A stretch of 53,144 bases of DNA from Nitrososphaerota archaeon (GTDB taxonomy: Archaea > Thermoproteota > Nitrososphaeria > PSMU01), in contig PSMU01000007.1 in the NCBI GenBank assembly GCA_040290255.1, forward strand, positions 1 through 53,144, given 5' to 3'. A model generated the notes under the pieces. That model did no database searches and was not told where the DNA came from. It was given only the letters and a program-made list of their open reading frames with translations. The position numbers and the translations under genes were made by a program. Within the stretch, counting starts at the first letter, position 1; every line of letters begins with the position of its first letter. Positions 1 to 53,144 of this stretch are shown one piece after another.

Positions 1-202
1 CCACCGGCAGGAGGCCCGAGCTATATGTAAGGCAGGCGACGAGCGACGGCAATGTCTTCCGCGGGCATGGCATAGAGACCTGCCATTATGGCCCGGCACC
101 TTCGAGGGAATTCACGGATATAACGAGTCCGTCAGCGTAAAGGATGTGGTGGCGGCCAAGGCCTACCTGCTGGCCATCTTCGAGTACTTTGGCCTGCCTT
201 GA
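1..202 (+). CDS. 3' end of an M20 (ArgE/DapE-like) metallopeptidase with an apparent 1-nt frameshift near 92-95
   Basis: Frame from nt 3 reads TGRRPELYVRQATSDGNVFRGHGIETCHYGP. Adding one C to the C-run at 92-94 continues it as GTFEGIHGYNESVSVKDVVAAKAY...TGA(200-202), matching the M20 C-terminal pattern SD...GPG...H..NE. Confidence 0.7.
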   Translation, partial: HRQEARAICKAGDERRQCLPRAWHRDLPLWPGTFEGIHGYNESVSVKDVVAAKAYLLAIFEYFGLP

Positions 203-219
203 GCCTGCCCGCTCACGGG

Positions 220-1161
220 CTAAGGAAGGCCCCTGTAGGAGGTGCTGCCCCTCCTCGCCGCCTCCAGCTCCCTGTCCAGCTCCGTGAAGAGGCCAAGCCC
301 ATGAAGGGCTTCGTTGGCCTCCTCCAGCGAGCGGGCCTCCCTCACCGCCTGCGCTAGGGGGCAGAGCTCATAGGCCTTTAGCGGGTCAAGGTAGAACGTA
401 ATGCTGGAGATGATGGAGACCTCCGCCCTTCTCGTGCCATCCCTGATGAGCCTGGTGCCCCTGAAGCCCTTCGCGGCCTCTATGGGCAGCCGGCTCGCCT
501 CCGTGACCAGCCCCTGGCTCAGCCTCTCCATCAGCGCCACGTCCTGTGGGGCCATGCCGAGGGCGCCCAGGTATCCTCCTTTGCCCGCTACTTCCGAGAG
601 CCTTGCCTCCACCACCTCCCTGGGCAGCTCGCCATCACAGGCCATCCCGAAGATGCCCAGCAGCGAGTTAGGCACCAGGCAAAGCGCGGAGAGCATCAAG
701 GCATCGGTGAGCGGGGACCTTACCTCCCTATCCTGCGGCCGAGCGAGCACATCGCCGCCCACATCGATCCCGATCAGCAGGTCGACGCCCAGCCTCTCCA
801 TGGCCTCCCTCAGCCCCCGGGCCGTCTCCCTGGGGCCGGCCGTTATATCGACCACCGCCACCTTCTCCCCCAAGGCTCCGGCCACGACCGAGGCCTGAGG
901 AACGGGCCCATCTAGGAGCCTAGAGGTGGGGCCCACGAGGGCCAGCGAGCGCGAGACCTTCTCCGCCTCCGCCACCTCCTCGAGCCTGCGGGGGCCGGGC
1001 TTGGGGTCCAGCACCATCCTCTCCCACAGCACCGAGCCGATCCTGGCCCTGAGGCCCAGCGTAAGCAGCGCATTTCTCGTGGGTATTGTGCCCAGCACGT
1101 CGCCGGCGCCTCCTATGCCTATGACGAGGGCTTCCCTGAAGCGCTTGAGCAGCCCCAGCAT
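220..1161 (-). CDS. DUF1152 family protein
   Basis: Motifs GIGGAGD, GIDVGGD, SPLTD, G.ACDGE and TEAS are typical of DUF1152. Confidence 0.8.
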   Translation of the reverse strand: MLGLLKRFREALVIGIGGAGDVLGTIPTRNALLTLGLRARIGSVLWERMVLDPKPGPRRLEEVAEAEKVSRSLALVGPTSRLLDGPVPQASVVAGALGEKVAVVDITAGPRETARGLREAMERLGVDLLIGIDVGGDVLARPQDREVRSPLTDALMLSALCLVPNSLLGIFGMACDGELPREVVEARLSEVAGKGGYLGALGMAPQDVALMERLSQGLVTEASRLPIEAAKGFRGTRLIRDGTRRAEVSIISSITFYLDPLKAYELCPLAQAVREARSLEEANEALHGLGLFTELDRELEAARRGSTSYRGLP

Positions 1162-1237
1162 GGCCGGGGCCTGGGCTCGCGCCCCTTCTTAGGCTTGTTC
1201 CTCACGCCACTTAACCCCTCCTTCGATCATGGCGAGG

Positions 1238-2263
1238 CTATGGCAAGCCCCCCGCCATGCCCTGGTCAGCGGTCTCTATAGCGCGCCGCGCTTTTTTTGG
1301 CCTGCCGTATACGGCCAGCAGGGCCCCCAGGAGCTCCGGGGCCAGGTCGAGCCCTCTCAGCTCCTCCTGCTCCGCCGCGCCGGCGGCCAGTCGGGCCAGG
1401 AGCGAGGTCAGGTGGTCGGGGCCCCGCGGCGGCAGCCTGCTCAGCAGCACCTCCAAGGCCCGTGCGGCCGGCGGTTGTGCGCGCAGCTTAGCAAAAGGCC
1501 TCGGCAGCCTGACCTCCTCATCATTCGCTTCCTGCCTGTAGAGGCCAAGCGCCCCTATGCGCCCTCTCTTCAGCCTTAGGACGGCCACATCGTAGAGGGC
1601 CTGGGCCAGCGAATCCATTTCCTGCCCCCTCACCAGCCTTAGCCTGCGAAGGCCGGGCAGCAGGGCCTCGCGTAGCCGTGATGTGGGCAAGGGAAGCAGG
1701 TATACGCGGCGCGGGGCCAGCGCCAGCGCTAGGCGGCCCAGCCTCCTCAGCAGCGAGGCCTCCGCTCCTCGGCGCGTTATGTGAGTGCCCTCGAGCACCA
1801 AGAGGAGCCTTCCCGTGCGCTGCGCCACGAGCATTAGAGGCATCGCCTCCTGGCCCAGCAGCGCCGCCAGCCGCGGGGAGGCCGGCCTCACCTCCGCCAC
1901 CAGCGCCCAACGGATGCCGAACCTCCTCAGGAGCAGGGAGCACCTCTCATCGCCCCGCAGCGTGAACCCGCGCCCCGCTGAGCCGAAGAGCAGGTGGAGG
2001 AGCAAAAGGGCCAGCAGGAGCAGCAGGCCTCCCTTGATCGCCCCGCGGTAGAGCGAGAATACCGCCAGCGCCAGCAGGAGCGGGCGCCAGGCCCGGGCTC
2101 CTAGGCCGGCGAGCCCTTTCAGCAAGGCGCCCAAGAGCAGGAGGGCCCTCAACCCCCAGGGATGGCTCGCGTAGAGCAGCAGGGGCACGGCCAGGAGCCA
2201 GGCCCCATGGGCCAGGGCCCAGAGCGCCAAGAGGAGCGTAAGAAGCCTGAGCAGGAGGCCCAT
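1238..2263 (-). CDS. Hypothetical membrane protein: several N-terminal TM helices plus a soluble C-terminal domain
   Basis: 341 aa ORF with a very hydrophobic first ~95 aa. Its start overlaps the upstream stop (TGATG), implying translational coupling. Confidence 0.6.
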   Translation of the reverse strand: MGLLLRLLTLLLALWALAHGAWLLAVPLLLYASHPWGLRALLLLGALLKGLAGLGARAWRPLLLALAVFSLYRGAIKGGLLLLLALLLLHLLFGSAGRGFTLRGDERCSLLLRRFGIRWALVAEVRPASPRLAALLGQEAMPLMLVAQRTGRLLLVLEGTHITRRGAEASLLRRLGRLALALAPRRVYLLPLPTSRLREALLPGLRRLRLVRGQEMDSLAQALYDVAVLRLKRGRIGALGLYRQEANDEEVRLPRPFAKLRAQPPAARALEVLLSRLPPRGPDHLTSLLARLAAGAAEQEELRGLDLAPELLGALLAVYGRPKKARRAIETADQGMAGGLP

Positions 2264-3267
2264 CAGACCACGCCGGCCTCCGTGATGCTCACATAGCCGA
2301 AGCGCGAATAGTCGCGGAGCGCCGGATGGCGGCAGACCCAGAGCAGGCGCGCGCCCTCGCCCTCTCGCGCCGAGTTCAGCGGCTCGGCCCCCTGCAGGCC
2401 GCGCAGGCCGGGCCTGCTCAGCTCGAAGACGAACTTGGCCTCATGGCCCAGCACGAGTCCCCCGTAGGGCCTCCTGTCGAAGGGCTGTGTGGGGTTTATC
2501 GAGGCATGGCTTATCGCGAGCACGGCCAGCCCCAACTCGCTGCAGAGCCTCTGCGCATGTGAGAGGGCCATCGCCATCGCCGCGCTGCGGGCCGGGAGGC
2601 TCTGCGTCGCCCCGAAGAGGCCCTTGAAGGGGGAGGAAAAGGAGTCGTAGATGAGCAGCTTCGCCCCCAGCTCCGAGGCGAGGCGGCGTAGCGGCGAGGC
2701 CGCCAAGGGCGCGCGCTTGAGCCTTATGTCCACCCTTCCTCCCCCCGTCACCTCGAGCGCGGCCTCCACGCCATGAAGGGCCAGCAGGTCCAGCACATCG
2801 GGCGCCTCCAGCAGCAGCATGCAGGGAGGCTTGGCTTCATGCCTCACGGTCAGCTCCTGGCACAGCGCATCCGCCGCCAGGCGAAGCTGCTCCTCGTGGT
2901 AGGAGATGCCGAGCCCGTTGAGCGCGCCGGCCAGCGCCGTGAGCAGCTGGCTCCTCGAGACCCTCCTGCGATGGGCCTTCGGCTCCCTCTCCAGCGCCGC
3001 CCTCTCAACGCATACCTCGCATGAGAACCTGGCGCTAAGCCTGCTCAGCCAGTAAGGGACGAGGCTGGAGGCATAGGACTGCTCGGTGTCCAAGATGATG
3101 GCCGAGTATCCCTGGGCCACGGCGGAGCAGGCGGCCTGGAGCGAGAGGATGCTCTTCCCGAGCCCCTTCTCGCCGAAGACCTGAGAGATGGTGCCCACGA
3201 CGAGCCCTCCCTCACAGGCGAGGTCGAGCGCCTCGCAGCCCGTCTTGAGCCTAGCGCTGAAGCCCAT
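2263..3267 (-). CDS. RadA/RadB-like RecA-family ATPase with an internal insertion
   Basis: LKTGC..LD...GG, Walker A GEKGLGKS, ILDTE, Walker B LLIYDS, C-terminal PYGGLVLGH. No N-terminal HhH domain. Confidence 0.8.
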   Translation of the reverse strand: MGFSARLKTGCEALDLACEGGLVVGTISQVFGEKGLGKSILSLQAACSAVAQGYSAIILDTEQSYASSLVPYWLSRLSARFSCEVCVERAALEREPKAHRRRVSRSQLLTALAGALNGLGISYHEEQLRLAADALCQELTVRHEAKPPCMLLLEAPDVLDLLALHGVEAALEVTGGGRVDIRLKRAPLAASPLRRLASELGAKLLIYDSFSSPFKGLFGATQSLPARSAAMAMALSHAQRLCSELGLAVLAISHASINPTQPFDRRPYGGLVLGHEAKFVFELSRPGLRGLQGAEPLNSAREGEGARLLWVCRHPALRDYSRFGYVSITEAGVV

Positions 3268-4465
3268 GGCCCTTGAGCCTTAGCAGCCCCTTCTGCGTGG
3301 GCACCAGCATCAGCACGCGCACGCCCCTCGCGGCCTCCCTCACCTGAAGCCCGATGAGCCCCTCCTGCATGAGCCTGTCCAGGGCCCGCTCGCAGCCTGC
3401 CCTGCCATGGCGGGGCGCGAAGTAGCTGACCAGGCCCGCCCTCGTCACCTGCCCCCTCTTGGCGACCTCTGCCAGGAGCTGCAGCTGCAGCTCCTCGTCC
3501 GGCGGCCCGGCTTCAGGGACCGCCGCGCTCAGCGGGCCCTTTGGCTCCGCCCAGGAGGGGTAAAAGGTCACGTGGGAGGAGAACTGCGCGTCCTCCAGCA
3601 CGGCCTCGCCCTCCAGCACGGCCTCTTCCCCGCGCCCGCGGCCCAGCCTATTCCAGGCCTCCGATGTATACACCTTCAGCCTGCAGAAGTGGCCAAGGCA
3701 CTCATCCAGCAGGAACCACAGCTCGGAGGCGAAGGCCAGGCCCAGCCCGAGCGATGAAAGCGCCTCGAGCAGCCTATCGGGCCTATGGGGGCCCGGCCCC
3801 CTGCCCGCGAAGAGGGCGTGGGAGGGGGTTATGAGGACGGCGGCGGAGGGCGAGGGGCTCACCTCGCCGATGGTGCGCGACAGCTTCGCGAGCAGCAGCC
3901 AGCCCCCGAGGGCCCTGGCCTCAAAGGGGCTCAGGGGGCTGAAGTCGAAGACGCAGTCCTGCTCGATCACATCCCTGAGCCGGCTCACGCCCAAGGCGTT
4001 CAGCGCGCTCAAGGAGGCGAGCCTGTCCCTGAGCTCTTCGCCCAGGACTCCTCCCCTGTCCAGCAGCATATCGCCGAGGGCGGCGGGGCTGAGGATGGGG
4101 CCCTGGGCCAGCGCCACCTCCGCCAGCGCCGCCAAGAGCCCCTCCTGGGCCGCGGTCAGCGAGAGGCACGAGGAGTAGCCCAGCACCACCAGCCTCGCGT
4201 GCTCCCTATCCCCCGGCTCCACCCTTTGGAGGTCATAGAGCACCTGCTGGCATTCTACCGTGGGCAGATGGCCCCGCAGCTGCCTTGCCAGGGCGCCCTC
4301 TAGGTCGAGCGCCAGCACCCTGAGGCCCGCCTCTTGACACGCCTTGGCCACCGAGCAGGCCAGGCGCGTGGCGCCCCTTCCGAGCAGCAGCAGGCCCGCC
4401 CGGAGGTCCGAGGGCTCAAGGCAGACCTCCTCGCCCGAGCATGTGTGGCCGAGCCTTATGCCCAT
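3251..4465 (-). CDS. HerA/DUF87/VirB4-like P-loop protein with degenerate Walker motifs and a C-terminal winged helix
   Basis: IRLGHT.SGEEV.L.P.DL, LLLLGRGAT (decayed Walker A), VLALDLEG, VFDFS, VLITPSHALF (decayed DEAH), GLGLAFASE; last ~75 aa wHTH-like. ATG 4465 lies ~25 nt from a TTAAA box. Confidence 0.6.
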   Translation of the reverse strand: MGIRLGHTCSGEEVCLEPSDLRAGLLLLGRGATRLACSVAKACQEAGLRVLALDLEGALARQLRGHLPTVECQQVLYDLQRVEPGDREHARLVVLGYSSCLSLTAAQEGLLAALAEVALAQGPILSPAALGDMLLDRGGVLGEELRDRLASLSALNALGVSRLRDVIEQDCVFDFSPLSPFEARALGGWLLLAKLSRTIGEVSPSPSAAVLITPSHALFAGRGPGPHRPDRLLEALSSLGLGLAFASELWFLLDECLGHFCRLKVYTSEAWNRLGRGRGEEAVLEGEAVLEDAQFSSHVTFYPSWAEPKGPLSAAVPEAGPPDEELQLQLLAEVAKRGQVTRAGLVSYFAPRHGRAGCERALDRLMQEGLIGLQVREAARGVRVLMLVPTQKGLLRLKGHGLQR

Positions 4466-4535
4466 GGGCCCCACGGGGCCCGTGCGGGTTTAAGGGCCGC
4501 CCTTGTCGGGCCCGAATACTCAACCTCGACAGGGC

Positions 4536-5045
4536 CTAGCCGCCGGCCTGACCGCGCCCCCTCTCCCGCCTCATCAGCCTCCAGCTGCCCAAGCCCGCGA
4601 GCGCGAACCATACCGCCGGCACCCAAGAAGGCGTCACGCCCCTGGCCACGCCCAGGACCGAGCCCGCGAAGAGCGCCCAAAGCATTAGCGAGATGCCCGC
4701 CCGCGCCCACCTTGGCCAGCCCCTCCGCCGCGAAACGATGGGGGCCCTGCCCAGGCCCGCCACCAGCTTGCCGCCCTCCTCCAAGTATGCGACGAACGCC
4801 TGGCCCAGCTCGGTGGCCGTATACAGCCTCCTCCTGGGGTTCTTGGGGTCCTCCATCGCCTTGATCAGGCCCAGGGCGAGCAGGGGCTCTATGACATCGC
4901 GCTGCACGTTGGGCAGGTTGTGGGACTCCAGCGCCTGTGCCAGCTCGCTGAGGCCCATCCTCCTCCCGCTCAGCTCCCTGAGCGCGCGCCTCCTCCTCTG
5001 GCTGGCCAGCGCGCGCAGCACCTCGCCATAGTAGTCCTCGGCCAC
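4536..5045 (-). CDS. ArsR-like winged-helix regulator with two C-terminal TM helices
   Basis: VLRALAS.RRR..L..L, LSELA, L...GLI, RRLY.AT..G, then two hydrophobic segments. GTG 5045 chosen from TATA spacing. Confidence 0.7.
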   Translation of the reverse strand: MAEDYYGEVLRALASQRRRRALRELSGRRMGLSELAQALESHNLPNVQRDVIEPLLALGLIKAMEDPKNPRRRLYTATELGQAFVAYLEEGGKLVAGLGRAPIVSRRRGWPRWARAGISLMLWALFAGSVLGVARGVTPSWVPAVWFALAGLGSWRLMRRERGRGQAGG

Positions 5046-5173
5046 CGGCTTCCTTATGGCGCCGCTCTTTTTAGCCTCTTTACGCAAGGGCCCCAAGGCC
5101 CTGCATCTGCTGAGGGGCGCCCTGCAGGTCCCCGGCCCAAGAAGGCTATTAAACATGACCAGGAGGACCCGCC

Positions 5174-6679
5174 GTGAAGCTCTACATCAACTGCACCGTC
5201 TACGCGAGCTTCAGGCCGCTCAGGAGATGCCGGGGGCTCTTGGTCGAGGGGCCCTATGTAAGGGACCTTGTGGGCCCATCGGATGCCCAACGGCCCCCAG
5301 TGCTTCATGGGCTGGAGGTGATAGACCTGGGCGGGCGCGTGGTCATGCCGGGCTTCATCGACGCCCATGCGCACCTAGATGGCGTGGGGACGGCGCTCAG
5401 CTGCCTGAACCTCAGGGGCTTGACCTCCATCCAGGAGCTGGGCGAGGCGCTCGCCGCGCATAAGGGCCTGAGCGGCGGCTGGATCCTGGGCGTCGGCTGG
5501 GACCATGAAAAGTTCAGGGAGCGCCGGATGCCCACCAGGTGGGACTTAGATGGATATGTGGCCGAGAAGCCCGTCCTGCTGGTCAGGGTCGATGGGCACT
5601 CAGGGGTCGTCAACACGAGGGCTCTGGAGCTGCTGGCCCTGGAGCGCCTTGAAGAAGGGGTGGAAAGGGATCCTGGGGGCTCGCCGACGGGGGTCATAAA
5701 GGAGCGCGCGCTCGACTTCGCCAGGGAGAGGGCGCTGGAGGATAGGACGCTGGAGGAGGAGAAGGAGGTCCTCCTCAAGGCGCAGGCCGAGTTTCTAAGG
5801 CATGGCGTCACAGGCATAGGGTTCGTGAGCTGCGGGCCCAGGTCGCTGGAGGCGCTCAGGGCCCTGAGGAGGGAGGGCAGGCTTAAGCTGAGGATCTCCG
5901 CCTATCTCACGCCACAGGCCTTCGATGCCCTCGGCATGGCCGATGATGATGAGCTGTTGAGCGTGAAGGGCGTGAAGCTCTTCGCCGACGGCTCCTTCGG
6001 CTCTCGGACCGCCCTGCTCTCCTCCCCCTATGCCGATGACCCCGGCAACTTTGGCCTCGGCGTGAGCTCCAAGGAGGAACTCATCGAGTACTGCCTAAGG
6101 GCCAGGGCCAAGGGCCTTCAGGCGGCCATTCACGCGATAGGCGATAGGGCGCTCGACGTAGTGCTCGAGGTCTATGAAAGGTGCGGGGCCAGGGGCCAGA
6201 GGATAGAGCATGCGTCGCTGATAAGGGATGATCAGTATGAAAGGATAAGGCGCGTGGGGGCCCTGCTCGTCGTGCAGCCCCACTTCACGGTGAGCGACTT
6301 CTGGATGGAGCGGCGCCTGGGCCCCGAGAGGGCGAGAAGCGTCTACCCGTTCGCGAGGATCCTGCGCGAGGGCCTGGAGCAGGCCTTCTCAACCGATGCT
6401 CCAGTGGAGCCCATCGACCCATGGGAGACGGTACATGCCGCGCTCAAGAGGGGGGCCCTCGCGGAGCTGACGGCCGACCAAGGGCTTTCTCTGAACGAGG
6501 CGCTATACCTGTACACGGAGGCCGCCGCCAAGGCCATAGGAAGGCAGGACCTCGGCTCCCTGCTGCCGGGCAAGAGGGCCGACTTCATAGTCCTGGATAG
6601 GGACCCCTTTGAGGGCGAGCTGAGGGGAATCAAGGCGCTCAAGGCCTATGTGGGCGGCGAGGCGGTGCACGAGCTCTAG
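5174..6679 (+). CDS. Amidohydrolase, YtcJ-like (amidohydrolase 3)
   Basis: PGFIDAHAH, KLFADGSFGSRTA, HAIGD, RIEHAS, GKRADF motifs. Confidence 0.9.
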   Translation: MKLYINCTVYASFRPLRRCRGLLVEGPYVRDLVGPSDAQRPPVLHGLEVIDLGGRVVMPGFIDAHAHLDGVGTALSCLNLRGLTSIQELGEALAAHKGLSGGWILGVGWDHEKFRERRMPTRWDLDGYVAEKPVLLVRVDGHSGVVNTRALELLALERLEEGVERDPGGSPTGVIKERALDFARERALEDRTLEEEKEVLLKAQAEFLRHGVTGIGFVSCGPRSLEALRALRREGRLKLRISAYLTPQAFDALGMADDDELLSVKGVKLFADGSFGSRTALLSSPYADDPGNFGLGVSSKEELIEYCLRARAKGLQAAIHAIGDRALDVVLEVYERCGARGQRIEHASLIRDDQYERIRRVGALLVVQPHFTVSDFWMERRLGPERARSVYPFARILREGLEQAFSTDAPVEPIDPWETVHAALKRGALAELTADQGLSLNEALYLYTEAAAKAIGRQDLGSLLPGKRADFIVLDRDPFEGELRGIKALKAYVGGEAVHEL

Positions 6680-6730
6680 GCTTCATAGCCCGCGGGAGTT
6701 AAGCTAAAATGCCGGCGTGCGCCAAAACCT

Positions 6731-6792
6731 GGCGGTGATGAGACTAACCTGCGCCGATCGCCGAGATGAGGAGATGCATCACCGCTGAAGGG
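6731..6792 (+). ncRNA. Candidate C/D-box sRNA 1
   Basis: C GTGATGA 6735-41, 12-nt guide, D' CCGA 6754-57, C' ATGAGGA 6766-72, 12-nt guide, D CTGA 6785-88; intergenic with an AT-rich box at ~6699-6710. Confidence 0.6.
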
Positions 6793-6852
6793 CCTCGCCG
6801 GCCCTCCTTGCCTTATGGCCTTAACGTATATACGCCGCGGGCCATGAGCGCC

Positions 6853-6909
6853 GGGGGATGAGGAGGGTAAAAAGCGCTGAGCCGTGATGGGCCCTGCCGC
6901 CCGACCCCC
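6853..6909 (+). ncRNA. Candidate C/D-box sRNA 2
   Basis: GGGGG, C ATGAGGA 6858-64, guide GGGTAAAAAGCG, D' CTGA 6877-80, C' GTGATGG 6884-90, guide GCCCTGCCGC, D CCGA 6901-04, CCCCC terminal stem; TATATA ~25 nt upstream. Confidence 0.7.
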
Positions 6910-7044
6910 TCTGGAGCCATGGCCCGAGCTGGCCGAGCTGGGATCTTTCTCGCACGGAGCGTCGGGAAAGGATAAATAACAAAGCGGGCATTTTATGCCG
7001 AATGAAGGGAGGGGGGCCGCGGCCCAGGGGGCCCGGGAGAGGCC

Positions 7045-8517
7045 ATGCCAGCCAGGAGGGGAGAGGACTACCTTAGGAGCATAAGGGAGAGGCAGCCCGT
7101 GGTATACTACCAGGGCGAGAGGGTCAGCGATGTCACTTCACACAAGGCCTTCTGCACGGCCGTGAGCACGCTGGCCCGCATGTATGACCTGCAGTGGGAC
7201 CCTCGCTATCATGAACGGCTCACCTTTAGGTCGCCCGATACGGGCGAGCCGGTGGGCATAACCTACATGATACCCCGCAGCAAGGAGGACCTGGCCAGGA
7301 TCAGGAGGGCCCTTATGCTCATTTATGAGCACCTGTTCGGCTTCTTCGGCAGGTGCTACGACTACCTCAACATGTGGACGGCCATCTTCGCCGCCCATGC
7401 CTGGGACTTCTTCGGCGAGCAGGAGCCGCGCTTCGGCGAGAACGTGGTGAAGTATCACAGGAGGTGCAGGGAGCAGGACCTCTTCCTCACGCATGCAATC
7501 GTGGCTCCGTCCGTGGACAGGTCCAAGCTCGCTTCGGAGCTCCGGGACCCCTTCGTCCAGGTGGGCTGCGTCGAGGAGGGGCCCGAGGGGATCGTGGTGA
7601 GGGGGGCCGCGATGGTCTCGACGGCCGCGCCCTATGCCGAAGAGCTCATCTACTTCCCCAACATGCTCAGGGACCCGGACCCTAGGTATGCGCTCGCCTT
7701 TGCCTGCCCCACCAACCTGAGGGGCATAAAGTTCATCGCCAGAAGGGCCTTCACGCCGCGCGAGGGCTTCACCGAGTTCGAGTACCCCATCAGCTCCCGC
7801 TATGAGGAGAGCGACGCCTTCGTGATCTTCGATGATGCGCTCATCCCGTGGGAGAACGTCTTCCTCTATCGCCGGCCCGATAAGATCCCCAAGCTCATGT
7901 GGGGCGGCGTCTACATGAAGGCCTGGTTCAACTACCACTTCTGCATACAGTACTACGCCAGGCTCAAGTTCCTCACGGGCCTTGCCGCGCTCATCGCTAA
8001 GGCGGTGGGCATCGATAAGTTCATCAACGTCCAAGAGAAGATAGGCGAGCTGCTGATCTATCTAAACCTCACCGAGGCCTCGGTCGTGGCCGCCGAGGAG
8101 CTGGGCGAGCAGCTGCCCAACGGGCTCTTCAGGCCCAACCCCCAGATCAGCGTCTCCGGCAGTCACTTTAACATGAAGGCGATGCCCAGGGCCTTCGAAA
8201 TAATAAAGCTGCTGGCCGCGGGCTCGCTCATAGCGCTCCCGTCCTCGGCCAAGGACTTTAAGAACCCGGAGCTGAGGCCCTACCTGGAGAAGTACTTCGC
8301 CGGCTCGGCCCTCTCCGCCGTGGAGAGGGTGAAGCTCTTCAACCTGGCCTGGGATGCGGTGGCCAGCGAGCTGGGCCAGCGGTATGAGCTGTACGATAGG
8401 TTCAGCAGGGGGGACCCCACGATAATGTGGGCGAAGATGTACGAGCAGTTCGACGAGCAGAGGGAGGAGTGCATCAGGCTGGCCAAGAGCTTCCTGGACG
8501 CCATCCCCAACCCATAG
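7045..8517 (+). CDS. hpaB: 4-hydroxyphenylacetate 3-monooxygenase family oxygenase component, copy 1
   Basis: G..YL.S.R...VY..GE.V.DV..H.AF, THAI..P.VDR, E.DA..IFD...IPWE.VF, R.KLF.LAWD...SE.G.R..LY. Confidence 0.9.
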   Translation: MPARRGEDYLRSIRERQPVVYYQGERVSDVTSHKAFCTAVSTLARMYDLQWDPRYHERLTFRSPDTGEPVGITYMIPRSKEDLARIRRALMLIYEHLFGFFGRCYDYLNMWTAIFAAHAWDFFGEQEPRFGENVVKYHRRCREQDLFLTHAIVAPSVDRSKLASELRDPFVQVGCVEEGPEGIVVRGAAMVSTAAPYAEELIYFPNMLRDPDPRYALAFACPTNLRGIKFIARRAFTPREGFTEFEYPISSRYEESDAFVIFDDALIPWENVFLYRRPDKIPKLMWGGVYMKAWFNYHFCIQYYARLKFLTGLAALIAKAVGIDKFINVQEKIGELLIYLNLTEASVVAAEELGEQLPNGLFRPNPQISVSGSHFNMKAMPRAFEIIKLLAAGSLIALPSSAKDFKNPELRPYLEKYFAGSALSAVERVKLFNLAWDAVASELGQRYELYDRFSRGDPTIMWAKMYEQFDEQREECIRLAKSFLDAIPNP

Positions 8518-8561
8518 GCCGCGGCCGGCAAGCGTTAATATAAGGGCCCACGAGCCATGTC

Positions 8562-9338
8562 ATGCTCCCACACGCGCTCTCCTTGGGGCATAGGGCCTCG
8601 TTGGTGCAGCGGGGCAGGTGGCACTATGGCGCGGACTACATCGCCGTCTATTACCGCGTGAGCGCGCAACAGGCCAGGCGGCTGCTGCCCGAGCCCTTGG
8701 AGCCCAGGGAGGAGCTGGCCGTGGCCTACGTGACCGAGATCGTCTCCCTGAGCGAGGCTGATCCCGAGGCGCTGCACGAAAACCCAGCCGGGACGCTGTA
8801 TAGGGAGGCGGCCATAGGCCTCGGCTGCTCGTACGAGGGAAGGGAGGGAATTTACTTCCCCTGCATGTGGGTGGACAAGGATTGGTCCCTGGTCAGGGGC
8901 CTGCTCAACGGTTACCCCAAGAAGATGGCCGACGAGATCGCCATGAGCAAGCCCCATCCGCTAAACCCCCTGATAGGGCCCGCCAGGCCGGGGCTCCGGC
9001 TCTCCGGCTACTGCGTGAGGCAGGGCAGCAGGCTCCTATGGCTCAGGCTCACGCTGCGCAGGCAGGGCGGGGAGGCCGACCTCAGGAGGTTCGGCAGCGT
9101 CTTTGGGCTGAGGCTCTTCCCGGCCACACATCAGGAGCAGGCGGAGGTCAGGGAGCTCGTGGAAGTGCTCAGGGAGCCGGGCGGCGTCGCGAATGTGTGG
9201 GTGGGCGACGCGGAGCTCGAGCTGGGCGAGGCGAGGAACGAAGAGCTGCTTCCCCTTAGGCCGCGTGAGGTCCTTTATGGCGCCTGGTACAGCGCCGGCT
9301 TCACCATAGCGGGCGCCAGGGTGCTGAGGAGGCTCTAG
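8562..9338 (+). CDS. Acetoacetate decarboxylase family protein
   Basis: WHYG, LLPEPL, YREA, WVD.D...RG...GYPKK (Schiff-base Lys motif). Confidence 0.85.
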   Translation: MLPHALSLGHRASLVQRGRWHYGADYIAVYYRVSAQQARRLLPEPLEPREELAVAYVTEIVSLSEADPEALHENPAGTLYREAAIGLGCSYEGREGIYFPCMWVDKDWSLVRGLLNGYPKKMADEIAMSKPHPLNPLIGPARPGLRLSGYCVRQGSRLLWLRLTLRRQGGEADLRRFGSVFGLRLFPATHQEQAEVRELVEVLREPGGVANVWVGDAELELGEARNEELLPLRPREVLYGAWYSAGFTIAGARVLRRL

Positions 9339-9384
9339 CGCAATGGGAGCAGGGATATAAAGTAAGGGCGCTAAGCAGACGAGC

Positions 9385-10716
9385 GTGGGCTCTGGGCAGC
9401 GGCTCTACTGGGAGCCCTATGTGGAGCTGATGAGCCCGCGGGAGCTGAGGGCCCTGCAGCTCAAGAGGCTGCGCTACATATTGAGCTATGTCTACGAGAG
9501 GAGCGCCTTCTACAGGCGGCGCTTCAAGGAGCGCGGAGTGCATCCCAGCGACCTAGCGGCGCTCAGGGACCTGCGCAAGTTCCCCTTCACCACGAAGGAG
9601 GACCTCAGGCTGCACAGCTATCCTCACGGCGGCGACTTCCTGTGCGTGCCCCGGGAAGAGCTGATCTGTTGGCATATGACCTCGGGCACCACGGGAAAGC
9701 CCACCGTAGGAGCCTACACGTTGAGGGACCATGAGACCTGGATGAACCTCATGGCCAGGACGCTGGTGACGGCGGGCGTGAGGAAGGGGGACGTGCTGCT
9801 CAACATCTACGGCTACGGCCTCTTCACGGGTGGGCTGGGCTTTCACCAGAGCGCGCACCTGGTGGGCGCTGGCGTAATACCCTGGAGCGTGGGCCGCACG
9901 GAGGCCCTGCTCGACGTCCTCTCCGACTTCGGCGTGACGGTGATGACGGGCACGCCCTCGTATGAGCTGTACATCCTGGAGCTGCTCGGAAAGAGGGGTA
10001 TCGACCCAAGGCGCCTACCGCTCAGGATCACGATACCGGGCGCGGAGATGTGGACCGAGCAGCTCAGGAGGAGGCTCGAGGAGGGCTTTGGCCTTAAGGA
10101 GAAAGGAGGGGGGGCCAGGAACGTATATGGGGCCACCGAGCTGCTCGGCCCGGGCAGCGGGCAGGAGTGTGAGCAGGAGAACGGCTTCCACTTCTGGGTG
10201 GACCACTTCTACTTGGAGCTCGTAGATCCCGAGACCGGGGAGCCCGTGGGGCCGGGCGAGGAGGGCGAGATGGTGGTCACCACGATGACCAAGGAGGCAA
10301 TGCCGCTCATCAGATATAGGATGAGGGACATAACCCTGCTCGACGAGGAACCCTGTGCCTGCGGGCGGCGGGCCTTCCCGCGCTGCATGTGGATAAGGGG
10401 CAGGGTCGATGATGTGATACATTACAAAGGGGCCAAGGTCTGGCCCGAAGCGATCCAGAGGGCCCTGCTGAAGTTCCCCGAGGTGAAGGAGTATCAAGTG
10501 CTCGTGGACAGATCCCCCACGGCCGGGCGCTTCCTGATCAGGGTCGAGCTCCAGGAAGGCACCGATTCCCCCCAGCTCAGGGAGGAGGTGGCAAGGGAGC
10601 TCAGAAGAACGCTCATCTTCGTCAACCCCGAGCTCGAGTTCGTCAAGGAGGGGACGCTGCCCAGGTATGAGGGAAAGAGCAGGCGCGTGATCGTAAAGGA
10701 GGCGCAGCTGACATGA
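9385..10716 (+). CDS. paaK: Phenylacetate-CoA ligase family protein
   Basis: PFTTKEDLR, TSGTTGKP, YGLFTGGLGFH, GTPSY, MPLIRYR..D, GRVDD. Confidence 0.9.
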   Translation: MGSGQRLYWEPYVELMSPRELRALQLKRLRYILSYVYERSAFYRRRFKERGVHPSDLAALRDLRKFPFTTKEDLRLHSYPHGGDFLCVPREELICWHMTSGTTGKPTVGAYTLRDHETWMNLMARTLVTAGVRKGDVLLNIYGYGLFTGGLGFHQSAHLVGAGVIPWSVGRTEALLDVLSDFGVTVMTGTPSYELYILELLGKRGIDPRRLPLRITIPGAEMWTEQLRRRLEEGFGLKEKGGGARNVYGATELLGPGSGQECEQENGFHFWVDHFYLELVDPETGEPVGPGEEGEMVVTTMTKEAMPLIRYRMRDITLLDEEPCACGRRAFPRCMWIRGRVDDVIHYKGAKVWPEAIQRALLKFPEVKEYQVLVDRSPTAGRFLIRVELQEGTDSPQLREEVARELRRTLIFVNPELEFVKEGTLPRYEGKSRRVIVKEAQLT

Positions 10717-10889
10717 AAGGCCCCCTTGTGCTTGCGAGGCAGCTCGAGGAGCAGCTGCAGGCGCTCGAGCGCGCGGCGCTGCTCGCCAGGCAGGGCGGCC
10801 TCTATGGAGCTGAGAGGACGCTGCTACATGTCATGAGCCACATAAAGGCCCTGCTTGAGGCCCTAAGGCGCAGCGAAGCCAGGTTCTAG
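10713..10889 (+). CDS. Small helical hypothetical protein, 58 aa (not in ORF track)
   Basis: ATG overlaps the paaK stop (ATGA); MKGPLVLARQLEEQLQALERAALLARQGGLYGAERTLLHVMSHIKALLEALRRSEARF; fills the gap to the convergent gene exactly. Confidence 0.6.
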   Translation: MKGPLVLARQLEEQLQALERAALLARQGGLYGAERTLLHVMSHIKALLEALRRSEARF

Positions 10890-11320
10890 CGGTCCCTCCT
10901 CTCGAGCTTCTTGGTTAGCGGCTCGCCCGTCCGGAATGCCAGGCCCTGCAGCGTGGCCACGAGCTTGCCGGCCGCGTTCTTCACATCGATCCTGTAGAGC
11001 GCGGTCCTCTCGCCGAGGTGCTCCTCGCTCGCCTCGGCGATGAGCTCCTCCCCCTCGAAGGCCGGCCTGCGCAGCGCGATGTCCATGAAGAGGGCCAGGG
11101 CCCTCGTGCCATGCGAATTGCTCGCGCCGGCGAAGGCATAATCGGCGAGCGTGAAGATCGCCCCCGCCTGGGCCACGCCGTGAAAGTTGAGCATATCCGC
11201 CCTGACCCTCATGCGGGCCCTGCAGTAGCCCTGGCCCAGCTCCAGCAGCTCTATGCCGAAGCTCTTCGCGATCGGGTCCTCCTCTATGGTCCTCCTTACC
11301 TCACCGCCCGGCTTCGCCAT
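10886..11320 (-). CDS. paaI: PaaI-type hotdog thioesterase
   Basis: LNFHGVAQAGAIFTLAD.AF..ASNS; start at MAKPG, overlapping the upstream gene. Confidence 0.85.
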   Translation of the reverse strand: MAKPGGEVRRTIEEDPIAKSFGIELLELGQGYCRARMRVRADMLNFHGVAQAGAIFTLADYAFAGASNSHGTRALALFMDIALRRPAFEGEELIAEASEEHLGERTALYRIDVKNAAGKLVATLQGLAFRTGEPLTKKLERRDR

Positions 11321-11744
11321 CCCCGTCCTCCCCCCGCAAGTAGGGCTTAAGCTTCTCCACCCAGGCCTGTGGGAGCGGCACGGGCCTCCCGGCCTTATCC
11401 GCCAGCACATCCCTAACCTCCCCCTCCGCCACCCGCTTTCCTCCGGACCTCTTTACCCGGTGCCGATAGGTTATGCTGGTCCTGCCGATCCTCTTCAGCC
11501 ATGTCTCCACCACGAGCTCCTCATCGGGCCCCACGGGGGCCAAGTACCTGCAGCGCGCCTCCGCCGCCAGGAAGCGCAGGCCGCTCAGCTCCAGCTGCTG
11601 CGGGCCAAGCCCCAGCCCCCTGAGCAGCTCCGTCCTGGCCAGGTCGAAGTACACAAAGTAGTTGGCGTAGTACACCACGCCCAAGGCATCGGTCTCGTTC
11701 AGCCTTACCCTTAAGGCCAACGCATGCGGAGCCCGCTGGCCCAA
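11301..11744 (-). CDS. YbgC/4HBT-type acyl-CoA thioesterase
   Basis: RVR..ETDALGVVYYANYF.YFD.AR; TTG 11744 fits the shared TATA at 11764-73. Confidence 0.85.
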   Translation of the reverse strand: MGQRAPHALALRVRLNETDALGVVYYANYFVYFDLARTELLRGLGLGPQQLELSGLRFLAAEARCRYLAPVGPDEELVVETWLKRIGRTSITYRHRVKRSGGKRVAEGEVRDVLADKAGRPVPLPQAWVEKLKPYLRGEDGDGEAGR

Positions 11745-11775
11745 CGCATAAGGGCTGCGCGCCAATTTATTAACG

Positions 11776-12990
11776 ATGGTGCTCAGGCGCATGGAGCTGC
11801 CGCTCTTGGGGGTCAGGGTGCTCGACCTGACCAGGGCGATGGCGGGGCCCTTTTGCACCATGCTCTTGGGCGACCTGGGCGCCGACGTCATCAAGGTGGA
11901 GCCGCCCTGGGGCGACGAAACCAGAAGCTGGAGGCCCCCCGAGATGGCGGGGGAGGCGGCCTACTTTTTAAGCGTGAACAGGAACAAGAGGAGCCTGGCT
12001 CTGGACCTGCGAAGGGAGGAGGCCAGGGAGGTACTGAGGCGCCTGGCCGCGCGCAGCGACGTGCTCGTGGAGAACTTCAGGCCCGGCGTGGCCAAGGAGC
12101 TGGGCCTTTCCTATGACGAGCTCGCCCGGGGCAACGCGGGCCTCATCTACTGTTCTATCAGCGGCTTTGGCCAGCAGGGCCCCCTAAGGGATAGGCCAGG
12201 ATATGACCTGGTCGCCCTGGCCATGAGCGGGCTGATGGAGATCACGGGCGAGCCGGGGCGCCCGCCCGTTAAGTTCGGCGTGCCCATCGCCGATATAACC
12301 GCGGGCCTCTTCGCTGCCCTCTCGATCCTTTCCGCGCTGCTGCTCCGGGCCAAGACCGGCAGGGGCGCCTTCATAGACACCTCGCTCTTCGAGGCGCAGC
12401 TCGCGATCCTCACGCATCAGGCGATGCACTACTTCGCGACGGGCGAGGAGCCCTCCAGGATGGGCTCCGCGCATCCCAGCATAGCCCCCTATCAGGCCTT
12501 CAGGGCCCGCGACGGATACCTGATCCTCGCCGTGGGCAACGACAGGCTCTTCGCCAGGCTTGGCGAGGCCCTCGGCAGGCCGGAGCTGATCCGAGACCCA
12601 CGCTTCGCCACGAACGAGGCAAGGGTAAGGCATAGGGCCGAGCTGGCCGAGCTGCTGGAGCGGGAGCTGGCCAAGGCCGATGTGGCCTTTTGGGTCTCCA
12701 GGCTGGGGGCCGAGGGCGTGCCCTGCGCGCCCGTTAGAAAGGTCGGCGAGGCGCTCCGCGACGAGCACGTCAGGGCCAGGGGCCTGCTTCAGGAGGTTCA
12801 GGTGGAGGGGGCGCCCGTGCCCCAGCTGCTCTTCCCCGCGCTCTTCGATGGCGCCAGGCCGCCCGCAAGGCTCCCTCCTCCGAGGCTGGGCCAGCATACG
12901 GAACAGGTGCTGGAGGAGCTGGGCTATTCTAGGCACGAGATACAGCGGCTGTTGGAGCAAGGCGTGGCCTTCGCGCCCAAGAAAGGCTAA
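11776..12990 (+). CDS. Class III CoA-transferase (CaiB/BaiF)
   Basis: GVRVLDL...AGP....L.DLGADVIKVE, NRNKRS, ENFRPG, GYD, LGQHT. Confidence 0.95.
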   Translation: MVLRRMELPLLGVRVLDLTRAMAGPFCTMLLGDLGADVIKVEPPWGDETRSWRPPEMAGEAAYFLSVNRNKRSLALDLRREEAREVLRRLAARSDVLVENFRPGVAKELGLSYDELARGNAGLIYCSISGFGQQGPLRDRPGYDLVALAMSGLMEITGEPGRPPVKFGVPIADITAGLFAALSILSALLLRAKTGRGAFIDTSLFEAQLAILTHQAMHYFATGEEPSRMGSAHPSIAPYQAFRARDGYLILAVGNDRLFARLGEALGRPELIRDPRFATNEARVRHRAELAELLERELAKADVAFWVSRLGAEGVPCAPVRKVGEALRDEHVRARGLLQEVQVEGAPVPQLLFPALFDGARPPARLPPPRLGQHTEQVLEELGYSRHEIQRLLEQGVAFAPKKG

Positions 12991-13017
12991 AAGGCCTTCC
13001 CTGGCCAAGAGCCCTCG

Positions 13018-13545
13018 TTGAGCGAGCAGGAGAAGCTCAAGGCCGTCATGAGGCGCGTCCCGCAGGGCGTCACCGTGATCGCAACTTCCTACCTGGGCAG
13101 GCTATGGGGCCTCACCGTCAGCTCCTTCACCTCCCTCTCGCTGGAGCCGCCTCTGGCGCTCGCCTGCATCTCCAAGTCCTCCAAGGTGCATGGGCCGCTC
13201 ACCAGCGCGCCTTATTTCTGCGTGAACGTGCTGGCGGAGGACCAGGCGGAGCTCTCCGAGCTCTTCGCCGGGAGAAGGCAGGTACAGGGCGATAGGTTCT
13301 CCGAAGTGCGGTATAGGCTAACGGCGAGGGGGCTGCCGCTGCTGGAGGGAGCTCTGGCCTGGCTCGAGTGCGAAAGATGGGCGGTCTATGATGGGGGGGA
13401 CCACACGATCTTGGTGGGCCGCGTCCTCGACGGCGGGCTAGGGCCCGAGGGCAGGCCGCTGGTGTATTATGGGCGCAGGTACGCCGCGCTCTCCGAGCGC
13501 GAGGCCGCCCTGCTCTTCGCGGGGCCGGAGCTGGGCGAATGGTAG
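13018..13545 (+). CDS. hpaC: HpaC-type flavin reductase
   Basis: GVTVI, GLTVSSFTSLSLEPPL, GGDHTILVG, PLVY. Confidence 0.9.
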   Translation: MSEQEKLKAVMRRVPQGVTVIATSYLGRLWGLTVSSFTSLSLEPPLALACISKSSKVHGPLTSAPYFCVNVLAEDQAELSELFAGRRQVQGDRFSEVRYRLTARGLPLLEGALAWLECERWAVYDGGDHTILVGRVLDGGLGPEGRPLVYYGRRYAALSEREAALLFAGPELGEW

Positions 13546-13573
13546 CTTATTAAACGGCCCGTGATGAGGGCTT

Positions 13574-14413
13574 ATGGTCGCCATCAGGGATGAGAGGGTG
13601 GTCGTGAATGGGCTCAGGGTTCGGTACGTGGAGGCGGGCCAGGGCGAAGCCGTCCTCTGCCTTCACGGCAGCGGGCCGGGCGCCAGCGGGCTCAGCAACT
13701 ACAGGAGGACGTTGCAGGGGCTCTCCCATCGCTTCAGGCTGATCGCGCCCGACCTGCCCGGCTTCGGGCTGAGCGAGAGGCCCCTGATAAAGGAGCGCCG
13801 CGTCAAGTACTATGCGGACTTCGTCGTGGCCTTCATGGACGCGCTTGGGCTGGAGCGCGCAAGCCTCATCGGCAACTCGATGGGGGGAGGCGTGGCCTGT
13901 AAGGTCGCCATAGAGCGCCCGGAGCGCGTAAGGGCGCTGGTCCTCATGGGCCCCTCGGCGCTGGGCTACGAGGCGGCGCTCACGCCCACGCCCACCGAGG
14001 GGATTCGCGCCATGAGGGCCTTCTATGAGAAGCCTCCCACGAAGGAGAGGTTCCTTGAGCTGATGCGCCTGTTCGTCTATGACCCCTCATCCTTGGACGA
14101 GGAGCTGCTCGAGGAGAGGCTGCGCATCGCCCTCGACCCCTCCTTTATAGAGTTCTACCGCCATCTCCCCCCCAGTGAGGAGCTGACGCAGGAGCTGCAC
14201 AGGATAAGGGCGCCCACGCTGCTCATCTGGGGCAGCGATGATAGGTTCGTGCCGCTGGAGCACTGCCTGGTGCTCCTGAAGAAGATACCGGGCGCCGAGG
14301 CCCATATCTTCTCAAGGTGCGGCCACTGGGCGATGATAGAGAGGGCGGATGAATTTAACCGGCTCGTCGAAGAGTTTCTTACGAGGCCTACACGCCCAAG
14401 TACGCCTGCCTAA
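13574..14413 (+). CDS. Meta-cleavage product hydrolase (MhpC/BphD-like alpha/beta hydrolase)
   Basis: HGSGPGASG.SN, GNSMGG, WG.DD, CGHWA motifs. Confidence 0.9.
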   Translation: MVAIRDERVVVNGLRVRYVEAGQGEAVLCLHGSGPGASGLSNYRRTLQGLSHRFRLIAPDLPGFGLSERPLIKERRVKYYADFVVAFMDALGLERASLIGNSMGGGVACKVAIERPERVRALVLMGPSALGYEAALTPTPTEGIRAMRAFYEKPPTKERFLELMRLFVYDPSSLDEELLEERLRIALDPSFIEFYRHLPPSEELTQELHRIRAPTLLIWGSDDRFVPLEHCLVLLKKIPGAEAHIFSRCGHWAMIERADEFNRLVEEFLTRPTRPSTPA

Positions 14414-15089
14414 TGGCCTCATGCTCCAGCAGCTCCTTGCTCGTTCCGCTATAGGCCACCTTGCCCTTCTCCAAGACGTACAGCCTGTCACAGAGCGAAA
14501 GCGCTACGCGCACGTTCTGCTCGACGAGCAGCAGGCCCATCGCCTTGCTTCGCAGCCCCCCCAGGGCCTTCACGAGCTCCTTCACCACTAGGGGCGATAG
14601 GCCCGTCGAGGGCTCATCCAGCATCAGAAGACGGGGCCTAGACGCGAGCGCCCTGGCGATGGCCAGCATCTGCTGCTCGCCGCCGCTCAACGTGCCCGCC
14701 CTCTGGCGCAGCCTGCCCTTCAATGACGGAAAGAGCTCCAGCGCCAGCTCCGCATCGCCATCCTCGCCCCTAAGCGATGCCAACCGGGCGCCCAGCTTCA
14801 GATGCTCCTCCACGGTTAGGTAGGGGAAGAGCTCCCTCCCCTCGGGCACCAGCGCCACGCCCTTGCGCGCCAGCACATGGGCCGGCAGCCGGGTGACCCT
14901 CTCGCCCAGCAGCCAGACCTCCCCAGCATAGGGCTTCACGAGCCCCGCGATGCTCTTCAGCAGCGTCGTCTTGCCGGCTCCATTGGGCCCTATGATGCCC
15001 ACCAGCTCGCCTTGCCCCACTTCAAGGGAGATGTTCCAGAGCACCCTGATGCCAGAATAGCCGCCCGAGAGCCCATCGACCTTCAGCAA
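14388..15089 (-). CDS. livF: Branched-chain amino acid-type ABC ATPase
   Basis: GPNGAGKT, LSGGEQQMLAIARAL, DEPSTGL, EQN, AYLG. Confidence 0.9.
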   Translation of the reverse strand: MLKVDGLSGGYSGIRVLWNISLEVGQGELVGIIGPNGAGKTTLLKSIAGLVKPYAGEVWLLGERVTRLPAHVLARKGVALVPEGRELFPYLTVEEHLKLGARLASLRGEDGDAELALELFPSLKGRLRQRAGTLSGGEQQMLAIARALASRPRLLMLDEPSTGLSPLVVKELVKALGGLRSKAMGLLLVEQNVRVALSLCDRLYVLEKGKVAYSGTSKELLEHEAIRQAYLGV

Positions 15090-15139
15090 GGCCGCAGATG
15101 GGCCCTTGCTGCCGCTAAAAGCCTTCCGCCCGCGGCTGG

Positions 15140-15856
15140 CTACTCGCCTAGGTAGGCCCTCCTGACCTCCTCCTGCAGCGCCACCGCCTCGGGCCGGCCC
15201 TCCGCTATCTTCTTTCCTTCATGCATGACGACCACCCTCTCACAGAGGCCCAGGATGACCTTCATCACGTGTTCCACGAGCACCACGGCCGTTCCCTTTG
15301 AGCGCACGTCCCTTATGAGCTCCATGAACTCCGTTAGCTCGCTGGCCGTCAGGCCGGCGCTCACTTCATCCAGCAGCAGCAAAACCCCGCCGTGCGCCAA
15401 GGCCCTGCAGAGCTCCAGCTTCCTCAGCTCCACCAGGCTCAACGAGGACGGATGGGCGTCCGCCCTTGCGGCCAAGCCTACGAGCTCAAGCAGCTGGCGC
15501 GCCCTGCTCTTGGCCGCCTGCAGTCCGGGCCTGTCGAGCGCGTTGAGCGCGGCGAGCGTCACGTTCTGCAGTATCGTGAGGCTGTGAAAGGGTTGGGGGA
15601 TCTGGAAGGTCCTGGCAATGCCGAGGCGCGCACGCTCATGAGGCGGCAGGCGTGTAATGTCCCTCTCCAAGAAGAGGAGCTGGCCGCCATCGGGGCTCAG
15701 CAGGCCCGATATGACGTTCAGCAGCGTCGTCTTGCCGGCTCCATTGGGCCCTATGATGCCCACCAGCTCCCCCCTGTCCACCTCTAAGCTTACCCCGTCC
15801 AGCACCCTGAGCCCCCCAAAGGCCTTCGTAAGGTTAATCGCGCGGAGCAGCGCCAA
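15140..15856 (-). CDS. livG: Branched-chain amino acid-type ABC ATPase
   Basis: FGGL, GPNGAGKT, GIARTFQ, LLDE..AGL, VEH.M, AYLG. Confidence 0.9.
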   Translation of the reverse strand: MALLRAINLTKAFGGLRVLDGVSLEVDRGELVGIIGPNGAGKTTLLNVISGLLSPDGGQLLFLERDITRLPPHERARLGIARTFQIPQPFHSLTILQNVTLAALNALDRPGLQAAKSRARQLLELVGLAARADAHPSSLSLVELRKLELCRALAHGGVLLLLDEVSAGLTASELTEFMELIRDVRSKGTAVVLVEHVMKVILGLCERVVVMHEGKKIAEGRPEAVALQEEVRRAYLGE

Positions 15857-16820
15857 GCCTTACCCCCCCTCGCGGCGCGAGCCTGAGGGCCCAGCGGGCC
15901 ACAAGAGGATATAGGCCCGCCGGCGAGGATAGGATCACGAGGCCCAGCAGTAGGCCAAAGGTGGCCAGCGCCAGAAACCCGCCCAGGCTATTCCTGAGCA
16001 GCTCCGCCAGGGGTATAAGGAGAAGCGCGCCCGCCAAGGGCCCTTCCGCATATCTCATGCCTCCCACCACCGAGAGGAGCAGAGGCCATACGCTGTTCTC
16101 GAGGCCGAAGATCGATGGGTCCAGATATCTGACCAACGTGAGCCTGTTGAGTGCGCCCGCCAGCCCCGCCATATAACCCGAGAGGCCGAAGATAAGCGTC
16201 CTATACCTCTTCACATTAACCCCGACCGAGCTGGCCGCCGCTTCATTATCATGTATCGAGGATAGCGTGAGACCCAGGCCTGAGCCGAGGATGAGCCTCG
16301 TCAGCAGGTAGGTGGCCGTGACGAGGGCCGCGCTCAGCAGATAATAGTAGTGAAGCCCCGATGAGTAGCTCAGGCCAGGCAGCAGCGCCGGCGGGAAGAG
16401 CCCATAGGCCCCGTTCGTGAGCCAGGCGAGCTGGTCGGAGAGCGCGAGCGTCTGCGCGATCACCGAGAGCCCAAAGGTGTACATGCCCAAGAACCACTCC
16501 CTGAGCCTGGCGCCCAGCAGGCCCACCGCCAGGCCCAGGAGCCCGCTCAGCAAGGGGCCCACGAAGAGCGCCGGCAGGGGGCTCCCGAGGGGGCCCAGCG
16601 ATAACAACACCGAACTGTAGGCCCCCACGCCGAAGAAGAACGCATGGCCCAGCGAGACCTGGCCCGAGTAGGCCAGCAGCATCCACGAGTATGCGAAAAG
16701 CGCCATCTGAAGCGCGCCCGTCAGCGTCTGTAGTGCGTACTCATCCCTGGTGAGCTGGGAGAGCGCCAGCAAGATGGCGAGCAGCAGGAGCGTATATAGC
16801 GCCGATGGGCTGAGCCGCAT
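15834..16820 (-). CDS. livM: Branched-chain amino acid ABC permease
   Basis: GQVSLGHA.FFGVGAY, DNE.AA...GVN, VVGG...GP..GA. Confidence 0.9.
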   Translation of the reverse strand: MRLSPSALYTLLLLAILLALSQLTRDEYALQTLTGALQMALFAYSWMLLAYSGQVSLGHAFFFGVGAYSSVLLSLGPLGSPLPALFVGPLLSGLLGLAVGLLGARLREWFLGMYTFGLSVIAQTLALSDQLAWLTNGAYGLFPPALLPGLSYSSGLHYYYLLSAALVTATYLLTRLILGSGLGLTLSSIHDNEAAASSVGVNVKRYRTLIFGLSGYMAGLAGALNRLTLVRYLDPSIFGLENSVWPLLLSVVGGMRYAEGPLAGALLLIPLAELLRNSLGGFLALATFGLLLGLVILSSPAGLYPLVARWALRLAPRGGVRLGAAPRD

Positions 16821-16822
16821 CC

Positions 16823-17704
16823 CTAGGACCTCCCGCCGAGCAGCCCTGTGGGCCTCAGCGCGAGCACTAGGGTTAGCACTATGAAGGCCGAGGCATCCCT
16901 CCAGGCGGGGCCTAGGGCCGCGCTCGCTAGGTTCTCCGCTAAGGCCAGCAGCAGCGCGCCCAGCGCCGTGCCCTCCACGTTGCCCAACCCCGTCAGTATC
17001 ACTATGGCGAAGGCCTTCACCGCGAGCAGCGTGCCGGAATAGGGGTCGAAGGGCGTGATGATGCCGTAAAGCGAGCCGGCCACCGCCGCCAGCGCCACAC
17101 CCAGCATAAAGGCGGCGGCGCCGAGCGCCTCCGAGTTTATGCCCACGAGGAGCGCGCCCGTGGGGTTCTGGCTCAGGGCCCTCACGCTCAGGCCGGTCCT
17201 GCTCCTGTAGAGCCAGAGGTACAGCAGCGCTAGGCTCACCCAGGCGATGCCCAGCACCAGGATAAAGTCATAGGTGAGCATGAGCCCGCCGGCCAAGGCC
17301 AGCCCCTTGCCCGCGTAGGGGCTGGGTATCTGTGCGGCCTCCCTGTAGGTGGGGATGAAATAGGAGGCGAGCGCATTTTGTATGATGAGGATGAGGGCTA
17401 TGCTGACTAGGATCTCGTTCACCTTGGTCGTCCCTAGCAGCGGCCTGAAGGCCAGGCGATAGGCGGCGAGGCCCGCCAGGCTCACCGCGAGCGCCGTGAG
17501 CGGAAGCGAGAGATAGGGGTTGAGGCCCAGGCGCCCCGTCAGCACCAAGCTCAGCAGCGCGCCGGCCATCATGAACTCGCCCTGGGCAAAGTTGACGATC
17601 CTGAGGACGCCGAAGATCAGCGTCAGCCCCGTGGCGAGCAGCATATACACGCTGCCCGTGACGGCCGCCCAGAGTAAGAGCTGAAGAAGAAAAAGGGGCT
17701 CCAA
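16823..17704 (-). CDS. livH: Branched-chain amino acid ABC permease
   Basis: GLTLIFGV..IVNFAQG, RA.SQN...A.L.GIN, RPTGL.G. Confidence 0.9.
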   Translation of the reverse strand: MEPLFLLQLLLWAAVTGSVYMLLATGLTLIFGVLRIVNFAQGEFMMAGALLSLVLTGRLGLNPYLSLPLTALAVSLAGLAAYRLAFRPLLGTTKVNEILVSIALILIIQNALASYFIPTYREAAQIPSPYAGKGLALAGGLMLTYDFILVLGIAWVSLALLYLWLYRSRTGLSVRALSQNPTGALLVGINSEALGAAAFMLGVALAAVAGSLYGIITPFDPYSGTLLAVKAFAIVILTGLGNVEGTALGALLLALAENLASAALGPAWRDASAFIVLTLVLALRPTGLLGGRS

Positions 17705-17710
17705 GGCCCG

Positions 17711-19036
17711 CTAGGAGATGGGCGAGAAGCTCGCCTCGGCTACATCGCTCGGCCAGATGACCTTGGCCCTAACCTCACCCAGCGAGGCGTTCCAGTAGAA
17801 CTGCTGGGCGAACAGCAGCCACTGCACCTCCCTGAACTGCGGGTCGAATCTCAGCGTGCCGCCCTGCACGGGCAGCGTGAGCTGGGGCATGCTGAGGCCC
17901 TGCAGCGCCTGTATCACCGCGGCCTTATCCTTCGTTCCTGCCGCTTCGAAGGCCTTCGCAGCGATATACACGGCATCGTAGGCCGAGACGCCGAGCAGGC
18001 CCGGCAGCGTATTGTGGCGCTGCTGGAACTTCTGCCTTATCTCCTGCCACTTCTTGAACTGGTCCCCCTTGGGAATTGCATATGTCGCGTAAAGGCTGAC
18101 GATGGTGACGCCGTTGCCGGCAGGGCCCACGTTCTTGTAGAAGCTAGGGTCGTCGTTGCAGGCGCAGATGGGCCCTATCTGGGCCTTGATCTGCACCTCG
18201 TTCACGGCCTGCTTTATCATATTGATCGCCTCGGAGGTGAAGCCCATGGGGATCAGCACATCAGGCCCCAGCGCCTTTATTTTGGTGAGCACGGCCCTGA
18301 AGTCCGTCTCGCCTATCTTGAACTTCTCGCTGGCCACCAGCGTGAGCGGGTAGCCCTTCTGGGCCACGCGCTGCACATAGCCCGTGAAGAAGTCCCTCCC
18401 GAAGGCGGAGTCCTGGTACAGCCAGGCCACCGTCAGGTTCCTGGTGGGCGCCACGGAGGGCCGAACGACCTGGGCCAAAAAGTCCGCGATGGCCTGCCCA
18501 TACTGCAGGCCGGTGGCCTGGTAATGAAAGACCATGTACTTGGTTGGGTCAGCGCTGTAGTTGGCCATCCTCGTCAGCTGGGGCGTGGAGGGGGTCGCGA
18601 TATAGGGTATCTTATTTTGGATGACCACGGGCAAGGCCGCCAGGGCAAAGGCGCTCCCGAGCCCTCCTATGACTATGTCCACCTGATCCTGGACGACGAG
18701 CTTGGTCATGGCGCTGACGCCGCCCTATGTGCTCGACTGGTCATCGGCCACGACAAGAGTAAGGTTGAACCTCCCGCCCTCCTTGCTCAAGAAGATGCCG
18801 CCCGCGGCATTTATCTCCTCCACCGCGAGCATTGCGGCGCGCTGCTGGTCGAGCCCCGAAGCGCTGCCCGCGCCGGTGAGCGAAGTCATAAGGCCGATCT
18901 TGATCGTGCCCTTCAGCGGTGGCGGGAGCGAGGTATAGTAGTAGGTTAGGCCGATGACCACCGCTAGCACCACGACCACGATCAGGGCGATGGCCGAGGA
19001 GCGAGCGATGGCCGGGCTTAGGCCACGCTTCTTCAA
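17711..19036 (-). pseudogene. livK: LivK-like substrate-binding protein interrupted by one in-frame TAG at 18725-18727
   Basis: ORFs 18725-19036 and 17711-18709 share a frame and read through as VADDQSST*GGVSAMTKLV; N-terminal anchor then IKIG...LTG...EINAAGGI. Confidence 0.8.
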
Positions 19037-19068
19037 TAGCTAAGGATAGCCTCGTTTATTTATAAACC

Positions 19069-20526
19069 TTAGCCGATGCCGTGCATTGCGCTAAGCGCGT
19101 TTAACTTTGCCAGCTGTTTCCTCACCAAGTCCTGATACGGGGCTTTGTCCGCCATCGAGTAGTAAGCCATCTTCAGCCTCACGGGGTCGCCCGCGTGGAA
19201 CGTCTCGTACTGCAGCTGCCGGGCCCCGAATTGGTCCGCCACGGCATCGTAGGCCAGCCTAAAGAGCGAAAGCTTCTCCTTGGCGCTGATCCCCTTGCCC
19301 CTCATGTACCTCTCTAGGTATTGGCTCACCTCTGGGTTGCTTAGGTCAGCCTGCGTGGGCAGCATTACCATCCCGCTGGCCATCAGCTGCCTTATTATCT
19401 CCGCAAAGCGGGGGAAGATGTGGGTGCCGGCGATGAGCCTGGCGAAGATTATCCTGCGGTAGTCGGGCATGAGCAGGCCCGAGCGAGGCTGCGGAAGCGG
19501 GGAGACCTCTATGCCCCTAAGCGCGTCTTCAAGGAGGCCGGTGTAGAAGAGCATCTCGCCCAGCTTCTCCTGCACATGCTGCACGTCCGCGATGCCTATA
19601 TAGTCCGCCATAAGCGAGGCCAGGCCGAAGAGGAACCTAAGCTTGACCACCGCCCTGATCAGGGCAGTATAGCCCGCCCAGGCGATGAACTTCGGTATTA
19701 TCCTATAGCTGAACTTGGCGGCGCCCCTTCCGTATAGGAAGACCCTGTTCCAGGGCACTAGGACGTCGTCGAAGACCACTAGGGCATCCGCCTCGTCGTA
19801 GAGCGCGGCCAAAGGGTGATCCAGGGGCGAGCGGCCCCTCACGTAATCCTCCCTGCAGATGACCTTCAGGCCCTCCGTATTGAGCGGAATGCAGAACCAG
19901 GCGGAGATCTCATCCTCATCCTCCCTGGGCATGAAGGCGAAGACCAGCAGCTCGTTGGAGATGGGCGCGAGCGTGGCCACCTGCCTGGCGCCCCTGACCA
20001 CGATCCCCTTCTCGTTCTCGTCCACCACGGCCACGTCGCCGTTCTCCTTCCGGCTCTTGGTCCTGTCCACCTGGGGCGGCACAAAGGCATGGGTGAGGCA
20101 GAGGTCCTCCCTCCTGCAGAAGAAGTAGAACTCCCTGGCGTTCCTAGCTAGGCGGGGATTGAAGTCCTCTAGCTCAAAGCTGATGTTATACAGCCCCACC
20201 ATCATCGCCGAGAGAAAGTCGGGGGCGCGGCCCAGCAGGCCGGCCGTCTCCTCATGCCAGAGCTGACAATACCTCCTCATCGCGGACAGGTCTTCTAGGG
20301 TCCTCGTCAGCCTGAAGATATTGCCGAACCTTTCGCCCCCCTCCTCGTAGGTCATCGCCTCCCTGTGTGAAGGATGGTGCTGCAGGTCATACAGCGACGC
20401 GATCGTCCCTATGATGTGCCTGAACGCCTCCTCGGACGTAACGTCCTCCACCCTTCTGCCCCTTAGATAGACCGTCCTGCTGTCCTTCAGCGACTCTATA
20501 TATTGGGCCCCCGTCCTTACGCCCAT
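19069..20526 (-). CDS. hpaB: 4-hydroxyphenylacetate 3-monooxygenase family oxygenase component, copy 2
   Basis: RTG.QYIESL.D.R.VY..G, GRAPDF, THAF.PPQVDR, DE.DA.VVFDDVLVPW.RVF, RQLQYE.F..GDP. Confidence 0.9.
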   Translation of the reverse strand: MGVRTGAQYIESLKDSRTVYLRGRRVEDVTSEEAFRHIIGTIASLYDLQHHPSHREAMTYEEGGERFGNIFRLTRTLEDLSAMRRYCQLWHEETAGLLGRAPDFLSAMMVGLYNISFELEDFNPRLARNAREFYFFCRREDLCLTHAFVPPQVDRTKSRKENGDVAVVDENEKGIVVRGARQVATLAPISNELLVFAFMPREDEDEISAWFCIPLNTEGLKVICREDYVRGRSPLDHPLAALYDEADALVVFDDVLVPWNRVFLYGRGAAKFSYRIIPKFIAWAGYTALIRAVVKLRFLFGLASLMADYIGIADVQHVQEKLGEMLFYTGLLEDALRGIEVSPLPQPRSGLLMPDYRRIIFARLIAGTHIFPRFAEIIRQLMASGMVMLPTQADLSNPEVSQYLERYMRGKGISAKEKLSLFRLAYDAVADQFGARQLQYETFHAGDPVRLKMAYYSMADKAPYQDLVRKQLAKLNALSAMHGIG

Positions 20527-20545
20527 GGCCCGCGCTGTAGTGACG

Positions 20546-20568
20546 GGGATATAAAATTGATGTATCCC
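20546..20568. promoter_or_regulatory. Imperfect palindrome GGGATA-N11-TATCCC over the divergent hpaB2/hpaD promoter
   Basis: GGGATATAAAATTGATGTATCCC overlaps the minus-strand TATA of hpaB2; the hpaD TATA (TTAAAT) is at 20581. Confidence 0.45.
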
Positions 20569-20608
20569 AGCGGGCAAGCCTTAAATTTCATTCCTGCGCC
20601 TGGGCCAT

Positions 20609-21601
20609 ATGAAGAGGGCCCCGTTTACGATCACGCGGATAGGGCATGTGGAGCTCTTCGTGCCCGATGTGGAGCGATGTCGTTGGTTCTACTCCGAGCT
20701 CATAGGGCTCGTCGAGAGCGAGGGCTCTTCCAGCGAGCTCTACCTGAGGGGCGTAGAGGAGCGCTGGCACCACTCCTTGGCGCTCAAGAAGGGACAGGCG
20801 CCGCTGCTGCACCACATCGCCTTCAAGCTCTCCAGCCCCGAGGATATCGATAGGGCGGCCGAGTACTATGAAGGCATGGGCCTAGAGGTGCAGAGGCTGA
20901 AGGCCGGAGCGGAAAAGGGCCTGGGCGAGGCCATCAGGTTCCAGGACCCCCTGGGCTTCCCCATCGAGCTTTACTACGAGATGGAGGAGGTCGAGAGGCA
21001 GCTCCAGAGCTTTCACCGGCATAGGGGGGTCGCGCCCGCGAGGATCGACCACGTGAACGTCTTTTACCCGGACGTGGAGCGGGCATACCAGTACTACACA
21101 CAGGGCCTAGGCTTCACCCTCACGGAATACGTGGAGGACGTGGACGGCTCGAAGTGGGCCATCTGGCTCGAGAGGAAAAACAACGTCCACGACATCGCCG
21201 TCATGACAGGCGAGGGCCCCCGGCTGCACCACGTCGCCTTCTGGCTTTACGACATCACGAGCGTGATAAGGCTCTGCGACCTGCTCGCCTCCGCTGACCT
21301 GCAGGATGCCATGGAGAGGGGGCCGGGGAGGCATGGGCTCTCCAACGCGCTCTTCCTTTACGTCAGGGACCCCGCGGGGCACAGGGTTGAGTTCTACACG
21401 GGCGATTATCTGGTGGCCGACACGAACTGGAAGCCCATCAGGTGGTCGATCAAGGACCGCAGGTACACGAACTTCTGGGGGCATAGGCCCCCTCTATCGT
21501 TCTTTCAGGATGCAACGCCCGTGCTCTCCCTCAGGAGCGGCACGCCCGTGCCCACGAGCAGCCCTAAGGCCCTCTCGGACCGTCCTCCCTTCGTCCACTA
21601 G
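20609..21601 (+). CDS. hpaD: Homoprotocatechuate 2,3-dioxygenase (VOC extradiol dioxygenase)
   Basis: YLRG.EE..HHSL, R.DH.N, HDIA...G.GPRLHH.AF, ERGPGRHG.SNA.FLY.RDP.GHR.E.YT.DY. Confidence 0.9.
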   Translation: MKRAPFTITRIGHVELFVPDVERCRWFYSELIGLVESEGSSSELYLRGVEERWHHSLALKKGQAPLLHHIAFKLSSPEDIDRAAEYYEGMGLEVQRLKAGAEKGLGEAIRFQDPLGFPIELYYEMEEVERQLQSFHRHRGVAPARIDHVNVFYPDVERAYQYYTQGLGFTLTEYVEDVDGSKWAIWLERKNNVHDIAVMTGEGPRLHHVAFWLYDITSVIRLCDLLASADLQDAMERGPGRHGLSNALFLYVRDPAGHRVEFYTGDYLVADTNWKPIRWSIKDRRYTNFWGHRPPLSFFQDATPVLSLRSGTPVPTSSPKALSDRPPFVH

Positions 21602-22586
21602 CCCCGGGAGAAGCCTTAACGATCCTGTTCCTTATGAGCCCCAGCCGCTCCACTTCGGCCTCCACCACGTCGCCGGGCCTGAGGTACCAAGAAGCATCAT
21701 CGGCCTCCAGCTCCCTCTCCAGCGCGGTCCCCTCGCAGGTTCCGGAGGTGAGAACGTCGCCTGGAAAGAACGTGAGGTCCCTCGAAAACCATGAGAGCAG
21801 CTCCTCAAAGCTCCTTATCATCTCCGCCGTGCTGCCGCGCTGCCTCAGCTGGCCGTTTACGCGCAGCTCCATCCGCAGGGCATACACGTCCTGCACCTCC
21901 TGCTTGGGCACGACGCAGGGGCCCAGGCAGGCGCCCGTGTCGAAGTTCTTCCTCATGGGCAGCGAAAGCGTCTCCTTCGGGTCCTGGTCATCCCTAAGCG
22001 AATAATCTATGAAGACGGAGTAGCCATAGATGAACTCGCCGGCCCTATCCTTGGGCACGTCCCTGCACCTTTGGCCCACGAGCGCCGCCACCTCCACCTC
22101 ATAGTCCAGCTTCGTAGTCCTCGCGGGATAGACCACATCGTCGTAGGGGCCCACGAGCACGTGGGGCAGCTTCAGGAAGGCGCCGGGCAGCTGGCCCAGG
22201 ACCCAGCGCCGGGCCTGCTCCTCCGTCATCCTCCTCACGCGGGCCGTATGAGATGCGAAGTTCACGGCCGCGCACACCAGCTTGCTGGAGGGCGAGGGCA
22301 GCGGAGGCAGCAGCCTTACCTGCCCCAGCCTATGTATGTAGTTCGCCTCTGTGCCCTTGCCCAGGGCATCTAGAACGCGCCGGGCCTGCTCGAGCCCCTC
22401 CTCGCCGCTGGCGATGAAGGAGGATAAGGCCGGCGGAAAGAGGGCCTGCGCCCGGGCCCTCTTCTCGCTGCTGTCCCCTTCGCCCAACAGCGCCGCGTGG
22501 GCCGCCGCAAGGTCCACGATGCGGCCATCCTCAAGAAGGGCTCCCAGCTTCGGGCCCGGCTCGAAGAGCACGAGGCGAAGCGCCAT
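21564..22586 (-). CDS. Fumarylacetoacetate hydrolase family protein
   Basis: N...H, FLK, DYEVE, D.S.RD, K.FDT, PGDV..SGT..G. Confidence 0.9.
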   Translation of the reverse strand: MALRLVLFEPGPKLGALLEDGRIVDLAAAHAALLGEGDSSEKRARAQALFPPALSSFIASGEEGLEQARRVLDALGKGTEANYIHRLGQVRLLPPLPSPSSKLVCAAVNFASHTARVRRMTEEQARRWVLGQLPGAFLKLPHVLVGPYDDVVYPARTTKLDYEVEVAALVGQRCRDVPKDRAGEFIYGYSVFIDYSLRDDQDPKETLSLPMRKNFDTGACLGPCVVPKQEVQDVYALRMELRVNGQLRQRGSTAEMIRSFEELLSWFSRDLTFFPGDVLTSGTCEGTALERELEADDASWYLRPGDVVEAEVERLGLIRNRIVKASPGASGRREDGPRGP

Positions 22587-22620
22587 ATCCCCCGGCGGGA
22601 GGGGGAGTAATAAAGGATGC

Positions 22621-23778
22621 CTAACCGGCAGCCTTGTTCAGGCCCATCTTCATCAGATAGAACCTATCGAAGTCGTGCACCATGCCCTCTATCTCGCTGA
22701 ACCTGCCCTGCCTGTAGCCCTTCGACATGACGCCCTGCTGCGTGAGCTCGCAGGCCTCCCAGTCCTGCCTGTTGATCATATCCCACATGTCCGTGGCATC
22801 GGAGGTCTGGTACCGCCCTGACGCCAGGACTTCCGGCTCGAAGAGCCACTCGCACTCAACCCTTGAGCTCAGCGGTCCCTCCGGCCAGACGGTGTGCACC
22901 ATCAGGTAATCAGGGTGAAGGCTGAAGAACATGTTGGGGAAGATGAGGTAATAGTAGATGCGCCTGCGGTCCTCCTCGCTTAGGCCCTTCAGCGGCGGCC
23001 TGGCGCTCTTGCCCGTCAGCGTCATGCTCTCGCACCCCTCGGCCAGCAGCATCCAACCCCCGTTGTACTCGCCTTCTCCTCCTCCCTCCATGAAGAACTT
23101 GTCGTTGAAGCTGTCCCTGTAGAAGGTAATCCTGTTGAGCTCCGGGTGTATGGAGGGGCAGTGGTAGCACTCCGAGTAGTTCTCGGCCAGGATCTTCCAG
23201 TTAGCCCTCACCTGATAAATGGCCTTCTTCGCCCTTTTAAGGGAAGAGAGGTCGAGCGCGCTCCATCTCCTCATGAAGTCCCCTAGCTGCTGGGCCAGCG
23301 GACGGGCGCGCTCATCTAGATTCACGAAGATGAAGCCGCCCCAGCTGGCCAGCGGGAGCTCCAGCAGGCCATACCTTGCCCTGTCGAAGTCCTTGAGCGA
23401 GGAGGTGTGAGGGGCCCCTATCAGCCGCCCGTCGAGCGCGTAGGTCCAGGCGTGGTATGAACAGCGGATGTTCTTCAGGCCCTGCCCCGCCTCCTCCTTG
23501 AGCAGCCTGGAGCCCCTGTGCCGGCAGACGTTATAGAAGGCGTGCGCCTCTCCCCTTTCATCCCTGACCAAGATGAGGTTCTCATTACCTATGGCTCGCG
23601 TCACATAAGAGCCCGGCGAAGGGAGGTCCTCCTCCCTGCACACATAGAGCCATGAGCGGTAAAAGATCGCCTCGAGCTCCCTTGCATAGATGTCGGGATC
23701 CCAGTAGAAGCGCCCGGGCAGCGTCTGCGCCTGCTGTAGGGGCGCGAGCGCGCCAAGCTCATCGGACGACATGCCCAT
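22621..23778 (-). CDS. Rieske non-heme iron oxygenase alpha subunit (ring-hydroxylating or choline monooxygenase-like)
   Basis: Rieske motifs CRHRG and CSYHAW; mononuclear Fe site NWK...ENY.ECYHC...H; distal QD. Confidence 0.9.
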   Translation of the reverse strand: MGMSSDELGALAPLQQAQTLPGRFYWDPDIYARELEAIFYRSWLYVCREEDLPSPGSYVTRAIGNENLILVRDERGEAHAFYNVCRHRGSRLLKEEAGQGLKNIRCSYHAWTYALDGRLIGAPHTSSLKDFDRARYGLLELPLASWGGFIFVNLDERARPLAQQLGDFMRRWSALDLSSLKRAKKAIYQVRANWKILAENYSECYHCPSIHPELNRITFYRDSFNDKFFMEGGGEGEYNGGWMLLAEGCESMTLTGKSARPPLKGLSEEDRRRIYYYLIFPNMFFSLHPDYLMVHTVWPEGPLSSRVECEWLFEPEVLASGRYQTSDATDMWDMINRQDWEACELTQQGVMSKGYRQGRFSEIEGMVHDFDRFYLMKMGLNKAAG

Positions 23779-23864
23779 GAACCGGCGCCCCTCGCTATAA
23801 ATCCCTTATCCCCTTCACGTCCATCCGGCGCAAGGGTTATTTTGCCTAAGCCTTCCTCTCACAT

Positions 23865-25433
23865 GTGCGCTGGAGAACGATACCCCAGCTCATAGCCGAG
23901 GCGGCGGAGCGAGGGGGCGAGGCCACATTTCTCTACTATAGGCGGCGCAGGATCAGCTTCAGGGCGCTTCACCTGCGCTCAAGTGCGGTGGCCAACGCGC
24001 TGCTCGAGCTGGGGCTCAGGAGGGGAGATAAGCTCGGCCTTCTCCTGCCCAACTGCCCCGAATTCCTCTACGCCTGGTTTGGGGCCTCTAAGGCCGGCAT
24101 AGTCTGTGTGCCCATCAACATCCAGCTGAAGTCTCATGAAGCGGCCGAGCTGCTGCGCCACTGCCGCGCCAGGGCCCTCGTCGTCTCACAGGGGATGGCG
24201 AGCTATGCCGACCTGCTGAGGGAAGCCTGCCCTCAGCTCGAGCACATCATCTGGGCCAATGCCTCAGGAGCCCCAGGCCCCTCCTTAGAGGAGCTGATGA
24301 AGAGCCAAGAGCCCCTCCCCCCGCCCGTGGCCGTAACGCCCGAGGATGATGCCTGTATCATCTATACCTCTGGCACCACGGGAAGGCCGAAGGGGGTCGT
24401 GCTGGCGCACCGCACGTACACGCTCACGGGCGAGGCCTTCCCCTATTGGCTGGGGCTCACCAAGCAGGACAGGCTCTATACCTGCCTTCCGCTGTACCAT
24501 ATCAACGCCCAGGCCTATACAATAATGGGCGGCCTCGCGCTGGGGGCAAGCGTGGTGCTTTCGGAGCGCTTCAGCGCGAGCCGCTTCTGGCAGGAGCTCG
24601 CGGAGTACGGCGCTACGCAGTTCAACTTCATAGGCGCGATGCTGCTCATCCTGGCTAAGCGTCCCCCGAGCGAGGCCGAGAGGGCCCACAACGTCAGGCT
24701 GGCCTACGGCGTCCCCTGTCTTCCGGAGCAGCAGAGGCAGGAGCTGGAGAGGCGCTTCAACCTGAGGATAGTCTTCGGCTATGGGCTCACGGAATCTACC
24801 TTCGGCTTCATCGAGCCCCTCGAGGGTCCCAGGAGGCCCATGAGCGTAGGCCTCCCAAGACAGCATCCCCTGCAGAGCTTCAACGAGGCTAAGATCGTCG
24901 ATGAGCAGGGCAGGGAGCTGCCGCCTGGCAGCGTGGGCGAGATCGTGTTCAGGAACCCAGCCATCATGAAGGGCTACTACGGCGAGCCCGAGCTCACGAA
25001 GGAGGCGCTGAAGGATGGCTGGCTGCACACGGGCGATCTTGGCTACAGGGATGAGGAGGGGTTCTTCTATTTCGTGGACAGGAAGAAGGACATCATAAGG
25101 CGAAGGGGCGAGAACATATCATCCCAGGAGGTCGAGGTCGTGCTCGCCTCTCATCCCAAGGTCCGGGAGTGCGCCGTGATCCCCGTGCCCTCCGAGCTGA
25201 GCGATGAGGAGGTAAAGGCCTACGTGGTCCCCATGCCCGGCGTCGAGCTCGACGCAAGGGAGCTCTTCGAATGGTGCTCGCGGAGGATGGCCTCCTTTAA
25301 GGTGCCGCGCTTCATAGAACTCCGCGAGGCCCTGCCCAAGACGCCCACCGGAAGGGTGGCGAAGTACCTCCTCAGGCAGGAGCGCGAGCCCAAGGGGCCC
25401 TGCTTCGATAGGGAGCAGCTGGCCCAGAGATAG
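23865..25433 (+). CDS. Acyl-CoA synthetase, CaiC (crotonobetaine/carnitine-CoA ligase)-like
   Basis: YTSGTTGRPKG, FSASRFW, YGLTE, TGDLG, DRKKD.IRRRGENIS, P.TPTG. Confidence 0.9.
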   Translation: MRWRTIPQLIAEAAERGGEATFLYYRRRRISFRALHLRSSAVANALLELGLRRGDKLGLLLPNCPEFLYAWFGASKAGIVCVPINIQLKSHEAAELLRHCRARALVVSQGMASYADLLREACPQLEHIIWANASGAPGPSLEELMKSQEPLPPPVAVTPEDDACIIYTSGTTGRPKGVVLAHRTYTLTGEAFPYWLGLTKQDRLYTCLPLYHINAQAYTIMGGLALGASVVLSERFSASRFWQELAEYGATQFNFIGAMLLILAKRPPSEAERAHNVRLAYGVPCLPEQQRQELERRFNLRIVFGYGLTESTFGFIEPLEGPRRPMSVGLPRQHPLQSFNEAKIVDEQGRELPPGSVGEIVFRNPAIMKGYYGEPELTKEALKDGWLHTGDLGYRDEEGFFYFVDRKKDIIRRRGENISSQEVEVVLASHPKVRECAVIPVPSELSDEEVKAYVVPMPGVELDARELFEWCSRRMASFKVPRFIELREALPKTPTGRVAKYLLRQEREPKGPCFDREQLAQR

Positions 25434-25477
25434 CCTGCGCCGGCCCAAAAGGCTATAAGGCGCCTCCGCGTGAAACC

Positions 25478-26422
25478 GTGCCCGGCCTGAAGCTCCTCTT
25501 CTGCACGGACCTGCATGCCAGCGATGCGTACCTCTTCAAAATCATATCCTACGCGAAGAGCTTCAAGGTCGATGTCCTCATCATCTCGGGGGACCTAACG
25601 GGCAAGGCCCTCGTGCCCATCGTCAGGCTCCCCGATGGCTCATATAAGGCCCAGCTTTTCGGGAGGGAGGAGAGGTTCGGTGAAGAGGCCCTGCCCGCCA
25701 TGAAGCAGGCCATAGCCCGGGCGGGCTACTATGCCCGCGTGTGCACCCAGCAGGACTATCAGAGGATGAAGGAGGACGAAAGGCTGCGCGCCGAAGCATT
25801 CCGCAGCGCTATGGTCGAGAGGCTGGAGGCGCAGATAGCCCAGCTCGAGCGGGAGCTGCCTCCCGAGGTCACCGTCATCATGAACCCAGGCAACGACGAC
25901 GAATTCTTCGTGGACGACGTGCTGAAGCGTGCCGAGCGCGTTAAGTATACGATAGGCCAAGTCGAGGAGCTGGGCGACTTCAGGCTGATCTCCTGCGAGT
26001 GGGTAAACCCGACGCCCTGGAACTCACCGCGGGAGTGTGAGGAGGATGAGCTCCTGAAGAGGCTCCAGGCCGAGTTCGAAAGGGCGGGGTCCACCGAGAG
26101 GTTGCTCTGCGACTTTCATGCGCCTCCCTTCAGGACCACGCTGGACCTGGCGCCCAAGCTCGACAGAAACCTGAGGCCTAAGAGAAACCTTTTCGGACAG
26201 CCCGTGTTCGAGCATGTGGGCAGCAAGGCCGTCAGGAAGGCCCTCGAGGAGTACCAACCGCTGCTTTCGCTGCACGGGCACATTCACGAATCGCCGGGCT
26301 CCTACACGCTGGGCAGAACCACATGCCTTAACCCGGGCTCGGAGTATGAGGAGGGAATTATGCATGGCTACCTCGTAATTTTAGGCCATAATTTAGACTA
26401 CAAGCCGGTTATAGGGGCTTAG
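25478..26422 (+). CDS. Calcineurin-like metallophosphoesterase with a helical insertion
   Basis: DLH, GDLTGK, PGNDD, HAPP, HGHIHE, NPGS motifs. Confidence 0.9.
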   Translation: MPGLKLLFCTDLHASDAYLFKIISYAKSFKVDVLIISGDLTGKALVPIVRLPDGSYKAQLFGREERFGEEALPAMKQAIARAGYYARVCTQQDYQRMKEDERLRAEAFRSAMVERLEAQIAQLERELPPEVTVIMNPGNDDEFFVDDVLKRAERVKYTIGQVEELGDFRLISCEWVNPTPWNSPRECEEDELLKRLQAEFERAGSTERLLCDFHAPPFRTTLDLAPKLDRNLRPKRNLFGQPVFEHVGSKAVRKALEEYQPLLSLHGHIHESPGSYTLGRTTCLNPGSEYEEGIMHGYLVILGHNLDYKPVIGA

Positions 26423-26457
26423 GTTTAAATAAAGAGCCCGTGCGCACCGGCCCAGAT

Positions 26458-28074
26458 GTGGGGGAAGAGATTAAGGTAGAGCTCTTCCTTCGCAAGGCTA
26501 CAGGCCTCGTTAAGGAGATAGGGCCCGCGGGGGCCTTCATCCTGCCCTGGGCGACGATGGCGGGCAGCGGCATCACCTTCTATTCCCTTCAGCTCATATA
26601 CCTTTACCCCAACGCGAGCGTTCCGCTTGCCTTCCTCATCGTGGGGGTTCCGTCCATCGTTAACGCCATCATCATAGCGCTGCTCGCCATCTGCATGCCC
26701 AGGTCCGCGGGCGGGTACGTGTGGTCGACCAGGCTCGTGGACCCCGCGCTGGGCTGGCTGGGCGCGGGCTGGATCTACTGGCTCACATACATCTTTACCG
26801 TTTCCCTGGTGGCCTACGTCATGGCCAGCGTCTACTCGACCATCCTGACGGTGATGGGCGTGGCCCTGGGCTCGCAGGCCCTGAAGTCTTATGGCCTCGC
26901 GCTCTCGACCAACACGACGGCCCAGCTCGAGTTCGTCTTCCTGCTCATCATCATCTTCGGCCTGCTATCGCTGTTGGAGCTGAAGCATTATCTTAAGGTG
27001 CTGTATGTGATCTGGGGGCTCAACGCCCTCGGCCTTATCGCCTCCATGGTGCTCTTTGCCGCCAACTCGCCCTCCACCATACCTGCCCGGTGGGACGCCT
27101 TCTGGGGCGCTGGCTCCTACCAGACGATCCTGAACCTCGCGGCCAAATATAACGCGACCGGCTACGTCGCCAAGACCACGGCCGGGCTCTGGGGCGACAC
27201 GCTGGGCGCGGTCGCGTACATCTTCTGGGCCGTGACGGGCTACGAAAGCCTGGCGTACGTTGCAGGCGAGGTCAGGAGCCCGCGGCCGGCCTTCCTAAAG
27301 TGGTATCTGGCCGGCATGGTGGGCACCGTGGTCTGGTACGCCCTCGTCTCCGGGCTCGCCTATGGGGCCTATGGAGACTTCATCTTCAAGTACAACTTCG
27401 TCTATAACCTATATAGCTCGGGCTCCCTCTCCTCGAACGAAAGCGCGGCCGTTGCCTCCTATATGATAAGCCCCAGCATGCCGCTCTTCGCCGCCACGCT
27501 GGCCGGCGGGGGGCTTCTGGGCGTGATAGCGGCGTGGTGGTTCTGGCCCCTGAACGTGATCATGGTGAGCTATCTAGTCGCCACCAGGAGCATCTTCGGC
27601 ATGGCCTTCGACAGGATGTTCCCCTCCGCCTTCGGCAAGGTCAGCGAGAGGACGCACACGCCCATCTACGCCACGCTCTTCAACATCGTCGTCTCGCTCA
27701 TCTGGGCCGCCATCATGTACACCTCCTTTGGGTACTTCGTGAGCGCCGCGAACACCAGCTTCTGGACCGCCTTCTACTACCTGATCTTCAGCATCGCCGC
27801 CATGATGCTGCCGTATAAGAGGCCGGAGCTCTGGGAGAAGGGCCTCAAGAAGGCCATCTTCGGCGTACCCGAGACGACCCTGCTGGGCGCCCTCTCGGCG
27901 GCCGGCATGCTGTGGATCCTCAGCCTCAGCACGCTGGGCATAAGCCTGACCGCGTGGAACGTCAGCGTCTTCTGGATGTTCATAGGCATCCTCATCTTCG
28001 TCTACTACGTGCACAAGACCGAGAAGAAGGGCATCAAGGTGGCGGAGCTCTATAAGGAGGTGCCGCCGCCCTAA
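26458..28074 (+). CDS. APC family amino acid/amine permease
   Basis: FLRKATGLVKEI, MPRSAGGYVW..R, GE.R.P, R.IF.MAFDR.FP..F; about 12 TM; TTTAAATA box at 26424. Confidence 0.9.
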   Translation: MGEEIKVELFLRKATGLVKEIGPAGAFILPWATMAGSGITFYSLQLIYLYPNASVPLAFLIVGVPSIVNAIIIALLAICMPRSAGGYVWSTRLVDPALGWLGAGWIYWLTYIFTVSLVAYVMASVYSTILTVMGVALGSQALKSYGLALSTNTTAQLEFVFLLIIIFGLLSLLELKHYLKVLYVIWGLNALGLIASMVLFAANSPSTIPARWDAFWGAGSYQTILNLAAKYNATGYVAKTTAGLWGDTLGAVAYIFWAVTGYESLAYVAGEVRSPRPAFLKWYLAGMVGTVVWYALVSGLAYGAYGDFIFKYNFVYNLYSSGSLSSNESAAVASYMISPSMPLFAATLAGGGLLGVIAAWWFWPLNVIMVSYLVATRSIFGMAFDRMFPSAFGKVSERTHTPIYATLFNIVVSLIWAAIMYTSFGYFVSAANTSFWTAFYYLIFSIAAMMLPYKRPELWEKGLKKAIFGVPETTLLGALSAAGMLWILSLSTLGISLTAWNVSVFWMFIGILIFVYYVHKTEKKGIKVAELYKEVPPP

Positions 28075-28085
28075 GCCTATCGAGC

Positions 28086-28838
28086 GTGAGCGGTGCACTC
28101 GAGGACATAAGGCTGGAGGCCAGGGAGCTGGTTGAGCGCGCGGAGGCAGAGGGAATTACCATAAGGCTCCTCGGGGGCTTGGCCGTGGCGCTGCACTGCA
28201 ACAGCGCCTCCAGGCCCGGCCTGGCGAGGGAGTATGTGGACATAGACTTTGCCGGCTATGGGCGCCAGGCCAGGGCCATAAAGCGGTTGCTGGAGGCAAG
28301 GGGCTATAGGCCCAACGAGATGTTCAACGCAATAAGGGGAGGCAGGCGGCTAATGTACTTCGACCTGAAGAACAGGAGACGGGTCGACGTCTTCCTAGAC
28401 AAGTTCAGCATGTGCCATACCATAGACCTGCGCCCAAGGCTTCCGCTGGGCCGCCTCACGCTGCCGCTCGCCGACCTCCTGCTGACCAAGCTGCAGGTCT
28501 TTCAGACCTCACAGAAGGACGTGCTGGATATCGCCGCCATCCTGCTCGACCATGATGTGGCGCTGGAGGAGGGGCACGAGGTCGTGAACGGGCCCTACAT
28601 CGCCGAGCTGTGCTCTAGGGACTGGGGCCTCTACAGGACGAGCAGGGGCACGGCCGAACGATGCATGGCCCTTCTGCCCCAGATCCCCCTGCGGCAGGGC
28701 GAAGGGGAGCTGATCGCCAGGCGGCTCGGGCTCCTGCTCGAGCTCATTGAGAGCCGGCCTAAGGGACTGCGCTGGAGGCTAAGGGCCAAGCTCGGCGAAA
28801 GGATTCGATGGTATAACCTTCCCGAGGAGCCCGAGTAG
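28086..28838 (+). CDS. Uncharacterised Pol-beta superfamily nucleotidyltransferase
   Basis: RLLGGLAV..H, REY.DIDF (GG plus DxD), RVDVF (third Asp), DLLLTKLQ, KD..D. Confidence 0.75.
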   Translation: MSGALEDIRLEARELVERAEAEGITIRLLGGLAVALHCNSASRPGLAREYVDIDFAGYGRQARAIKRLLEARGYRPNEMFNAIRGGRRLMYFDLKNRRRVDVFLDKFSMCHTIDLRPRLPLGRLTLPLADLLLTKLQVFQTSQKDVLDIAAILLDHDVALEEGHEVVNGPYIAELCSRDWGLYRTSRGTAERCMALLPQIPLRQGEGELIARRLGLLLELIESRPKGLRWRLRAKLGERIRWYNLPEEPE

Positions 28839-28839
28839 C

Positions 28840-30399
28840 CTAAGAAGCCTGGAGATCGGAGAGCGCCGTGCGCGCGGCCAGATAGCCGGGCGCGCCCGTG
28901 ACCCCTCCCCCTGGGTGCGCCCCGGAGCCGCAGAGATAGAGCCCCTTGATGGGCGTCCTATACTGGCTGAGGCCCGGCAGGGGCCTGAAGAAGAGCAGCT
29001 GCGAGGGCATGATGTCCACGTGAAAGATGTTCCCCTTGGGCAGCGAAAAGATGCGCTCCATGTCCAGCGGCGTAAGCACCTCCATCCTCTCCACGGCGCC
29101 GCTCATGTTGGGCGCGTATTCGCAAAAGGTCTCCAGCACCCTGCGCGCGGCCTCCTGCTTCTTCTCCTCCCAGCTCCCCTCCCTCAGGCGATAGGGGAAG
29201 TACTGTGCGAAGATGGACATCGTGTGAAGGCCGGGCGGGCAGAGGCCAGGGTCCGAGACCGAGTGGAAGACCACCTCCATAAAGGGCCGCCTCGACATAT
29301 GGCCATACTTGGCATCATCATAGGCCCTCTCCAGATACTCTAGGCTCGGGGCTATGTCCGTCGTGCCCTGGTGCTGGGGGCCCGGACCCTTGCCCGGCAG
29401 GGCCCTATAATCGGGCAACTCCCTGACCACGCCGTTGATCTTGAGCACGCACCCCTCGTCCTTGACCCACTCGAGCCTCCTGGCCAGTTCCCGGTCAAGG
29501 TGCTCGGAGCCCACCAGCTTCAACAGCGTCTGCTTGGGGTCCGCGCTCGAGAGCACTAGCTTTGCCTCATACCTCCTGCCGTCCTCGAGCTCAACGCCTC
29601 TTGCCGTGCCCTCCTTCACCAGCACGCGCCTCACCGCCACGCCCGTGAGGATCCGCGCGCCATAAGATATCGCTGCATCTCTGAGCGCGTCTATGAGCCG
29701 GCCCAGGCCCCCCTTCACATAGGCCCAGGCCCCCCTCACGCCGTTCACCTTGCCCAGCACATGGTGGCCCAGCACGTAGGCCGTGCCGGGGCTCATGGGC
29801 CCCGCCAGCGTGCCTATGATGGCCTGCGTGGCAAAGGCCGCCTTCACCTCCTCGGACTCAAAGTATTCGTCCAGCAGGTCCTTCGCGCTGAAGAAGAGCA
29901 GGCGCCTCATCACCTCCTGGGCCTCTATATCGCCCAGCAGCTCGCCCAGCGCCTGCACCGGAGGTGGTGGTGAGAGGAAGAGCAGGTCGAAGAGCTCGCC
30001 CACGCGGTCCCAGAAGGCGGCGTACTCGAGATAGGCCCTGGCATCCCGCTCCGAGAACTTGGCGATCTCCCGGGCCGTCCTGCGCCTATCGTTCCAGAGG
30101 AAGAGGTACCTGCCGTCCGGAAATGGTATGAAGGAAAAGGGCTCGTGCACCACGAGCTCCAGGCCCCTCTCCCTCAGCCGCAGCTCCTCCACGATCTCCT
30201 CCCTGAAGAGGCCATACGCATAGGCCAGCCTGTTGATCTTACAGCCCGGCCAGAGCTCCTCCGTCACGCTGGCCCCGCCCAGCACGGGGCGCCGCTCGAC
30301 CAAGAGCGTCCTGAGGCCGGCCTTGGCCAGGTAGCAGGCCGCGACCAGCCCGTTGTGCCCGCCTCCTATGATTATTGCGTCGAAGCCGGCGTTCTGCAC
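28840..30399 (-). CDS. Phytoene dehydrogenase-like FAD oxidoreductase
   Basis: GGGHNGLVAA.YLA, GGAS.TEE, TPLD.E......GNIFH, LYLCGSGAHPGGGV.G.PG. Confidence 0.9.
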   Translation of the reverse strand: MQNAGFDAIIIGGGHNGLVAACYLAKAGLRTLLVERRPVLGGASVTEELWPGCKINRLAYAYGLFREEIVEELRLRERGLELVVHEPFSFIPFPDGRYLFLWNDRRRTAREIAKFSERDARAYLEYAAFWDRVGELFDLLFLSPPPPVQALGELLGDIEAQEVMRRLLFFSAKDLLDEYFESEEVKAAFATQAIIGTLAGPMSPGTAYVLGHHVLGKVNGVRGAWAYVKGGLGRLIDALRDAAISYGARILTGVAVRRVLVKEGTARGVELEDGRRYEAKLVLSSADPKQTLLKLVGSEHLDRELARRLEWVKDEGCVLKINGVVRELPDYRALPGKGPGPQHQGTTDIAPSLEYLERAYDDAKYGHMSRRPFMEVVFHSVSDPGLCPPGLHTMSIFAQYFPYRLREGSWEEKKQEAARRVLETFCEYAPNMSGAVERMEVLTPLDMERIFSLPKGNIFHVDIMPSQLLFFRPLPGLSQYRTPIKGLYLCGSGAHPGGGVTGAPGYLAARTALSDLQAS

Positions 30400-30437
30400 G
30401 GCGGCCCCATCTAAGGGCTCCTTAAAATTGCGCGCGG

Positions 30438-31484
30438 TTAGGGCTTCAGCACCGCCCGGCCTAGATAGCGTCCCCCTTGTAGCTCCTGCAGCACCCGGTT
30501 CACTTCCTCCAACGGCGCCAGCCTGCCGATATGCGAGCGCACCTTGCCTTGCTCATAGAGCGCCAGCAGCTCCTCGAACTCGTGAGGAAGGCCTACGAGC
30601 GAGGGCAGGACTCGAATCCCCTTGGCCAGCAAAAAGTCGGGCGAGGCGGGCAGGGGTCCCTGCTCCTCGGCCGGCGAGCCCACCGCTATGAGCGCGCCCG
30701 GCGGGCTGAGCAGCCTCAGCGCTAGGCCGTAGGCCTCTATGGTGGGCGCAAGGACGAGCGCCGCGTGCACGTCCTTTGCCTTTGCCCTAAGCGCACCCAC
30801 TCCTTCCTCCGCGTCGAGCGCCACATCCGCCCCCAATTCCTCCACAAAACGAACCCTGGCGGCGCCCTTCTCTATGCCCAGGACGGCGTACCCGAAGGCC
30901 TTCGCGATCTGCACGGCATAGTGGCCCAGGCCCCCGGCGGCCCCCAGCACGGCCACCTTCCTGCCGGGAGGAAGACCTACATCCGTAACGAGCTTACGCA
31001 CCGCCCCATAGGCGGTCAGCCCCCCGCAGAGCAGGCCCGCCGCCTGCTCATATGAGAGGAAGGCCGGTATGGCCCTGGCCCCCCTCTCGCTCACAATGGC
31101 GTATTCCGCATAGGTGCCGTTCAGGTGAACCGAGGTCTCCCTGAGCTCCTCGCACCACTGGGGCGCGCCCGAGCTGCATGCGTAGCAGAGCCCGCACCAG
31201 TGGTTCATCCAGCCGATCCCTACCCTATCGCCCTCGCTGAAGCGCCTCACCCCGAGTCCCACCTCTTCCACCTCCCCGACGCCCTCGTGGCCCAGCACCC
31301 GCACCCCCAGCCTCTCCATGTCACGCTTGGCGCCGGGCCAGTGCCCCTTCCATAGATGCAGGTCCGTGCGGCATACCCCCGTCGCCCTGATCCTCACCAG
31401 CAGCTCGCCGGGGCCAGGCCTTGGCCTCGCCAGCTCCTCGAGCACCAGCGGAGCCGCCCACCCCCTTAGGCAGGCCGCCTTCAT
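30438..31484 (-). CDS. Zinc-dependent alcohol dehydrogenase (AdhP-like)
   Basis: GVC.TD, GHEG.G, C..C..C...C, C.G.T.Y, GA.GGLG. Confidence 0.9.
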   Translation of the reverse strand: MKAACLRGWAAPLVLEELARPRPGPGELLVRIRATGVCRTDLHLWKGHWPGAKRDMERLGVRVLGHEGVGEVEEVGLGVRRFSEGDRVGIGWMNHWCGLCYACSSGAPQWCEELRETSVHLNGTYAEYAIVSERGARAIPAFLSYEQAAGLLCGGLTAYGAVRKLVTDVGLPPGRKVAVLGAAGGLGHYAVQIAKAFGYAVLGIEKGAARVRFVEELGADVALDAEEGVGALRAKAKDVHAALVLAPTIEAYGLALRLLSPPGALIAVGSPAEEQGPLPASPDFLLAKGIRVLPSLVGLPHEFEELLALYEQGKVRSHIGRLAPLEEVNRVLQELQGGRYLGRAVLKP

Positions 31485-31533
31485 GGCCTCCGAGGGCCTC
31501 GGCTCCCTAAAAGGCCTTTGGGCATGATACAAA

Positions 31534-31552
31534 TTTTTTACTAAGTAAAAAA
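31534..31552. promoter_or_regulatory. 19-bp palindrome TTTTTTACT-A-AGTAAAAAA between divergent promoters
   Basis: Perfect 9-bp inverted repeat, 7 nt upstream of TTTAAAA (31560-66) of the VOC dioxygenase gene. Confidence 0.7.
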
Positions 31553-31588
31553 CAACAACTTTAAAACCCCCTACCGCCCAGCTGCGGC

Positions 31589-32653
31589 GTGCAGGAGCTA
31601 GCGGGGCTCGTGAAGGGCCTCCATCATATCACGCTGGTCACCTCCAACGAGGAGGTGAACAGGAGGTTCTACACGGAGGTCCTCGGCCTCAGGAGGGTAA
31701 AGCTCTCCGTGAACCAGGACGATATCTTTCACCGTCATATCTTCTACGGAGATGAGCGAGGTAGCACGGGCAGCGTCATTACCTTCTTCGAGTGGCCGGA
31801 CCTTCCGAGGGGCATAGTTGGCCTCCATTCCCCTCATCACCTGGCATACCAGGTGGCCGGGGTCGAGGCATTGCCCAAGTGGAGGGCATGGCTCAGGGCA
31901 AATGGGGTGCCCTGCTCCGAGCTCGTGGTGAGGGAGGATAGGGTCTCCCTGTATCTTAGGGACCCCGATGGCGTGCTGATCGAGATCACGGCCCCCAACC
32001 TAGAGCGGCTGGGGAAGGGCTATGTAGAGGAGCTGGCGCGCGAAGTGCCGGAGGTCACCTCGATAGGCCCCGATATGAAGCTGCTAAAGTTCGAACACGC
32101 GGCCCCTGTGACCGGCGATCATGAGATAACCAGAAGGTTCTTCGAAAAGTTCCTCGGCCTGGGGAGCTTTTCGCTCAGGCCTAACCCTGATCAGCCAGGG
32201 ACGAGCCTGGCGCTCATCGGGGGTGCTGATGGACACCTCTTCATGAGCTACCTCTCTTCGCCCAACGCGCCCGTGGGCTTTGTGGGCACAGGCAGCGTGC
32301 ACCACATCGCGATGGCCGTGGAGGATACACAGGACCAGCTTAGAATTATGAGGAGGCTCGAGGCCGCAGGCATAAGGACCTCGGGCATCATCGACAGGTT
32401 CTGGTTCAGGTCGCTGTACTTCAGGGATCCCCACGGGAACCTGTTAGAGATAGCCACGAGGGGCCCTGGTTATACCGTCGACGAACCCCCCGAGCTGCTG
32501 GGCTCTAAGCTCATCCTGCCTCCCTGGCTCGAGCCCCACAGGGCCACGATAGAGCGGAGCCTCCGGCAGCAGGACGAAAGGAATAGGCCGCGCTGGCCGC
32601 CCTCCTATCCGCCGCTGCCACTGCCGCCCGAGAGCCTGGCGCCCTCCTCTTAA
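31589..32653 (+). CDS. Ring-cleaving dioxygenase, VOC/glyoxalase family (MhqA/MhqO-like)
   Basis: GLHHIT, FYT..LGL..VK.SVN.DD, TFFEW, G.G.VHHIA, IDR.WF.SLYFR.P.G.L.E.AT.GPG, L.LPPWLE. Confidence 0.9.
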   Translation: MQELAGLVKGLHHITLVTSNEEVNRRFYTEVLGLRRVKLSVNQDDIFHRHIFYGDERGSTGSVITFFEWPDLPRGIVGLHSPHHLAYQVAGVEALPKWRAWLRANGVPCSELVVREDRVSLYLRDPDGVLIEITAPNLERLGKGYVEELAREVPEVTSIGPDMKLLKFEHAAPVTGDHEITRRFFEKFLGLGSFSLRPNPDQPGTSLALIGGADGHLFMSYLSSPNAPVGFVGTGSVHHIAMAVEDTQDQLRIMRRLEAAGIRTSGIIDRFWFRSLYFRDPHGNLLEIATRGPGYTVDEPPELLGSKLILPPWLEPHRATIERSLRQQDERNRPRWPPSYPPLPLPPESLAPSS

Positions 32654-32883
32654 TCACGTCTTTGAGGGCAACTTTATTTATGTCCTGGCCTTAGGCGTTC
32701 ATGCCCTCGCTGCGGCTGCTCATCCCTGGCATGCCTACCCTCCCCTTCAGGCCTGAGGGAGAAGGAAGCCTCTCGGTCCTCGTCTGGGAGCTCACCAACG
32801 AGCTGGCCCCTAATAGCCAAGAAGCTCCTCGAGGCCCTAGGAGGGCTGGAGCCCTGGGTGCAGGAGCTAAGCGGATCGCCCGG

Positions 32884-33708
32884 CTACTGAAGGGGCTCGC
32901 CCTGGGCGGGCCTGAAGCGCTGCGGGTTGGAGGCCAGCTCCCTCAGGTTCTGAAGCAACTTCTGCAGTACCTCTTCGTAGCTCTCGCCGACCTTCCTCCT
33001 CCTGCCGATGGGGCTGCAGAACGAAACGACCTCCTTGTGAATGAAGGGGTGGTCGATGCCCGTCGCCCTGAGGACCTCCACTACGTGCTTGAGCTCAGCA
33101 TCGCAGAGGTTTAGAAGGGAGGCCCTGGCCTTCCTCGCCTCTAGCGCCCGCGCCAGCGGCAGGGAGGTGAAGGCGTCCACCCTCCTCAGCATGCTTTCGA
33201 ACGCGGAGCCGTAGAGCCTTTCGTTTTGCTCGTACGCTATGCCCACCGTCACATAATAGGGGAACTCGATCGAATCCAGCACGAGGGCATCGTTCTCCTG
33301 CAGCTCCGGGCGCTTTGTGAGCAGCTCCCTGTAGACGTTATAGGCCACATAGGCCTTCTCCCTCAGGTTCATCGTCTTCTCCACGTTAAGCTCCATCAGC
33401 TTGACCGCATATTTCTCAGGAATTACAAGGCAGGGCAGCAGCTTTGCTCCTAGCATCTTCGCCGCCAAGAGCCTATGCTGGCCGTCGATCACGATGAGCC
33501 TGCCCTCCGCCGACCTCACGCATGTGAGCGGCGTCACGAAGCCGACCCTCTTCATCGATTCGGCGAGCCTTTTCACGTGAAAATCAGAGGGTTTTCTCTG
33601 GTGAGCTATCACGCTCAGCGCCTCCACCGGCGCCAGCAGCAACTCCTGCTCGTAGCCGAAGAAGGTCTCGGTGAAGCTGGCTAGCCGCTGTATCGCCAGG
33701 GACGACAT
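32884..33708 (-). CDS. ParB/Srx-like N-terminal domain protein with DGQHR motif
   Basis: HQR..S..HVKRL..S...GF..P, IDGQHR..A, LN.EK..NLREKA. Confidence 0.8.
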   Translation of the reverse strand: MSSLAIQRLASFTETFFGYEQELLLAPVEALSVIAHQRKPSDFHVKRLAESMKRVGFVTPLTCVRSAEGRLIVIDGQHRLLAAKMLGAKLLPCLVIPEKYAVKLMELNVEKTMNLREKAYVAYNVYRELLTKRPELQENDALVLDSIEFPYYVTVGIAYEQNERLYGSAFESMLRRVDAFTSLPLARALEARKARASLLNLCDAELKHVVEVLRATGIDHPFIHKEVVSFCSPIGRRRKVGESYEEVLQKLLQNLRELASNPQRFRPAQGEPLQ

Positions 33709-33748
33709 GATTTTTCACCTGAAAAGAGCTTATTTAAAGCCTTCGCGT

Positions 33749-33958
33749 TCAGCCGCCTAAGCTGAGGGCCGCTATGAGCAGTACGAAAACGACGGCGAAA
33801 ATCGCGAGGGCCAGCAGGACGGCCTTGGGCCCTCTGCCCACAAAGATGAACGGAAGTGGTAGGATGAATAGCAGGCCCCTAAATCGGTCAGCCTGTAGGG
33901 CCAAGAGCACGAAAGCGAGGCTGACCAGGGCGAGCGGCACAAGGACGCGGCGCCTCAT
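33749..33958 (-). CDS. Small membrane protein, DUF131/TIGR00304-like
   Basis: Hydrophobic 69 aa with G..FILPLPFIF.G followed by a TM helix. Confidence 0.5.
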   Translation of the reverse strand: MRRRVLVPLALVSLAFVLLALQADRFRGLLFILPLPFIFVGRGPKAVLLALAIFAVVFVLLIAALSLGG

Positions 33959-33966
33959 CGGGCTCC

Positions 33967-34230
33967 TTATCTCTTGAGGTCCCTGGCGCGCACCTCCTTC
34001 CACTCCTCAGGGCTAAAGACGCGCATTACATTTTGGCTCAGCACGAAGTAGATGGGGTTTCCCTCGAAGTCCCTCATCTCAGCCCCGCTAGGATCCAAGA
34101 TCTTGAAGACCTTGGTTACGACGAGCTTGACGGCCAAGACGCGGCCATCTTCCAGGCCGTAATAGTTCCAGCTCTCCTCGAGGGGCTCAAAGCCCACGAG
34201 CTTTCTGTTCTGCTGAGGCGGAAGCGCCAT
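33967..34230 (-). CDS. Conserved archaeal-type hypothetical beta protein
   Basis: E.WN.Y.LEDG..L..KLVV..V...D..G.PIY...SQN pattern; own TTTTAA box. Confidence 0.7.
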   Translation of the reverse strand: MALPPQQNRKLVGFEPLEESWNYYGLEDGRVLAVKLVVTKVFKILDPSGAEMRDFEGNPIYFVLSQNVMRVFSPEEWKEVRARDLKR

Positions 34231-34260
34231 GCCCTTGGCCCGCGCGGCCTCTTAAAAGCC

Positions 34261-34911
34261 TTAGCCATCGGGGCGGCTGCCAGGCCCCTGCTCGCCCTCC
34301 TGCAGCGGGCCACAGAGGGCGGGGTTCGCCGTCATATCCTTCAGGCCCCAGATAAAGACGGAGGCACGCGGCGCATTGAGCTTGATCATCCTGAGCGCCC
34401 TTCTCATCTCCGCCACCTTCTCCCCGGTCTCGTACCCGCTCCAGATGTCCACGAAGATCGTATCATAGGCGCGAAAGTCCTCAAACCGCCAAAAGTCCCC
34501 CTCTAATATGCGGCAGCGGGGGATCAAGGGCTTCATCAGCTTGATGACGTCCTCCTCCTTCTCGAGCACGTCCACGCTCGTAACGCCTTGGTTGCCGCGC
34601 AGGGCGAAGAGGATGAGCCCGAGCCCAAGGCCCGCGCACAGCACCCGGCCAGCACAGCGCCGCGCTATGAGCTGCATGCCCAGCCAGTGAGGGGGATCGT
34701 CCACCATCCACTCGGTTCCGCCCACCTTCAGGGTCGTGATCGGTATCACGTCCTCCACATAGTAATAATCGTAGCCCCCTATGCCCTCCATGTGATAGAG
34801 CCCTCTGGTGTAGAAGGTCCTGACGATGCGGGCCCTGCCGCGCGATCTAAGCGGGAAGCTCGTGGCGGGCGTGCTCCAAGAGGAACTGCCTACGTGCAAC
34901 ACCTTGGGCAA
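34261..34911 (-). CDS. Class I SAM-dependent methyltransferase (spermidine synthase-like fold)
   Basis: WMVD.P, GRVL.AGLGLG, V.V.E, GD, YD.IF.DIW. Confidence 0.75.
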   Translation of the reverse strand: MPKVLHVGSSSWSTPATSFPLRSRGRARIVRTFYTRGLYHMEGIGGYDYYYVEDVIPITTLKVGGTEWMVDDPPHWLGMQLIARRCAGRVLCAGLGLGLILFALRGNQGVTSVDVLEKEEDVIKLMKPLIPRCRILEGDFWRFEDFRAYDTIFVDIWSGYETGEKVAEMRRALRMIKLNAPRASVFIWGLKDMTANPALCGPLQEGEQGPGSRPDG

Positions 34912-34944
34912 GGCGGGTTAGGGCGCCGTGGCCGAATCAGGGGT

Positions 34945-35006
34945 AGGTCGGATCGTCGCGAGGTCCTCATGGCTGCGCTCGGCCTGGGACGGTTGATCCT
35001 CATCCC
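34945..35006 (-). ncRNA. Candidate C/D-box sRNA 3, in the leader of the methyltransferase gene
   Basis: Minus strand: GGG, C ATGAGGA, 14-nt guide, D' CCGA, C' ATGAGGA, 12-nt guide, D CCGA, CCT; GATAAATT box ~26 nt upstream. Confidence 0.7.
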
Positions 35007-35109
35007 AAGCCGCACATCGTCGAGGGTGAATTTATCCTTATCTTAGGCGGCGAAGCTCCCGAGCAAAGGCTCTTATAAGCTGGTGAGGATGAGGGGCGAG
35101 TTGTGCCAT

Positions 35110-35241
35110 ATGATCGCGTGCCCTAACTGCGGCGCGCTCCTGAGCTGGTACGAGGCGGAGGAGCACCTCAGGGGCTGCAGGCCTCCGGAGCAGGCGAGGC
35201 CCGTGCCCGTGAGGGCCGTGGCGAGGAAGCGGCGGGCCTAG
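35110..35241 (+). CDS. 43-aa C2HC zinc-finger microprotein (not in ORF track)
   Basis: MIACPNCGALLSWYEAEEHLRGCRPPEQARPVPVRAVARKRRA; C-x2-C-x11-H-x3-C; TTATAA at 35073-78. Confidence 0.7.
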   Translation: MIACPNCGALLSWYEAEEHLRGCRPPEQARPVPVRAVARKRRA

Positions 35242-35273
35242 GCAAGGGCCATTTTTATCGGTTAAGTTTTCAT

Positions 35274-36077
35274 ATGGCCTACGGCCACGCCCTCGTGGTG
35301 GGCCCCGAGCTAAGGGTCAGCGACCGCATCCTGGAGAGGCTGGCCGAGCTGGGCCTTTCGTATAATGAAATTAGGGTCTATCTGGGCCTGCTGGAGAAGG
35401 GGGCCTCCAATGCCCCTGACCTAGCCCAGCATACTAAGGTCCCCTACTCCAAGATCTATAGCGTGTTACGCGCGCTGATAAGAAAGGGATGGGTGGAGGA
35501 GCGGGAGGGGAGGCCCACGCTTTACTACGCAAGGCCCCCTCAGGTGGCGTTGGAGAGCCTGAGGCTGGCGAAGGAGATCGAGTTCAGGAGGCTGGAGCAG
35601 GAGCTGCTGGAGGAGCTCAGCCCCCTGCTCGGCAAGGCGGACTACAAGGAGAGGCCGGAGATCTGGATGGTGCGAGGCCCGAGCGCCATAGCCGAAAAGG
35701 CCCTGGAGCTCATAAGCTTCTGCGCGCAGAGCCTGCTGATGGCCCTGCCCGCGCTGAGCCAGGAGCTCTGGGGCCTCCTGCGTCCGCCGCTCGAGGGGGC
35801 CAAGGCCAGGGGGGTGGAGATAAGGGTGCTTGCCTCATCCTCCATCGCGCCGCCGCTCATCAAGAAGCTGCAGGTTCTGGGGGCGGTGAAGGTCAGGGAT
35901 AGGCTCTACGGAGGGGGCATCGTGGCCGACTCCTCGAAGGTCCTGCTGCTGCTCATCGAGGGGCAGAGCCTCCTAGGGGTATGGACGGAGCACATGGCGC
36001 TGGCCAAGTTCGCCGAGGAGTACTTCAACTATCTGTGGTCCTCCTCCGAGTTCCCTTCGGGTCCCTTGCCGGGGTGA
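35274..36077 (+). CDS. TrmB family transcriptional regulator
   Basis: LGLS.NE..VY..LL, VPYSKIY.VL..L..KGWV, GRP..Y; C-terminal effector domain. Confidence 0.9.
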   Translation: MAYGHALVVGPELRVSDRILERLAELGLSYNEIRVYLGLLEKGASNAPDLAQHTKVPYSKIYSVLRALIRKGWVEEREGRPTLYYARPPQVALESLRLAKEIEFRRLEQELLEELSPLLGKADYKERPEIWMVRGPSAIAEKALELISFCAQSLLMALPALSQELWGLLRPPLEGAKARGVEIRVLASSSIAPPLIKKLQVLGAVKVRDRLYGGGIVADSSKVLLLLIEGQSLLGVWTEHMALAKFAEEYFNYLWSSSEFPSGPLPG

Positions 36078-36084
36078 GTGGCCA

Positions 36085-37086
36085 GTGAAGGTGCCCGGAC
36101 CTCTCGTGGAGGGCGAGCTGCTCAGAAGGCTGAGCCGCTTCAGCCTCGAGGCCTTAGTGCATGGAAGGCGGGTCAAGGCCTATATACCCAACCCGGCCAG
36201 GCTGCCCGAGCTCTTTTCTAGGACCACCAGGCTCCTCCTCGTTAAGGCTAGGGGCCCGCCGGGCAGAAAGACGGCATATGAGGTCTTCGGGGCTAGGCTG
36301 GAGGGCCTCACCATAGGGCTCGACGCCCGCCTCCCTAATGCCCTCTTCGCCGAGGCGCTGGAGCAGGGCCTGCTGCCCGAGTTCGAGGGTTACTCCATAC
36401 TAGCCAAGGAGCCCAGCTATGGGGGCTCCAAGCTGGACTTCCTACTTCAGCGCGGAAGCGAGAGGGCCCTGGTGGAGGTGAAGAACTGCAGCCTCGTGAT
36501 CGGGGGCGAGGCCCTCTTCCCCGATGCGCCCACCGAAAGGGGCACTAGGCAGCTGGGGGCCTTGACTCACGCCGTGCAGGAGGGCTATAGGGCCTATATC
36601 GTGTGGTTCATACAGAGAAGCGATGCTAAGAGGCTAAGGCCATACTGGGAGGTGGATGAGCGGTTCTCGAGGGCCCTGGTCTCCGCGGCGGGCAACGGCG
36701 TCACGCTCCTCGCCTACAGGGCCGGCCTTGTAGATGGCGAGATGAGGGTGCTGGGACGGGTTCCGGTGGAGCTGGAGGAGGACTATAGCCTCTTGAAGGG
36801 CGTTTCGTTCTTCCTGCAGAGCCGCTGGGGGGTCGATAAGGTCCTGGCCGATGCCATCGCCAAGCTATACTATGAGGGAGGGACAAGGGCGACTGGGCGA
36901 GCCAGCTCCAGGAGGCTGCTGGAGCTGGGCATGGCGGTTCGCGCAGAGGATCGAATCGTACCCCTGCACCCCAGGATGGCCGTCACCAACCTGATAAGGG
37001 CCCTGAACTTGAAGGCCCTCAGGGCCGATGTGGACAGGGTCGTGGCCATGCTGGCGGGCCTTTCAAGGCTCAGGGAGGGGCCATGA
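36085..37086 (+). CDS. sfsA: SfsA nuclease-family protein with a ~100-aa C-terminal extension
   Basis: R.SRF, NP.RL.EL, RKT.Y, DFLL, VEVK, FPDAPT.RG.RQL..L, D..F. Confidence 0.9.
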   Translation: MKVPGPLVEGELLRRLSRFSLEALVHGRRVKAYIPNPARLPELFSRTTRLLLVKARGPPGRKTAYEVFGARLEGLTIGLDARLPNALFAEALEQGLLPEFEGYSILAKEPSYGGSKLDFLLQRGSERALVEVKNCSLVIGGEALFPDAPTERGTRQLGALTHAVQEGYRAYIVWFIQRSDAKRLRPYWEVDERFSRALVSAAGNGVTLLAYRAGLVDGEMRVLGRVPVELEEDYSLLKGVSFFLQSRWGVDKVLADAIAKLYYEGGTRATGRASSRRLLELGMAVRAEDRIVPLHPRMAVTNLIRALNLKALRADVDRVVAMLAGLSRLREGP

Positions 37087-37508
37087 GCTCGTATTCCTGC
37101 GCGCATGAGGCGGTGTACTATGGCATAGTCAACCTGCTCAGCCAGGGATGGTTCCTGGGCGCCGTCGATGTGTGGAGATGCGCTAAATGCGGCCGCCTCT
37201 TCGCCGAGGAGAGGAGGCTGGGCGTGCTCGATATAGCGCCCTATGTGGGCTTCAAGGAGGCAAAGCCGGGCAGCGAATGGGCGATCTTCGTGTGCAGCGG
37301 GCCCGAGGAGGTGCAGTGGCGCCTAGTGGAGGCCGAGCCCGGCCAATATATTGACCACAAGTGCCCCATAGGGGCCCCCGCCAGGGTCAACGAGCGGCTC
37401 GAGCTCGAGCCCCGCCTGGGCCCGGAGGCGGGCCGCATGCACCACCTCTTCCCCATAAGCAAGTTCCTGAACAGGAGCATCGAGGTGAGCTATGAGGTGG
37501 TAAGATGA
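37083..37508 (+). CDS. Hypothetical Cys/His-rich, possibly Zn-binding protein
   Basis: ATGA-coupled to sfsA; C.H...WRC..C and H.C motifs. Confidence 0.65.
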   Translation: MSSYSCAHEAVYYGIVNLLSQGWFLGAVDVWRCAKCGRLFAEERRLGVLDIAPYVGFKEAKPGSEWAIFVCSGPEEVQWRLVEAEPGQYIDHKCPIGAPARVNERLELEPRLGPEAGRMHHLFPISKFLNRSIEVSYEVVR

Positions 37509-37882
37509 GGCTGGAGGGCTGGAGCTATGCGCTGCAGCTGCTGGCCGGCCTGGACCTCATCCTCTCCTATGGCGCCTTGCCGGGGGTGGCCTGGAGGGGG
37601 AGCTGGCTGGGGCTGCCCATGCTGCTTCTCGGGCTGCTACTCATCGCCTCGGTCCCGTTCATCTGGCTGGGCAGCCGCAGGCTGGGGCTGCTGGTGCTGG
37701 CCCTTAGCCCCTTGGGGCTCACGGCCTGGGCGACCTTGGGCCTGGGGCGCTATAGCTATGCGGACCTCGTGGGCATGGCCCTCCTCGCCGCCTGCTTCAT
37801 GGCCTCCTTGGCCTGGAGGGTGTCCATAGGCAGAAGGAAGGGCCGCGGGTTTCATCCCCTTGATTACCCGGTGTATGGATGA
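37505..37882 (+). CDS. Hypothetical membrane protein, about 4 TM
   Basis: Hydrophobic ORF tightly coupled to both neighbours; C-terminal HPLD.PVYG. Confidence 0.6.
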   Translation: MRLEGWSYALQLLAGLDLILSYGALPGVAWRGSWLGLPMLLLGLLLIASVPFIWLGSRRLGLLVLALSPLGLTAWATLGLGRYSYADLVGMALLAACFMASLAWRVSIGRRKGRGFHPLDYPVYG

Positions 37883-38436
37883 GCGCGGAACCTAGGTTTG
37901 CGGGCGCGCCGAGGCTCAGGGCCGAGATAGCGCAGTTCCTCTGTGAGGGCCCGGCCCAGGTCAGGCAGGATGAGCCCCTGAGCATAAGGGTAAGGCTCTC
38001 GCTGGGCGGGGAGCTGAGACAGGCGCTCACGCCCGAGGCCTGGGCCAGGGCCCATGAGGCCTATGATGAGCACTTCACGCTTAGGTATGCGCTGGCGCTC
38101 TATAGCAAGGGGCCCCTCTTCGCCAGGAGGATCGCCGGGCCCGTAAGGCTCAGGAGGAGGGCCACGTTCTATTGGAGCAGGGATCCCCTGCTGCCCTACA
38201 GGATCTGGGTCATGGTCGTGGACGAAGCCGGCGTGCCCCGGCTCCCGAAGGATGTGGAGGAGGCCAGGGCCATGCTCATGGACGTTGAGTGGGCCTTCGC
38301 GCTCGCTCCTGGCGCGCTGGCCAAGGGAGCTAGGCAGCTCTTTGCGAGGGTAAGGGCCTCTTGGGGGCGCCATAGCTTCGCCGATAAGGGAAGCGTGGAG
38401 GGGGCATCGCCGCCCCTGCGCATAGAGGTCCTGTAG
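37879..38436 (+). CDS. Conserved hypothetical protein (Nitrososphaerota-like, beta-rich)
   Basis: ATGA-coupled; PRFAG.P and R.A.FYW.R.P..PYRIW resemble thaumarchaeal hypotheticals from memory. Confidence 0.65.
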   Translation: MSAEPRFAGAPRLRAEIAQFLCEGPAQVRQDEPLSIRVRLSLGGELRQALTPEAWARAHEAYDEHFTLRYALALYSKGPLFARRIAGPVRLRRRATFYWSRDPLLPYRIWVMVVDEAGVPRLPKDVEEARAMLMDVEWAFALAPGALAKGARQLFARVRASWGRHSFADKGSVEGASPPLRIEVL

Positions 38437-38475
38437 CATCGAAAAGCTTTTACAAGCCATGAAGGGGCCAGGGCC

Positions 38476-38622
38476 ATGGCCAAGTATGATGGCATAATAG
38501 GCAAGACACTCTTGGCCGTCACGGAGGGCGATAACGAGCTCACGTTGGTCTTCGCGGACAACAGGTTCCTCTTCATCAGGGTCAACAACAACCGCCTCGA
38601 AACCGAGTCGGTGCCCGAGTAG
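38476..38622 (+). CDS. 48-aa small protein (not in ORF track)
   Basis: MAKYDGIIGKTLLAVTEGDNELTLVFADNRFLFIRVNNNRLETESVPE; TTTTA box ~25 nt upstream. Confidence 0.75.
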   Translation: MAKYDGIIGKTLLAVTEGDNELTLVFADNRFLFIRVNNNRLETESVPE

Positions 38623-38656
38623 CAAGGCCTTAAAGGCAGGCCGGTGCTGCTGGGGC

Positions 38657-38860
38657 GTGATACTGAGGTTCGCGGGCCAGCTGGATGAACAGCAGGCAAG
38701 GCTGCTGGCCGAGAAGCTCGTGGGCAAGAAGGTGGTGCACGTGAGCTACCTCAACGAAGGCGGCACGAACTTCATCGAGCTCGTGTTCGACGATGACTCG
38801 AAGGCGACCTTCTACTACGAGCAGCAGGGGGGCATCACGTTAGTCGAGGGCTTCCCTTAG
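38657..38860 (+). CDS. 67-aa small protein resembling its upstream neighbour
   Basis: LVGK.V..V...IELVF.D pattern; own TTAAA box. Confidence 0.65.
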   Translation: MILRFAGQLDEQQARLLAEKLVGKKVVHVSYLNEGGTNFIELVFDDDSKATFYYEQQGGITLVEGFP

Positions 38861-38863
38861 CGG

Positions 38864-40690
38864 CTAAGTCAAGAGCGGCGGGACGATCGTCGAGGTGCGA
38901 ACGTCCACGAGCCCCTTATCGCTTATGCGCAGCTCCGGCAGCACCACGAGGGCCATCAGGCTCAGCGTCATGAAGGGGGAAACCCAGGTGCAGCCGAGCC
39001 TCCCCCACACCTCATACATTTGTTTCACCTTCATCGCCACCTCCTCGCAGGGACCATCGGACATCAACCCCGCGATGGGCAGCTCCACCAGCGACAGCAC
39101 TTCTCCGTCGAGCACCGTGATCACGCCCCCTCCGGCCTCGGCGAGCCTGTTCGCGGCGATGCTCATATCCCTCTCATTGGCGCCCACCACCAACAGGTTG
39201 TGGCTATCATGGGCCACCGTGCTGGCTATTGCGCCCCCGCGCCATCCGAAGCCCTTAAGGAAGCCCTTCCCAATGCCCCCACTCCTCCCATGTCTCTCCA
39301 CCACGGCCACCTTGTAGATCTGCCGCTCGGGGTCCGCCTTCACATCCCCGTTCACCACGGCCAGCTCCTCCTCCAGGGCCTTCGTGTGGACCTTGCCCTC
39401 TATCGCGCCTATTACACGCGCCCTCACGTAGCCCCTGTTGATGGGCGCCTCGATGATAAAGTCCTCGGGCCTCAGCGGCCTGGCCAGCTTCACCGTCCCC
39501 CTGGCCCACGAGGGATACTCGAAACGGCGCAGCGGGGCCAGCAGCCTCCCCTGCTGGGCCATGAGCCTTCCCCCCACAAACACCGAATGTACCTTGACCC
39601 TCGTCAGGTCCTCAAGCAGGACTATGTCGGCGAGCCTTGCGGGAGCAACGCTCCCCAGGTGCAGGGAGAGGCCGTAATGCTCGGCGGGGTTCAGCGTCGC
39701 CATCTGGATGGCCGTGATGGGGTCCACGCCCTCCTCTATCGCCCTCTTCACCGAATGGCTTACGTGGCCGTCCCGCAGGATGGAATGAGGCTCCTTATCG
39801 TCCGTGACCAAGCAAACGTGCCTTGAGTCCAGCCGCGCCTCCGTCACCGCCTTTATGCCCTCCTTTACGTCCAGCCAGGCCGAGCCCTCCCTACAGTAGA
39901 CGTACATGCCCAGCCGAAGGCGCTGCACCGCGTCTATCTTCCTGACGGACTCATGTGAGGATGTGATGCCCGCGGCGACATAGGCCGTGAGCTCCCTATC
40001 CAGCAGGAAGGAGTCATGTCCCTCCACGGGCTTGCGCGCCTTGTGCGCCTCCGCCACCTCGGCATGCATCTTCTCGTCCAAGGAGAGGATGCCGGGGAAG
40101 TTCATCATCTCTCCCAGCGCCACGGTCTCCTCCCAGGCCAGCGCCTCGGCTATCTCCTCCGGCCCTAGGCTCGCGCCGGGGGTCTCAAGCCCTCCCGAGG
40201 AGGAGGGGATGCAGGAGGGAACTGTCAGGAAGACGCGCAGGGGCAGCCCGCGCGCCTCCTCGAGCATCAGCCTGATCCCCCTGAGCCCGAGCACGTTCCC
40301 TATCTCGTGATTATCGATGAAGACGCCGGTGGTGCCGTAGGGCAGCACGAGGCGGGCAAACTCCGTGGCGGTCACCATGCTGCTTTCGATGTGCACGTGG
40401 GCGTCCAGAAAGCCGGGAACCACGTATTTGCCCGAGGCGTCTATGACCTCGGTCTCCGGCCCTATTGTGTGGTCCGCGCTCGGCCCTATGTACGCGACCC
40501 TGTCGCCCTTCACGGCCACATCCCAGCCCTCCAAGAGCTCGCCGGAGTTCACGTTCACCAGCAGCCCGTTCTTTATCACCAAGCTCGCCTTCTCCTTCCC
40601 CAGCGCCGTGGCCACCAGCGACCTCGCCACCCTCCAGAGCTCGCTGCCCAGAGGGCCTTCCCCCGCTTCTGGGCCCGACATGTGACTCAA
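38864..40690 (-). CDS. ade: Adenine deaminase
   Basis: PGF.DAHVHIESS, HEI.NV.G, EMMN.PG, REGS, TDD, AS..AHDSHN. Confidence 0.95.
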   Translation of the reverse strand: MSHMSGPEAGEGPLGSELWRVARSLVATALGKEKASLVIKNGLLVNVNSGELLEGWDVAVKGDRVAYIGPSADHTIGPETEVIDASGKYVVPGFLDAHVHIESSMVTATEFARLVLPYGTTGVFIDNHEIGNVLGLRGIRLMLEEARGLPLRVFLTVPSCIPSSSGGLETPGASLGPEEIAEALAWEETVALGEMMNFPGILSLDEKMHAEVAEAHKARKPVEGHDSFLLDRELTAYVAAGITSSHESVRKIDAVQRLRLGMYVYCREGSAWLDVKEGIKAVTEARLDSRHVCLVTDDKEPHSILRDGHVSHSVKRAIEEGVDPITAIQMATLNPAEHYGLSLHLGSVAPARLADIVLLEDLTRVKVHSVFVGGRLMAQQGRLLAPLRRFEYPSWARGTVKLARPLRPEDFIIEAPINRGYVRARVIGAIEGKVHTKALEEELAVVNGDVKADPERQIYKVAVVERHGRSGGIGKGFLKGFGWRGGAIASTVAHDSHNLLVVGANERDMSIAANRLAEAGGGVITVLDGEVLSLVELPIAGLMSDGPCEEVAMKVKQMYEVWGRLGCTWVSPFMTLSLMALVVLPELRISDKGLVDVRTSTIVPPLLT

Positions 40691-40748
40691 AGGTGCCTAA
40701 AACACAAGAATATTAATGGATTTTTAGATTTGGACGAGCATAAAGGTG

Positions 40749-42965
40749 CTATTCCTTGTCGATGAACTCCTCGGGCGATGGAGGGGTGGGCGGGTAGCCC
40801 TTGCGCTTCCTGATGCCAGCTATCAGGTTGGGCAGTAGCGAGCTGGGAACGGGGGCCCAGCTCTTGAAGTAGGTGCTCCAGAGCGCCCTGCCCGCCGTGG
40901 CTCCCCTCATGACCTCCGAAAGGTCAAAGGTCTCGGCCGCCGGTACTTCGCCCTCCACCACCGTCAGCAGGCCCCGCTGCTCGACCTTCAGGATCTTGCC
41001 CCTCTTGGAGGAGATGATGCCGGCCACCACGCCCACCAGGTCGCTGGGACACTTCACCTCTATGCCTTGAATGGGCTCGAGCAGCGTGGGATCCGCCAGC
41101 AGCATGGAGCCCATGATCGCCCTCTTGGCCGCGGGCATCAGCTGCGCGTAGGTCCTGTGCGCGGGGTCCTCGTGGAATACAGCATGGTGCAGCACCACCT
41201 TGACCCCCCTCACATACTCAAGGCAGAGGGGGCCGCTCTTCATGACATCCACGAACCCAGCCCTGATGCTGTCTATGGACTCCTGCATGAACTGAACGCC
41301 CTTGGTCATGTCCAGGAGCAGGTTTCCGTGCTCCTCTATGGCCACCACGCTCCTGGCCTCATCGGCCTCCCAGCCCGCCTCCCTCAGCAGCCTGGCGATC
41401 TCGCGCCTGTCCAGGTTTTCGTTCAGCTTCCCCGAGCGGATGAGCTCTATGACCTCCGGCGTCAGCGGCTCCACCCTTATGAAGACCTTGTTGTGTTTGT
41501 TGGGCGACTTGGACATGACCGGGCCGGCCTTGTCCCTGATCGTTTCGCGGTAGCTGATCAGGGGCTGCGAGACGACGATCTCGACGGGCCCATAGCCCTC
41601 GGGAGGGGGCTGCTGAATAAGCGTGGTAACGATCTCTAGGTGCAGCACGCCCATCCCGGAGATCAACGTCTCGCCCGTCTCCTCGTTGATATGTACGATC
41701 AGGTTGGGGTCCTCGATGCTTATCCTCTGCAGCACATCGACGAGCCTAGGCAGGTCCCTCGGGTGCTTGGGTTCCACGGCCACCGTGACCACGGGCTCGG
41801 AGACGTACCTGATCGCCTCGAAGGGCACGATGTCCTTGACGCTCGAAAGCGTCTCCCCGGCCCTGGCGTGCTCGAGCCCCAGGAGCGCGGGTATATTGCC
41901 CGCCGGCAGCATGCCGACGATCTCCCTCACGTTGCCCATGAACATCTGCACGCTCTGCACGCGCTCCTGCCGTTTGGAGTTGATCAGGTAGACCATGTCC
42001 CCATCCCTTACCGTGCCCGAGAAGAGCCGGCCCGTGGCTACCAGCCCCGCGGCGGGGTCAACCACCACGTTCGTCACCATCATGACGATGGGGCCGTTAT
42101 CGTCGCAGTTCAGCAGCGCCTGCCCCACCTCGCCCTCGACGGGGCCCTTCCAGATCCTGGGTATCCTATACCTCTGCGCCACGTGCGGAGGCGGGTGGTG
42201 CTGTATCACCATCTCCAGGATGGCCTCGTGCAGCGGGGCCTTCTCACTCAGTTCCTTGACGGCCGCGCCCCCGGCCGTGTAGGCGTTGTAGACGTCGCTG
42301 AACTTTATGCCATAGCGCTGCGCCATCGCCAGGTTGAAGCCCCATCTATCCTTGGCGCTGCCAAAGGCCACGCTGTTGGCCTGGGGGTTCACCTTCCACT
42401 TCGCCTTATACTCGGGGTCCGCATACGTATCGATCAGGCGATTAAAGTCCGCGATGATGTTGGCCAGCCAGGCCTGCATTTTATCGGGCGTGAGCCTCAG
42501 CTCCTTGATCAGGCGGTCGATCTTGTTGATATAGAGCACGGGCCTGCAGAGCTCCTCCAGGGCCTGGCGCGTGACGGTCTCGGTCTGGGTCATCACGCCC
42601 TCCACCGCGTCCACCACCACGACGACGCCGTCGATGGCCCTGAGGCTCCGCGTGACCTTGCCCGTGAAATCTATGTGGCCCGGCGTGTCTATCATGTTGA
42701 AGACGTAGGGCGTGCCCCCATACTCGTAGTAGAGCGTCACGTTGGCGGCCTTAATGGTCATCTGGCGCAGCTGCTCGAGCTGCATGTAGTCGAGCGCGAG
42801 CGCCTGCCCCGCCACCGAAGGCGAAAGCATCCCGCAGGCCGCCAGCAGAGAATCGCTGGTCGTCGTCTTGCCATGGTCCACGTGAGCTATGATGCCGAAG
42901 TTCCTTATCTGGTCCTTATTGGAGATGATCCTCAGCGCCTCCGCCGTGGTCTTGTACTTAGGCAA
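40749..42965 (-). CDS. fusA: Archaeal translation elongation factor 2
   Basis: AHVDHGKTT, DTPGH, NKID, GMG.LHLE, KSPNKHN, diphthamide loop HEDPAHR. Confidence 0.98.
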   Translation of the reverse strand: MPKYKTTAEALRIISNKDQIRNFGIIAHVDHGKTTTSDSLLAACGMLSPSVAGQALALDYMQLEQLRQMTIKAANVTLYYEYGGTPYVFNMIDTPGHIDFTGKVTRSLRAIDGVVVVVDAVEGVMTQTETVTRQALEELCRPVLYINKIDRLIKELRLTPDKMQAWLANIIADFNRLIDTYADPEYKAKWKVNPQANSVAFGSAKDRWGFNLAMAQRYGIKFSDVYNAYTAGGAAVKELSEKAPLHEAILEMVIQHHPPPHVAQRYRIPRIWKGPVEGEVGQALLNCDDNGPIVMMVTNVVVDPAAGLVATGRLFSGTVRDGDMVYLINSKRQERVQSVQMFMGNVREIVGMLPAGNIPALLGLEHARAGETLSSVKDIVPFEAIRYVSEPVVTVAVEPKHPRDLPRLVDVLQRISIEDPNLIVHINEETGETLISGMGVLHLEIVTTLIQQPPPEGYGPVEIVVSQPLISYRETIRDKAGPVMSKSPNKHNKVFIRVEPLTPEVIELIRSGKLNENLDRREIARLLREAGWEADEARSVVAIEEHGNLLLDMTKGVQFMQESIDSIRAGFVDVMKSGPLCLEYVRGVKVVLHHAVFHEDPAHRTYAQLMPAAKRAIMGSMLLADPTLLEPIQGIEVKCPSDLVGVVAGIISSKRGKILKVEQRGLLTVVEGEVPAAETFDLSEVMRGATAGRALWSTYFKSWAPVPSSLLPNLIAGIRKRKGYPPTPPSPEEFIDKE

Positions 42966-43112
42966 GGTTTTTGCGCCCCTTTAGCGAAGGGTTAATTAAC
43001 GTTTATGCCTTTCAGGGCATGTAGGGGAAGACCGGAGCTTACGCGTTATACGATACGCCCGGGCGCTTCTGGCTTCGGCCGGCGCAGGCCCGCCCGGCAG
43101 CTCGTTGGGGTC

Positions 43113-43433
43113 CTATCTAAGGAGGTTCCATGCGAATGCCAGCGCGGCGAGCACCAGGCCGCCCATGATGAACTCCCTTCCCCGGCGCCTATTCATGTTC
43201 GTGAAGTAGAGCAGCGCGCCCAGCGCCAACAGGGCCGGCGAGAGGAGCCCGCTGAGGAGGGCAACTAACCCCAACAACCTGAGCGCCACCAGGCTCGCCA
43301 GGTCCGCTATGGCCTGAAAGAGCCTGTCCAAGAACGTGGCGATCTGGCCCTCTATCTCCTTGAGCTGATCTGAGCCGGGGCTGAACTGCATTAGGGACGC
43401 CAGCTCGCGTGCCAGCCAGGGCGCTAGGCGCAT
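43113..43433 (-). CDS. Small membrane protein, VirB2/TrbC pilin-like topology
   Basis: Amphipathic helix, hydrophobic helix, basic loop NRRRGRE, second hydrophobic helix; TTATAT ~22 nt upstream. Confidence 0.5.
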   Translation of the reverse strand: MRLAPWLARELASLMQFSPGSDQLKEIEGQIATFLDRLFQAIADLASLVALRLLGLVALLSGLLSPALLALGALLYFTNMNRRRGREFIMGGLVLAALAFAWNLLR

Positions 43434-43689
43434 CTTGGGCAGCCCAGCGCCCACATATAAGCGCCCATGCCCCCGCTTGATTCAGCTTCCCGACCCTCTA
43501 GCGCTGCCCTTACCTTCCTTTAGAGCTCCCTTAGCGCGTGATGGGGCCATCAGGTTGCTTGAGCATCGTACAGGCCTTGGATAAGCCGTGCCTAGGCGCT
43601 TCATTTCTACGGAGTGGCCACCAGGCGCTTTGGGCCCCTGCCCTCGACGCGCTTTGACGCCAGGAGCCAGCCCTATCTGGGAGCTTTCT

Positions 43690-44577
43690 TCAAGGCGGGT
43701 AGTTCTCCAGCCACCATCTGGCTATGTCCACCCTCCTGGCTATCCAGGCCTCCTTGAAGCGCTTAGCGTAGGCCAGAAATTCATCCAGGGCCTTTATCCT
43801 GCCGGGCCTTCCGCTGATCCTCACGTGTATGCCCACGTTCATCAGCTTGCCGTTCTCCAGGCTCTCCTCGAGTAGCACGTCGAACGTGTCCTTTAGGTAT
43901 TGCAGGAAGTCCGAGGAGTTGGCAAACCTGTTGGCGAAGTAGTGAAAGTCATTGACGTCGGGCGTATAGGGAATGATCAGCAGCGGCTTTGCGCCTATGC
44001 GCACGTAGTAAGGCAGGTCATCGTTATAGGCATCAGAATCGTAGAGGAACCCGCCGACCTCGGCCAGGAGCTCCAGCGTATTCTCGCTCGGCTCCCGGCA
44101 GTACCAGCCCAGCGGCCTCTGGCCCGTGAGCCTCTCGATGGCCTCCACGGCCCTCCTTATGGAGTTCAGCTCCTCTTCCCTGGACATCGTATAGTGCTCT
44201 ATCCAACGGTAGCCGTGGCTACATACTTCATGTCCCTCCTCCACGATCTGCCTGGCCGCCTCAGGGTTCGCCTCGAGCGTCTTGGCCGTGGCCAAGAAGG
44301 TCGCCTTGACCCCGTGCTTCCTGAAGAGGCGGAGCAGGCGCCATATCGCAACCCTCGTCTCATACTCGAAGATGGACTCCATCGCGAGGTCCCTCTTAGG
44401 AGAAGGGCCATAGGCGGCGAATTCGCCGTAGGTTTCGGGCCCCTGATCGCCGTAGATCACCGAGCGTTCGCCCCCCGCCTCATAATTGACGGCTATCGTG
44501 AGAGCCAGCCGTGCGCCATTTGGCCAAGTAACCTTAGGAGGGCGCCTTCCATATCCAATGAAGTCCCTTTGGTGCAT
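43690..44577 (-). CDS. puuE: PuuE allantoinase-like polysaccharide deacetylase family protein
   Basis: RDF.GYG...P...WP.GAR.A....NYE.GGE, ES.FEY, HG.RW, YDSD.Y.DDLPY, H.R..GRP.R. Confidence 0.8.
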   Translation of the reverse strand: MHQRDFIGYGRRPPKVTWPNGARLALTIAVNYEAGGERSVIYGDQGPETYGEFAAYGPSPKRDLAMESIFEYETRVAIWRLLRLFRKHGVKATFLATAKTLEANPEAARQIVEEGHEVCSHGYRWIEHYTMSREEELNSIRRAVEAIERLTGQRPLGWYCREPSENTLELLAEVGGFLYDSDAYNDDLPYYVRIGAKPLLIIPYTPDVNDFHYFANRFANSSDFLQYLKDTFDVLLEESLENGKLMNVGIHVRISGRPGRIKALDEFLAYAKRFKEAWIARRVDIARWWLENYPP

Positions 44578-44621
44578 GGCGAGGGGGCCCGCGGAATATA
44601 GATATGCCTTGTCCTCAGCGC

Positions 44622-46223
44622 CTATTCCGGCGGCAGCTCCCTGAAGATCAGGTTTATGTCTAGCCCCCTTCTTGCATGATAGGCCCTGCTGCGAAAGTAG
44701 ATGGCGAGCGTTATCAATATGATGCCGATGACCACGGCGACCCCGAGCGTCGTTGGCGTGCTGATCAGCGGGTTGGTGATCGCTACATAGCCCAAATACG
44801 CGAACGAAAGGGCGGTCAGCAGGCCCAGCAGGCTCAGCAGCGGCATGCCTAAGAGCCTCCTGCGCAGGAAGCCGGGCGCTCCCTCCAGCAGGCCAGGCCG
44901 CCTAAGCGGCAGCAGCAGGGCAGCTATTCCCGGCACAACGAAGGATATGCCCCAGAGGAACGTGCCAAGCGCAAAGGCCGTGGGCCAAGAAGTGAAGTAG
45001 TAGAGCACAAAGAGCACGGCCGCGAGTCCCGAGATGGCCGCTATCGAGTAATGAGGGGCATGATACCTCTGGTGCACGTCCGCGAAGCGTGTCGGTATGA
45101 TCCTATCAAAGGACCACGCGAAGAAGTAACGCGTTGGAATCCAGAAGTAAACAAAGGGGGCCACCGCCGAACCGACTAGGTAGGTCAGTATGGCCAGGGC
45201 CGTGAGAGCCTGATTAGGATAGGAAATCAGTGCCAAGAGCAGCGGTTCGGTCGGAGGGTAGGGCATGACGCTGCTGTAGGCCGTCTGGTTATTATCCCAG
45301 AGGTAGCCCACCGCATACATCCAGTTCTCGCCCGTGGCCTTCAGCGTTAGCGCTGCCGTGATACTCCAGTAGGCTATCCCGAAGAACAGTGAGAGGAGCA
45401 GGGCCAACGGGATTGCCCTCCTCACGCCCTTTATCTCTCCCGCTATGACATCCACGAAGTTGCCACCGAACAGGAAGAGCGCGGCCAGCGGAAGGCTGGC
45501 CAGCGTGGCTTGTAGCCCGCCGGGAGCACCGCTCCAGCCGGACCGGGTGGCCTGTTCTACGAGCCCATCATAGGTGACGAACTGGCCCAGCACCCTGTTC
45601 CAGTTTGAGGCCAGAAGCGCCGGAGAGGCCGCCGCCAAAAGCCCCCACATCACTACTATCCCGACTATCTCTATCCCCCAGAAGATGTAGAGAAAGCGCC
45701 TTACGGCGCGGCTGCCAAAGAGCGAGAGCACGGCAAAGAGCAGCGTCAGTAGGACGGAGAGCGCCAGCTCCCCGACGGGGGCGCTGAGCCAATCGCCCGC
45801 GGAGCTAAGGCCGGTCAGGCCATAAAGGCGCCCCCAAATGCTCAGGGAAGTCGATATGGCATACGCATATGCGGCCGTCCCTCCCACATAGGCCGTTACG
45901 AAGACCGAGAACATGTATAGGGCCGACCATGAGAAGCCAACTGTTGGATGCAGCAGCCTGCTGACCCAGATATAATCGTTGCCTGCCCTGGGCATCAACA
46001 CGCCTATGCCCCAATAGCAGAGCATCAGGATCAGGAAGGGAATCGCGGCCAGCACTAGCGCCAGCGGAAGGTTGGCGCCAGGATTAAAGCCGTAAAACCA
46101 TGGGAACTGTAGGGTTGTGAAGACCAGCGCGAAGACGGCGGCCGAGGCCATCAGGAGGGCATCCACCGAGCCGAATTCCTTCACTAGGCCCGTCGCCTCC
46201 CTTACGAAGACCCTCTGGCCCAT
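44622..46223 (-). CDS. APC family amino acid permease
   Basis: FVREATGLVKE, MPRAG.DY.W.SR, R..FAWSFDR..P..FA.V, F.ELPPE. Confidence 0.9.
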   Translation of the reverse strand: MGQRVFVREATGLVKEFGSVDALLMASAAVFALVFTTLQFPWFYGFNPGANLPLALVLAAIPFLILMLCYWGIGVLMPRAGNDYIWVSRLLHPTVGFSWSALYMFSVFVTAYVGGTAAYAYAISTSLSIWGRLYGLTGLSSAGDWLSAPVGELALSVLLTLLFAVLSLFGSRAVRRFLYIFWGIEIVGIVVMWGLLAAASPALLASNWNRVLGQFVTYDGLVEQATRSGWSGAPGGLQATLASLPLAALFLFGGNFVDVIAGEIKGVRRAIPLALLLSLFFGIAYWSITAALTLKATGENWMYAVGYLWDNNQTAYSSVMPYPPTEPLLLALISYPNQALTALAILTYLVGSAVAPFVYFWIPTRYFFAWSFDRIIPTRFADVHQRYHAPHYSIAAISGLAAVLFVLYYFTSWPTAFALGTFLWGISFVVPGIAALLLPLRRPGLLEGAPGFLRRRLLGMPLLSLLGLLTALSFAYLGYVAITNPLISTPTTLGVAVVIGIILITLAIYFRSRAYHARRGLDINLIFRELPPE

Positions 46224-46315
46224 TTTGATGGCGAGCGACGTGCCGTTGCTATCTATAATTGCCACAGCGTGACCACAGCTTCAGGCTTAAGAGGCGGGGC
46301 ACATCACGCCCCGCC

Positions 46316-47245
46316 GTGAGCTTCGTCAAGGAAGGATACTTAGATGTCTTCGGCGCACGGCTCTACTATAAGAGCTTTGGGCGTGGTAATACTAAGCTCC
46401 TCTGCCTTCACGGCGGCCCCGGCGCTACACATGATTATCTGCTGCCGCTTGCCGACCTAGCCGGCGATGATCTACAGGTAATATTTTATGACCAGGCGGG
46501 CTGTGGCCGATCCACGTTCCCCGAGGACATGAGCTTCCTCTCATCGGGCGAGGCCTACGTGAATTATGGCGTTGAGGAGGTGGAAGAGGTTAGGAGGAAG
46601 CTGGACTTGGGCAGGCCCTTCCTCCTCGGCTCCTCCTACGGGGGGCTGTTGGCCCTGGCCTACGCTGTCAAGTACCAGCATAACCTACTTGGGCTCATCG
46701 TGGCGAGCGGCCTATCCAGCGTCCCCCTCACCGTGGAGGAGATGCAGCGCCTAAAGGATGGGTTGCCCAAGAGAGTAAGGCAAGTGATAGAGAGATATGA
46801 GCGCCTGGGCGATTATCGGAATGAGGAGTACCAGGCCGCGGTAAAGGAGTTCTACAAGAGGCACCTCTGCAGGCTCAACCCCTGGCCTGCCGAGCTTGAA
46901 TACACGTTTCAGCATATTAGCGAGCGGATCTACCTAGAAATTAACGGCCCGAACGAGTTTACGATAACGGGCAAGCTCAAGGACTACGACATAACGGAAA
47001 AGATCTCATCCATTACTATACCCACGCTCATCACGGTCGGCAAGTACGACGAGGTGACGCCGAGGGTAGCGCAGGTCATACACGAAAGGATAAAGGGCTC
47101 CAAGCTCGTCATATTCCAGAGGAGCTCACATGTGGCCTTCTGGGAAGAAAGAGACAGGTACCTGAAGGTGGTAAAGGAGTTCATCGACTCCGTGCTCTCG
47201 CAGCGCAGGACTATGGAAGAGGGCGAGCGCGCTCCGATCGGCTAG
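46316..47245 (+). CDS. Proline iminopeptidase (tricorn F1-like)
   Basis: HGGPG..HDY, YDQ.GCG.S, GSSYGG, GPNEF.ITG, G.YDE, SSH; start probably GTG 46316. Confidence 0.9.
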   Translation: MSFVKEGYLDVFGARLYYKSFGRGNTKLLCLHGGPGATHDYLLPLADLAGDDLQVIFYDQAGCGRSTFPEDMSFLSSGEAYVNYGVEEVEEVRRKLDLGRPFLLGSSYGGLLALAYAVKYQHNLLGLIVASGLSSVPLTVEEMQRLKDGLPKRVRQVIERYERLGDYRNEEYQAAVKEFYKRHLCRLNPWPAELEYTFQHISERIYLEINGPNEFTITGKLKDYDITEKISSITIPTLITVGKYDEVTPRVAQVIHERIKGSKLVIFQRSSHVAFWEERDRYLKVVKEFIDSVLSQRRTMEEGERAPIG

Positions 47246-47276
47246 AGCTGGAGGTCGCGAAGGCTAGCAGCAGGGT

Positions 47277-48395
47277 ATGAGCCGCTCGCCCCTGTTGTCC
47301 GTGAACGGCTTGACGGTCGCTTACCGCACCGCCTTCGGTGAAGTGAAGGCCATACAAAACATAAACCTCTCCATCTACTCCAACGAAGTTCACGGCATAG
47401 TGGGCGAAACGGGCTGCGGTAAATCCACGTTGGCGCTTTCGCTGATAGGGCTCCTACCTCCGCAGGCCCGCATAGTGGCCGGCAGCATATGGTACAAGGG
47501 CATCGATTTGACCCGCCTAAGTGAGCCGATGTTCACGCAACTAAGGGGCACCGAGATTGCCATGGTATTTCAAGAACCCATGAGCTCGCTCAACCCGGTA
47601 TATACTGTGGGGGAGCAGGTTGCCGAGGCTGTGATCATTCGCCGTGCCCGCGAAACAAGGGCACGTTATCGGGGGCCTGGAGTTCAAGAGCCATATGTTT
47701 ACCCAGCAGCCGCCAAGGCACAGGAGCTGAGGGGGTCTAACCTCATGACGAGGCTCTTTGGCGTTCGCTTCACGCGCAGGAGGCCCGCTCGGATACTGGA
47801 CGCCGGTTTACGTGAAGAAGTCATACGCTATCTGCGCATGGTGAGAATATACGACCCCGAGCGTATCGTGGACAAGTATCCTCATCAGCTGAGCGGGGGC
47901 ATGAGGCAGCGCGTCATGCTGGCGATGGCCCTAGCCCTCCGGCCAAGCCTCTTGATAGCGGATGAGCCCACGAGTGCCCTAGACGTGATCACACAGGCGC
48001 AAATCCTCAAGCTGCTCAGGGAGCTGACAAAGGACCACGGATCCTCCGTGCTCCTCATTTCGCATGACTTCGGGGTCATAGCGGAAACGGCCGACAGAGT
48101 GGCCGTGATGTATGCAGGTCAAGTCGTCGAGCAAGGGCTGACCGAAAGGATCTTCGAAGAGCCCCTACATCCCTATACCAAGATGCTGCTGGGCGCCTTG
48201 CCGCGCGGCTATTATGACTCACCGCCCCTAGATGCGATACCCGGCTCCGTGCCCGACCCTGCCTTTCCGCCTACGGGGTGTAAGTTCCACCCCCGTTGCC
48301 CTCAGGCCTTCTCTAGGTGTAAGCGCGAGGAACCGCCCATGAGAGCCATCGAGAGAAAGGGAGGCGTGGCCTGTTTCCTATATGAAGGCCCGTGA
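47277..48395 (+). CDS. oppD: Oligopeptide/dipeptide ABC ATPase
   Basis: GETGCGKS, FQEPM.SLNP, YPHQLSGGMRQR, HPYT, C.FHPRC. Confidence 0.9.
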   Translation: MSRSPLLSVNGLTVAYRTAFGEVKAIQNINLSIYSNEVHGIVGETGCGKSTLALSLIGLLPPQARIVAGSIWYKGIDLTRLSEPMFTQLRGTEIAMVFQEPMSSLNPVYTVGEQVAEAVIIRRARETRARYRGPGVQEPYVYPAAAKAQELRGSNLMTRLFGVRFTRRRPARILDAGLREEVIRYLRMVRIYDPERIVDKYPHQLSGGMRQRVMLAMALALRPSLLIADEPTSALDVITQAQILKLLRELTKDHGSSVLLISHDFGVIAETADRVAVMYAGQVVEQGLTERIFEEPLHPYTKMLLGALPRGYYDSPPLDAIPGSVPDPAFPPTGCKFHPRCPQAFSRCKREEPPMRAIERKGGVACFLYEGP

Positions 48396-48404
48396 GCCGT
48401 TGAA

Positions 48405-49397
48405 ATGGAACCGGTGCTAAAAGTCGAGGGCCTGGTCAAACACTTTGGGACAGGTCGCGCGCTTTTTGCGTTGCTCAGGGGGAAAAACGAGCCCATAAGG
48501 GCGGTAGACGGGGTAACCTTCGAGCTGCTGCCCGGAGAAAGCCTTGGGATAATAGGCGAAAGCGGCAGTGGCAAGACTACACTTGCCCGTACGGTGCTGC
48601 TCCTGCTAAGGCCAGATGCCGGCAGGATATTCTTCATGGGCAGGGACATAACCCTGGTCCCCGAGCGCAACCTTCGTAGTTTACGCCCGAAGGCCCAGAT
48701 GGTGTTTCAAGATCCCAACTGGTCCTTGGATCCACGCATGAAGGTCCTCGATATCGTAACTGAGCCCCTCAGAGGGGCGGGGATAAAGGATCGGACTTCC
48801 TTGCATGATGCGGCCATGGAGGCCGTAAGGGCGGTCGGGTTGCCCGAGACGAGCTTAAACAGGTATCCTCACGAGTTTAGCGGAGGCGGCCGGCAAAGAA
48901 TAAGCATAGCCAGGGCCATAGTCGGCCGGCCTAACTTAGTAGTCCTAGACGAGCCCACCAGCGCCCTAGATGTATCGGTGCAGGCGCAAATCCTCAATCT
49001 GCTAAAACGTCTACAGAAGGTATTAGGAATGTCCTATATTTTCATCACGCATAACTTCGACGTCGCGAAATATATGAGCCACAGGCTGGCCGTCATGTAC
49101 CTTGGAAAGTTCGTGGAAGTGGGCCCCACTCCAGAGTTGGCCGAGAGGCCCGTTCATCCTTACACAAGGCTCTTGCTCGCTTCCGTCCCTTCGATAGACC
49201 CCAAGGCGCGCAAGCTACAGGAGCTTCAACTGCTGGGCGAACCGCCCAGCGCGCTTAGGCCGCCCACCGGATGCAGGTTCCATAATAGGTGCCCCCTTGC
49301 GACAAGGCTCTGCGGTCAAGCAGAGCCGCCACTAACCGAAGTGAGCAGGGGACATATGGTAGCTTGCCACTTCGTCGGCGAGCTCATCAGGAGGTAG
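48405..49397 (+). CDS. oppF: Oligopeptide/dipeptide ABC ATPase
   Basis: AVDGV, GESGSGKT, YPHEFSGG..QR, ALDVSVQAQILN, GCRFH.RC. Confidence 0.9.
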   Translation: MEPVLKVEGLVKHFGTGRALFALLRGKNEPIRAVDGVTFELLPGESLGIIGESGSGKTTLARTVLLLLRPDAGRIFFMGRDITLVPERNLRSLRPKAQMVFQDPNWSLDPRMKVLDIVTEPLRGAGIKDRTSLHDAAMEAVRAVGLPETSLNRYPHEFSGGGRQRISIARAIVGRPNLVVLDEPTSALDVSVQAQILNLLKRLQKVLGMSYIFITHNFDVAKYMSHRLAVMYLGKFVEVGPTPELAERPVHPYTRLLLASVPSIDPKARKLQELQLLGEPPSALRPPTGCRFHNRCPLATRLCGQAEPPLTEVSRGHMVACHFVGELIRR

Positions 49398-49411
49398 GCC
49401 GCGGGCTATCA

Positions 49412-50284
49412 TTATCTTATGTGGCGTAGGCGCGGATCTAGGTAATCCCTGAAGGAATCGCCCAACAAAGAAAAGGCAAGGGCGATGGTAAAGAGGGCGA
49501 AGCCGGGCGCCAGGGGATACCACCAGGCCGTCGAAAGGAAGTCCTGTCCCTCTAGCGTCATTCTACCCCATTCAGGAAAGGGGGGTTGTACCCCCAAGCC
49601 AACATAGCTGAGCACGGAAGCTGTAAGGATCGCGTTGCCCAGGTCTATAGTGCCGTAAGCTATGACGGTGGGGAGCACGTGGGGCAAAACGTGCCTGTAA
49701 ATTATCGATAGACCTCCAAACCCCGAAAGACGGGCGGCTTCCACAAAGAGGCTGCCCTTTAGCGTGAGGGCCTCCGCCCTACTCAATCTGGCATACCAGG
49801 GCCACCAAACTACTAATAGCGCAAGTATCGCCTGCTGAACTCCAGGTCCCAGGGCTATCGAAACCGACATGGCCAGCACGAGAGGGGGGAACGAAAGGAA
49901 GATGTCGGTGATTCTCATCAACGTTTCATCTAGGATGCCGCCAAAGTAGCCGGCCACTATGCCCAGCGCCATACCCAGAAGTGAAGACGTAACCACCACG
50001 GTCAACCCGATGAGGAAGTCATAGGGGGCGCCCGCCAGGATCCTACTGAAGATATCCCTCCCCAGCTCATCTGTTCCTAAGAGGTGCGTAAATGAAGGCG
50101 GGCTGAGCCGTGAGGCCAGGTTCTGTTCATATGGGTCGTAGGGGAGAAAGCCGTAGCCTAGGATCAAGACAATAATCGTGACAGCCACATAAGCGCCCAC
50201 GATCGTAAGGCTGACCAGATAAAGCCGGCCGCGCCTTATCTGAGCGATGATATCCCTCAGCGCGGTAAGCTGAGGCAGCGTCAT
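49412..50284 (-). CDS. oppC: Oligopeptide/dipeptide ABC permease
   Basis: H.LGTD.LGRDI.SR, EAAR..G, LS..GLG.QPP.PEWG, GD..RD.LDP; ATGA overlap with oppB. Confidence 0.9.
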   Translation of the reverse strand: MTLPQLTALRDIIAQIRRGRLYLVSLTIVGAYVAVTIIVLILGYGFLPYDPYEQNLASRLSPPSFTHLLGTDELGRDIFSRILAGAPYDFLIGLTVVVTSSLLGMALGIVAGYFGGILDETLMRITDIFLSFPPLVLAMSVSIALGPGVQQAILALLVVWWPWYARLSRAEALTLKGSLFVEAARLSGFGGLSIIYRHVLPHVLPTVIAYGTIDLGNAILTASVLSYVGLGVQPPFPEWGRMTLEGQDFLSTAWWYPLAPGFALFTIALAFSLLGDSFRDYLDPRLRHIR

Positions 50285-51306
50285 CCCGCTCGGATTTCCC
50301 TTATCCTGGGGTCCAACCAAGCGTAGCCTAGATCTGCCGCCAAGTTCAGAAGCGTGACGCTCAGCGCGTAGAGCACGGTCGCGCCCATCACGGCAGGGAG
50401 GTCGAGCGATAGGGCCGATTGTACCGCGAACCTCCCCACGCCAGGCCAATTAAAGACGAATTCGACAATCACCGCTCCCCCCAACATATACGCGAAGATC
50501 AGCGATAGGGCGGTTACCGCTGGAATGGCCGCGTTCCTAAGAGCATGCTTAAAGAGCACGAGGCCCTCGCCGAGGCCCTTGGCCCTAGCCGTCCTTATGT
50601 AATCCTGTTGTAATACCTCTATCATGGAGGAGCGAATGAGCCTCGTCACTAAGCCAAAGACCGCCAGCGCCAGCGTCAACGCTGGCATTAGGATATGAAG
50701 CAATGCGTCCTTGAATGCCAAGAGGTTGCCCGTGAGCAGCGAATCGATAAGATATAGGCCCGTTATGCCCGTGGGAGGGCTAATATCGGGTGAAAGTCTG
50801 CCCCCAGAAGGAAGGAGCCCAAGGGCGTAAAACAGGACGAGCTGAACCAAGAGCGCCAGCAGGAAGGGTGGAAAGGAGTAGGTGCCGAGCGCGAAGAGCC
50901 TTACCAGCCTATCTTGCCATCTCTCCCTGCGCGCTGCCGCCACCACGCCTAAGCCTATGGAGAGCAACGCGGTAATTATTAGCGATGCTAGTGAGAGTTC
51001 CAACGTGGCCGGGAAATAGCGCAGCAGCTCTTCGAGCACAGGCTGCCCGTTCACGGGCGAGGTCCCCCAGTCGCCCCTCAACAGATCGAGCAGGAAGTAG
51101 AGGTACTGCATATAGATAGGATCCCTCAAGTGATACCTTATCGCGTAGGCCTCCAGCGTAGAGGGGCTAGCCCTGAGCCCTGCCCATGCACGCGCCGGAT
51201 CAGGGACCACTAGCCTCGAGGTGACGAACGTCAAGAACGTCACCCCTAGGATCACGGGCGCCAACGTTATCAAACGTTTTATCACGAATCTCAGGAAGAA
51301 CATCAT
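50281..51306 (-). CDS. oppB: Oligopeptide/dipeptide ABC permease
   Basis: GD.G.S, PATLEL, DYIRTARAKGL, HALRNA, E.VF.WPG.G, DPRIR. Confidence 0.9.
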   Translation of the reverse strand: MMFFLRFVIKRLITLAPVILGVTFLTFVTSRLVVPDPARAWAGLRASPSTLEAYAIRYHLRDPIYMQYLYFLLDLLRGDWGTSPVNGQPVLEELLRYFPATLELSLASLIITALLSIGLGVVAAARRERWQDRLVRLFALGTYSFPPFLLALLVQLVLFYALGLLPSGGRLSPDISPPTGITGLYLIDSLLTGNLLAFKDALLHILMPALTLALAVFGLVTRLIRSSMIEVLQQDYIRTARAKGLGEGLVLFKHALRNAAIPAVTALSLIFAYMLGGAVIVEFVFNWPGVGRFAVQSALSLDLPAVMGATVLYALSVTLLNLAADLGYAWLDPRIREIRAG

Positions 51307-51361
51307 TGCGTTGCGCCTGGCCGGCTTAAGCTTTTTTAAGCTTTGGTACAGCCCCCGCGCG

Positions 51362-53008
51362 TTGGCCGACCATAAATGCCGGTCACGGGGACATAGGGGG
51401 CTCTCAAGATTTGCCCTGGCCATTGCCCTCATCGCGGTCGTAACCGTAGCCGGCATAGCCACGTATTCCTTGCTTTCCTCTTTAGGCCCTAGGAGGGCCC
51501 CTCCCTCCCGCACCTTAATAGTCGACAAGGCGGTCGAGCTGCAAAGCCTTGATCCTGCCTTCGATTATGAATATGTAGGTTGGGAAATCCTGCAGAACGT
51601 CTACGAAACCCTAGTCTGGTACAATGGGAGCTCGACCAATGTCTACAAGGGCGTACTGGCCACTCATTGGAGCGTCAGCAGCGACGGGCTTACATATACC
51701 TTCTATCTCAGAAAAGGGGTCAGGTTTTCGAGCGGAAATAACCTCACGGCCGAAGCGGTAAGGTATTCCTTCAACCGGGTGCTGCTCATGAACCAACCGC
51801 CCTCCTGGATACTATCACAGGTGCTCAACCTCAGCAGCGTAGAAGTGGTCGACGACTACACGGTAAGGATCCACCTGCTGAGACCTTATTCCAATTTCCT
51901 TGCCCTTCTCTCCACCGTTACGGCATCTATCGTTGACCCCGCCGTCGTTGAGTCACATGGTGGAGTAAAGGCGAACCAAACGAACCCTTGGATGGACACC
52001 AATACGGCGGGCACGGGGCCCTTTTACGTCAAGGAATGGGTCAAGGGCGACCACATAACGCTCGAAAGAAATCCTTACTACTGGGGTCCCCAGCCCTATT
52101 TAGAGCGGGTCGTGCTTTACTTTAAGCCAAGCGTGCAGAGCAGGCTCCTGGACCTTAAAAGAGGGACGGCGCAAGTCGCTGTGGTGGATGTAAACCATGT
52201 GGCTGACATAGCGGGCCAACCGAACATCGTGCTGCAGGAGCTGGGGCTGACATACCACATAGACTTCATCTTTCTTAACACCAAGAAATTCCCCTTCAAT
52301 ATAACGCTGGTAAGGCAAGCGGTGGCCCACGCGATAGATTATGATTCGATAATGCGCGAGATAAACAGGAACCTGACGGTGAGGTTCGTGGGCCCAATAC
52401 CCAAGGGCATGGAAGGGTATGATGATTCTCTGAAACCCCATGATTACAACATAACGCTCGCCAAGGAGCTGCTAGCGAAGGCGGGCTTTCCTGACGGCAG
52501 GGGAATTCCACCGCTCACATACATCTATTATGCGCGTGATGCCTCCGTGGCGCTGATAGCCCAAAAGGTCCAAGAAGACCTCTCAGCCCTAGGGCTCGAG
52601 GTTCGAGTTGTGGGTCTTCCCTTCTCCACTTACATCGATACGCTGCTGGGAAGCCCCTCCGCCCCGAGTACGCCTGAAATGGGTTGGACGGAGTGGTATC
52701 CCGATTATGCCGCGCCGGACGATTATGTGGTGCCCTTTACCAACCCCGGCTTCCCGCCCGTTGGTTGGAACCCAGCCTATTGGAGCGATGATAGAGTCAA
52801 TCAGTTGATAGCGCAGGCGCCCTACGTGATAAACACAACCGACCGCATAGCGATGTACCATCAGATCGTGAGGATCCTCTATGAGGAGGTGCCGTACATC
52901 TGGCTCGGACAGTTCAAGGGATATTATGTGTATCGGGACAACGTAAAGGGGGTCTTCTTCAACCCTATGCTGGCAGGCATGTACTACGCCTCCATCTACC
53001 TCGAATGA
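51362..53008 (+). CDS. oppA: Family 5 peptide-binding protein
   Basis: N-terminal TM anchor, LDPA, YETLV, LA..W.VS.DG..YTF.LR.GV.F, GTGPF, VRQA...AID; TTG start fits the TATA at 51331-40. Confidence 0.9.
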   Translation: MADHKCRSRGHRGLSRFALAIALIAVVTVAGIATYSLLSSLGPRRAPPSRTLIVDKAVELQSLDPAFDYEYVGWEILQNVYETLVWYNGSSTNVYKGVLATHWSVSSDGLTYTFYLRKGVRFSSGNNLTAEAVRYSFNRVLLMNQPPSWILSQVLNLSSVEVVDDYTVRIHLLRPYSNFLALLSTVTASIVDPAVVESHGGVKANQTNPWMDTNTAGTGPFYVKEWVKGDHITLERNPYYWGPQPYLERVVLYFKPSVQSRLLDLKRGTAQVAVVDVNHVADIAGQPNIVLQELGLTYHIDFIFLNTKKFPFNITLVRQAVAHAIDYDSIMREINRNLTVRFVGPIPKGMEGYDDSLKPHDYNITLAKELLAKAGFPDGRGIPPLTYIYYARDASVALIAQKVQEDLSALGLEVRVVGLPFSTYIDTLLGSPSAPSTPEMGWTEWYPDYAAPDDYVVPFTNPGFPPVGWNPAYWSDDRVNQLIAQAPYVINTTDRIAMYHQIVRILYEEVPYIWLGQFKGYYVYRDNVKGVFFNPMLAGMYYASIYLE

Positions 53009-53060
53009 GATAGCAAGCACATCAAGTAATTCTCATAAGCCCCTCTCTTCGATACGCGAT

Positions 53061-53144
53061 ATGCCGGGCGAGAGCGGCGGTCGACCGGTGCTCTTAGTCA
53101 CATCCCCAAACCTGCAGGCGCTCCTAGAGCCATGGCGAGGACAG
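53061..53144 (+). CDS. Possible 5' end of a gene running off the window
   Basis: ATG 53061 is open to the window end (MPGESGGRPVLLVTSPNLQALLEPWRGQ) with an AT-rich box upstream. Confidence 0.4.
   Translation, partial: MPGESGGRPVLLVTSPNLQALLEPWRGQ

What the first reader, a model, noticed from the sequence alone, without database searches (positions are those of the whole stretch)
1238..4465. Operon of a pseudo-ATPase HerA/VirB4-like protein, a RadA paralogue and a membrane protein: candidate DNA uptake-recombination module
Seen: one promoter near 4490 and three overlapping genes. Gene 1 keeps the HerA/DUF87 scaffold, but Walker A is reduced to GRGAT (no Lys) and Walker B to ITPSH, and it adds a wHTH. 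Gene 2 is an intact RecA-family ATPase with a long insertion. Gene 3 has several TM helices and a segment (LLLVLEG....AEASL.RRL..L..AL....V.L.PL....L) reminiscent of VirB4 N-terminal/PrgI-associated domains. Known: crenarchaeal Ced/Ted DNA import systems use membrane proteins, HerA/VirB4 ATPases and VirB2-like pilins. Inference: a domesticated DNA-transfer module that hands DNA to a dedicated recombinase paralogue.
Basis: partly seen in the sequence, partly recalled or inferred. Interest (0 to 1): 0.75.

Follow-up and report, generated by a model that had tools for sequence, protein, structure and literature searches.

The report
Dead VirB4/HerA-like, RadA paralogue, membrane operon
An uncultured soil or hot-spring archaeon carries a conserved three-gene operon that joins a switched-off DNA-pump-like protein with a DNA-binding tail, a working recombinase-type ATPase and a membrane protein, which probably forms an undescribed DNA-handling machine at the cell membrane.

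Summary
Three overlapping minus-strand genes (3251-4465, 2263-3267, 1238-2263) sit behind a conserved TATA-like box at 4489-4495.

- **Gene 1** has a DUF87/HerA/VirB4-type fold but no Walker A or B motif, in any family member examined, plus a C-terminal winged helix.
- **Gene 2** is an intact RadA-core ATPase. It lacks the N-terminal HhH domain and has a conserved insertion of about 90 aa.
- **Gene 3** has N-terminal transmembrane helices and a cytoplasmic domain of unknown family.

The trio is syntenic in 27 of 28 loci for gene 1 and 26 of 28 for gene 3. It is single-copy and under purifying selection (dN/dS 0.04-0.54). It occurs in 33 of 301 genomes of its class and in none of the other genomes sampled from the phylum.

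An unlinked, active CedD-like ATPase, a distant paralogue of gene 1, occurs in nearly the same genomes (32 shared, 1 + 1 discordant).

The DNA-transfer origin is supported. The DNA uptake-to-recombination function is plausible but unproven. I found no channel or pilin, the gene 3/VirB4 N-domain likeness is weak, and no RNA data are available.

I found no paper describing this operon. Earlier notes of this scan describe related versions on other DNA.

The parts
4489..4495 (-). TATA-like box CCTTAAA, 24-30 nt upstream of the gene 1 ATG. Likely promoter of a leaderless or short-leader operon mRNA.
   Evidence: Sequence. A CCTT(T)AA(A/T) box stands at the same distance in 7 of 27 upstream regions printed (window, L039, L040, L041, L051, L052, L053, read by eye). 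No transcript data.
4466..4504 (-). Two short inverted repeats around the promoter: AAGGGCGGCCCTT (4492-4504, overlapping the TATA box) and GGGCCCCGTGGGGCCC (4466-4481, abutting the start codon). Candidate operator sites.
   Evidence: The arms are only 6-7 bp in 70% G+C DNA, so on their own they could be chance. Relatives carry longer, lineage-specific palindromes at -50 to -80: 10-bp arms in L031, L035, L051 and L053.
3251..4465 (-). Gene 1: 404-aa protein (407 aa from the alternative GTG at 4474). A DUF87/HerA/VirB4-type P-loop fold without Walker A or B, followed by a winged helix.
3545..4465 (-). Gene 1 residues ~1-307: dead ATPase domain. GRGATR replaces Walker A and LITPSH replaces Walker B. 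Glu141 (407-aa numbering) is nearly invariant; most relatives carry an ESSGxEK motif at that position.
   Evidence: - Foldseek: VirB4 4ag6/4ag5 (E 7e-5 to 2e-4, TM 0.44-0.50) and HerA 9x1m.
- Atlas: TM 0.65-0.67 over residues 1-307 to 8 DUF87/HerA_C clusters.
- HHalign: 96.1% to the CedD-like family.
- Motif alignment and family alignment A1.
3254..3493 (-). Gene 1 residues ~325-404: winged helix-turn-helix of PadR/MarR type.
   Evidence: Foldseek ranks 6-50 are PadR/LmrR/MarR-type regulators, E 3e-3 to 3e-2 over 70-97 columns. pLDDT in this part is about 65-86. Gly347 is the only invariant residue of the family.
2263..3267 (-). Gene 2: 334-aa RadA-core (RecA-family) ATPase with intact motifs, no HhH N-domain and a conserved insertion of about 90 aa after DTEQSY.
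   Evidence: - Pfam Rad51, 36 bits against a cut-off of 22.
- Profile against PDB: RadA 4e-22, KaiC 6.6e-13.
- Invariant G32, G37, K38, D60, E62, D208, S209, K215, R227, H254, G269, G270.
- Alignment with this genome's own RadA genes.
- dN/dS 0.04-0.09 in 7 of 8 pairs.
1238..2263 (-). Gene 3: 341-aa membrane protein. Hydrophobic helices in residues ~1-93 (1985-2263), then a cytoplasmic alpha/beta domain with a helical tail (residues ~117-337).
   Evidence: -.
- The family profile finds full-length homologues in independent loci, E 1e-21 to 5e-30.
- No Pfam or NCBIfam family.
- Atlas structural lead to VirB4-like proteins, TM 0.42-0.45, not confirmed.
4536..5156 (-). Upstream 206-aa ORF, 70 nt before the gene 1 ATG: an ArsR/Csa3-like winged helix plus a C-terminal hydrophobic region. 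A possible accessory regulator; whether it belongs to the module is uncertain.
   Evidence: Only weak hits. ORFs with the same layout (wHTH plus a C-terminal hydrophobic region, read from the printed sequences) stand directly upstream of gene 1 in L044 and L045, but without detectable sequence similarity. No such ORF was noted in the other neighbourhood listings (not searched systematically).

Best explanation
**What it is (well supported).** This is a chromosomal, single-copy, co-transcribed three-gene operon. It is specific to some lineages of one archaeal class, which names on homologues place in Nitrososphaeria/Thaumarchaeota.
- Gene 3 is a membrane protein with a cytoplasmic domain.
- Gene 1 is an anciently inactivated paralogue of HerA/VirB4/CedD-type ring ATPases that has gained a winged-helix DNA-binding tail.
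- Gene 2 is a live RadA-type ATPase that keeps the L1- and L2-like DNA-binding regions of recombinases.

**How it most likely works (inferred).**
1. The three proteins assemble at the membrane.
2. Gene 3 anchors the complex. Gene 1 is a non-catalytic scaffold that holds DNA through its winged helix and perhaps also represses its own promoter.
3. Gene 1 docks onto, or mixes into, the ring of the unlinked active CedD-like ATPase that co-occurs with the operon.
4. Gene 2 binds the DNA handled there, so that DNA transport across the membrane is coupled to homologous recombination.

This would be a Ced-like chromosomal DNA exchange and repair function. My confidence in the parts list is about 0.85. 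The figure of 0.4 below is for the DNA-transfer-plus-recombination function.
For: **Shown**
- *Gene 1 fold and homology.* Foldseek top hits are VirB4 (4ag6/4ag5) and HerA (9x1m). Atlas gives TM 0.65-0.67 over residues 1-307 to 8 DUF87/HerA_C clusters. The family profile reaches true DUF87 proteins: 8 of the 10 weak long hits scanned carry DUF87. HHalign gives 96.1% (E 2.8e-9) to the CedD-like family.
- *Gene 1 is dead.* No Walker A or B in any of the 18 family members aligned.
- *Gene 2.* It is RadA-like, with invariant catalytic residues and L1/L2-like regions.
- *Synteny.* Gene 1 lies directly upstream in 27 of 28 loci. A membrane gene lies directly downstream in 26 of 28, and the two misses are at contig ends. 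Overlapping stops and starts are usual.
- *Selection.* dN/dS is 0.18-0.35 for gene 1, 0.04-0.23 for gene 2 and 0.32-0.54 for gene 3.
- *Housekeeping context.* ELP3 and GatDE flank the operon in family f5, with one copy per genome.
- *Co-occurrence.* The operon marker occurs in 33 of 301 class genomes and the CedD-like ATPase in 33 of 301. 32 genomes are shared, and the two discordant genomes are 59% and 75% complete. Within families f2, f3 and f5 the counts are both 25, one only 1 + 1, neither 6. The control neighbour DUF1152 occurs in 10 of 301 with a different pattern.
- *Physical linkage.* An active DUF87 ATPase follows the operon directly in 2 of 28 loci (L042 and L053).
- *Precedent.* CedD is essential for DNA import in Sulfolobales (PMC11823120 section 16; bioRxiv 2024.09.27.615246 section 15).

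**Inferred:** complex formation, DNA binding, and the direction and substrate of transport.
Against: - No channel protein was found. TrbL/VirB6 gave no match over its cut-off in 5 genomes. CedA/CedE could not be searched because I had no model for them.
- No verified pilin. The candidate at 43113-43454 has no family or PDB match, and in relatives it sits beside an RseP-like protease and pelota.
- The CedD-like gene scores 171.9 bits against a cut-off of 600, so it is only a distant relative. No CedB is present.
- Gene 1 cannot hydrolyse ATP, so it cannot itself move DNA.
- Gene 2 lacks RadA's HhH domain and falls far below the RadA and RadB equivalog cut-offs.
- The co-occurrence is partly phylogenetic. 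All positive families may simply be the lineages nearest this genome, and kin are not independent. Only one control gene was run.
- The module is missing from 268 of 301 class genomes, so it is dispensable.
- No expression data.
Confidence: 0.4

Rival explanations
1. Regulatory switch. The RadA/KaiC-like ATPase (gene 2) acts as a nucleotide-dependent signalling module, like ArlH on ArlI or the KaiC-like ATPases of archaea. It controls a membrane-tethered transcription factor, namely the winged helix of gene 1 held at the membrane by gene 3. No DNA is transported.
For: - Gene 1 ends in a PadR/MarR-type winged helix typical of transcription factors.
- Strong, lineage-specific palindromes lie just upstream of the promoter in many loci, with 10-bp arms in L031, L035, L051 and L053. 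This fits autoregulation by a fast-evolving DNA binder (gene 1 dN/dS 0.18-0.35).
- Gene 2 also matches KaiC/ArlH models weakly.
- Gene 1 has no catalytic motifs.
Against: - Gene 2 is closer to RadA/Rad51 (4e-22) than to KaiC (6.6e-13). It keeps the recombinase L1- and L2-like regions.
- A regulator does not explain why a whole dead ATPase domain is kept under purifying selection.
- It also does not explain the near-identical phyletic pattern of the CedD-like ATPase, or why an active DUF87 gene joins the operon in L042 and L053.
- The two readings are not exclusive. Autoregulation is compatible with the best explanation.
Confidence: 0.25
2. Chromosome handling at division. This would be a split, FtsK-like machine made of a membrane anchor (gene 3), an FtsK/HerA-fold ring with a C-terminal winged helix like the FtsK gamma domain (gene 1), and a separate RecA-fold motor (gene 2, and/or the CedD-like ATPase). 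It would clear or resolve chromosomes at the division site.
For: - The domain logic is the same as FtsK: membrane part, FtsK-HerA superfamily fold and C-terminal winged helix.
- The operon is single-copy, chromosomal and in a housekeeping context.
Against: - It is found in only 33 of 301 genomes of the class and in none of the two largest families, 0 of 181 and 0 of 39. That is odd for a core division function.
- The ring domain is catalytically dead.
- No linkage to division or Xer genes was seen in the loci inspected.
- The winged helix matches PadR/MarR regulators. FtsK gamma was not among the listed hits.
Confidence: 0.1
3. Remnant of, or defence against, mobile elements. The operon would be a leftover of an integrated conjugative element, or an anti-plasmid/anti-virus system built on a HerA-like scaffold.
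For: - HerA-like proteins occur in several defence systems, and NCBIfam holds anti-phage HerA models that weakly match the linked active paralogues.
- In one relative (G033) the operon lies next to two ORFs that look to me like a restriction-modification pair (not scanned against any family library).
- The distribution within the class is patchy.
Against: - No PADLOC family matches gene 1, 2 or 3 at E <= 0.01.
- There is one copy per genome, and the flanks are conserved housekeeping genes in family f5 (ELP3, creatininase, GatD, GatE).
- No integrase, tRNA-flanking repeat or other conjugation gene was seen in the ORF listings and Pfam scans of the loci inspected. Repeats and tRNA genes were not searched for.
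- The family-level pattern looks vertical, and selection is purifying.
Confidence: 0.07
4. Decaying genes: a dead ATPase and its neighbours drifting towards loss, with no present function.
For: - Gene 1 has lost all catalytic motifs.
- Genes 1 and 3 evolve fast, at 11-50% and 12-31% identity to relatives.
- In one relative (L027, a 340-contig assembly) gene 1 is split into two ORFs.
Against: - All three frames are open in the window and in nearly all of the 28 other loci.
- dN/dS is 0.18-0.35 for gene 1, 0.04-0.23 for gene 2 and 0.32-0.54 for gene 3.
- The motif loss is shared by the whole gene 1 family across at least seven taxonomic families, so it is ancient and stable.
Confidence: 0.02

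Closest known systems
Ced system of Sulfolobales (CedA, CedA1, CedA2, CedB, CedD, CedE): chromosomal DNA import for recombinational repair
   Same: - It is a chromosomal, non-mobile system built on VirB4/HerA-clade proteins.
- Its genes are dispersed over the genome.
- It uses two paralogous HerA-clade proteins together. CedB and CedD co-occur, and their N-domains match complementary parts of the VirB4 N-domain (bioRxiv 2024.09.27.615246, section 15).
- The ATPase that co-occurs with this operon hits the CedD model best, at 171.9 bits.
   Different: - The CedD-like score is far below the equivalog cut-off of 600 bits, and there is no CedB.
- No CedA-like channel or Ced pilin was identified.
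- Here one of the two paralogues is catalytically dead and carries a winged helix.
- A RadA paralogue and a different membrane protein are encoded in the same operon, which is not described for Ced.
- Induction by UV was not testable.
VirB3-VirB4 inner-membrane ATPase of type IV secretion (for example Thermoanaerobacter VirB4 C-domain 4ag5/4ag6; PrgI-VirB4 fusions of Bacillota)
   Same: - The best solved-structure match of gene 1 is the VirB4 C-terminal ATPase domain.
- Gene 3's layout, membrane helices followed by an alpha/beta domain, gives TM 0.42-0.45 to VirB4-like CD1110/TraE/PrgI-DUF87 clusters in the Atlas, in 7 of 10 rows.
   Different: - There are no Walker motifs.
- The N-domain and C-domain would be on separate proteins, with a RadA gene between them.
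- The gene 3 likeness was not reproduced against solved structures (best E 1.7) or by profiles.
- No VirB6, VirB2 or VirD4 partner was found.
HerA of the HerA-NurA-Mre11-Rad50 end-resection system
   Same: - Same fold (9x1m hit) and same Pfam family neighbourhood (DUF87).
- Both are functionally linked to homologous recombination.
   Different: - HerA is an active hexameric translocase with a HAS-barrel N-domain and is soluble.
- Gene 1 is dead, has no N-terminal domain ahead of the ATPase fold, has a winged helix and is paired with a membrane protein.
- The genome has other DUF87 genes besides this one, 4 matches.
Archaeal core-only RadA paralogues (RadB, aRadC)
   Same: Gene 2 is a RecA-core-only protein without the HhH domain. 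It has intact Walker motifs and is most similar to RadA/Rad51/RadB.
   Different: - It has a conserved insertion of about 90 aa between the Walker A strand and Walker B.
- It is below all NCBIfam equivalog cut-offs.
- It is always encoded between a dead HerA-like gene and a membrane gene.
- The genome has two full RadA genes and two short paralogues besides it.
ArlH-ArlI-ArlJ core of the archaellum motor
   Same: The parts list is analogous: a RecA/KaiC-fold ATPase, a ring-ATPase-fold protein and a membrane protein encoded together.
   Different: - ArlI is an active secretion-superfamily ATPase, not a dead DUF87 protein.
- ArlJ is a large polytopic protein.
- The ArlH models match gene 2 only at 16-24 bits against cut-offs of 194-215.
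- This is an analogy only.

Membership tests
FtsK-HerA superfamily, DUF87/HerA-VirB4 branch (gene 1) | P-loop ASCE ATPase fold of HerA/VirB4 type | tested here: met
   Foldseek: VirB4 4ag6 E 6.9e-5 with TM 0.46/0.50, and HerA 9x1m E 6e-4. Atlas: TM 0.65-0.67 over residues 1-307. HHalign: 96.1% to the CedD-like family.
FtsK-HerA superfamily, DUF87/HerA-VirB4 branch (gene 1) | Walker A GxxxxGK[ST] and an acidic Walker B | tested here: not met
   GRGATR and LITPSH stand at these positions. None of the 18 aligned family members has the motifs. The DUF87 proteins aligned beside them all have GK[ST].
FtsK-HerA superfamily, DUF87/HerA-VirB4 branch (gene 1) | Match to Pfam PF01935 above the gathering score | tested here: not met
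   No Pfam family at E <= 1 for gene 1 or for three relatives.
VirB4 of type IV secretion (genes 1 + 3) | N-terminal membrane-associated domain joined to the C-terminal ATPase domain | tested here: inconclusive
   Gene 1 holds only the C-domain. Gene 3 gives TM 0.42-0.45 to VirB4-like clusters, but nothing against PDB and nothing by profile.
VirB4 of type IV secretion (genes 1 + 3) | Encoded with VirB6/TrbL channel, VirB2 pilin and VirD4 | tested here: not met
   TrbL PF04610 gave no match over its cut-off in 5 genomes. The pilin candidate is unsupported. No such genes were seen in the ORF listings of the 28 loci, of which only some ORFs were scanned against family libraries.
Ced DNA-import system | CedB and CedD equivalogs present | tested here: not met
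   Best CedD match is 171.9 bits against a cut-off of 600. Best CedB match is 24 bits against a cut-off of 700.
Ced DNA-import system | CedA/CedE membrane channel and CedA1/A2 pilins | not tested
   I had no model accession or sequence from a tool for CedA, CedE, CedA1 or CedA2.
Ced DNA-import system | Induction by DNA damage and a requirement for DNA import | not testable with these tools
   The organism is uncultured and no RNA run is listed.
RadA/Rad51 recombinase family (gene 2) | RecA-core with Walker A, Walker B and catalytic Glu | tested here: met
   G32, G37, K38, D60, E62, D208 and S209 are invariant in 19 sequences. Pfam Rad51 scores 36 bits against a cut-off of 22.
RadA/Rad51 recombinase family (gene 2) | N-terminal HhH DNA-binding domain | tested here: not met
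   Gene 2 starts at the core, while this genome's own RadA genes have 90 or more extra N-terminal residues.
RadA/Rad51 recombinase family (gene 2) | L1 and L2 DNA-binding loops | tested here: inconclusive
   FKGLFGATQSLPARS aligns with RadA's HRAEFTGRSTLAERQ. The H254...PYGG stretch aligns with NQ...PTGG and is 2 residues shorter. Which positions count as L1 and L2 is recalled. DNA binding was not tested.
RadA/Rad51 recombinase family (gene 2) | NCBIfam RadA or RadB equivalog score | tested here: not met
   RadB scores 45 bits against a cut-off of 172.4. RadA scores 37.3 against 259.
KaiC/ArlH-like ATPases (gene 2) | Closer to KaiC/ArlH than to the recombinases | tested here: not met
   The profile against PDB gives RadA 4e-22 and Rad51/DMC1 about 1e-18, but KaiC 6.6e-13.

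The most novel reading that the evidence does not exclude
Some Nitrososphaeria own a previously unrecognised, Ced-like chromosomal DNA-exchange machine. In it, DNA translocation by a CedD-like ATPase is physically coupled at the membrane to recombinase loading. A dead VirB4/HerA paralogue (gene 1, with gene 3 standing in for the VirB3/VirB4 N-terminal part) would act as the adaptor that docks a dedicated RadA paralogue (gene 2) onto incoming DNA. Related dead-VirB4-plus-RadA-paralogue operons noted by this scan in other archaeal phyla would then be versions of one widespread archaeal 'import-and-recombine' device.
Probability: 0.22. Interest if true: 0.85.

Novelty: new variant of a known kind. 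Interest (0 to 1): 0.62.

Why it matters
Natural DNA exchange in archaea is understood only for the Ced and Ted systems of Crenarchaeota. How imported DNA reaches the recombination machinery is unknown.

This operon puts a recombinase paralogue, a DNA-binding dead copy of the transport ATPase and a membrane protein under one promoter. Its distribution matches that of a CedD-like ATPase. That makes a direct transport-to-recombination hand-over testable through pull-downs, localisation and deletion in a cultivable carrier.

It would also extend Ced-like biology to the Nitrososphaeria. It gives a clear case of an anciently inactivated ring-ATPase paralogue kept as a scaffold.

If the regulatory rival is right instead, this would be a new kind of membrane-tethered archaeal transcription switch. 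Either way, these are three families with no functional annotation.

Tried and rejected
- **Complex prediction.** Complex prediction of gene 1 with gene 2 (alignments A1 and A3) gave 'no answer', score 0.00 against a mark of 0.32. It counts neither for nor against binding.
- **Expression.** The look-up of sequencing runs listed 9 holders in 4 studies, all DNA, and no RNA holder.
- **The search for related loci.** The single protein then gave 3 loci.
- **Gene 3 as VirB4 N-domain.**
  - My AF2 model (pLDDT 68) found nothing in the PDB (best E 1.7).
  - The gene 3 profile found nothing in the N-terminal parts of DUF87 proteins or in the CedD-like N-domain (HHalign probability 0.4%).
  - No Pfam family recurs among the 14 family members scanned.
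  - I therefore keep the likeness only as a lead.
- **Candidate channel rejected.** I thought the polytopic protein beside the pilin-like gene in relatives might be a VirB6/CedA channel. The 4 copies scanned match RseP-type intramembrane protease and PDZ models, and the next gene is pelota.
- **Pilin candidate unsupported.** The ORF at 43113-43454 has no NCBIfam hit at E <= 10 and no pilin in the PDB. Its hits in 20 of 301 genomes, 19 of them operon-positive, have E-values of 1e-8 to 5e-4. Failure to detect it in distant families therefore means little.
- **Defence.** There is no PADLOC family for genes 1-3.
- **Upstream wHTH-TM ORF as a fourth member.** It has no sequence similarity to any ORF of the 25 other loci held at that point. 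Only the layout recurs, in L044 and L045.
- **Literature.** Six searches found no description of this operon. Supplements were not opened. Those of the two CedD papers may show CedD relatives outside Crenarchaeota.
- **Dropped rows.** L027 (gene 1 split) was left out of alignment A1. L057, L063 and L065 were left out of the pilin alignment because my ORF picker chose the wrong frame.

Full report
**1. What is in the sequence**

The window is contig 8 of a 1.21-Mb, 9-contig, 91%-complete genome bin. The region has 63-71% G+C.

Three minus-strand ORFs fill 1238-4474.
- Gene 1 is 3251-4474 from GTG, or 3251-4465 from ATG. The 404-aa ATG form equals the database copy P0001.
- Gene 2 is 2263-3267 (334 aa).
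- Gene 3 is 1238-2263 (341 aa).

Genes 1 and 2 overlap by 17 nt. Genes 2 and 3 share one base in TGATG.

A CCTTAAA box lies at 4489-4495, 24-30 nt before the ATG. The same CCTT(T)AA(A/T) box stands at that distance in 7 of the 27 gene 1 upstream regions I printed (read by eye). This fits an archaeal TATA box and a leaderless or short-leader operon transcript.

**2. Gene 1**

Gene 1 has no Pfam, NCBIfam or PDB sequence match. A word-indexed search of 5.8 billion proteins found only the protein itself and one relative at 50% identity.

I aligned it with positional homologues from relatives (A1, 18 sequences, 11-50% identity to the window protein). The AlphaFold2 model has mean pLDDT 67.9, and 77-92 in blocks 41-200.

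Evidence for the fold:
- The best solved-structure matches are the VirB4 ATPase domain of Thermoanaerobacter (4ag6/4ag5, E 6.9e-5 to 2.4e-4, TM 0.44-0.50) and HerA (9x1m, E 6e-4).
- The ESM Atlas model (pLDDT 0.74) gives TM 0.65-0.67 over residues 1-307 to eight clusters that carry DUF87 or HerA_C.
- The A1 profile, run against 1.84 billion representatives, found 126 proteins at E <= 1e-3. Of ten weak, longer hits that I scanned, eight carry Pfam DUF87. All eight have a Walker A motif.

Aligned to the profile, the GK[ST] of those proteins falls on GRGATR of gene 1, and their hhhhEE/DE falls on LITPSH. None of the 18 family members has either motif. The inactivation is therefore old and shared, not a recent decay.

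Foldseek matches of 66-97 alignment columns to PadR/LmrR/MarR-type winged-helix regulators (E 3e-3 to 3e-2) fit the C-terminal ~80 residues.

**3. Gene 2**

Gene 2 passes Pfam Rad51 (36 bits, cut-off 22). It hits RadB, RadA, KaiC and ArlH models far below their cut-offs.

Its family profile (A3, 19 sequences) matches RadA ATPase domains at 4e-22, Rad51/DMC1 near 1e-18 and KaiC at 6.6e-13.

Invariant residues include G32, G37, K38 (Walker A), D60, E62, D208, S209 (Walker B), K215, R227, H254, G269 and G270.

Against this genome's own two full RadA genes, gene 2 differs and agrees as follows.
- It lacks the N-terminal HhH domain.
- It has an insertion of about 90 aa after DTEQSY.
- It keeps stretches that align with RadA's L1 region (FKGLFGATQSLPARS against HRAEFTGRSTLAERQ) and L2 region. 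The L1/L2 naming is recalled.

The insertion is conserved. A relative with 36% identity aligns over the full length. More than 100 database proteins of 322-367 aa cover 94-100% of the query at 48-97% identity. A few of them are named as Thaumarchaeota or Nitrososphaerales MAG proteins.

The genome also has two RadA genes and two short paralogues.

**4. Gene 3**

Gene 3 has three strongly hydrophobic segments by my scan. The model shows five helices in residues 3-93, then an alpha/beta domain and a helical tail (mean pLDDT 68). It has no Pfam or NCBIfam family.

A profile of 14 positional homologues (A4) finds the downstream gene of three independent loci over its full length (E 1e-21 to 5e-30). 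It is therefore a real family, although a fast-evolving one.

The Atlas model of gene 3 gives TM 0.42-0.45 to Bacillota VirB4-like clusters. Seven of ten rows carry DUF87 or P-loop_TraG, and one cluster is 91% PrgI-fused.

I could not reproduce that likeness.
- My model finds nothing in the PDB (best E 1.7).
- The profile finds nothing in the N-terminal parts of DUF87 proteins or of the CedD-like family.

I treat it as a lead only.

**5. Conservation**

The gene 2 family occurs in 18 of 41 relatives and in 33 of 301 genomes sampled over the class, one copy each.

| Family | Genomes with gene 2 |
|---|---|
| f2 | 6 of 9 |
| f3 | 13 of 14 |
| f5 | 7 of 10 |
| f9 | 1 of 1 |
| f10 | 2 of 2 |
| f13 | 3 of 3 |
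| f4 | 0 of 181 |
| f12 | 0 of 39 |
| f7 | 0 of 17 |
| f11 | 0 of 9 |
| f6 | 0 of 8 |

It was found in no other genome of 301 sampled over the phylum, 43 of which belong to f4.

In 28 loci from other genomes, the counts are as follows.
- A gene 1 family member lies directly upstream in 27. The exception is L043. Seventeen of these sequences had been used to build the profile; of the 11 independent loci, 10 match.
- A protein with two or more N-terminal hydrophobic segments lies directly downstream in 26. The two misses have under 200 nt of contig left.

In families f3 and f9 the membrane gene is short (103-143 aa) and is followed by another gene.

In f5 the flanks are ELP3, a creatininase-family gene, GatD and GatE. 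That is a housekeeping setting, not a mobile one.

dN/dS between close relatives:

| Gene | dN/dS | Pairs |
|---|---|---|
| Gene 1 | 0.18-0.35 | 7, plus one saturated |
| Gene 2 | 0.04-0.09 in seven pairs, 0.23 in one | 8 |
| Gene 3 | 0.32-0.54 | 5 |

**6. An active partner**

In two of the 28 loci an active DUF87 ATPase follows the operon directly.
- L042: a 625-aa protein with a Walker A motif.
- L053: a 974-aa protein with five N-terminal hydrophobic segments.

This genome has four DUF87 genes elsewhere. The one most like the L053 protein (E 1.6e-32) is a 555-aa gene on contig 5 with GATGSGKS, in a housekeeping context. Its best NCBIfam model is CedD, 'DNA-translocating ATPase', at 171.8 bits, far under the 600-bit cut-off. 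No CedB is present.

Its orthologues (E <= 1e-30) occur in 33 of 301 class genomes, and 32 of those also have the operon. The two discordant genomes are 59% and 75% complete. Inside families f2, f3 and f5 the counts are both 25, one only 1 + 1, neither 6.

As a control, the DUF1152 gene next to the operon is found in 10 of 301 genomes, only in f3 and this genome.

HHalign puts the gene 1 family and the CedD-like family at 96.1% probability (E 2.8e-9; gene 1 residues 6-196 against 194-408). All 15 orthologues fetched have a Walker A match by my pattern, and in 14 of them it is the canonical GxTGSGK[ST]. The operon's dead protein and the unlinked live ATPase are therefore distant paralogues with matching distributions.

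Caveats: related genomes are not independent, I ran one control only, and the positive families may simply be the lineages nearest to this genome.

**7. What is known**

[quoted passage not shown] - In Beltran et al. 2023 (PMC9905601) I saw only two passages, neither about this operon.
- The Nitrosocaldus genome paper (PMC5797428, passages) lists RadA, RadB, HerA-NurA and VirB4 of integrated elements, but not this module.
- Six literature searches found no description of it. I did not open any supplements.

**8. Regulation**

Many loci carry perfect palindromes just upstream of the TATA-like box.
- TTTGCAAAAATTTTTGCAAA or close variants in the f3 loci L031, L033 and L035, with related TTTGCAAA or TTCAAAA palindromes in L030 and L032.
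- Unrelated palindromes with 10-bp arms in L051 and L053.
- Shorter ones in L040, L041 and L052.

The window has only 6-7-bp arms (4466-4481 and 4492-4504), which could be chance at 70% G+C.

Lineage-specific operators in front of a fast-evolving winged-helix protein suggest autoregulation by gene 1. This is an inference.

**9. Leads that failed**

- It has no family or PDB match. In 8 of 11 relatives' loci it lies beside a polytopic protein. The four copies I scanned are RseP-type proteases, and the next gene is pelota.
- TrbL/VirB6 is not found over its cut-off in five genomes.
- PADLOC has nothing for genes 1-3.
- No RNA runs are listed.

**10. Verdict**

The parts are securely identified and the operon is real, conserved and selected.

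The best reading is a membrane-anchored DNA-handling complex that works with the CedD-like ATPase and couples DNA transfer to recombination (about 0.4). A regulatory switch (about 0.25) and a division-linked translocase (about 0.1) remain open.

Earlier notes of this scan describe the f3-type four-gene version (e1-2781591, e1-5627226). They also describe dead-VirB4-plus-RadA-paralogue operons in other archaeal phyla (e1-905296, e1-5604438, e1-5474240). I confirmed the f3 gene order and its palindrome but did not test the others.

New here are three points. The module spans at least seven families of the class. The long form of gene 3 is a family of its own. A CedD-like paralogue shares the operon's distribution.

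Noticed in passing
window 4536-5156 (-): A 206-aa ORF 70 nt upstream of the gene 1 ATG, with a winged helix (weak ArsR, HTH_27 and Csa3 hits) and a C-terminal hydrophobic region. ORFs with the same layout but no detectable sequence similarity stand directly upstream of gene 1 in two relatives (L044 9051-9566 and L045 9366-9833).
   Followed up: partly
window 43113-43454 (-): A 113-aa protein with two hydrophobic helices around a conserved LYF.H.NRR.GRD loop. Weak homologues occur in 20 of 301 class genomes, 19 of which also carry the operon. In 8 of 11 relatives' loci it lies beside an RseP-like intramembrane protease, with pelota next. It has no family or PDB match, so the pilin idea is unsupported.
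   Followed up: partly
G000:C5:34361-36025 (locus L054 7362-9029): A stand-alone 555-aa CedD-like DUF87 ATPase (GATGSGKS) lies between an IF-2B-family gene and an AAA_18 kinase-like gene. A 66-aa hydrophobic ORF lies just upstream (L048 712-912).
   Followed up: partly
L042 842-2719 (G045) and L053 6079-9003: Active DUF87 ATPases are encoded directly after the operon: a 625-aa protein in L042 and a 974-aa protein with five N-terminal hydrophobic segments in L053. The 974-aa architecture, a membrane domain fused to a HerA-like ATPase, was not studied further.
   Followed up: partly
L029-L036 (family f3 loci), about -50 to -70 before gene 1: A conserved perfect palindrome, TTTGCAAAAATTTTTGCAAA or close variants, lies upstream of a CCTTATAAGGGG-type box. 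Unrelated palindromes with 10-bp arms stand at the same place in L051 and L053.
   Followed up: partly
L043 (G080, family f10) 6324-7304: This is the only locus where no gene 1 family member is detectable upstream of the RadA paralogue. Only short ORFs lie there. The downstream 331-aa protein matches the gene 3 profile weakly (E 5e-4).
   Followed up: no
L027 (G012) 6071-7226: Gene 1 is split into two ORFs (234 + 175 aa) in a 340-contig assembly. This may be a frameshift or an assembly error.
   Followed up: no
L003 8506-10651 (G033): The operon lies beside two divergent ORFs (382 and 308 aa) that look to me like a restriction enzyme and a DNA methyltransferase. They were not scanned against any family library.
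   Followed up: no
G000:C3:313950-314666, C9:14755-15471, C9:14312-14683, C3:331555-331914: Besides gene 2, the genome has two full-length RadA genes (387 and 325 aa) and two short RadA paralogues. One short paralogue lies directly next to a RadA gene on contig 9.
   Followed up: no
window 220-1161 (-): The DUF1152 gene directly downstream of the operon (Pfam E 2e-90) is found in only 10 of 301 class genomes (family f3, 9 of 14, plus this genome). Its distribution differs from the operon's, so it is probably not part of it.
   Followed up: yes

Follow-up and report, generated by a model that had tools for sequence, protein, structure and literature searches.

An APC-type permease clade with two accompanying enzymes, a nucleotidyltransferase and a metallophosphoesterase, as a candidate inherited unit in archaea and bacteria

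Within a 53,144-nt stretch of DNA, referred to in its entirety as the window, genes for a metallophosphoesterase (MPE), an APC-superfamily permease (the permease) and a nucleotidyltransferase (NT) stand side by side. Comparison with other genomes indicates that this permease clade and its two constant accessory enzymes form one functional unit that is inherited as such, because the genes are adjacent, co-occur as a threesome, and NT and MPE are found fused to each other. Each protein by itself is a member of a large, well-known superfamily, and it is this combination that behaves as an inherited unit. We found no study of the NT/MPE/permease unit in the literature.

Layout and recurrence of the three genes

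According to the ORF list of the window, MPE (25478–26422, 314 aa), the permease (26440–28074, 544 aa) and NT (28086–28838, 250 aa) share the same orientation on the + strand, just as an earlier note on this DNA had described. The note had also reported gaps of about 35 and 11 nt. The 11 nt between permease and NT were reproduced, but the 35 nt between MPE and permease hold only if the permease begins at the in-frame GTG of 26458, evidently the start taken in that note; from the first in-frame GTG, at 26440, the gap is 17 nt. The trio is flanked by an acyl-CoA ligase gene upstream and by a convergent gene for a CrtO/amine-oxidase-like flavoprotein downstream. In agreement with the earlier note, no HEPN or antitoxin-like gene accompanies NT among the trio's neighbors in the window; NT adjoins the permease and the flavoprotein.

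An A/T-rich box precedes each gene. The first, CTATAAGG (25453–25460, + strand), lies 18 nt upstream of the MPE start codon and may represent an archaeal TATA element. A second copy of CTATAAGG (28050–28057, +) falls inside the permease gene, at its 3′ end and 28 nt ahead of the NT start codon, and may act as a promoter for NT. The heptamer CTATAAG occurs only 3 times on both strands of the window, and 2 of these copies are the ones before MPE and NT. A further box, TTTAAATAAA (26424–26433, +), directly follows the MPE stop codon, approximately 25 nt ahead of the alternative permease start at 26458, and could possibly serve as a separate promoter for the permease.

Among 80 NT loci, 47 had an MPE gene within 300 nt and 58 within 2.5 kb, 44 had a permease gene within 2.6 kb, and 37 had both. 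Restricting the count to loci with 3 kb or more of sequence on both sides (56 loci) gave 46 with MPE, 34 with the permease (within 2.6 kb) and 31 with both, while 7 had neither. Clustering of the ORFs from all 80 loci revealed only 3 widely recurring families, namely NT (75), MPE (52) and the APC permease (43), the next family reaching 12. Trio adjacency was seen in several phyla and in all gene orientations, and the unit as such is present in Bathyarchaeia, Nitrososphaerota, Asgard archaea, Thermoplasmatota, Chloroflexota and Actinomycetota.

Co-occurrence extended these findings. NT was present in 28 of the 201 genomes from the window's phylum, full-length MPE in 27 and the clade permease in 29, with all three in the same 27, and in 401 genomes of Actinomycetota the numbers were 52, 49 and 52, with all three in the same 49; since related genomes are not independent, there were fewer separate events than these counts suggest. 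Within the window's phylum, families in which NT and MPE lie hundreds of kb apart still have adjacent permease-NT and permease-MPE pairs. In Nitrososphaerota, NT and MPE often occur together without a permease within 8 kb, the permease being present in 7 of 23 well-flanked loci. In actinobacterial loci, the stop codon of NT abuts the start of MPE, and single-chain NT-MPE fusions of 580–605 aa form 3 protein clusters (P0130, P0131 and P0133). Thus, the recurrence in archaea and bacteria that the earlier note had put forward is confirmed by the gene-neighborhood survey and by three-way co-occurrence in 2 phyla. Its description of NT as an orphan is misleading, as NT has 2 constant partners, MPE and the permease.

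While the MPE and NT enzymes and the permease tail (see below) are constant, surroundings and copy numbers vary. One genome (G193) encodes 1 NT, 3 MPE and at least 7 permeases, a second (G092) 1 NT, 2 MPE and at least 7 permeases, and a third, of 1.5 Mb (G100), up to 5 sets of each. The catabolic neighbors of the trio differ by lineage: an aromatic/HPA-type island in the window; elsewhere arginase-family and class-III aminotransferase genes, formamidase, cyclase and GGT, or an OTCase-like gene with carbamate kinase and amidohydrolases.

Properties of the three proteins

MPE is a member of the calcineurin-like metallophosphoesterase superfamily, as the earlier note had proposed, with a match to PF00149 in profile searches (35.8 bits; cut-off 21.5). 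Its metal and catalytic motifs (D11-x-H13, G38-D39, G138-N139-D140-D141, H214 and G267-H268-x-H270) are present without exception in an alignment of 30 sequences. The note had credited MPE with all metal motifs, to which we add that the third is a variant: all 30 sequences read GNDD in place of the usual GNH[DE], with Asp replacing the motif III His. The structure model (pLDDT 95.1) most closely matches aq_1956 (Z 24.3) and TT1561 (Z 23.5; PDB 2yvt and 1uf3, respectively), followed by MPPED2 (20.1), Mre11 (19.7), Rv0805 (18.0) and GpdQ (17.9). The nearest characterized neighbors are therefore phosphodiesterases, as aq_1956 and TT1561 are uncharacterized; their entry titles give no functional name, and we know of no functional study of either. 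MPE shares a similar fold with the class III phosphodiesterases MPPED2, Rv0805 and GpdQ and has a complete dimetal site. However, compared to these enzymes and to aq_1956/TT1561, it is 50–90 residues longer, has approximately 90 residues inserted between its second and third motifs, and differs in the GNDD variant as well as in a family-specific N-x-T-P-W...R-E motif, invariant in the 30 sequences. Assignment to the class III cyclic-nucleotide phosphodiesterases (Rv0805, CpdA and MPPED2) was rejected on account of GNDD in 30/30 sequences, although the fold is alike (Z 18–20). In PADLOC, MPE matched a single candidate family, PDC-S10, across only 42 residues around GHIHES, while no matches were obtained for NT or the permease.

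The permease belongs to the APC superfamily, again in line with the earlier note (PF13520, AA_permease_2; 67.6 bits, cut-off 27, residues 32–516). It falls outside the TIGR00909 subfamily (NCBIfam 2A0306), scoring 72.2 bits against a cut-off of 556.8, and profile searches revealed no known nucleotide-binding domain on it. Its identity with neighborhood-linked homologs is 16–27%, except for 58% with a single one (L013). Sequence comparison nevertheless places the trio-associated permeases in a clade of their own, marked by a C-terminal ...KEIPPE tail. In the window, this tail (GIKVAELYKEVPPP-COOH) is encoded by codons 28030–28071 (+). The clade tail is acidic and follows the pattern ...G-I-D-x-x-L-x-F-K-E-I-P-P-E; across 26 aligned permeases, G531 and P542 are invariant and E540, P543 and E544 nearly so. 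The trio's permease in the window ends in ...KEVPPP, P543 and P544 occupying the last 2 tail columns. An [EQ]-I/V/L-P-P-E/P ending was found in 44 of 45 full-length permeases of the 80 NT loci and in 2 of 1,012 other ORFs, one of the latter being a permease fragment. The genome from which the window comes has 5 ORFs with such an ending, all of them APC permeases. The window itself encodes a second tail-bearing clade permease (44622–46265, − strand; E 2.6e-145 to the clade profile), which ends in ...LIFRELPPE and has no NT or MPE gene adjacent. The tail contains no conserved hydroxyl residue in the alignment of 26 permeases, in which the only constant Ser/Thr noticed beyond the membrane core belongs to the N-terminal segment (position 21).

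NT has a Pol-beta-type fold with 2 lobes (AlphaFold model, pLDDT 95) and intact catalytic residues, G30-G31, D52-I-D54 and D101, invariant in 28 sequences. Fold and motifs thus uphold the earlier assignment to the Pol-beta-type nucleotidyltransferases. All invariant residues comprise R27, G30, G31, R48, D52, D54, N81, D101, H111, K135, Q137, D148, D179, W180, G181, K226, R233, W242 and Y243. The model matches MenT1 best (Z 12.4), followed by ANT(2'') (12.0), 5uvd (11.1), LnuA (10.5) and JHP933 (10.2); DNA polymerase beta, CCA-adding enzymes and TUTases also align with its core, at Z 6–8, compared to Z 12 for MenT and ANT. By its profile scores, NT represents a family related but peripheral to PF14907 (NTP_transf_5). 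It lies outside PF14907 itself (23.4 bits against 31.2; E 5.2e-5; residues 10–102 only), and 23 of 28 relatives match that profile at E ≤ 0.1 (best 2.2e-8). The family comprises 1,044 representative clusters at E ≤ 1e-30. Two further classes were considered and rejected: the MenT/AbiEii toxin-antitoxin class, given the neighboring permease and flavoprotein, matches to PF08843 in just 2 of 28 relatives (E 0.019 or worse) and the blank PADLOC result; and the aminoglycoside/lincosamide O-nucleotidyltransferases, for which likeness is confined to the fold, PF10706 matching 1 of 28 relatives (E 0.0096).

Possible roles of the nucleotidyltransferase and the phosphoesterase

We tentatively favor a cycle in which NT and MPE add and remove a nucleotidyl group at the permease. 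NT would move NMP from an NTP onto a target hydroxyl, and the target, identical whatever solute is carried, would most likely be either the permease or a protein that docks on it. MPE, acting as a phosphodiesterase, would take the nucleotidyl group off, and the two enzymes would constitute an add/remove switch tuning uptake in the manner of the GlnD/GlnE cycles, with the acidic C-terminal tail of the permease as docking or control element. Opposing chemistry is suggested because the catalytic residues of NT are complete, the neighbors of MPE are phosphodiesterases and an NMP-O-X product is a phosphodiester. A solute-independent target at the permease is suggested because permease paralogs only 16–27% identical keep one tail, copy numbers are unequal and catabolic neighbors differ; the tail would then be the interface.

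In favor of this switch, we counted charge complementarity, as the last 14 tail residues have a median net charge of −3 and the conserved PK-to-WY segment of NT one of +4, and, as a lead only, an ESM Atlas structure match (TM 0.92) between the NT fold and a 677-aa cluster with Fic domains, which are protein AMPylators. Against it, we counted the lack of a conserved hydroxyl in the tail, the Nitrososphaerota NT-MPE pairs without a near permease, and fusions of NT to a purine-type phosphoribosyltransferase (7 clusters), for which a permease switch does not account. Furthermore, the structures that NT matches best belong to MenT1, a toxin that modifies tRNA, and to ANT(2'') and LnuA, O-nucleotidyltransferases that act on small molecules, and the protein-modifying enzymes GlnE, GlnD and MntA are absent among its 50 best structural matches.

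The earlier note had weighed reversible NMPylation, by analogy with the writer and eraser domains of GlnD, against an uptake-and-activation pathway for a phospho-amine. The GlnD analogy gains support because NT-MPE single-chain fusions exist, and it fits the phosphodiesterase neighbors of MPE. The phospho-amine route is the less likely of the two because a single NT can accompany at least 7 permease paralogs, the catabolic context varies by lineage and nothing indicates a phospho-amine. A broader proposal, that the permease clade is gated by its own NT/phosphodiesterase pair, through either reversible nucleotidylylation or a local nucleotide, and forms a portable cassette for many nitrogen-compound pathways, appears possible to us, if doubtful.

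The small-molecule resemblance of NT (ANT(2'')-Ia, 154 residues aligned; LnuA) is also the starting point for a rather doubtful alternative, in which NT O-nucleotidylates the imported solute, or a moiety common to a solute class, for trapping, activation or detoxification, and MPE hydrolyzes the conjugate. The invariant N81, H111, Q137, D148 and D179-W180 lie away from the catalytic triad, as would be expected of a small-ligand pocket, and both genes occur beside permeases and amine/amide catabolic genes. The phosphoribosyltransferase fusion would also suit such a route, as purine phosphoribosyltransferases are classically paired with base permeases. However, an NT followed by a phosphodiesterase would amount to a futile cycle or an odd way to a phosphate ester, a single NT may serve 7 or more permeases that have diverged from one another, the catabolic contexts have no chemistry in common, and the invariant cytoplasmic tail of the permease is left unexplained.

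Strict co-occurrence of a maker and a breaker, even when unlinked, would be expected if NT produced a linear or cyclic nucleotide as a local signal, MPE degraded it and the permease tail were the receptor, which we regard as unlikely. The NT-MPE fusions recall bifunctional synthetase-hydrolase enzymes, MPE resembles the nucleotide phosphodiesterases MPPED2 and Rv0805, and the fused phosphoribosyltransferase-like domain could sense a nucleotide pool. However, signal-making nucleotidyltransferases rank below MenT and ANT among the matches of NT (8gjw, the only cGAS-like one among the matches listed, Z 5.4; OAS2, 5.7; Rel, approximately 7), the up to 5 sets in G100 would cross-talk unless their products differ, and the permease is without a known nucleotide-binding domain.

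We consider it very improbable that the pair is directed at RNA, with a MenT-like NT extending tRNA 3′ ends to slow translation at low amino-acid supply, MPE trimming them and the permease merely co-regulated. MenT1 is indeed the best match of NT (TglT/MenT3, 9.7; MenT4, 9.2), MPE resembles Mre11-type nucleases (Z approximately 18–20), and one Nitrososphaerota lineage has the pair among translation genes (class-I tRNA synthetase, Obg-like GTPase and QueC). However, no AbiEi/MenA-type antitoxin adjoins NT, the PADLOC and PF08843 results described above count against it, basicity is not a general trait of the NT family (median pI 6.4; 68 of 118 members below 7), and the special permease clade and the three-way co-occurrence are left unexplained. 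That the three are unrelated chance neighbors is hardly credible: while the A/T-rich box before each gene means that a single transcript is not required, adjacency in several phyla, co-occurrence in 2 phyla and the fusion proteins already contradict it.

Should NT and MPE indeed act as a switch on the permease, transporters would be regulated in a new way, and nucleotidylylation would have a second major role in the control of nutrients, next to that in the GlnD/GlnE systems; gating of the whole APC clade would represent a previously unrecognized, cross-domain control of nutrient uptake. Processing of the solute would instead make the trio the marker of an unknown step by which abundant microbes of soil, peat and hot springs take up organic nitrogen compounds. 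The question is directly testable, as NT and MPE are small and soluble, their motifs are defined, and the tail peptide is a candidate interface.

Comparison with known systems

GlnD/GlnK(PII)/AmtB and GlnE/glutamine synthetase are nucleotidylyl switches. The trio resembles them in combining a Pol-beta-fold nucleotidyltransferase with a removing activity, sometimes in one chain, and in its tie to a membrane transporter and nitrogen-compound use. It differs in that the remover is a calcineurin-type metallophosphoesterase instead of an HD domain or a second nucleotidyltransferase domain, the transporter is an APC permease instead of Amt, and no PII or glutamine synthetase gene belongs to the set conserved across the 80 NT loci.

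With the MenT/AbiEii toxins (PDB 8an4, 6j7n and 6y56), NT shares the two-lobed architecture (best match with 171 residues aligned, rmsd 3.6) and a TKLQ...KD..D segment, conserved in the 28 NT sequences, which may resemble their motif III. However, identity is only 16%, and antitoxin gene and defense-library match are both lacking. The constant partners of NT are MPE and the permease, with three-way co-occurrence kept across phyla, whereas toxin-antitoxin modules tend to be patchier in distribution. ANT(2'')-Ia and LnuA (PDB 4xje and 4wh5) resemble NT in the size and fold of the catalytic lobe, but are only 11–17% identical; NT stands outside a resistance context and carries an additional helical lobe at its C terminus, which ends in the conserved motif PK...W..R...G....WY.

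Finally, AdiC/AdiA, PotE/SpeF and ArcD in the ADI pathway are examples of an APC permease coupled to a cytoplasmic enzyme of its own. As in these systems, the carrier gene of the trio lies beside dependent enzymes in amine and amino-acid catabolic settings. In contrast to them, NT and MPE have no evident amino-acid-converting role, the trio's enzymes are the same for every catabolic pathway, and its carrier clade bears a C-terminal tail of its own.

The three-gene unit and its conservation

The genes for the metallophosphoesterase (MPE; 25478-26422, 314 aa), the APC-superfamily permease (26440-28074, 544 aa) and the Pol-beta-fold nucleotidyltransferase (NT; 28086-28838, 250 aa) all lie on the + strand, and the ORF listing returned them at the same coordinates at which an earlier sequence-only note had described three co-oriented genes. 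MPE and permease are separated by 17 nt, permease and NT by 11 nt; the second value agrees with the earlier note, and its other gap of about 35 nt arises because the permease start was taken at the in-frame GTG 26458 and not at 26440. On the 5' side, a co-oriented acyl-CoA ligase gene (23865-25433, +) ends 44 nt before MPE, and on the 3' side NT is met by a convergent gene for a CrtO/amine-oxidase-like flavoprotein (28840-30399, -).

An A/T-rich box is located 18-28 nt upstream of a possible start of each of the three genes. Two of these boxes contain the identical 8-mer CTATAAGG, at 25453-25460 (+), 18 nt upstream of the MPE start codon, and at 28050-28057 (+), 28 nt upstream of the NT start codon. 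CTATAAG occurs 3 times in the 53-kb window, twice within the CTATAAGG boxes, compared to 4.0 occurrences expected by chance; it was therefore rejected as an enriched word, and its placement alone is notable. The boxes may act as promoter elements, and the shared 8-mer hints that MPE and NT have a common promoter type and do not depend on mere read-through from the permease gene.

The three genes form a conserved unit. A locus scan with one genome per species, starting from a 9-sequence NT alignment, confirmed 584 relatives of NT; the counts that follow refer to the best 80 loci. MPE is encoded within 300 nt of NT in 47 of them, a number that rises to 58 when the distance is extended to 2.5 kb. 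In 44, a related permease gene is found no more than 2.6 kb away, and 37 have both partners. These counts bear out the recurrence of the trio suggested in the earlier note. When the set is restricted to the 56 loci flanked on either side by 3 kb or more, MPE is present in 46, the permease in 34, both in 31 and neither in 7. Given as well-flanked loci/MPE/permease/both, the counts are 18/12/13/10 for Bathyarchaeia, 23/19/7/7 for Nitrososphaerota, 8/8/8/8 for Chloroflexota, 3/3/3/3 for Asgard, and 1/1/1/1 each for Actinomycetota and Sysuiplasma. The arrangement varies, with genes co-oriented or divergent and the permease between or outside both enzymes. When all 1,061 ORFs were clustered blind, no fourth family recurred in more than 12 of the 80 loci. 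A reading of the trio as a defence system was dropped, as PADLOC lent it no support. NT and MPE lie hundreds of kb apart, and still co-occur, in two families within the phylum of the window; the adjacent pairs are then permease-NT (L097) or permease-MPE (L104 twice, L107), and the permease is therefore the hub of the unit.

The same pattern is seen in whole genomes, where the counts are descriptive, since related genomes are not independent. Among 201 genomes of the window's phylum, NT is encoded in 28, full-length MPE in 27 and the permease clade in 29, with all three together in the same 27; 78 further MPE matches (E 1e-11 to 1e-24), which are partial and to shorter phosphoesterases, were not counted. 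The exceptions are G079, with an in-frame TAG in NT and neither MPE nor permease, and G042 and G221, with weak permease matches that end before the C-terminal tail of the clade. Several tool-defined families of 6-15 genomes have a single positive one, which carries the complete trio. For 401 genomes of Actinomycetota, the corresponding numbers are 52 (NT), 49 (MPE) and 52 (permease), with all three in the same 49 (47 of 399 without the two unpublished genomes G251 and G353); odd cases are G269, a 2,978-base contig, the fragments G504, G513 and G628, and G543. Most PF13520 genes of small genomes adjoin NT or MPE (3 of 4 in G100, 4 of 6 in G072, 3 of 4 in G224, 2 of 2 in G110 and 2 of 18 in G140). 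Copy numbers of NT/MPE/permease range from 5/5/5 in G100 to unequal sets such as 1/3/at least 7 in G193, 1/2/at least 7 in G092 and 1/1/3 in G073, and the window's own 1.2-Mb genome encodes 3 full-length MPEs, 2 NTs and 6 APC genes.

The two enzymes and their fusions

MPE scores above the Pfam cut-off for PF00149 (35.8 bits vs 21.5). A 30-sequence alignment revealed that all metal motifs are retained (D11-x-H13, G38-D39, G138-N139-D140-D141, H214 and G267-H268-x-H270), with motif III reading GNDD in place of GNH[DE], together with an invariant family-specific motif, N177-x-T-P-W...R185-E. The AlphaFold model (pLDDT 95.1) is closest to aq_1956 (Z 24.3, rmsd 3.4, 235 aligned residues) and TT1561 (Z 23.5), whose entry titles name no function. 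The next neighbours are phosphodiesterases and nucleases, namely MPPED2 (Z 20.1), Mre11 (19.7), Rv0805 (18.0) and GpdQ (17.9), and Foldseek agrees with these assignments. MPE fails the family test for class III cNMP phosphodiesterases.

NT has no curated family: PF14907 reaches 23.4 bits, below its cut-off of 31.2, and NCBIfam gave no match; it fails the family tests for PF14907, MenT/AbiEii and ANT/Lnu. Its model (pLDDT 95) is two-lobed and of the Pol-beta type, the latter in agreement with the earlier note, and G30-G31, D52-x-D54 and D101 are invariant along with about 20 other residues in 28 homologues of 41-72% identity. NT is predicted to be catalytically intact. The nearest structures are MenT1 (Z 12.4), ANT(2'')-Ia (12.0), 5uvd (11.1) and LnuA (10.5), followed by JHP933 (10.2), TglT (9.7) and MenT4 (9.2). 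Searching solved structures by sequence returned nothing useful for MPE or NT.

Furthermore, both enzymes are found in one chain. In three clusters (P0130 and P0131, 580 aa; P0133, 605 aa), an N-terminal NT is fused to a C-terminal MPE. Seven clusters of 527-578 aa (P0122, P0123, P0125-P0129) join NT to an intact xanthine/hypoxanthine-type phosphoribosyltransferase (PRTase) and a degenerate second copy, two clusters carry a peroxiredoxin-NT fusion, and one has a winged-helix domain N-terminal to NT. A 92-member cluster of NT-PRTase type from 'Microcaldota' archaea is present in the ESM Atlas, and a stand-alone PRTase gene occurs in the Nitrososphaerota loci L031, L067, L080 and L086. A 677-aa Fic-domain cluster of the ESM Atlas, whose model aligns to NT at TM 0.92, is a further candidate. 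Long open frames with NT matches in Actinomycetota, inspected for such a Fic-NT fusion, proved to be high-G+C artefacts over ordinary permease-NT-MPE operons. The 952-aa 'GcvT-MPE' protein P0132, with a permease-like, low-complexity middle, looks like a run-through gene call and was set aside.

The C-terminus of the window's NT (28812-28838) reads ...RWYNLPEEPE, against a family consensus of W-Y-x-L-P-E-E. This end and the end of the permease (28030-28071) are both short, acidic, proline-containing motifs, and the three NT-MPE fusions retain only degraded forms of the NT motif (WYKEVEE, WHNDVRE).

The permease tail and its catabolic settings

The permease exceeds the PF13520 cut-off (67.6 bits), lies far below all NCBIfam subfamily cut-offs and failed the TIGR00909 test. 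Neighbourhood permeases share only 16-27% identity with it (58% in L013), and all aligned members end, after a basic stretch, in G-[IV]-D-x-x-L-x-[FY]-K-E-[IV]-P-P-E-COOH, with G531 and P542 invariant and E540, P543 and E544 nearly so; the window's copy ends in ...LYKEVPPP. This tail was found in 44 of 45 full-length permeases from the 80 loci (38 with the strict pattern, 6 with Q for E) and in 2 of the 1,012 ORFs that do not belong to the permease cluster, one of these 2 being a permease fragment. Exactly 5 ORFs of the window's genome have such an end, all of them APC permeases, and its sixth APC gene, the closest to the Pfam model, does not. APC-fold carriers have an N-in/C-in topology; by analogy, and given the preceding basic stretch, the tail probably faces the cytoplasm. 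The median net charge is -3 for the last 14 tail residues and +4 for the conserved NT segment PK...W..R...G....WY.

A second tail-bearing permease of the window (44622-46265, -; ...LIFRELPPE) has a gene of the polysaccharide-deacetylase family and one for an alpha/beta hydrolase as its neighbours, and adjoins neither NT nor MPE. In Bathyarchaeia, Anaerolineae and Atabeyarchaeia, two small ORF families of about 170 aa (11 loci) and about 155 aa (9 loci; hydrophobic) were detected downstream of the permease (among others, L019:5937-6895, L076:10429-11070 and L069:6875-7857). Neither has a Pfam match, and both are absent from the window's copy.

The trio is found in differing catabolic settings. 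In the window, it lies in an aromatic, homoprotocatechuate-type island (5174-22586 and 30438-32653) with HpaB-type hydroxylases (7045-8517; 19069-20577), extradiol dioxygenases (20609-21601; 31589-32653), an FAA-hydrolase-family protein, a Rieske oxygenase, CoA ligases, a CoA-transferase, a flavin reductase, a meta-cleavage-type hydrolase and a Liv-type ABC importer. Other copies in the same genome adjoin an arginase-family gene with two class-III aminotransferases, a formamidase and hydantoinase B. Elsewhere, the neighbours include an OTCase-like gene with amidohydrolases, carbamate kinase and PRTase, as well as a cyclase/formamidase-like gene, gamma-glutamyltranspeptidase and class-III aminotransferases. 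The convergent flavoprotein of the window, which belongs to the CrtO/phytoene-desaturase family, also matches Amino_oxidase (PF01593) and lies 1 nt from the NT stop, could be an amine oxidase belonging to this copy of the module; homologues of 40-41% identity adjoin NT in two contigs of one Sysuiplasma (Thermoplasmatota) MAG (L033:1715-3229 and L036:34-1548). In the region L093:6707-9456 of contig C9, the second NT of the window's genome (42% identical) follows, co-oriented and after 37 nt, a JAB gene and a ThiS-ThiF-rhodanese fusion, a pair reminiscent of ubiquitin-like protein-modification or sulfur-carrier sets; on its 3' side lie a formamidase gene and, 2 kb off, a typical tail-less APC gene.

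The enzyme pair and its possible target

An NT product of the form NMP-O-X would be a phosphodiester, for which MPE is the candidate remover, its nearest characterised relatives being phosphodiesterases. A nucleotidylyl transfer followed by hydrolysis would make a poor linear pathway. For this reason, and because NT and MPE co-occur almost invariably, sometimes in one chain, and the NT product class fits the MPE relatives, we read them as an opposing pair. Since the enzymes and the tail are constant, and the solute-binding core, catabolic context and copy ratios vary, the target would be not the solute but the permease or a protein attached to it. We put forward this reading tentatively as the likeliest one, at clearly less than even confidence. 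Against it stand the top structural matches of the NT model, which act on tRNA or small molecules and not on proteins, the lack of a conserved hydroxyl residue in the aligned tails, the many Nitrososphaerota loci in which the enzyme pair has no permease nearby, and the NT-PRTase fusions, which it leaves unexplained.

The solute itself could be nucleotidylylated in the manner of ANT/Lnu enzymes; ANT(2'')-Ia and LnuA rank among the nearest structures, and the variable solute-binding cores and settings argue against the solute as the target; we regard this route as possible, if rather unlikely. A nucleotide signal made and degraded locally would also suit an enzyme related to phosphodiesterases; we consider this explanation doubtful. 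A MenT-like tRNA cycle would agree with MenT1 as the top match of NT; an RNA substrate inferred from global charge found no support (family median pI 6.4), and such a cycle seems very improbable. Chance adjacency of the three genes is hardly credible given their recurrence.

Literature searches for the gene combination, COG2129, TT1561/aq_1956, and MenT with archaea and phosphodiesterase gave nothing on the trio among the matches listed; a phosphonate survey mentions PF14907 a single time, as lying next to a phosphonate gene with no explanation offered. The layout of the trio would work like the GlnD/GlnE-type nucleotidylyl switches, of whose families it is not a member. It differs from them in that its remover is a metallophosphoesterase and in that its conserved set includes no PII or GS gene.
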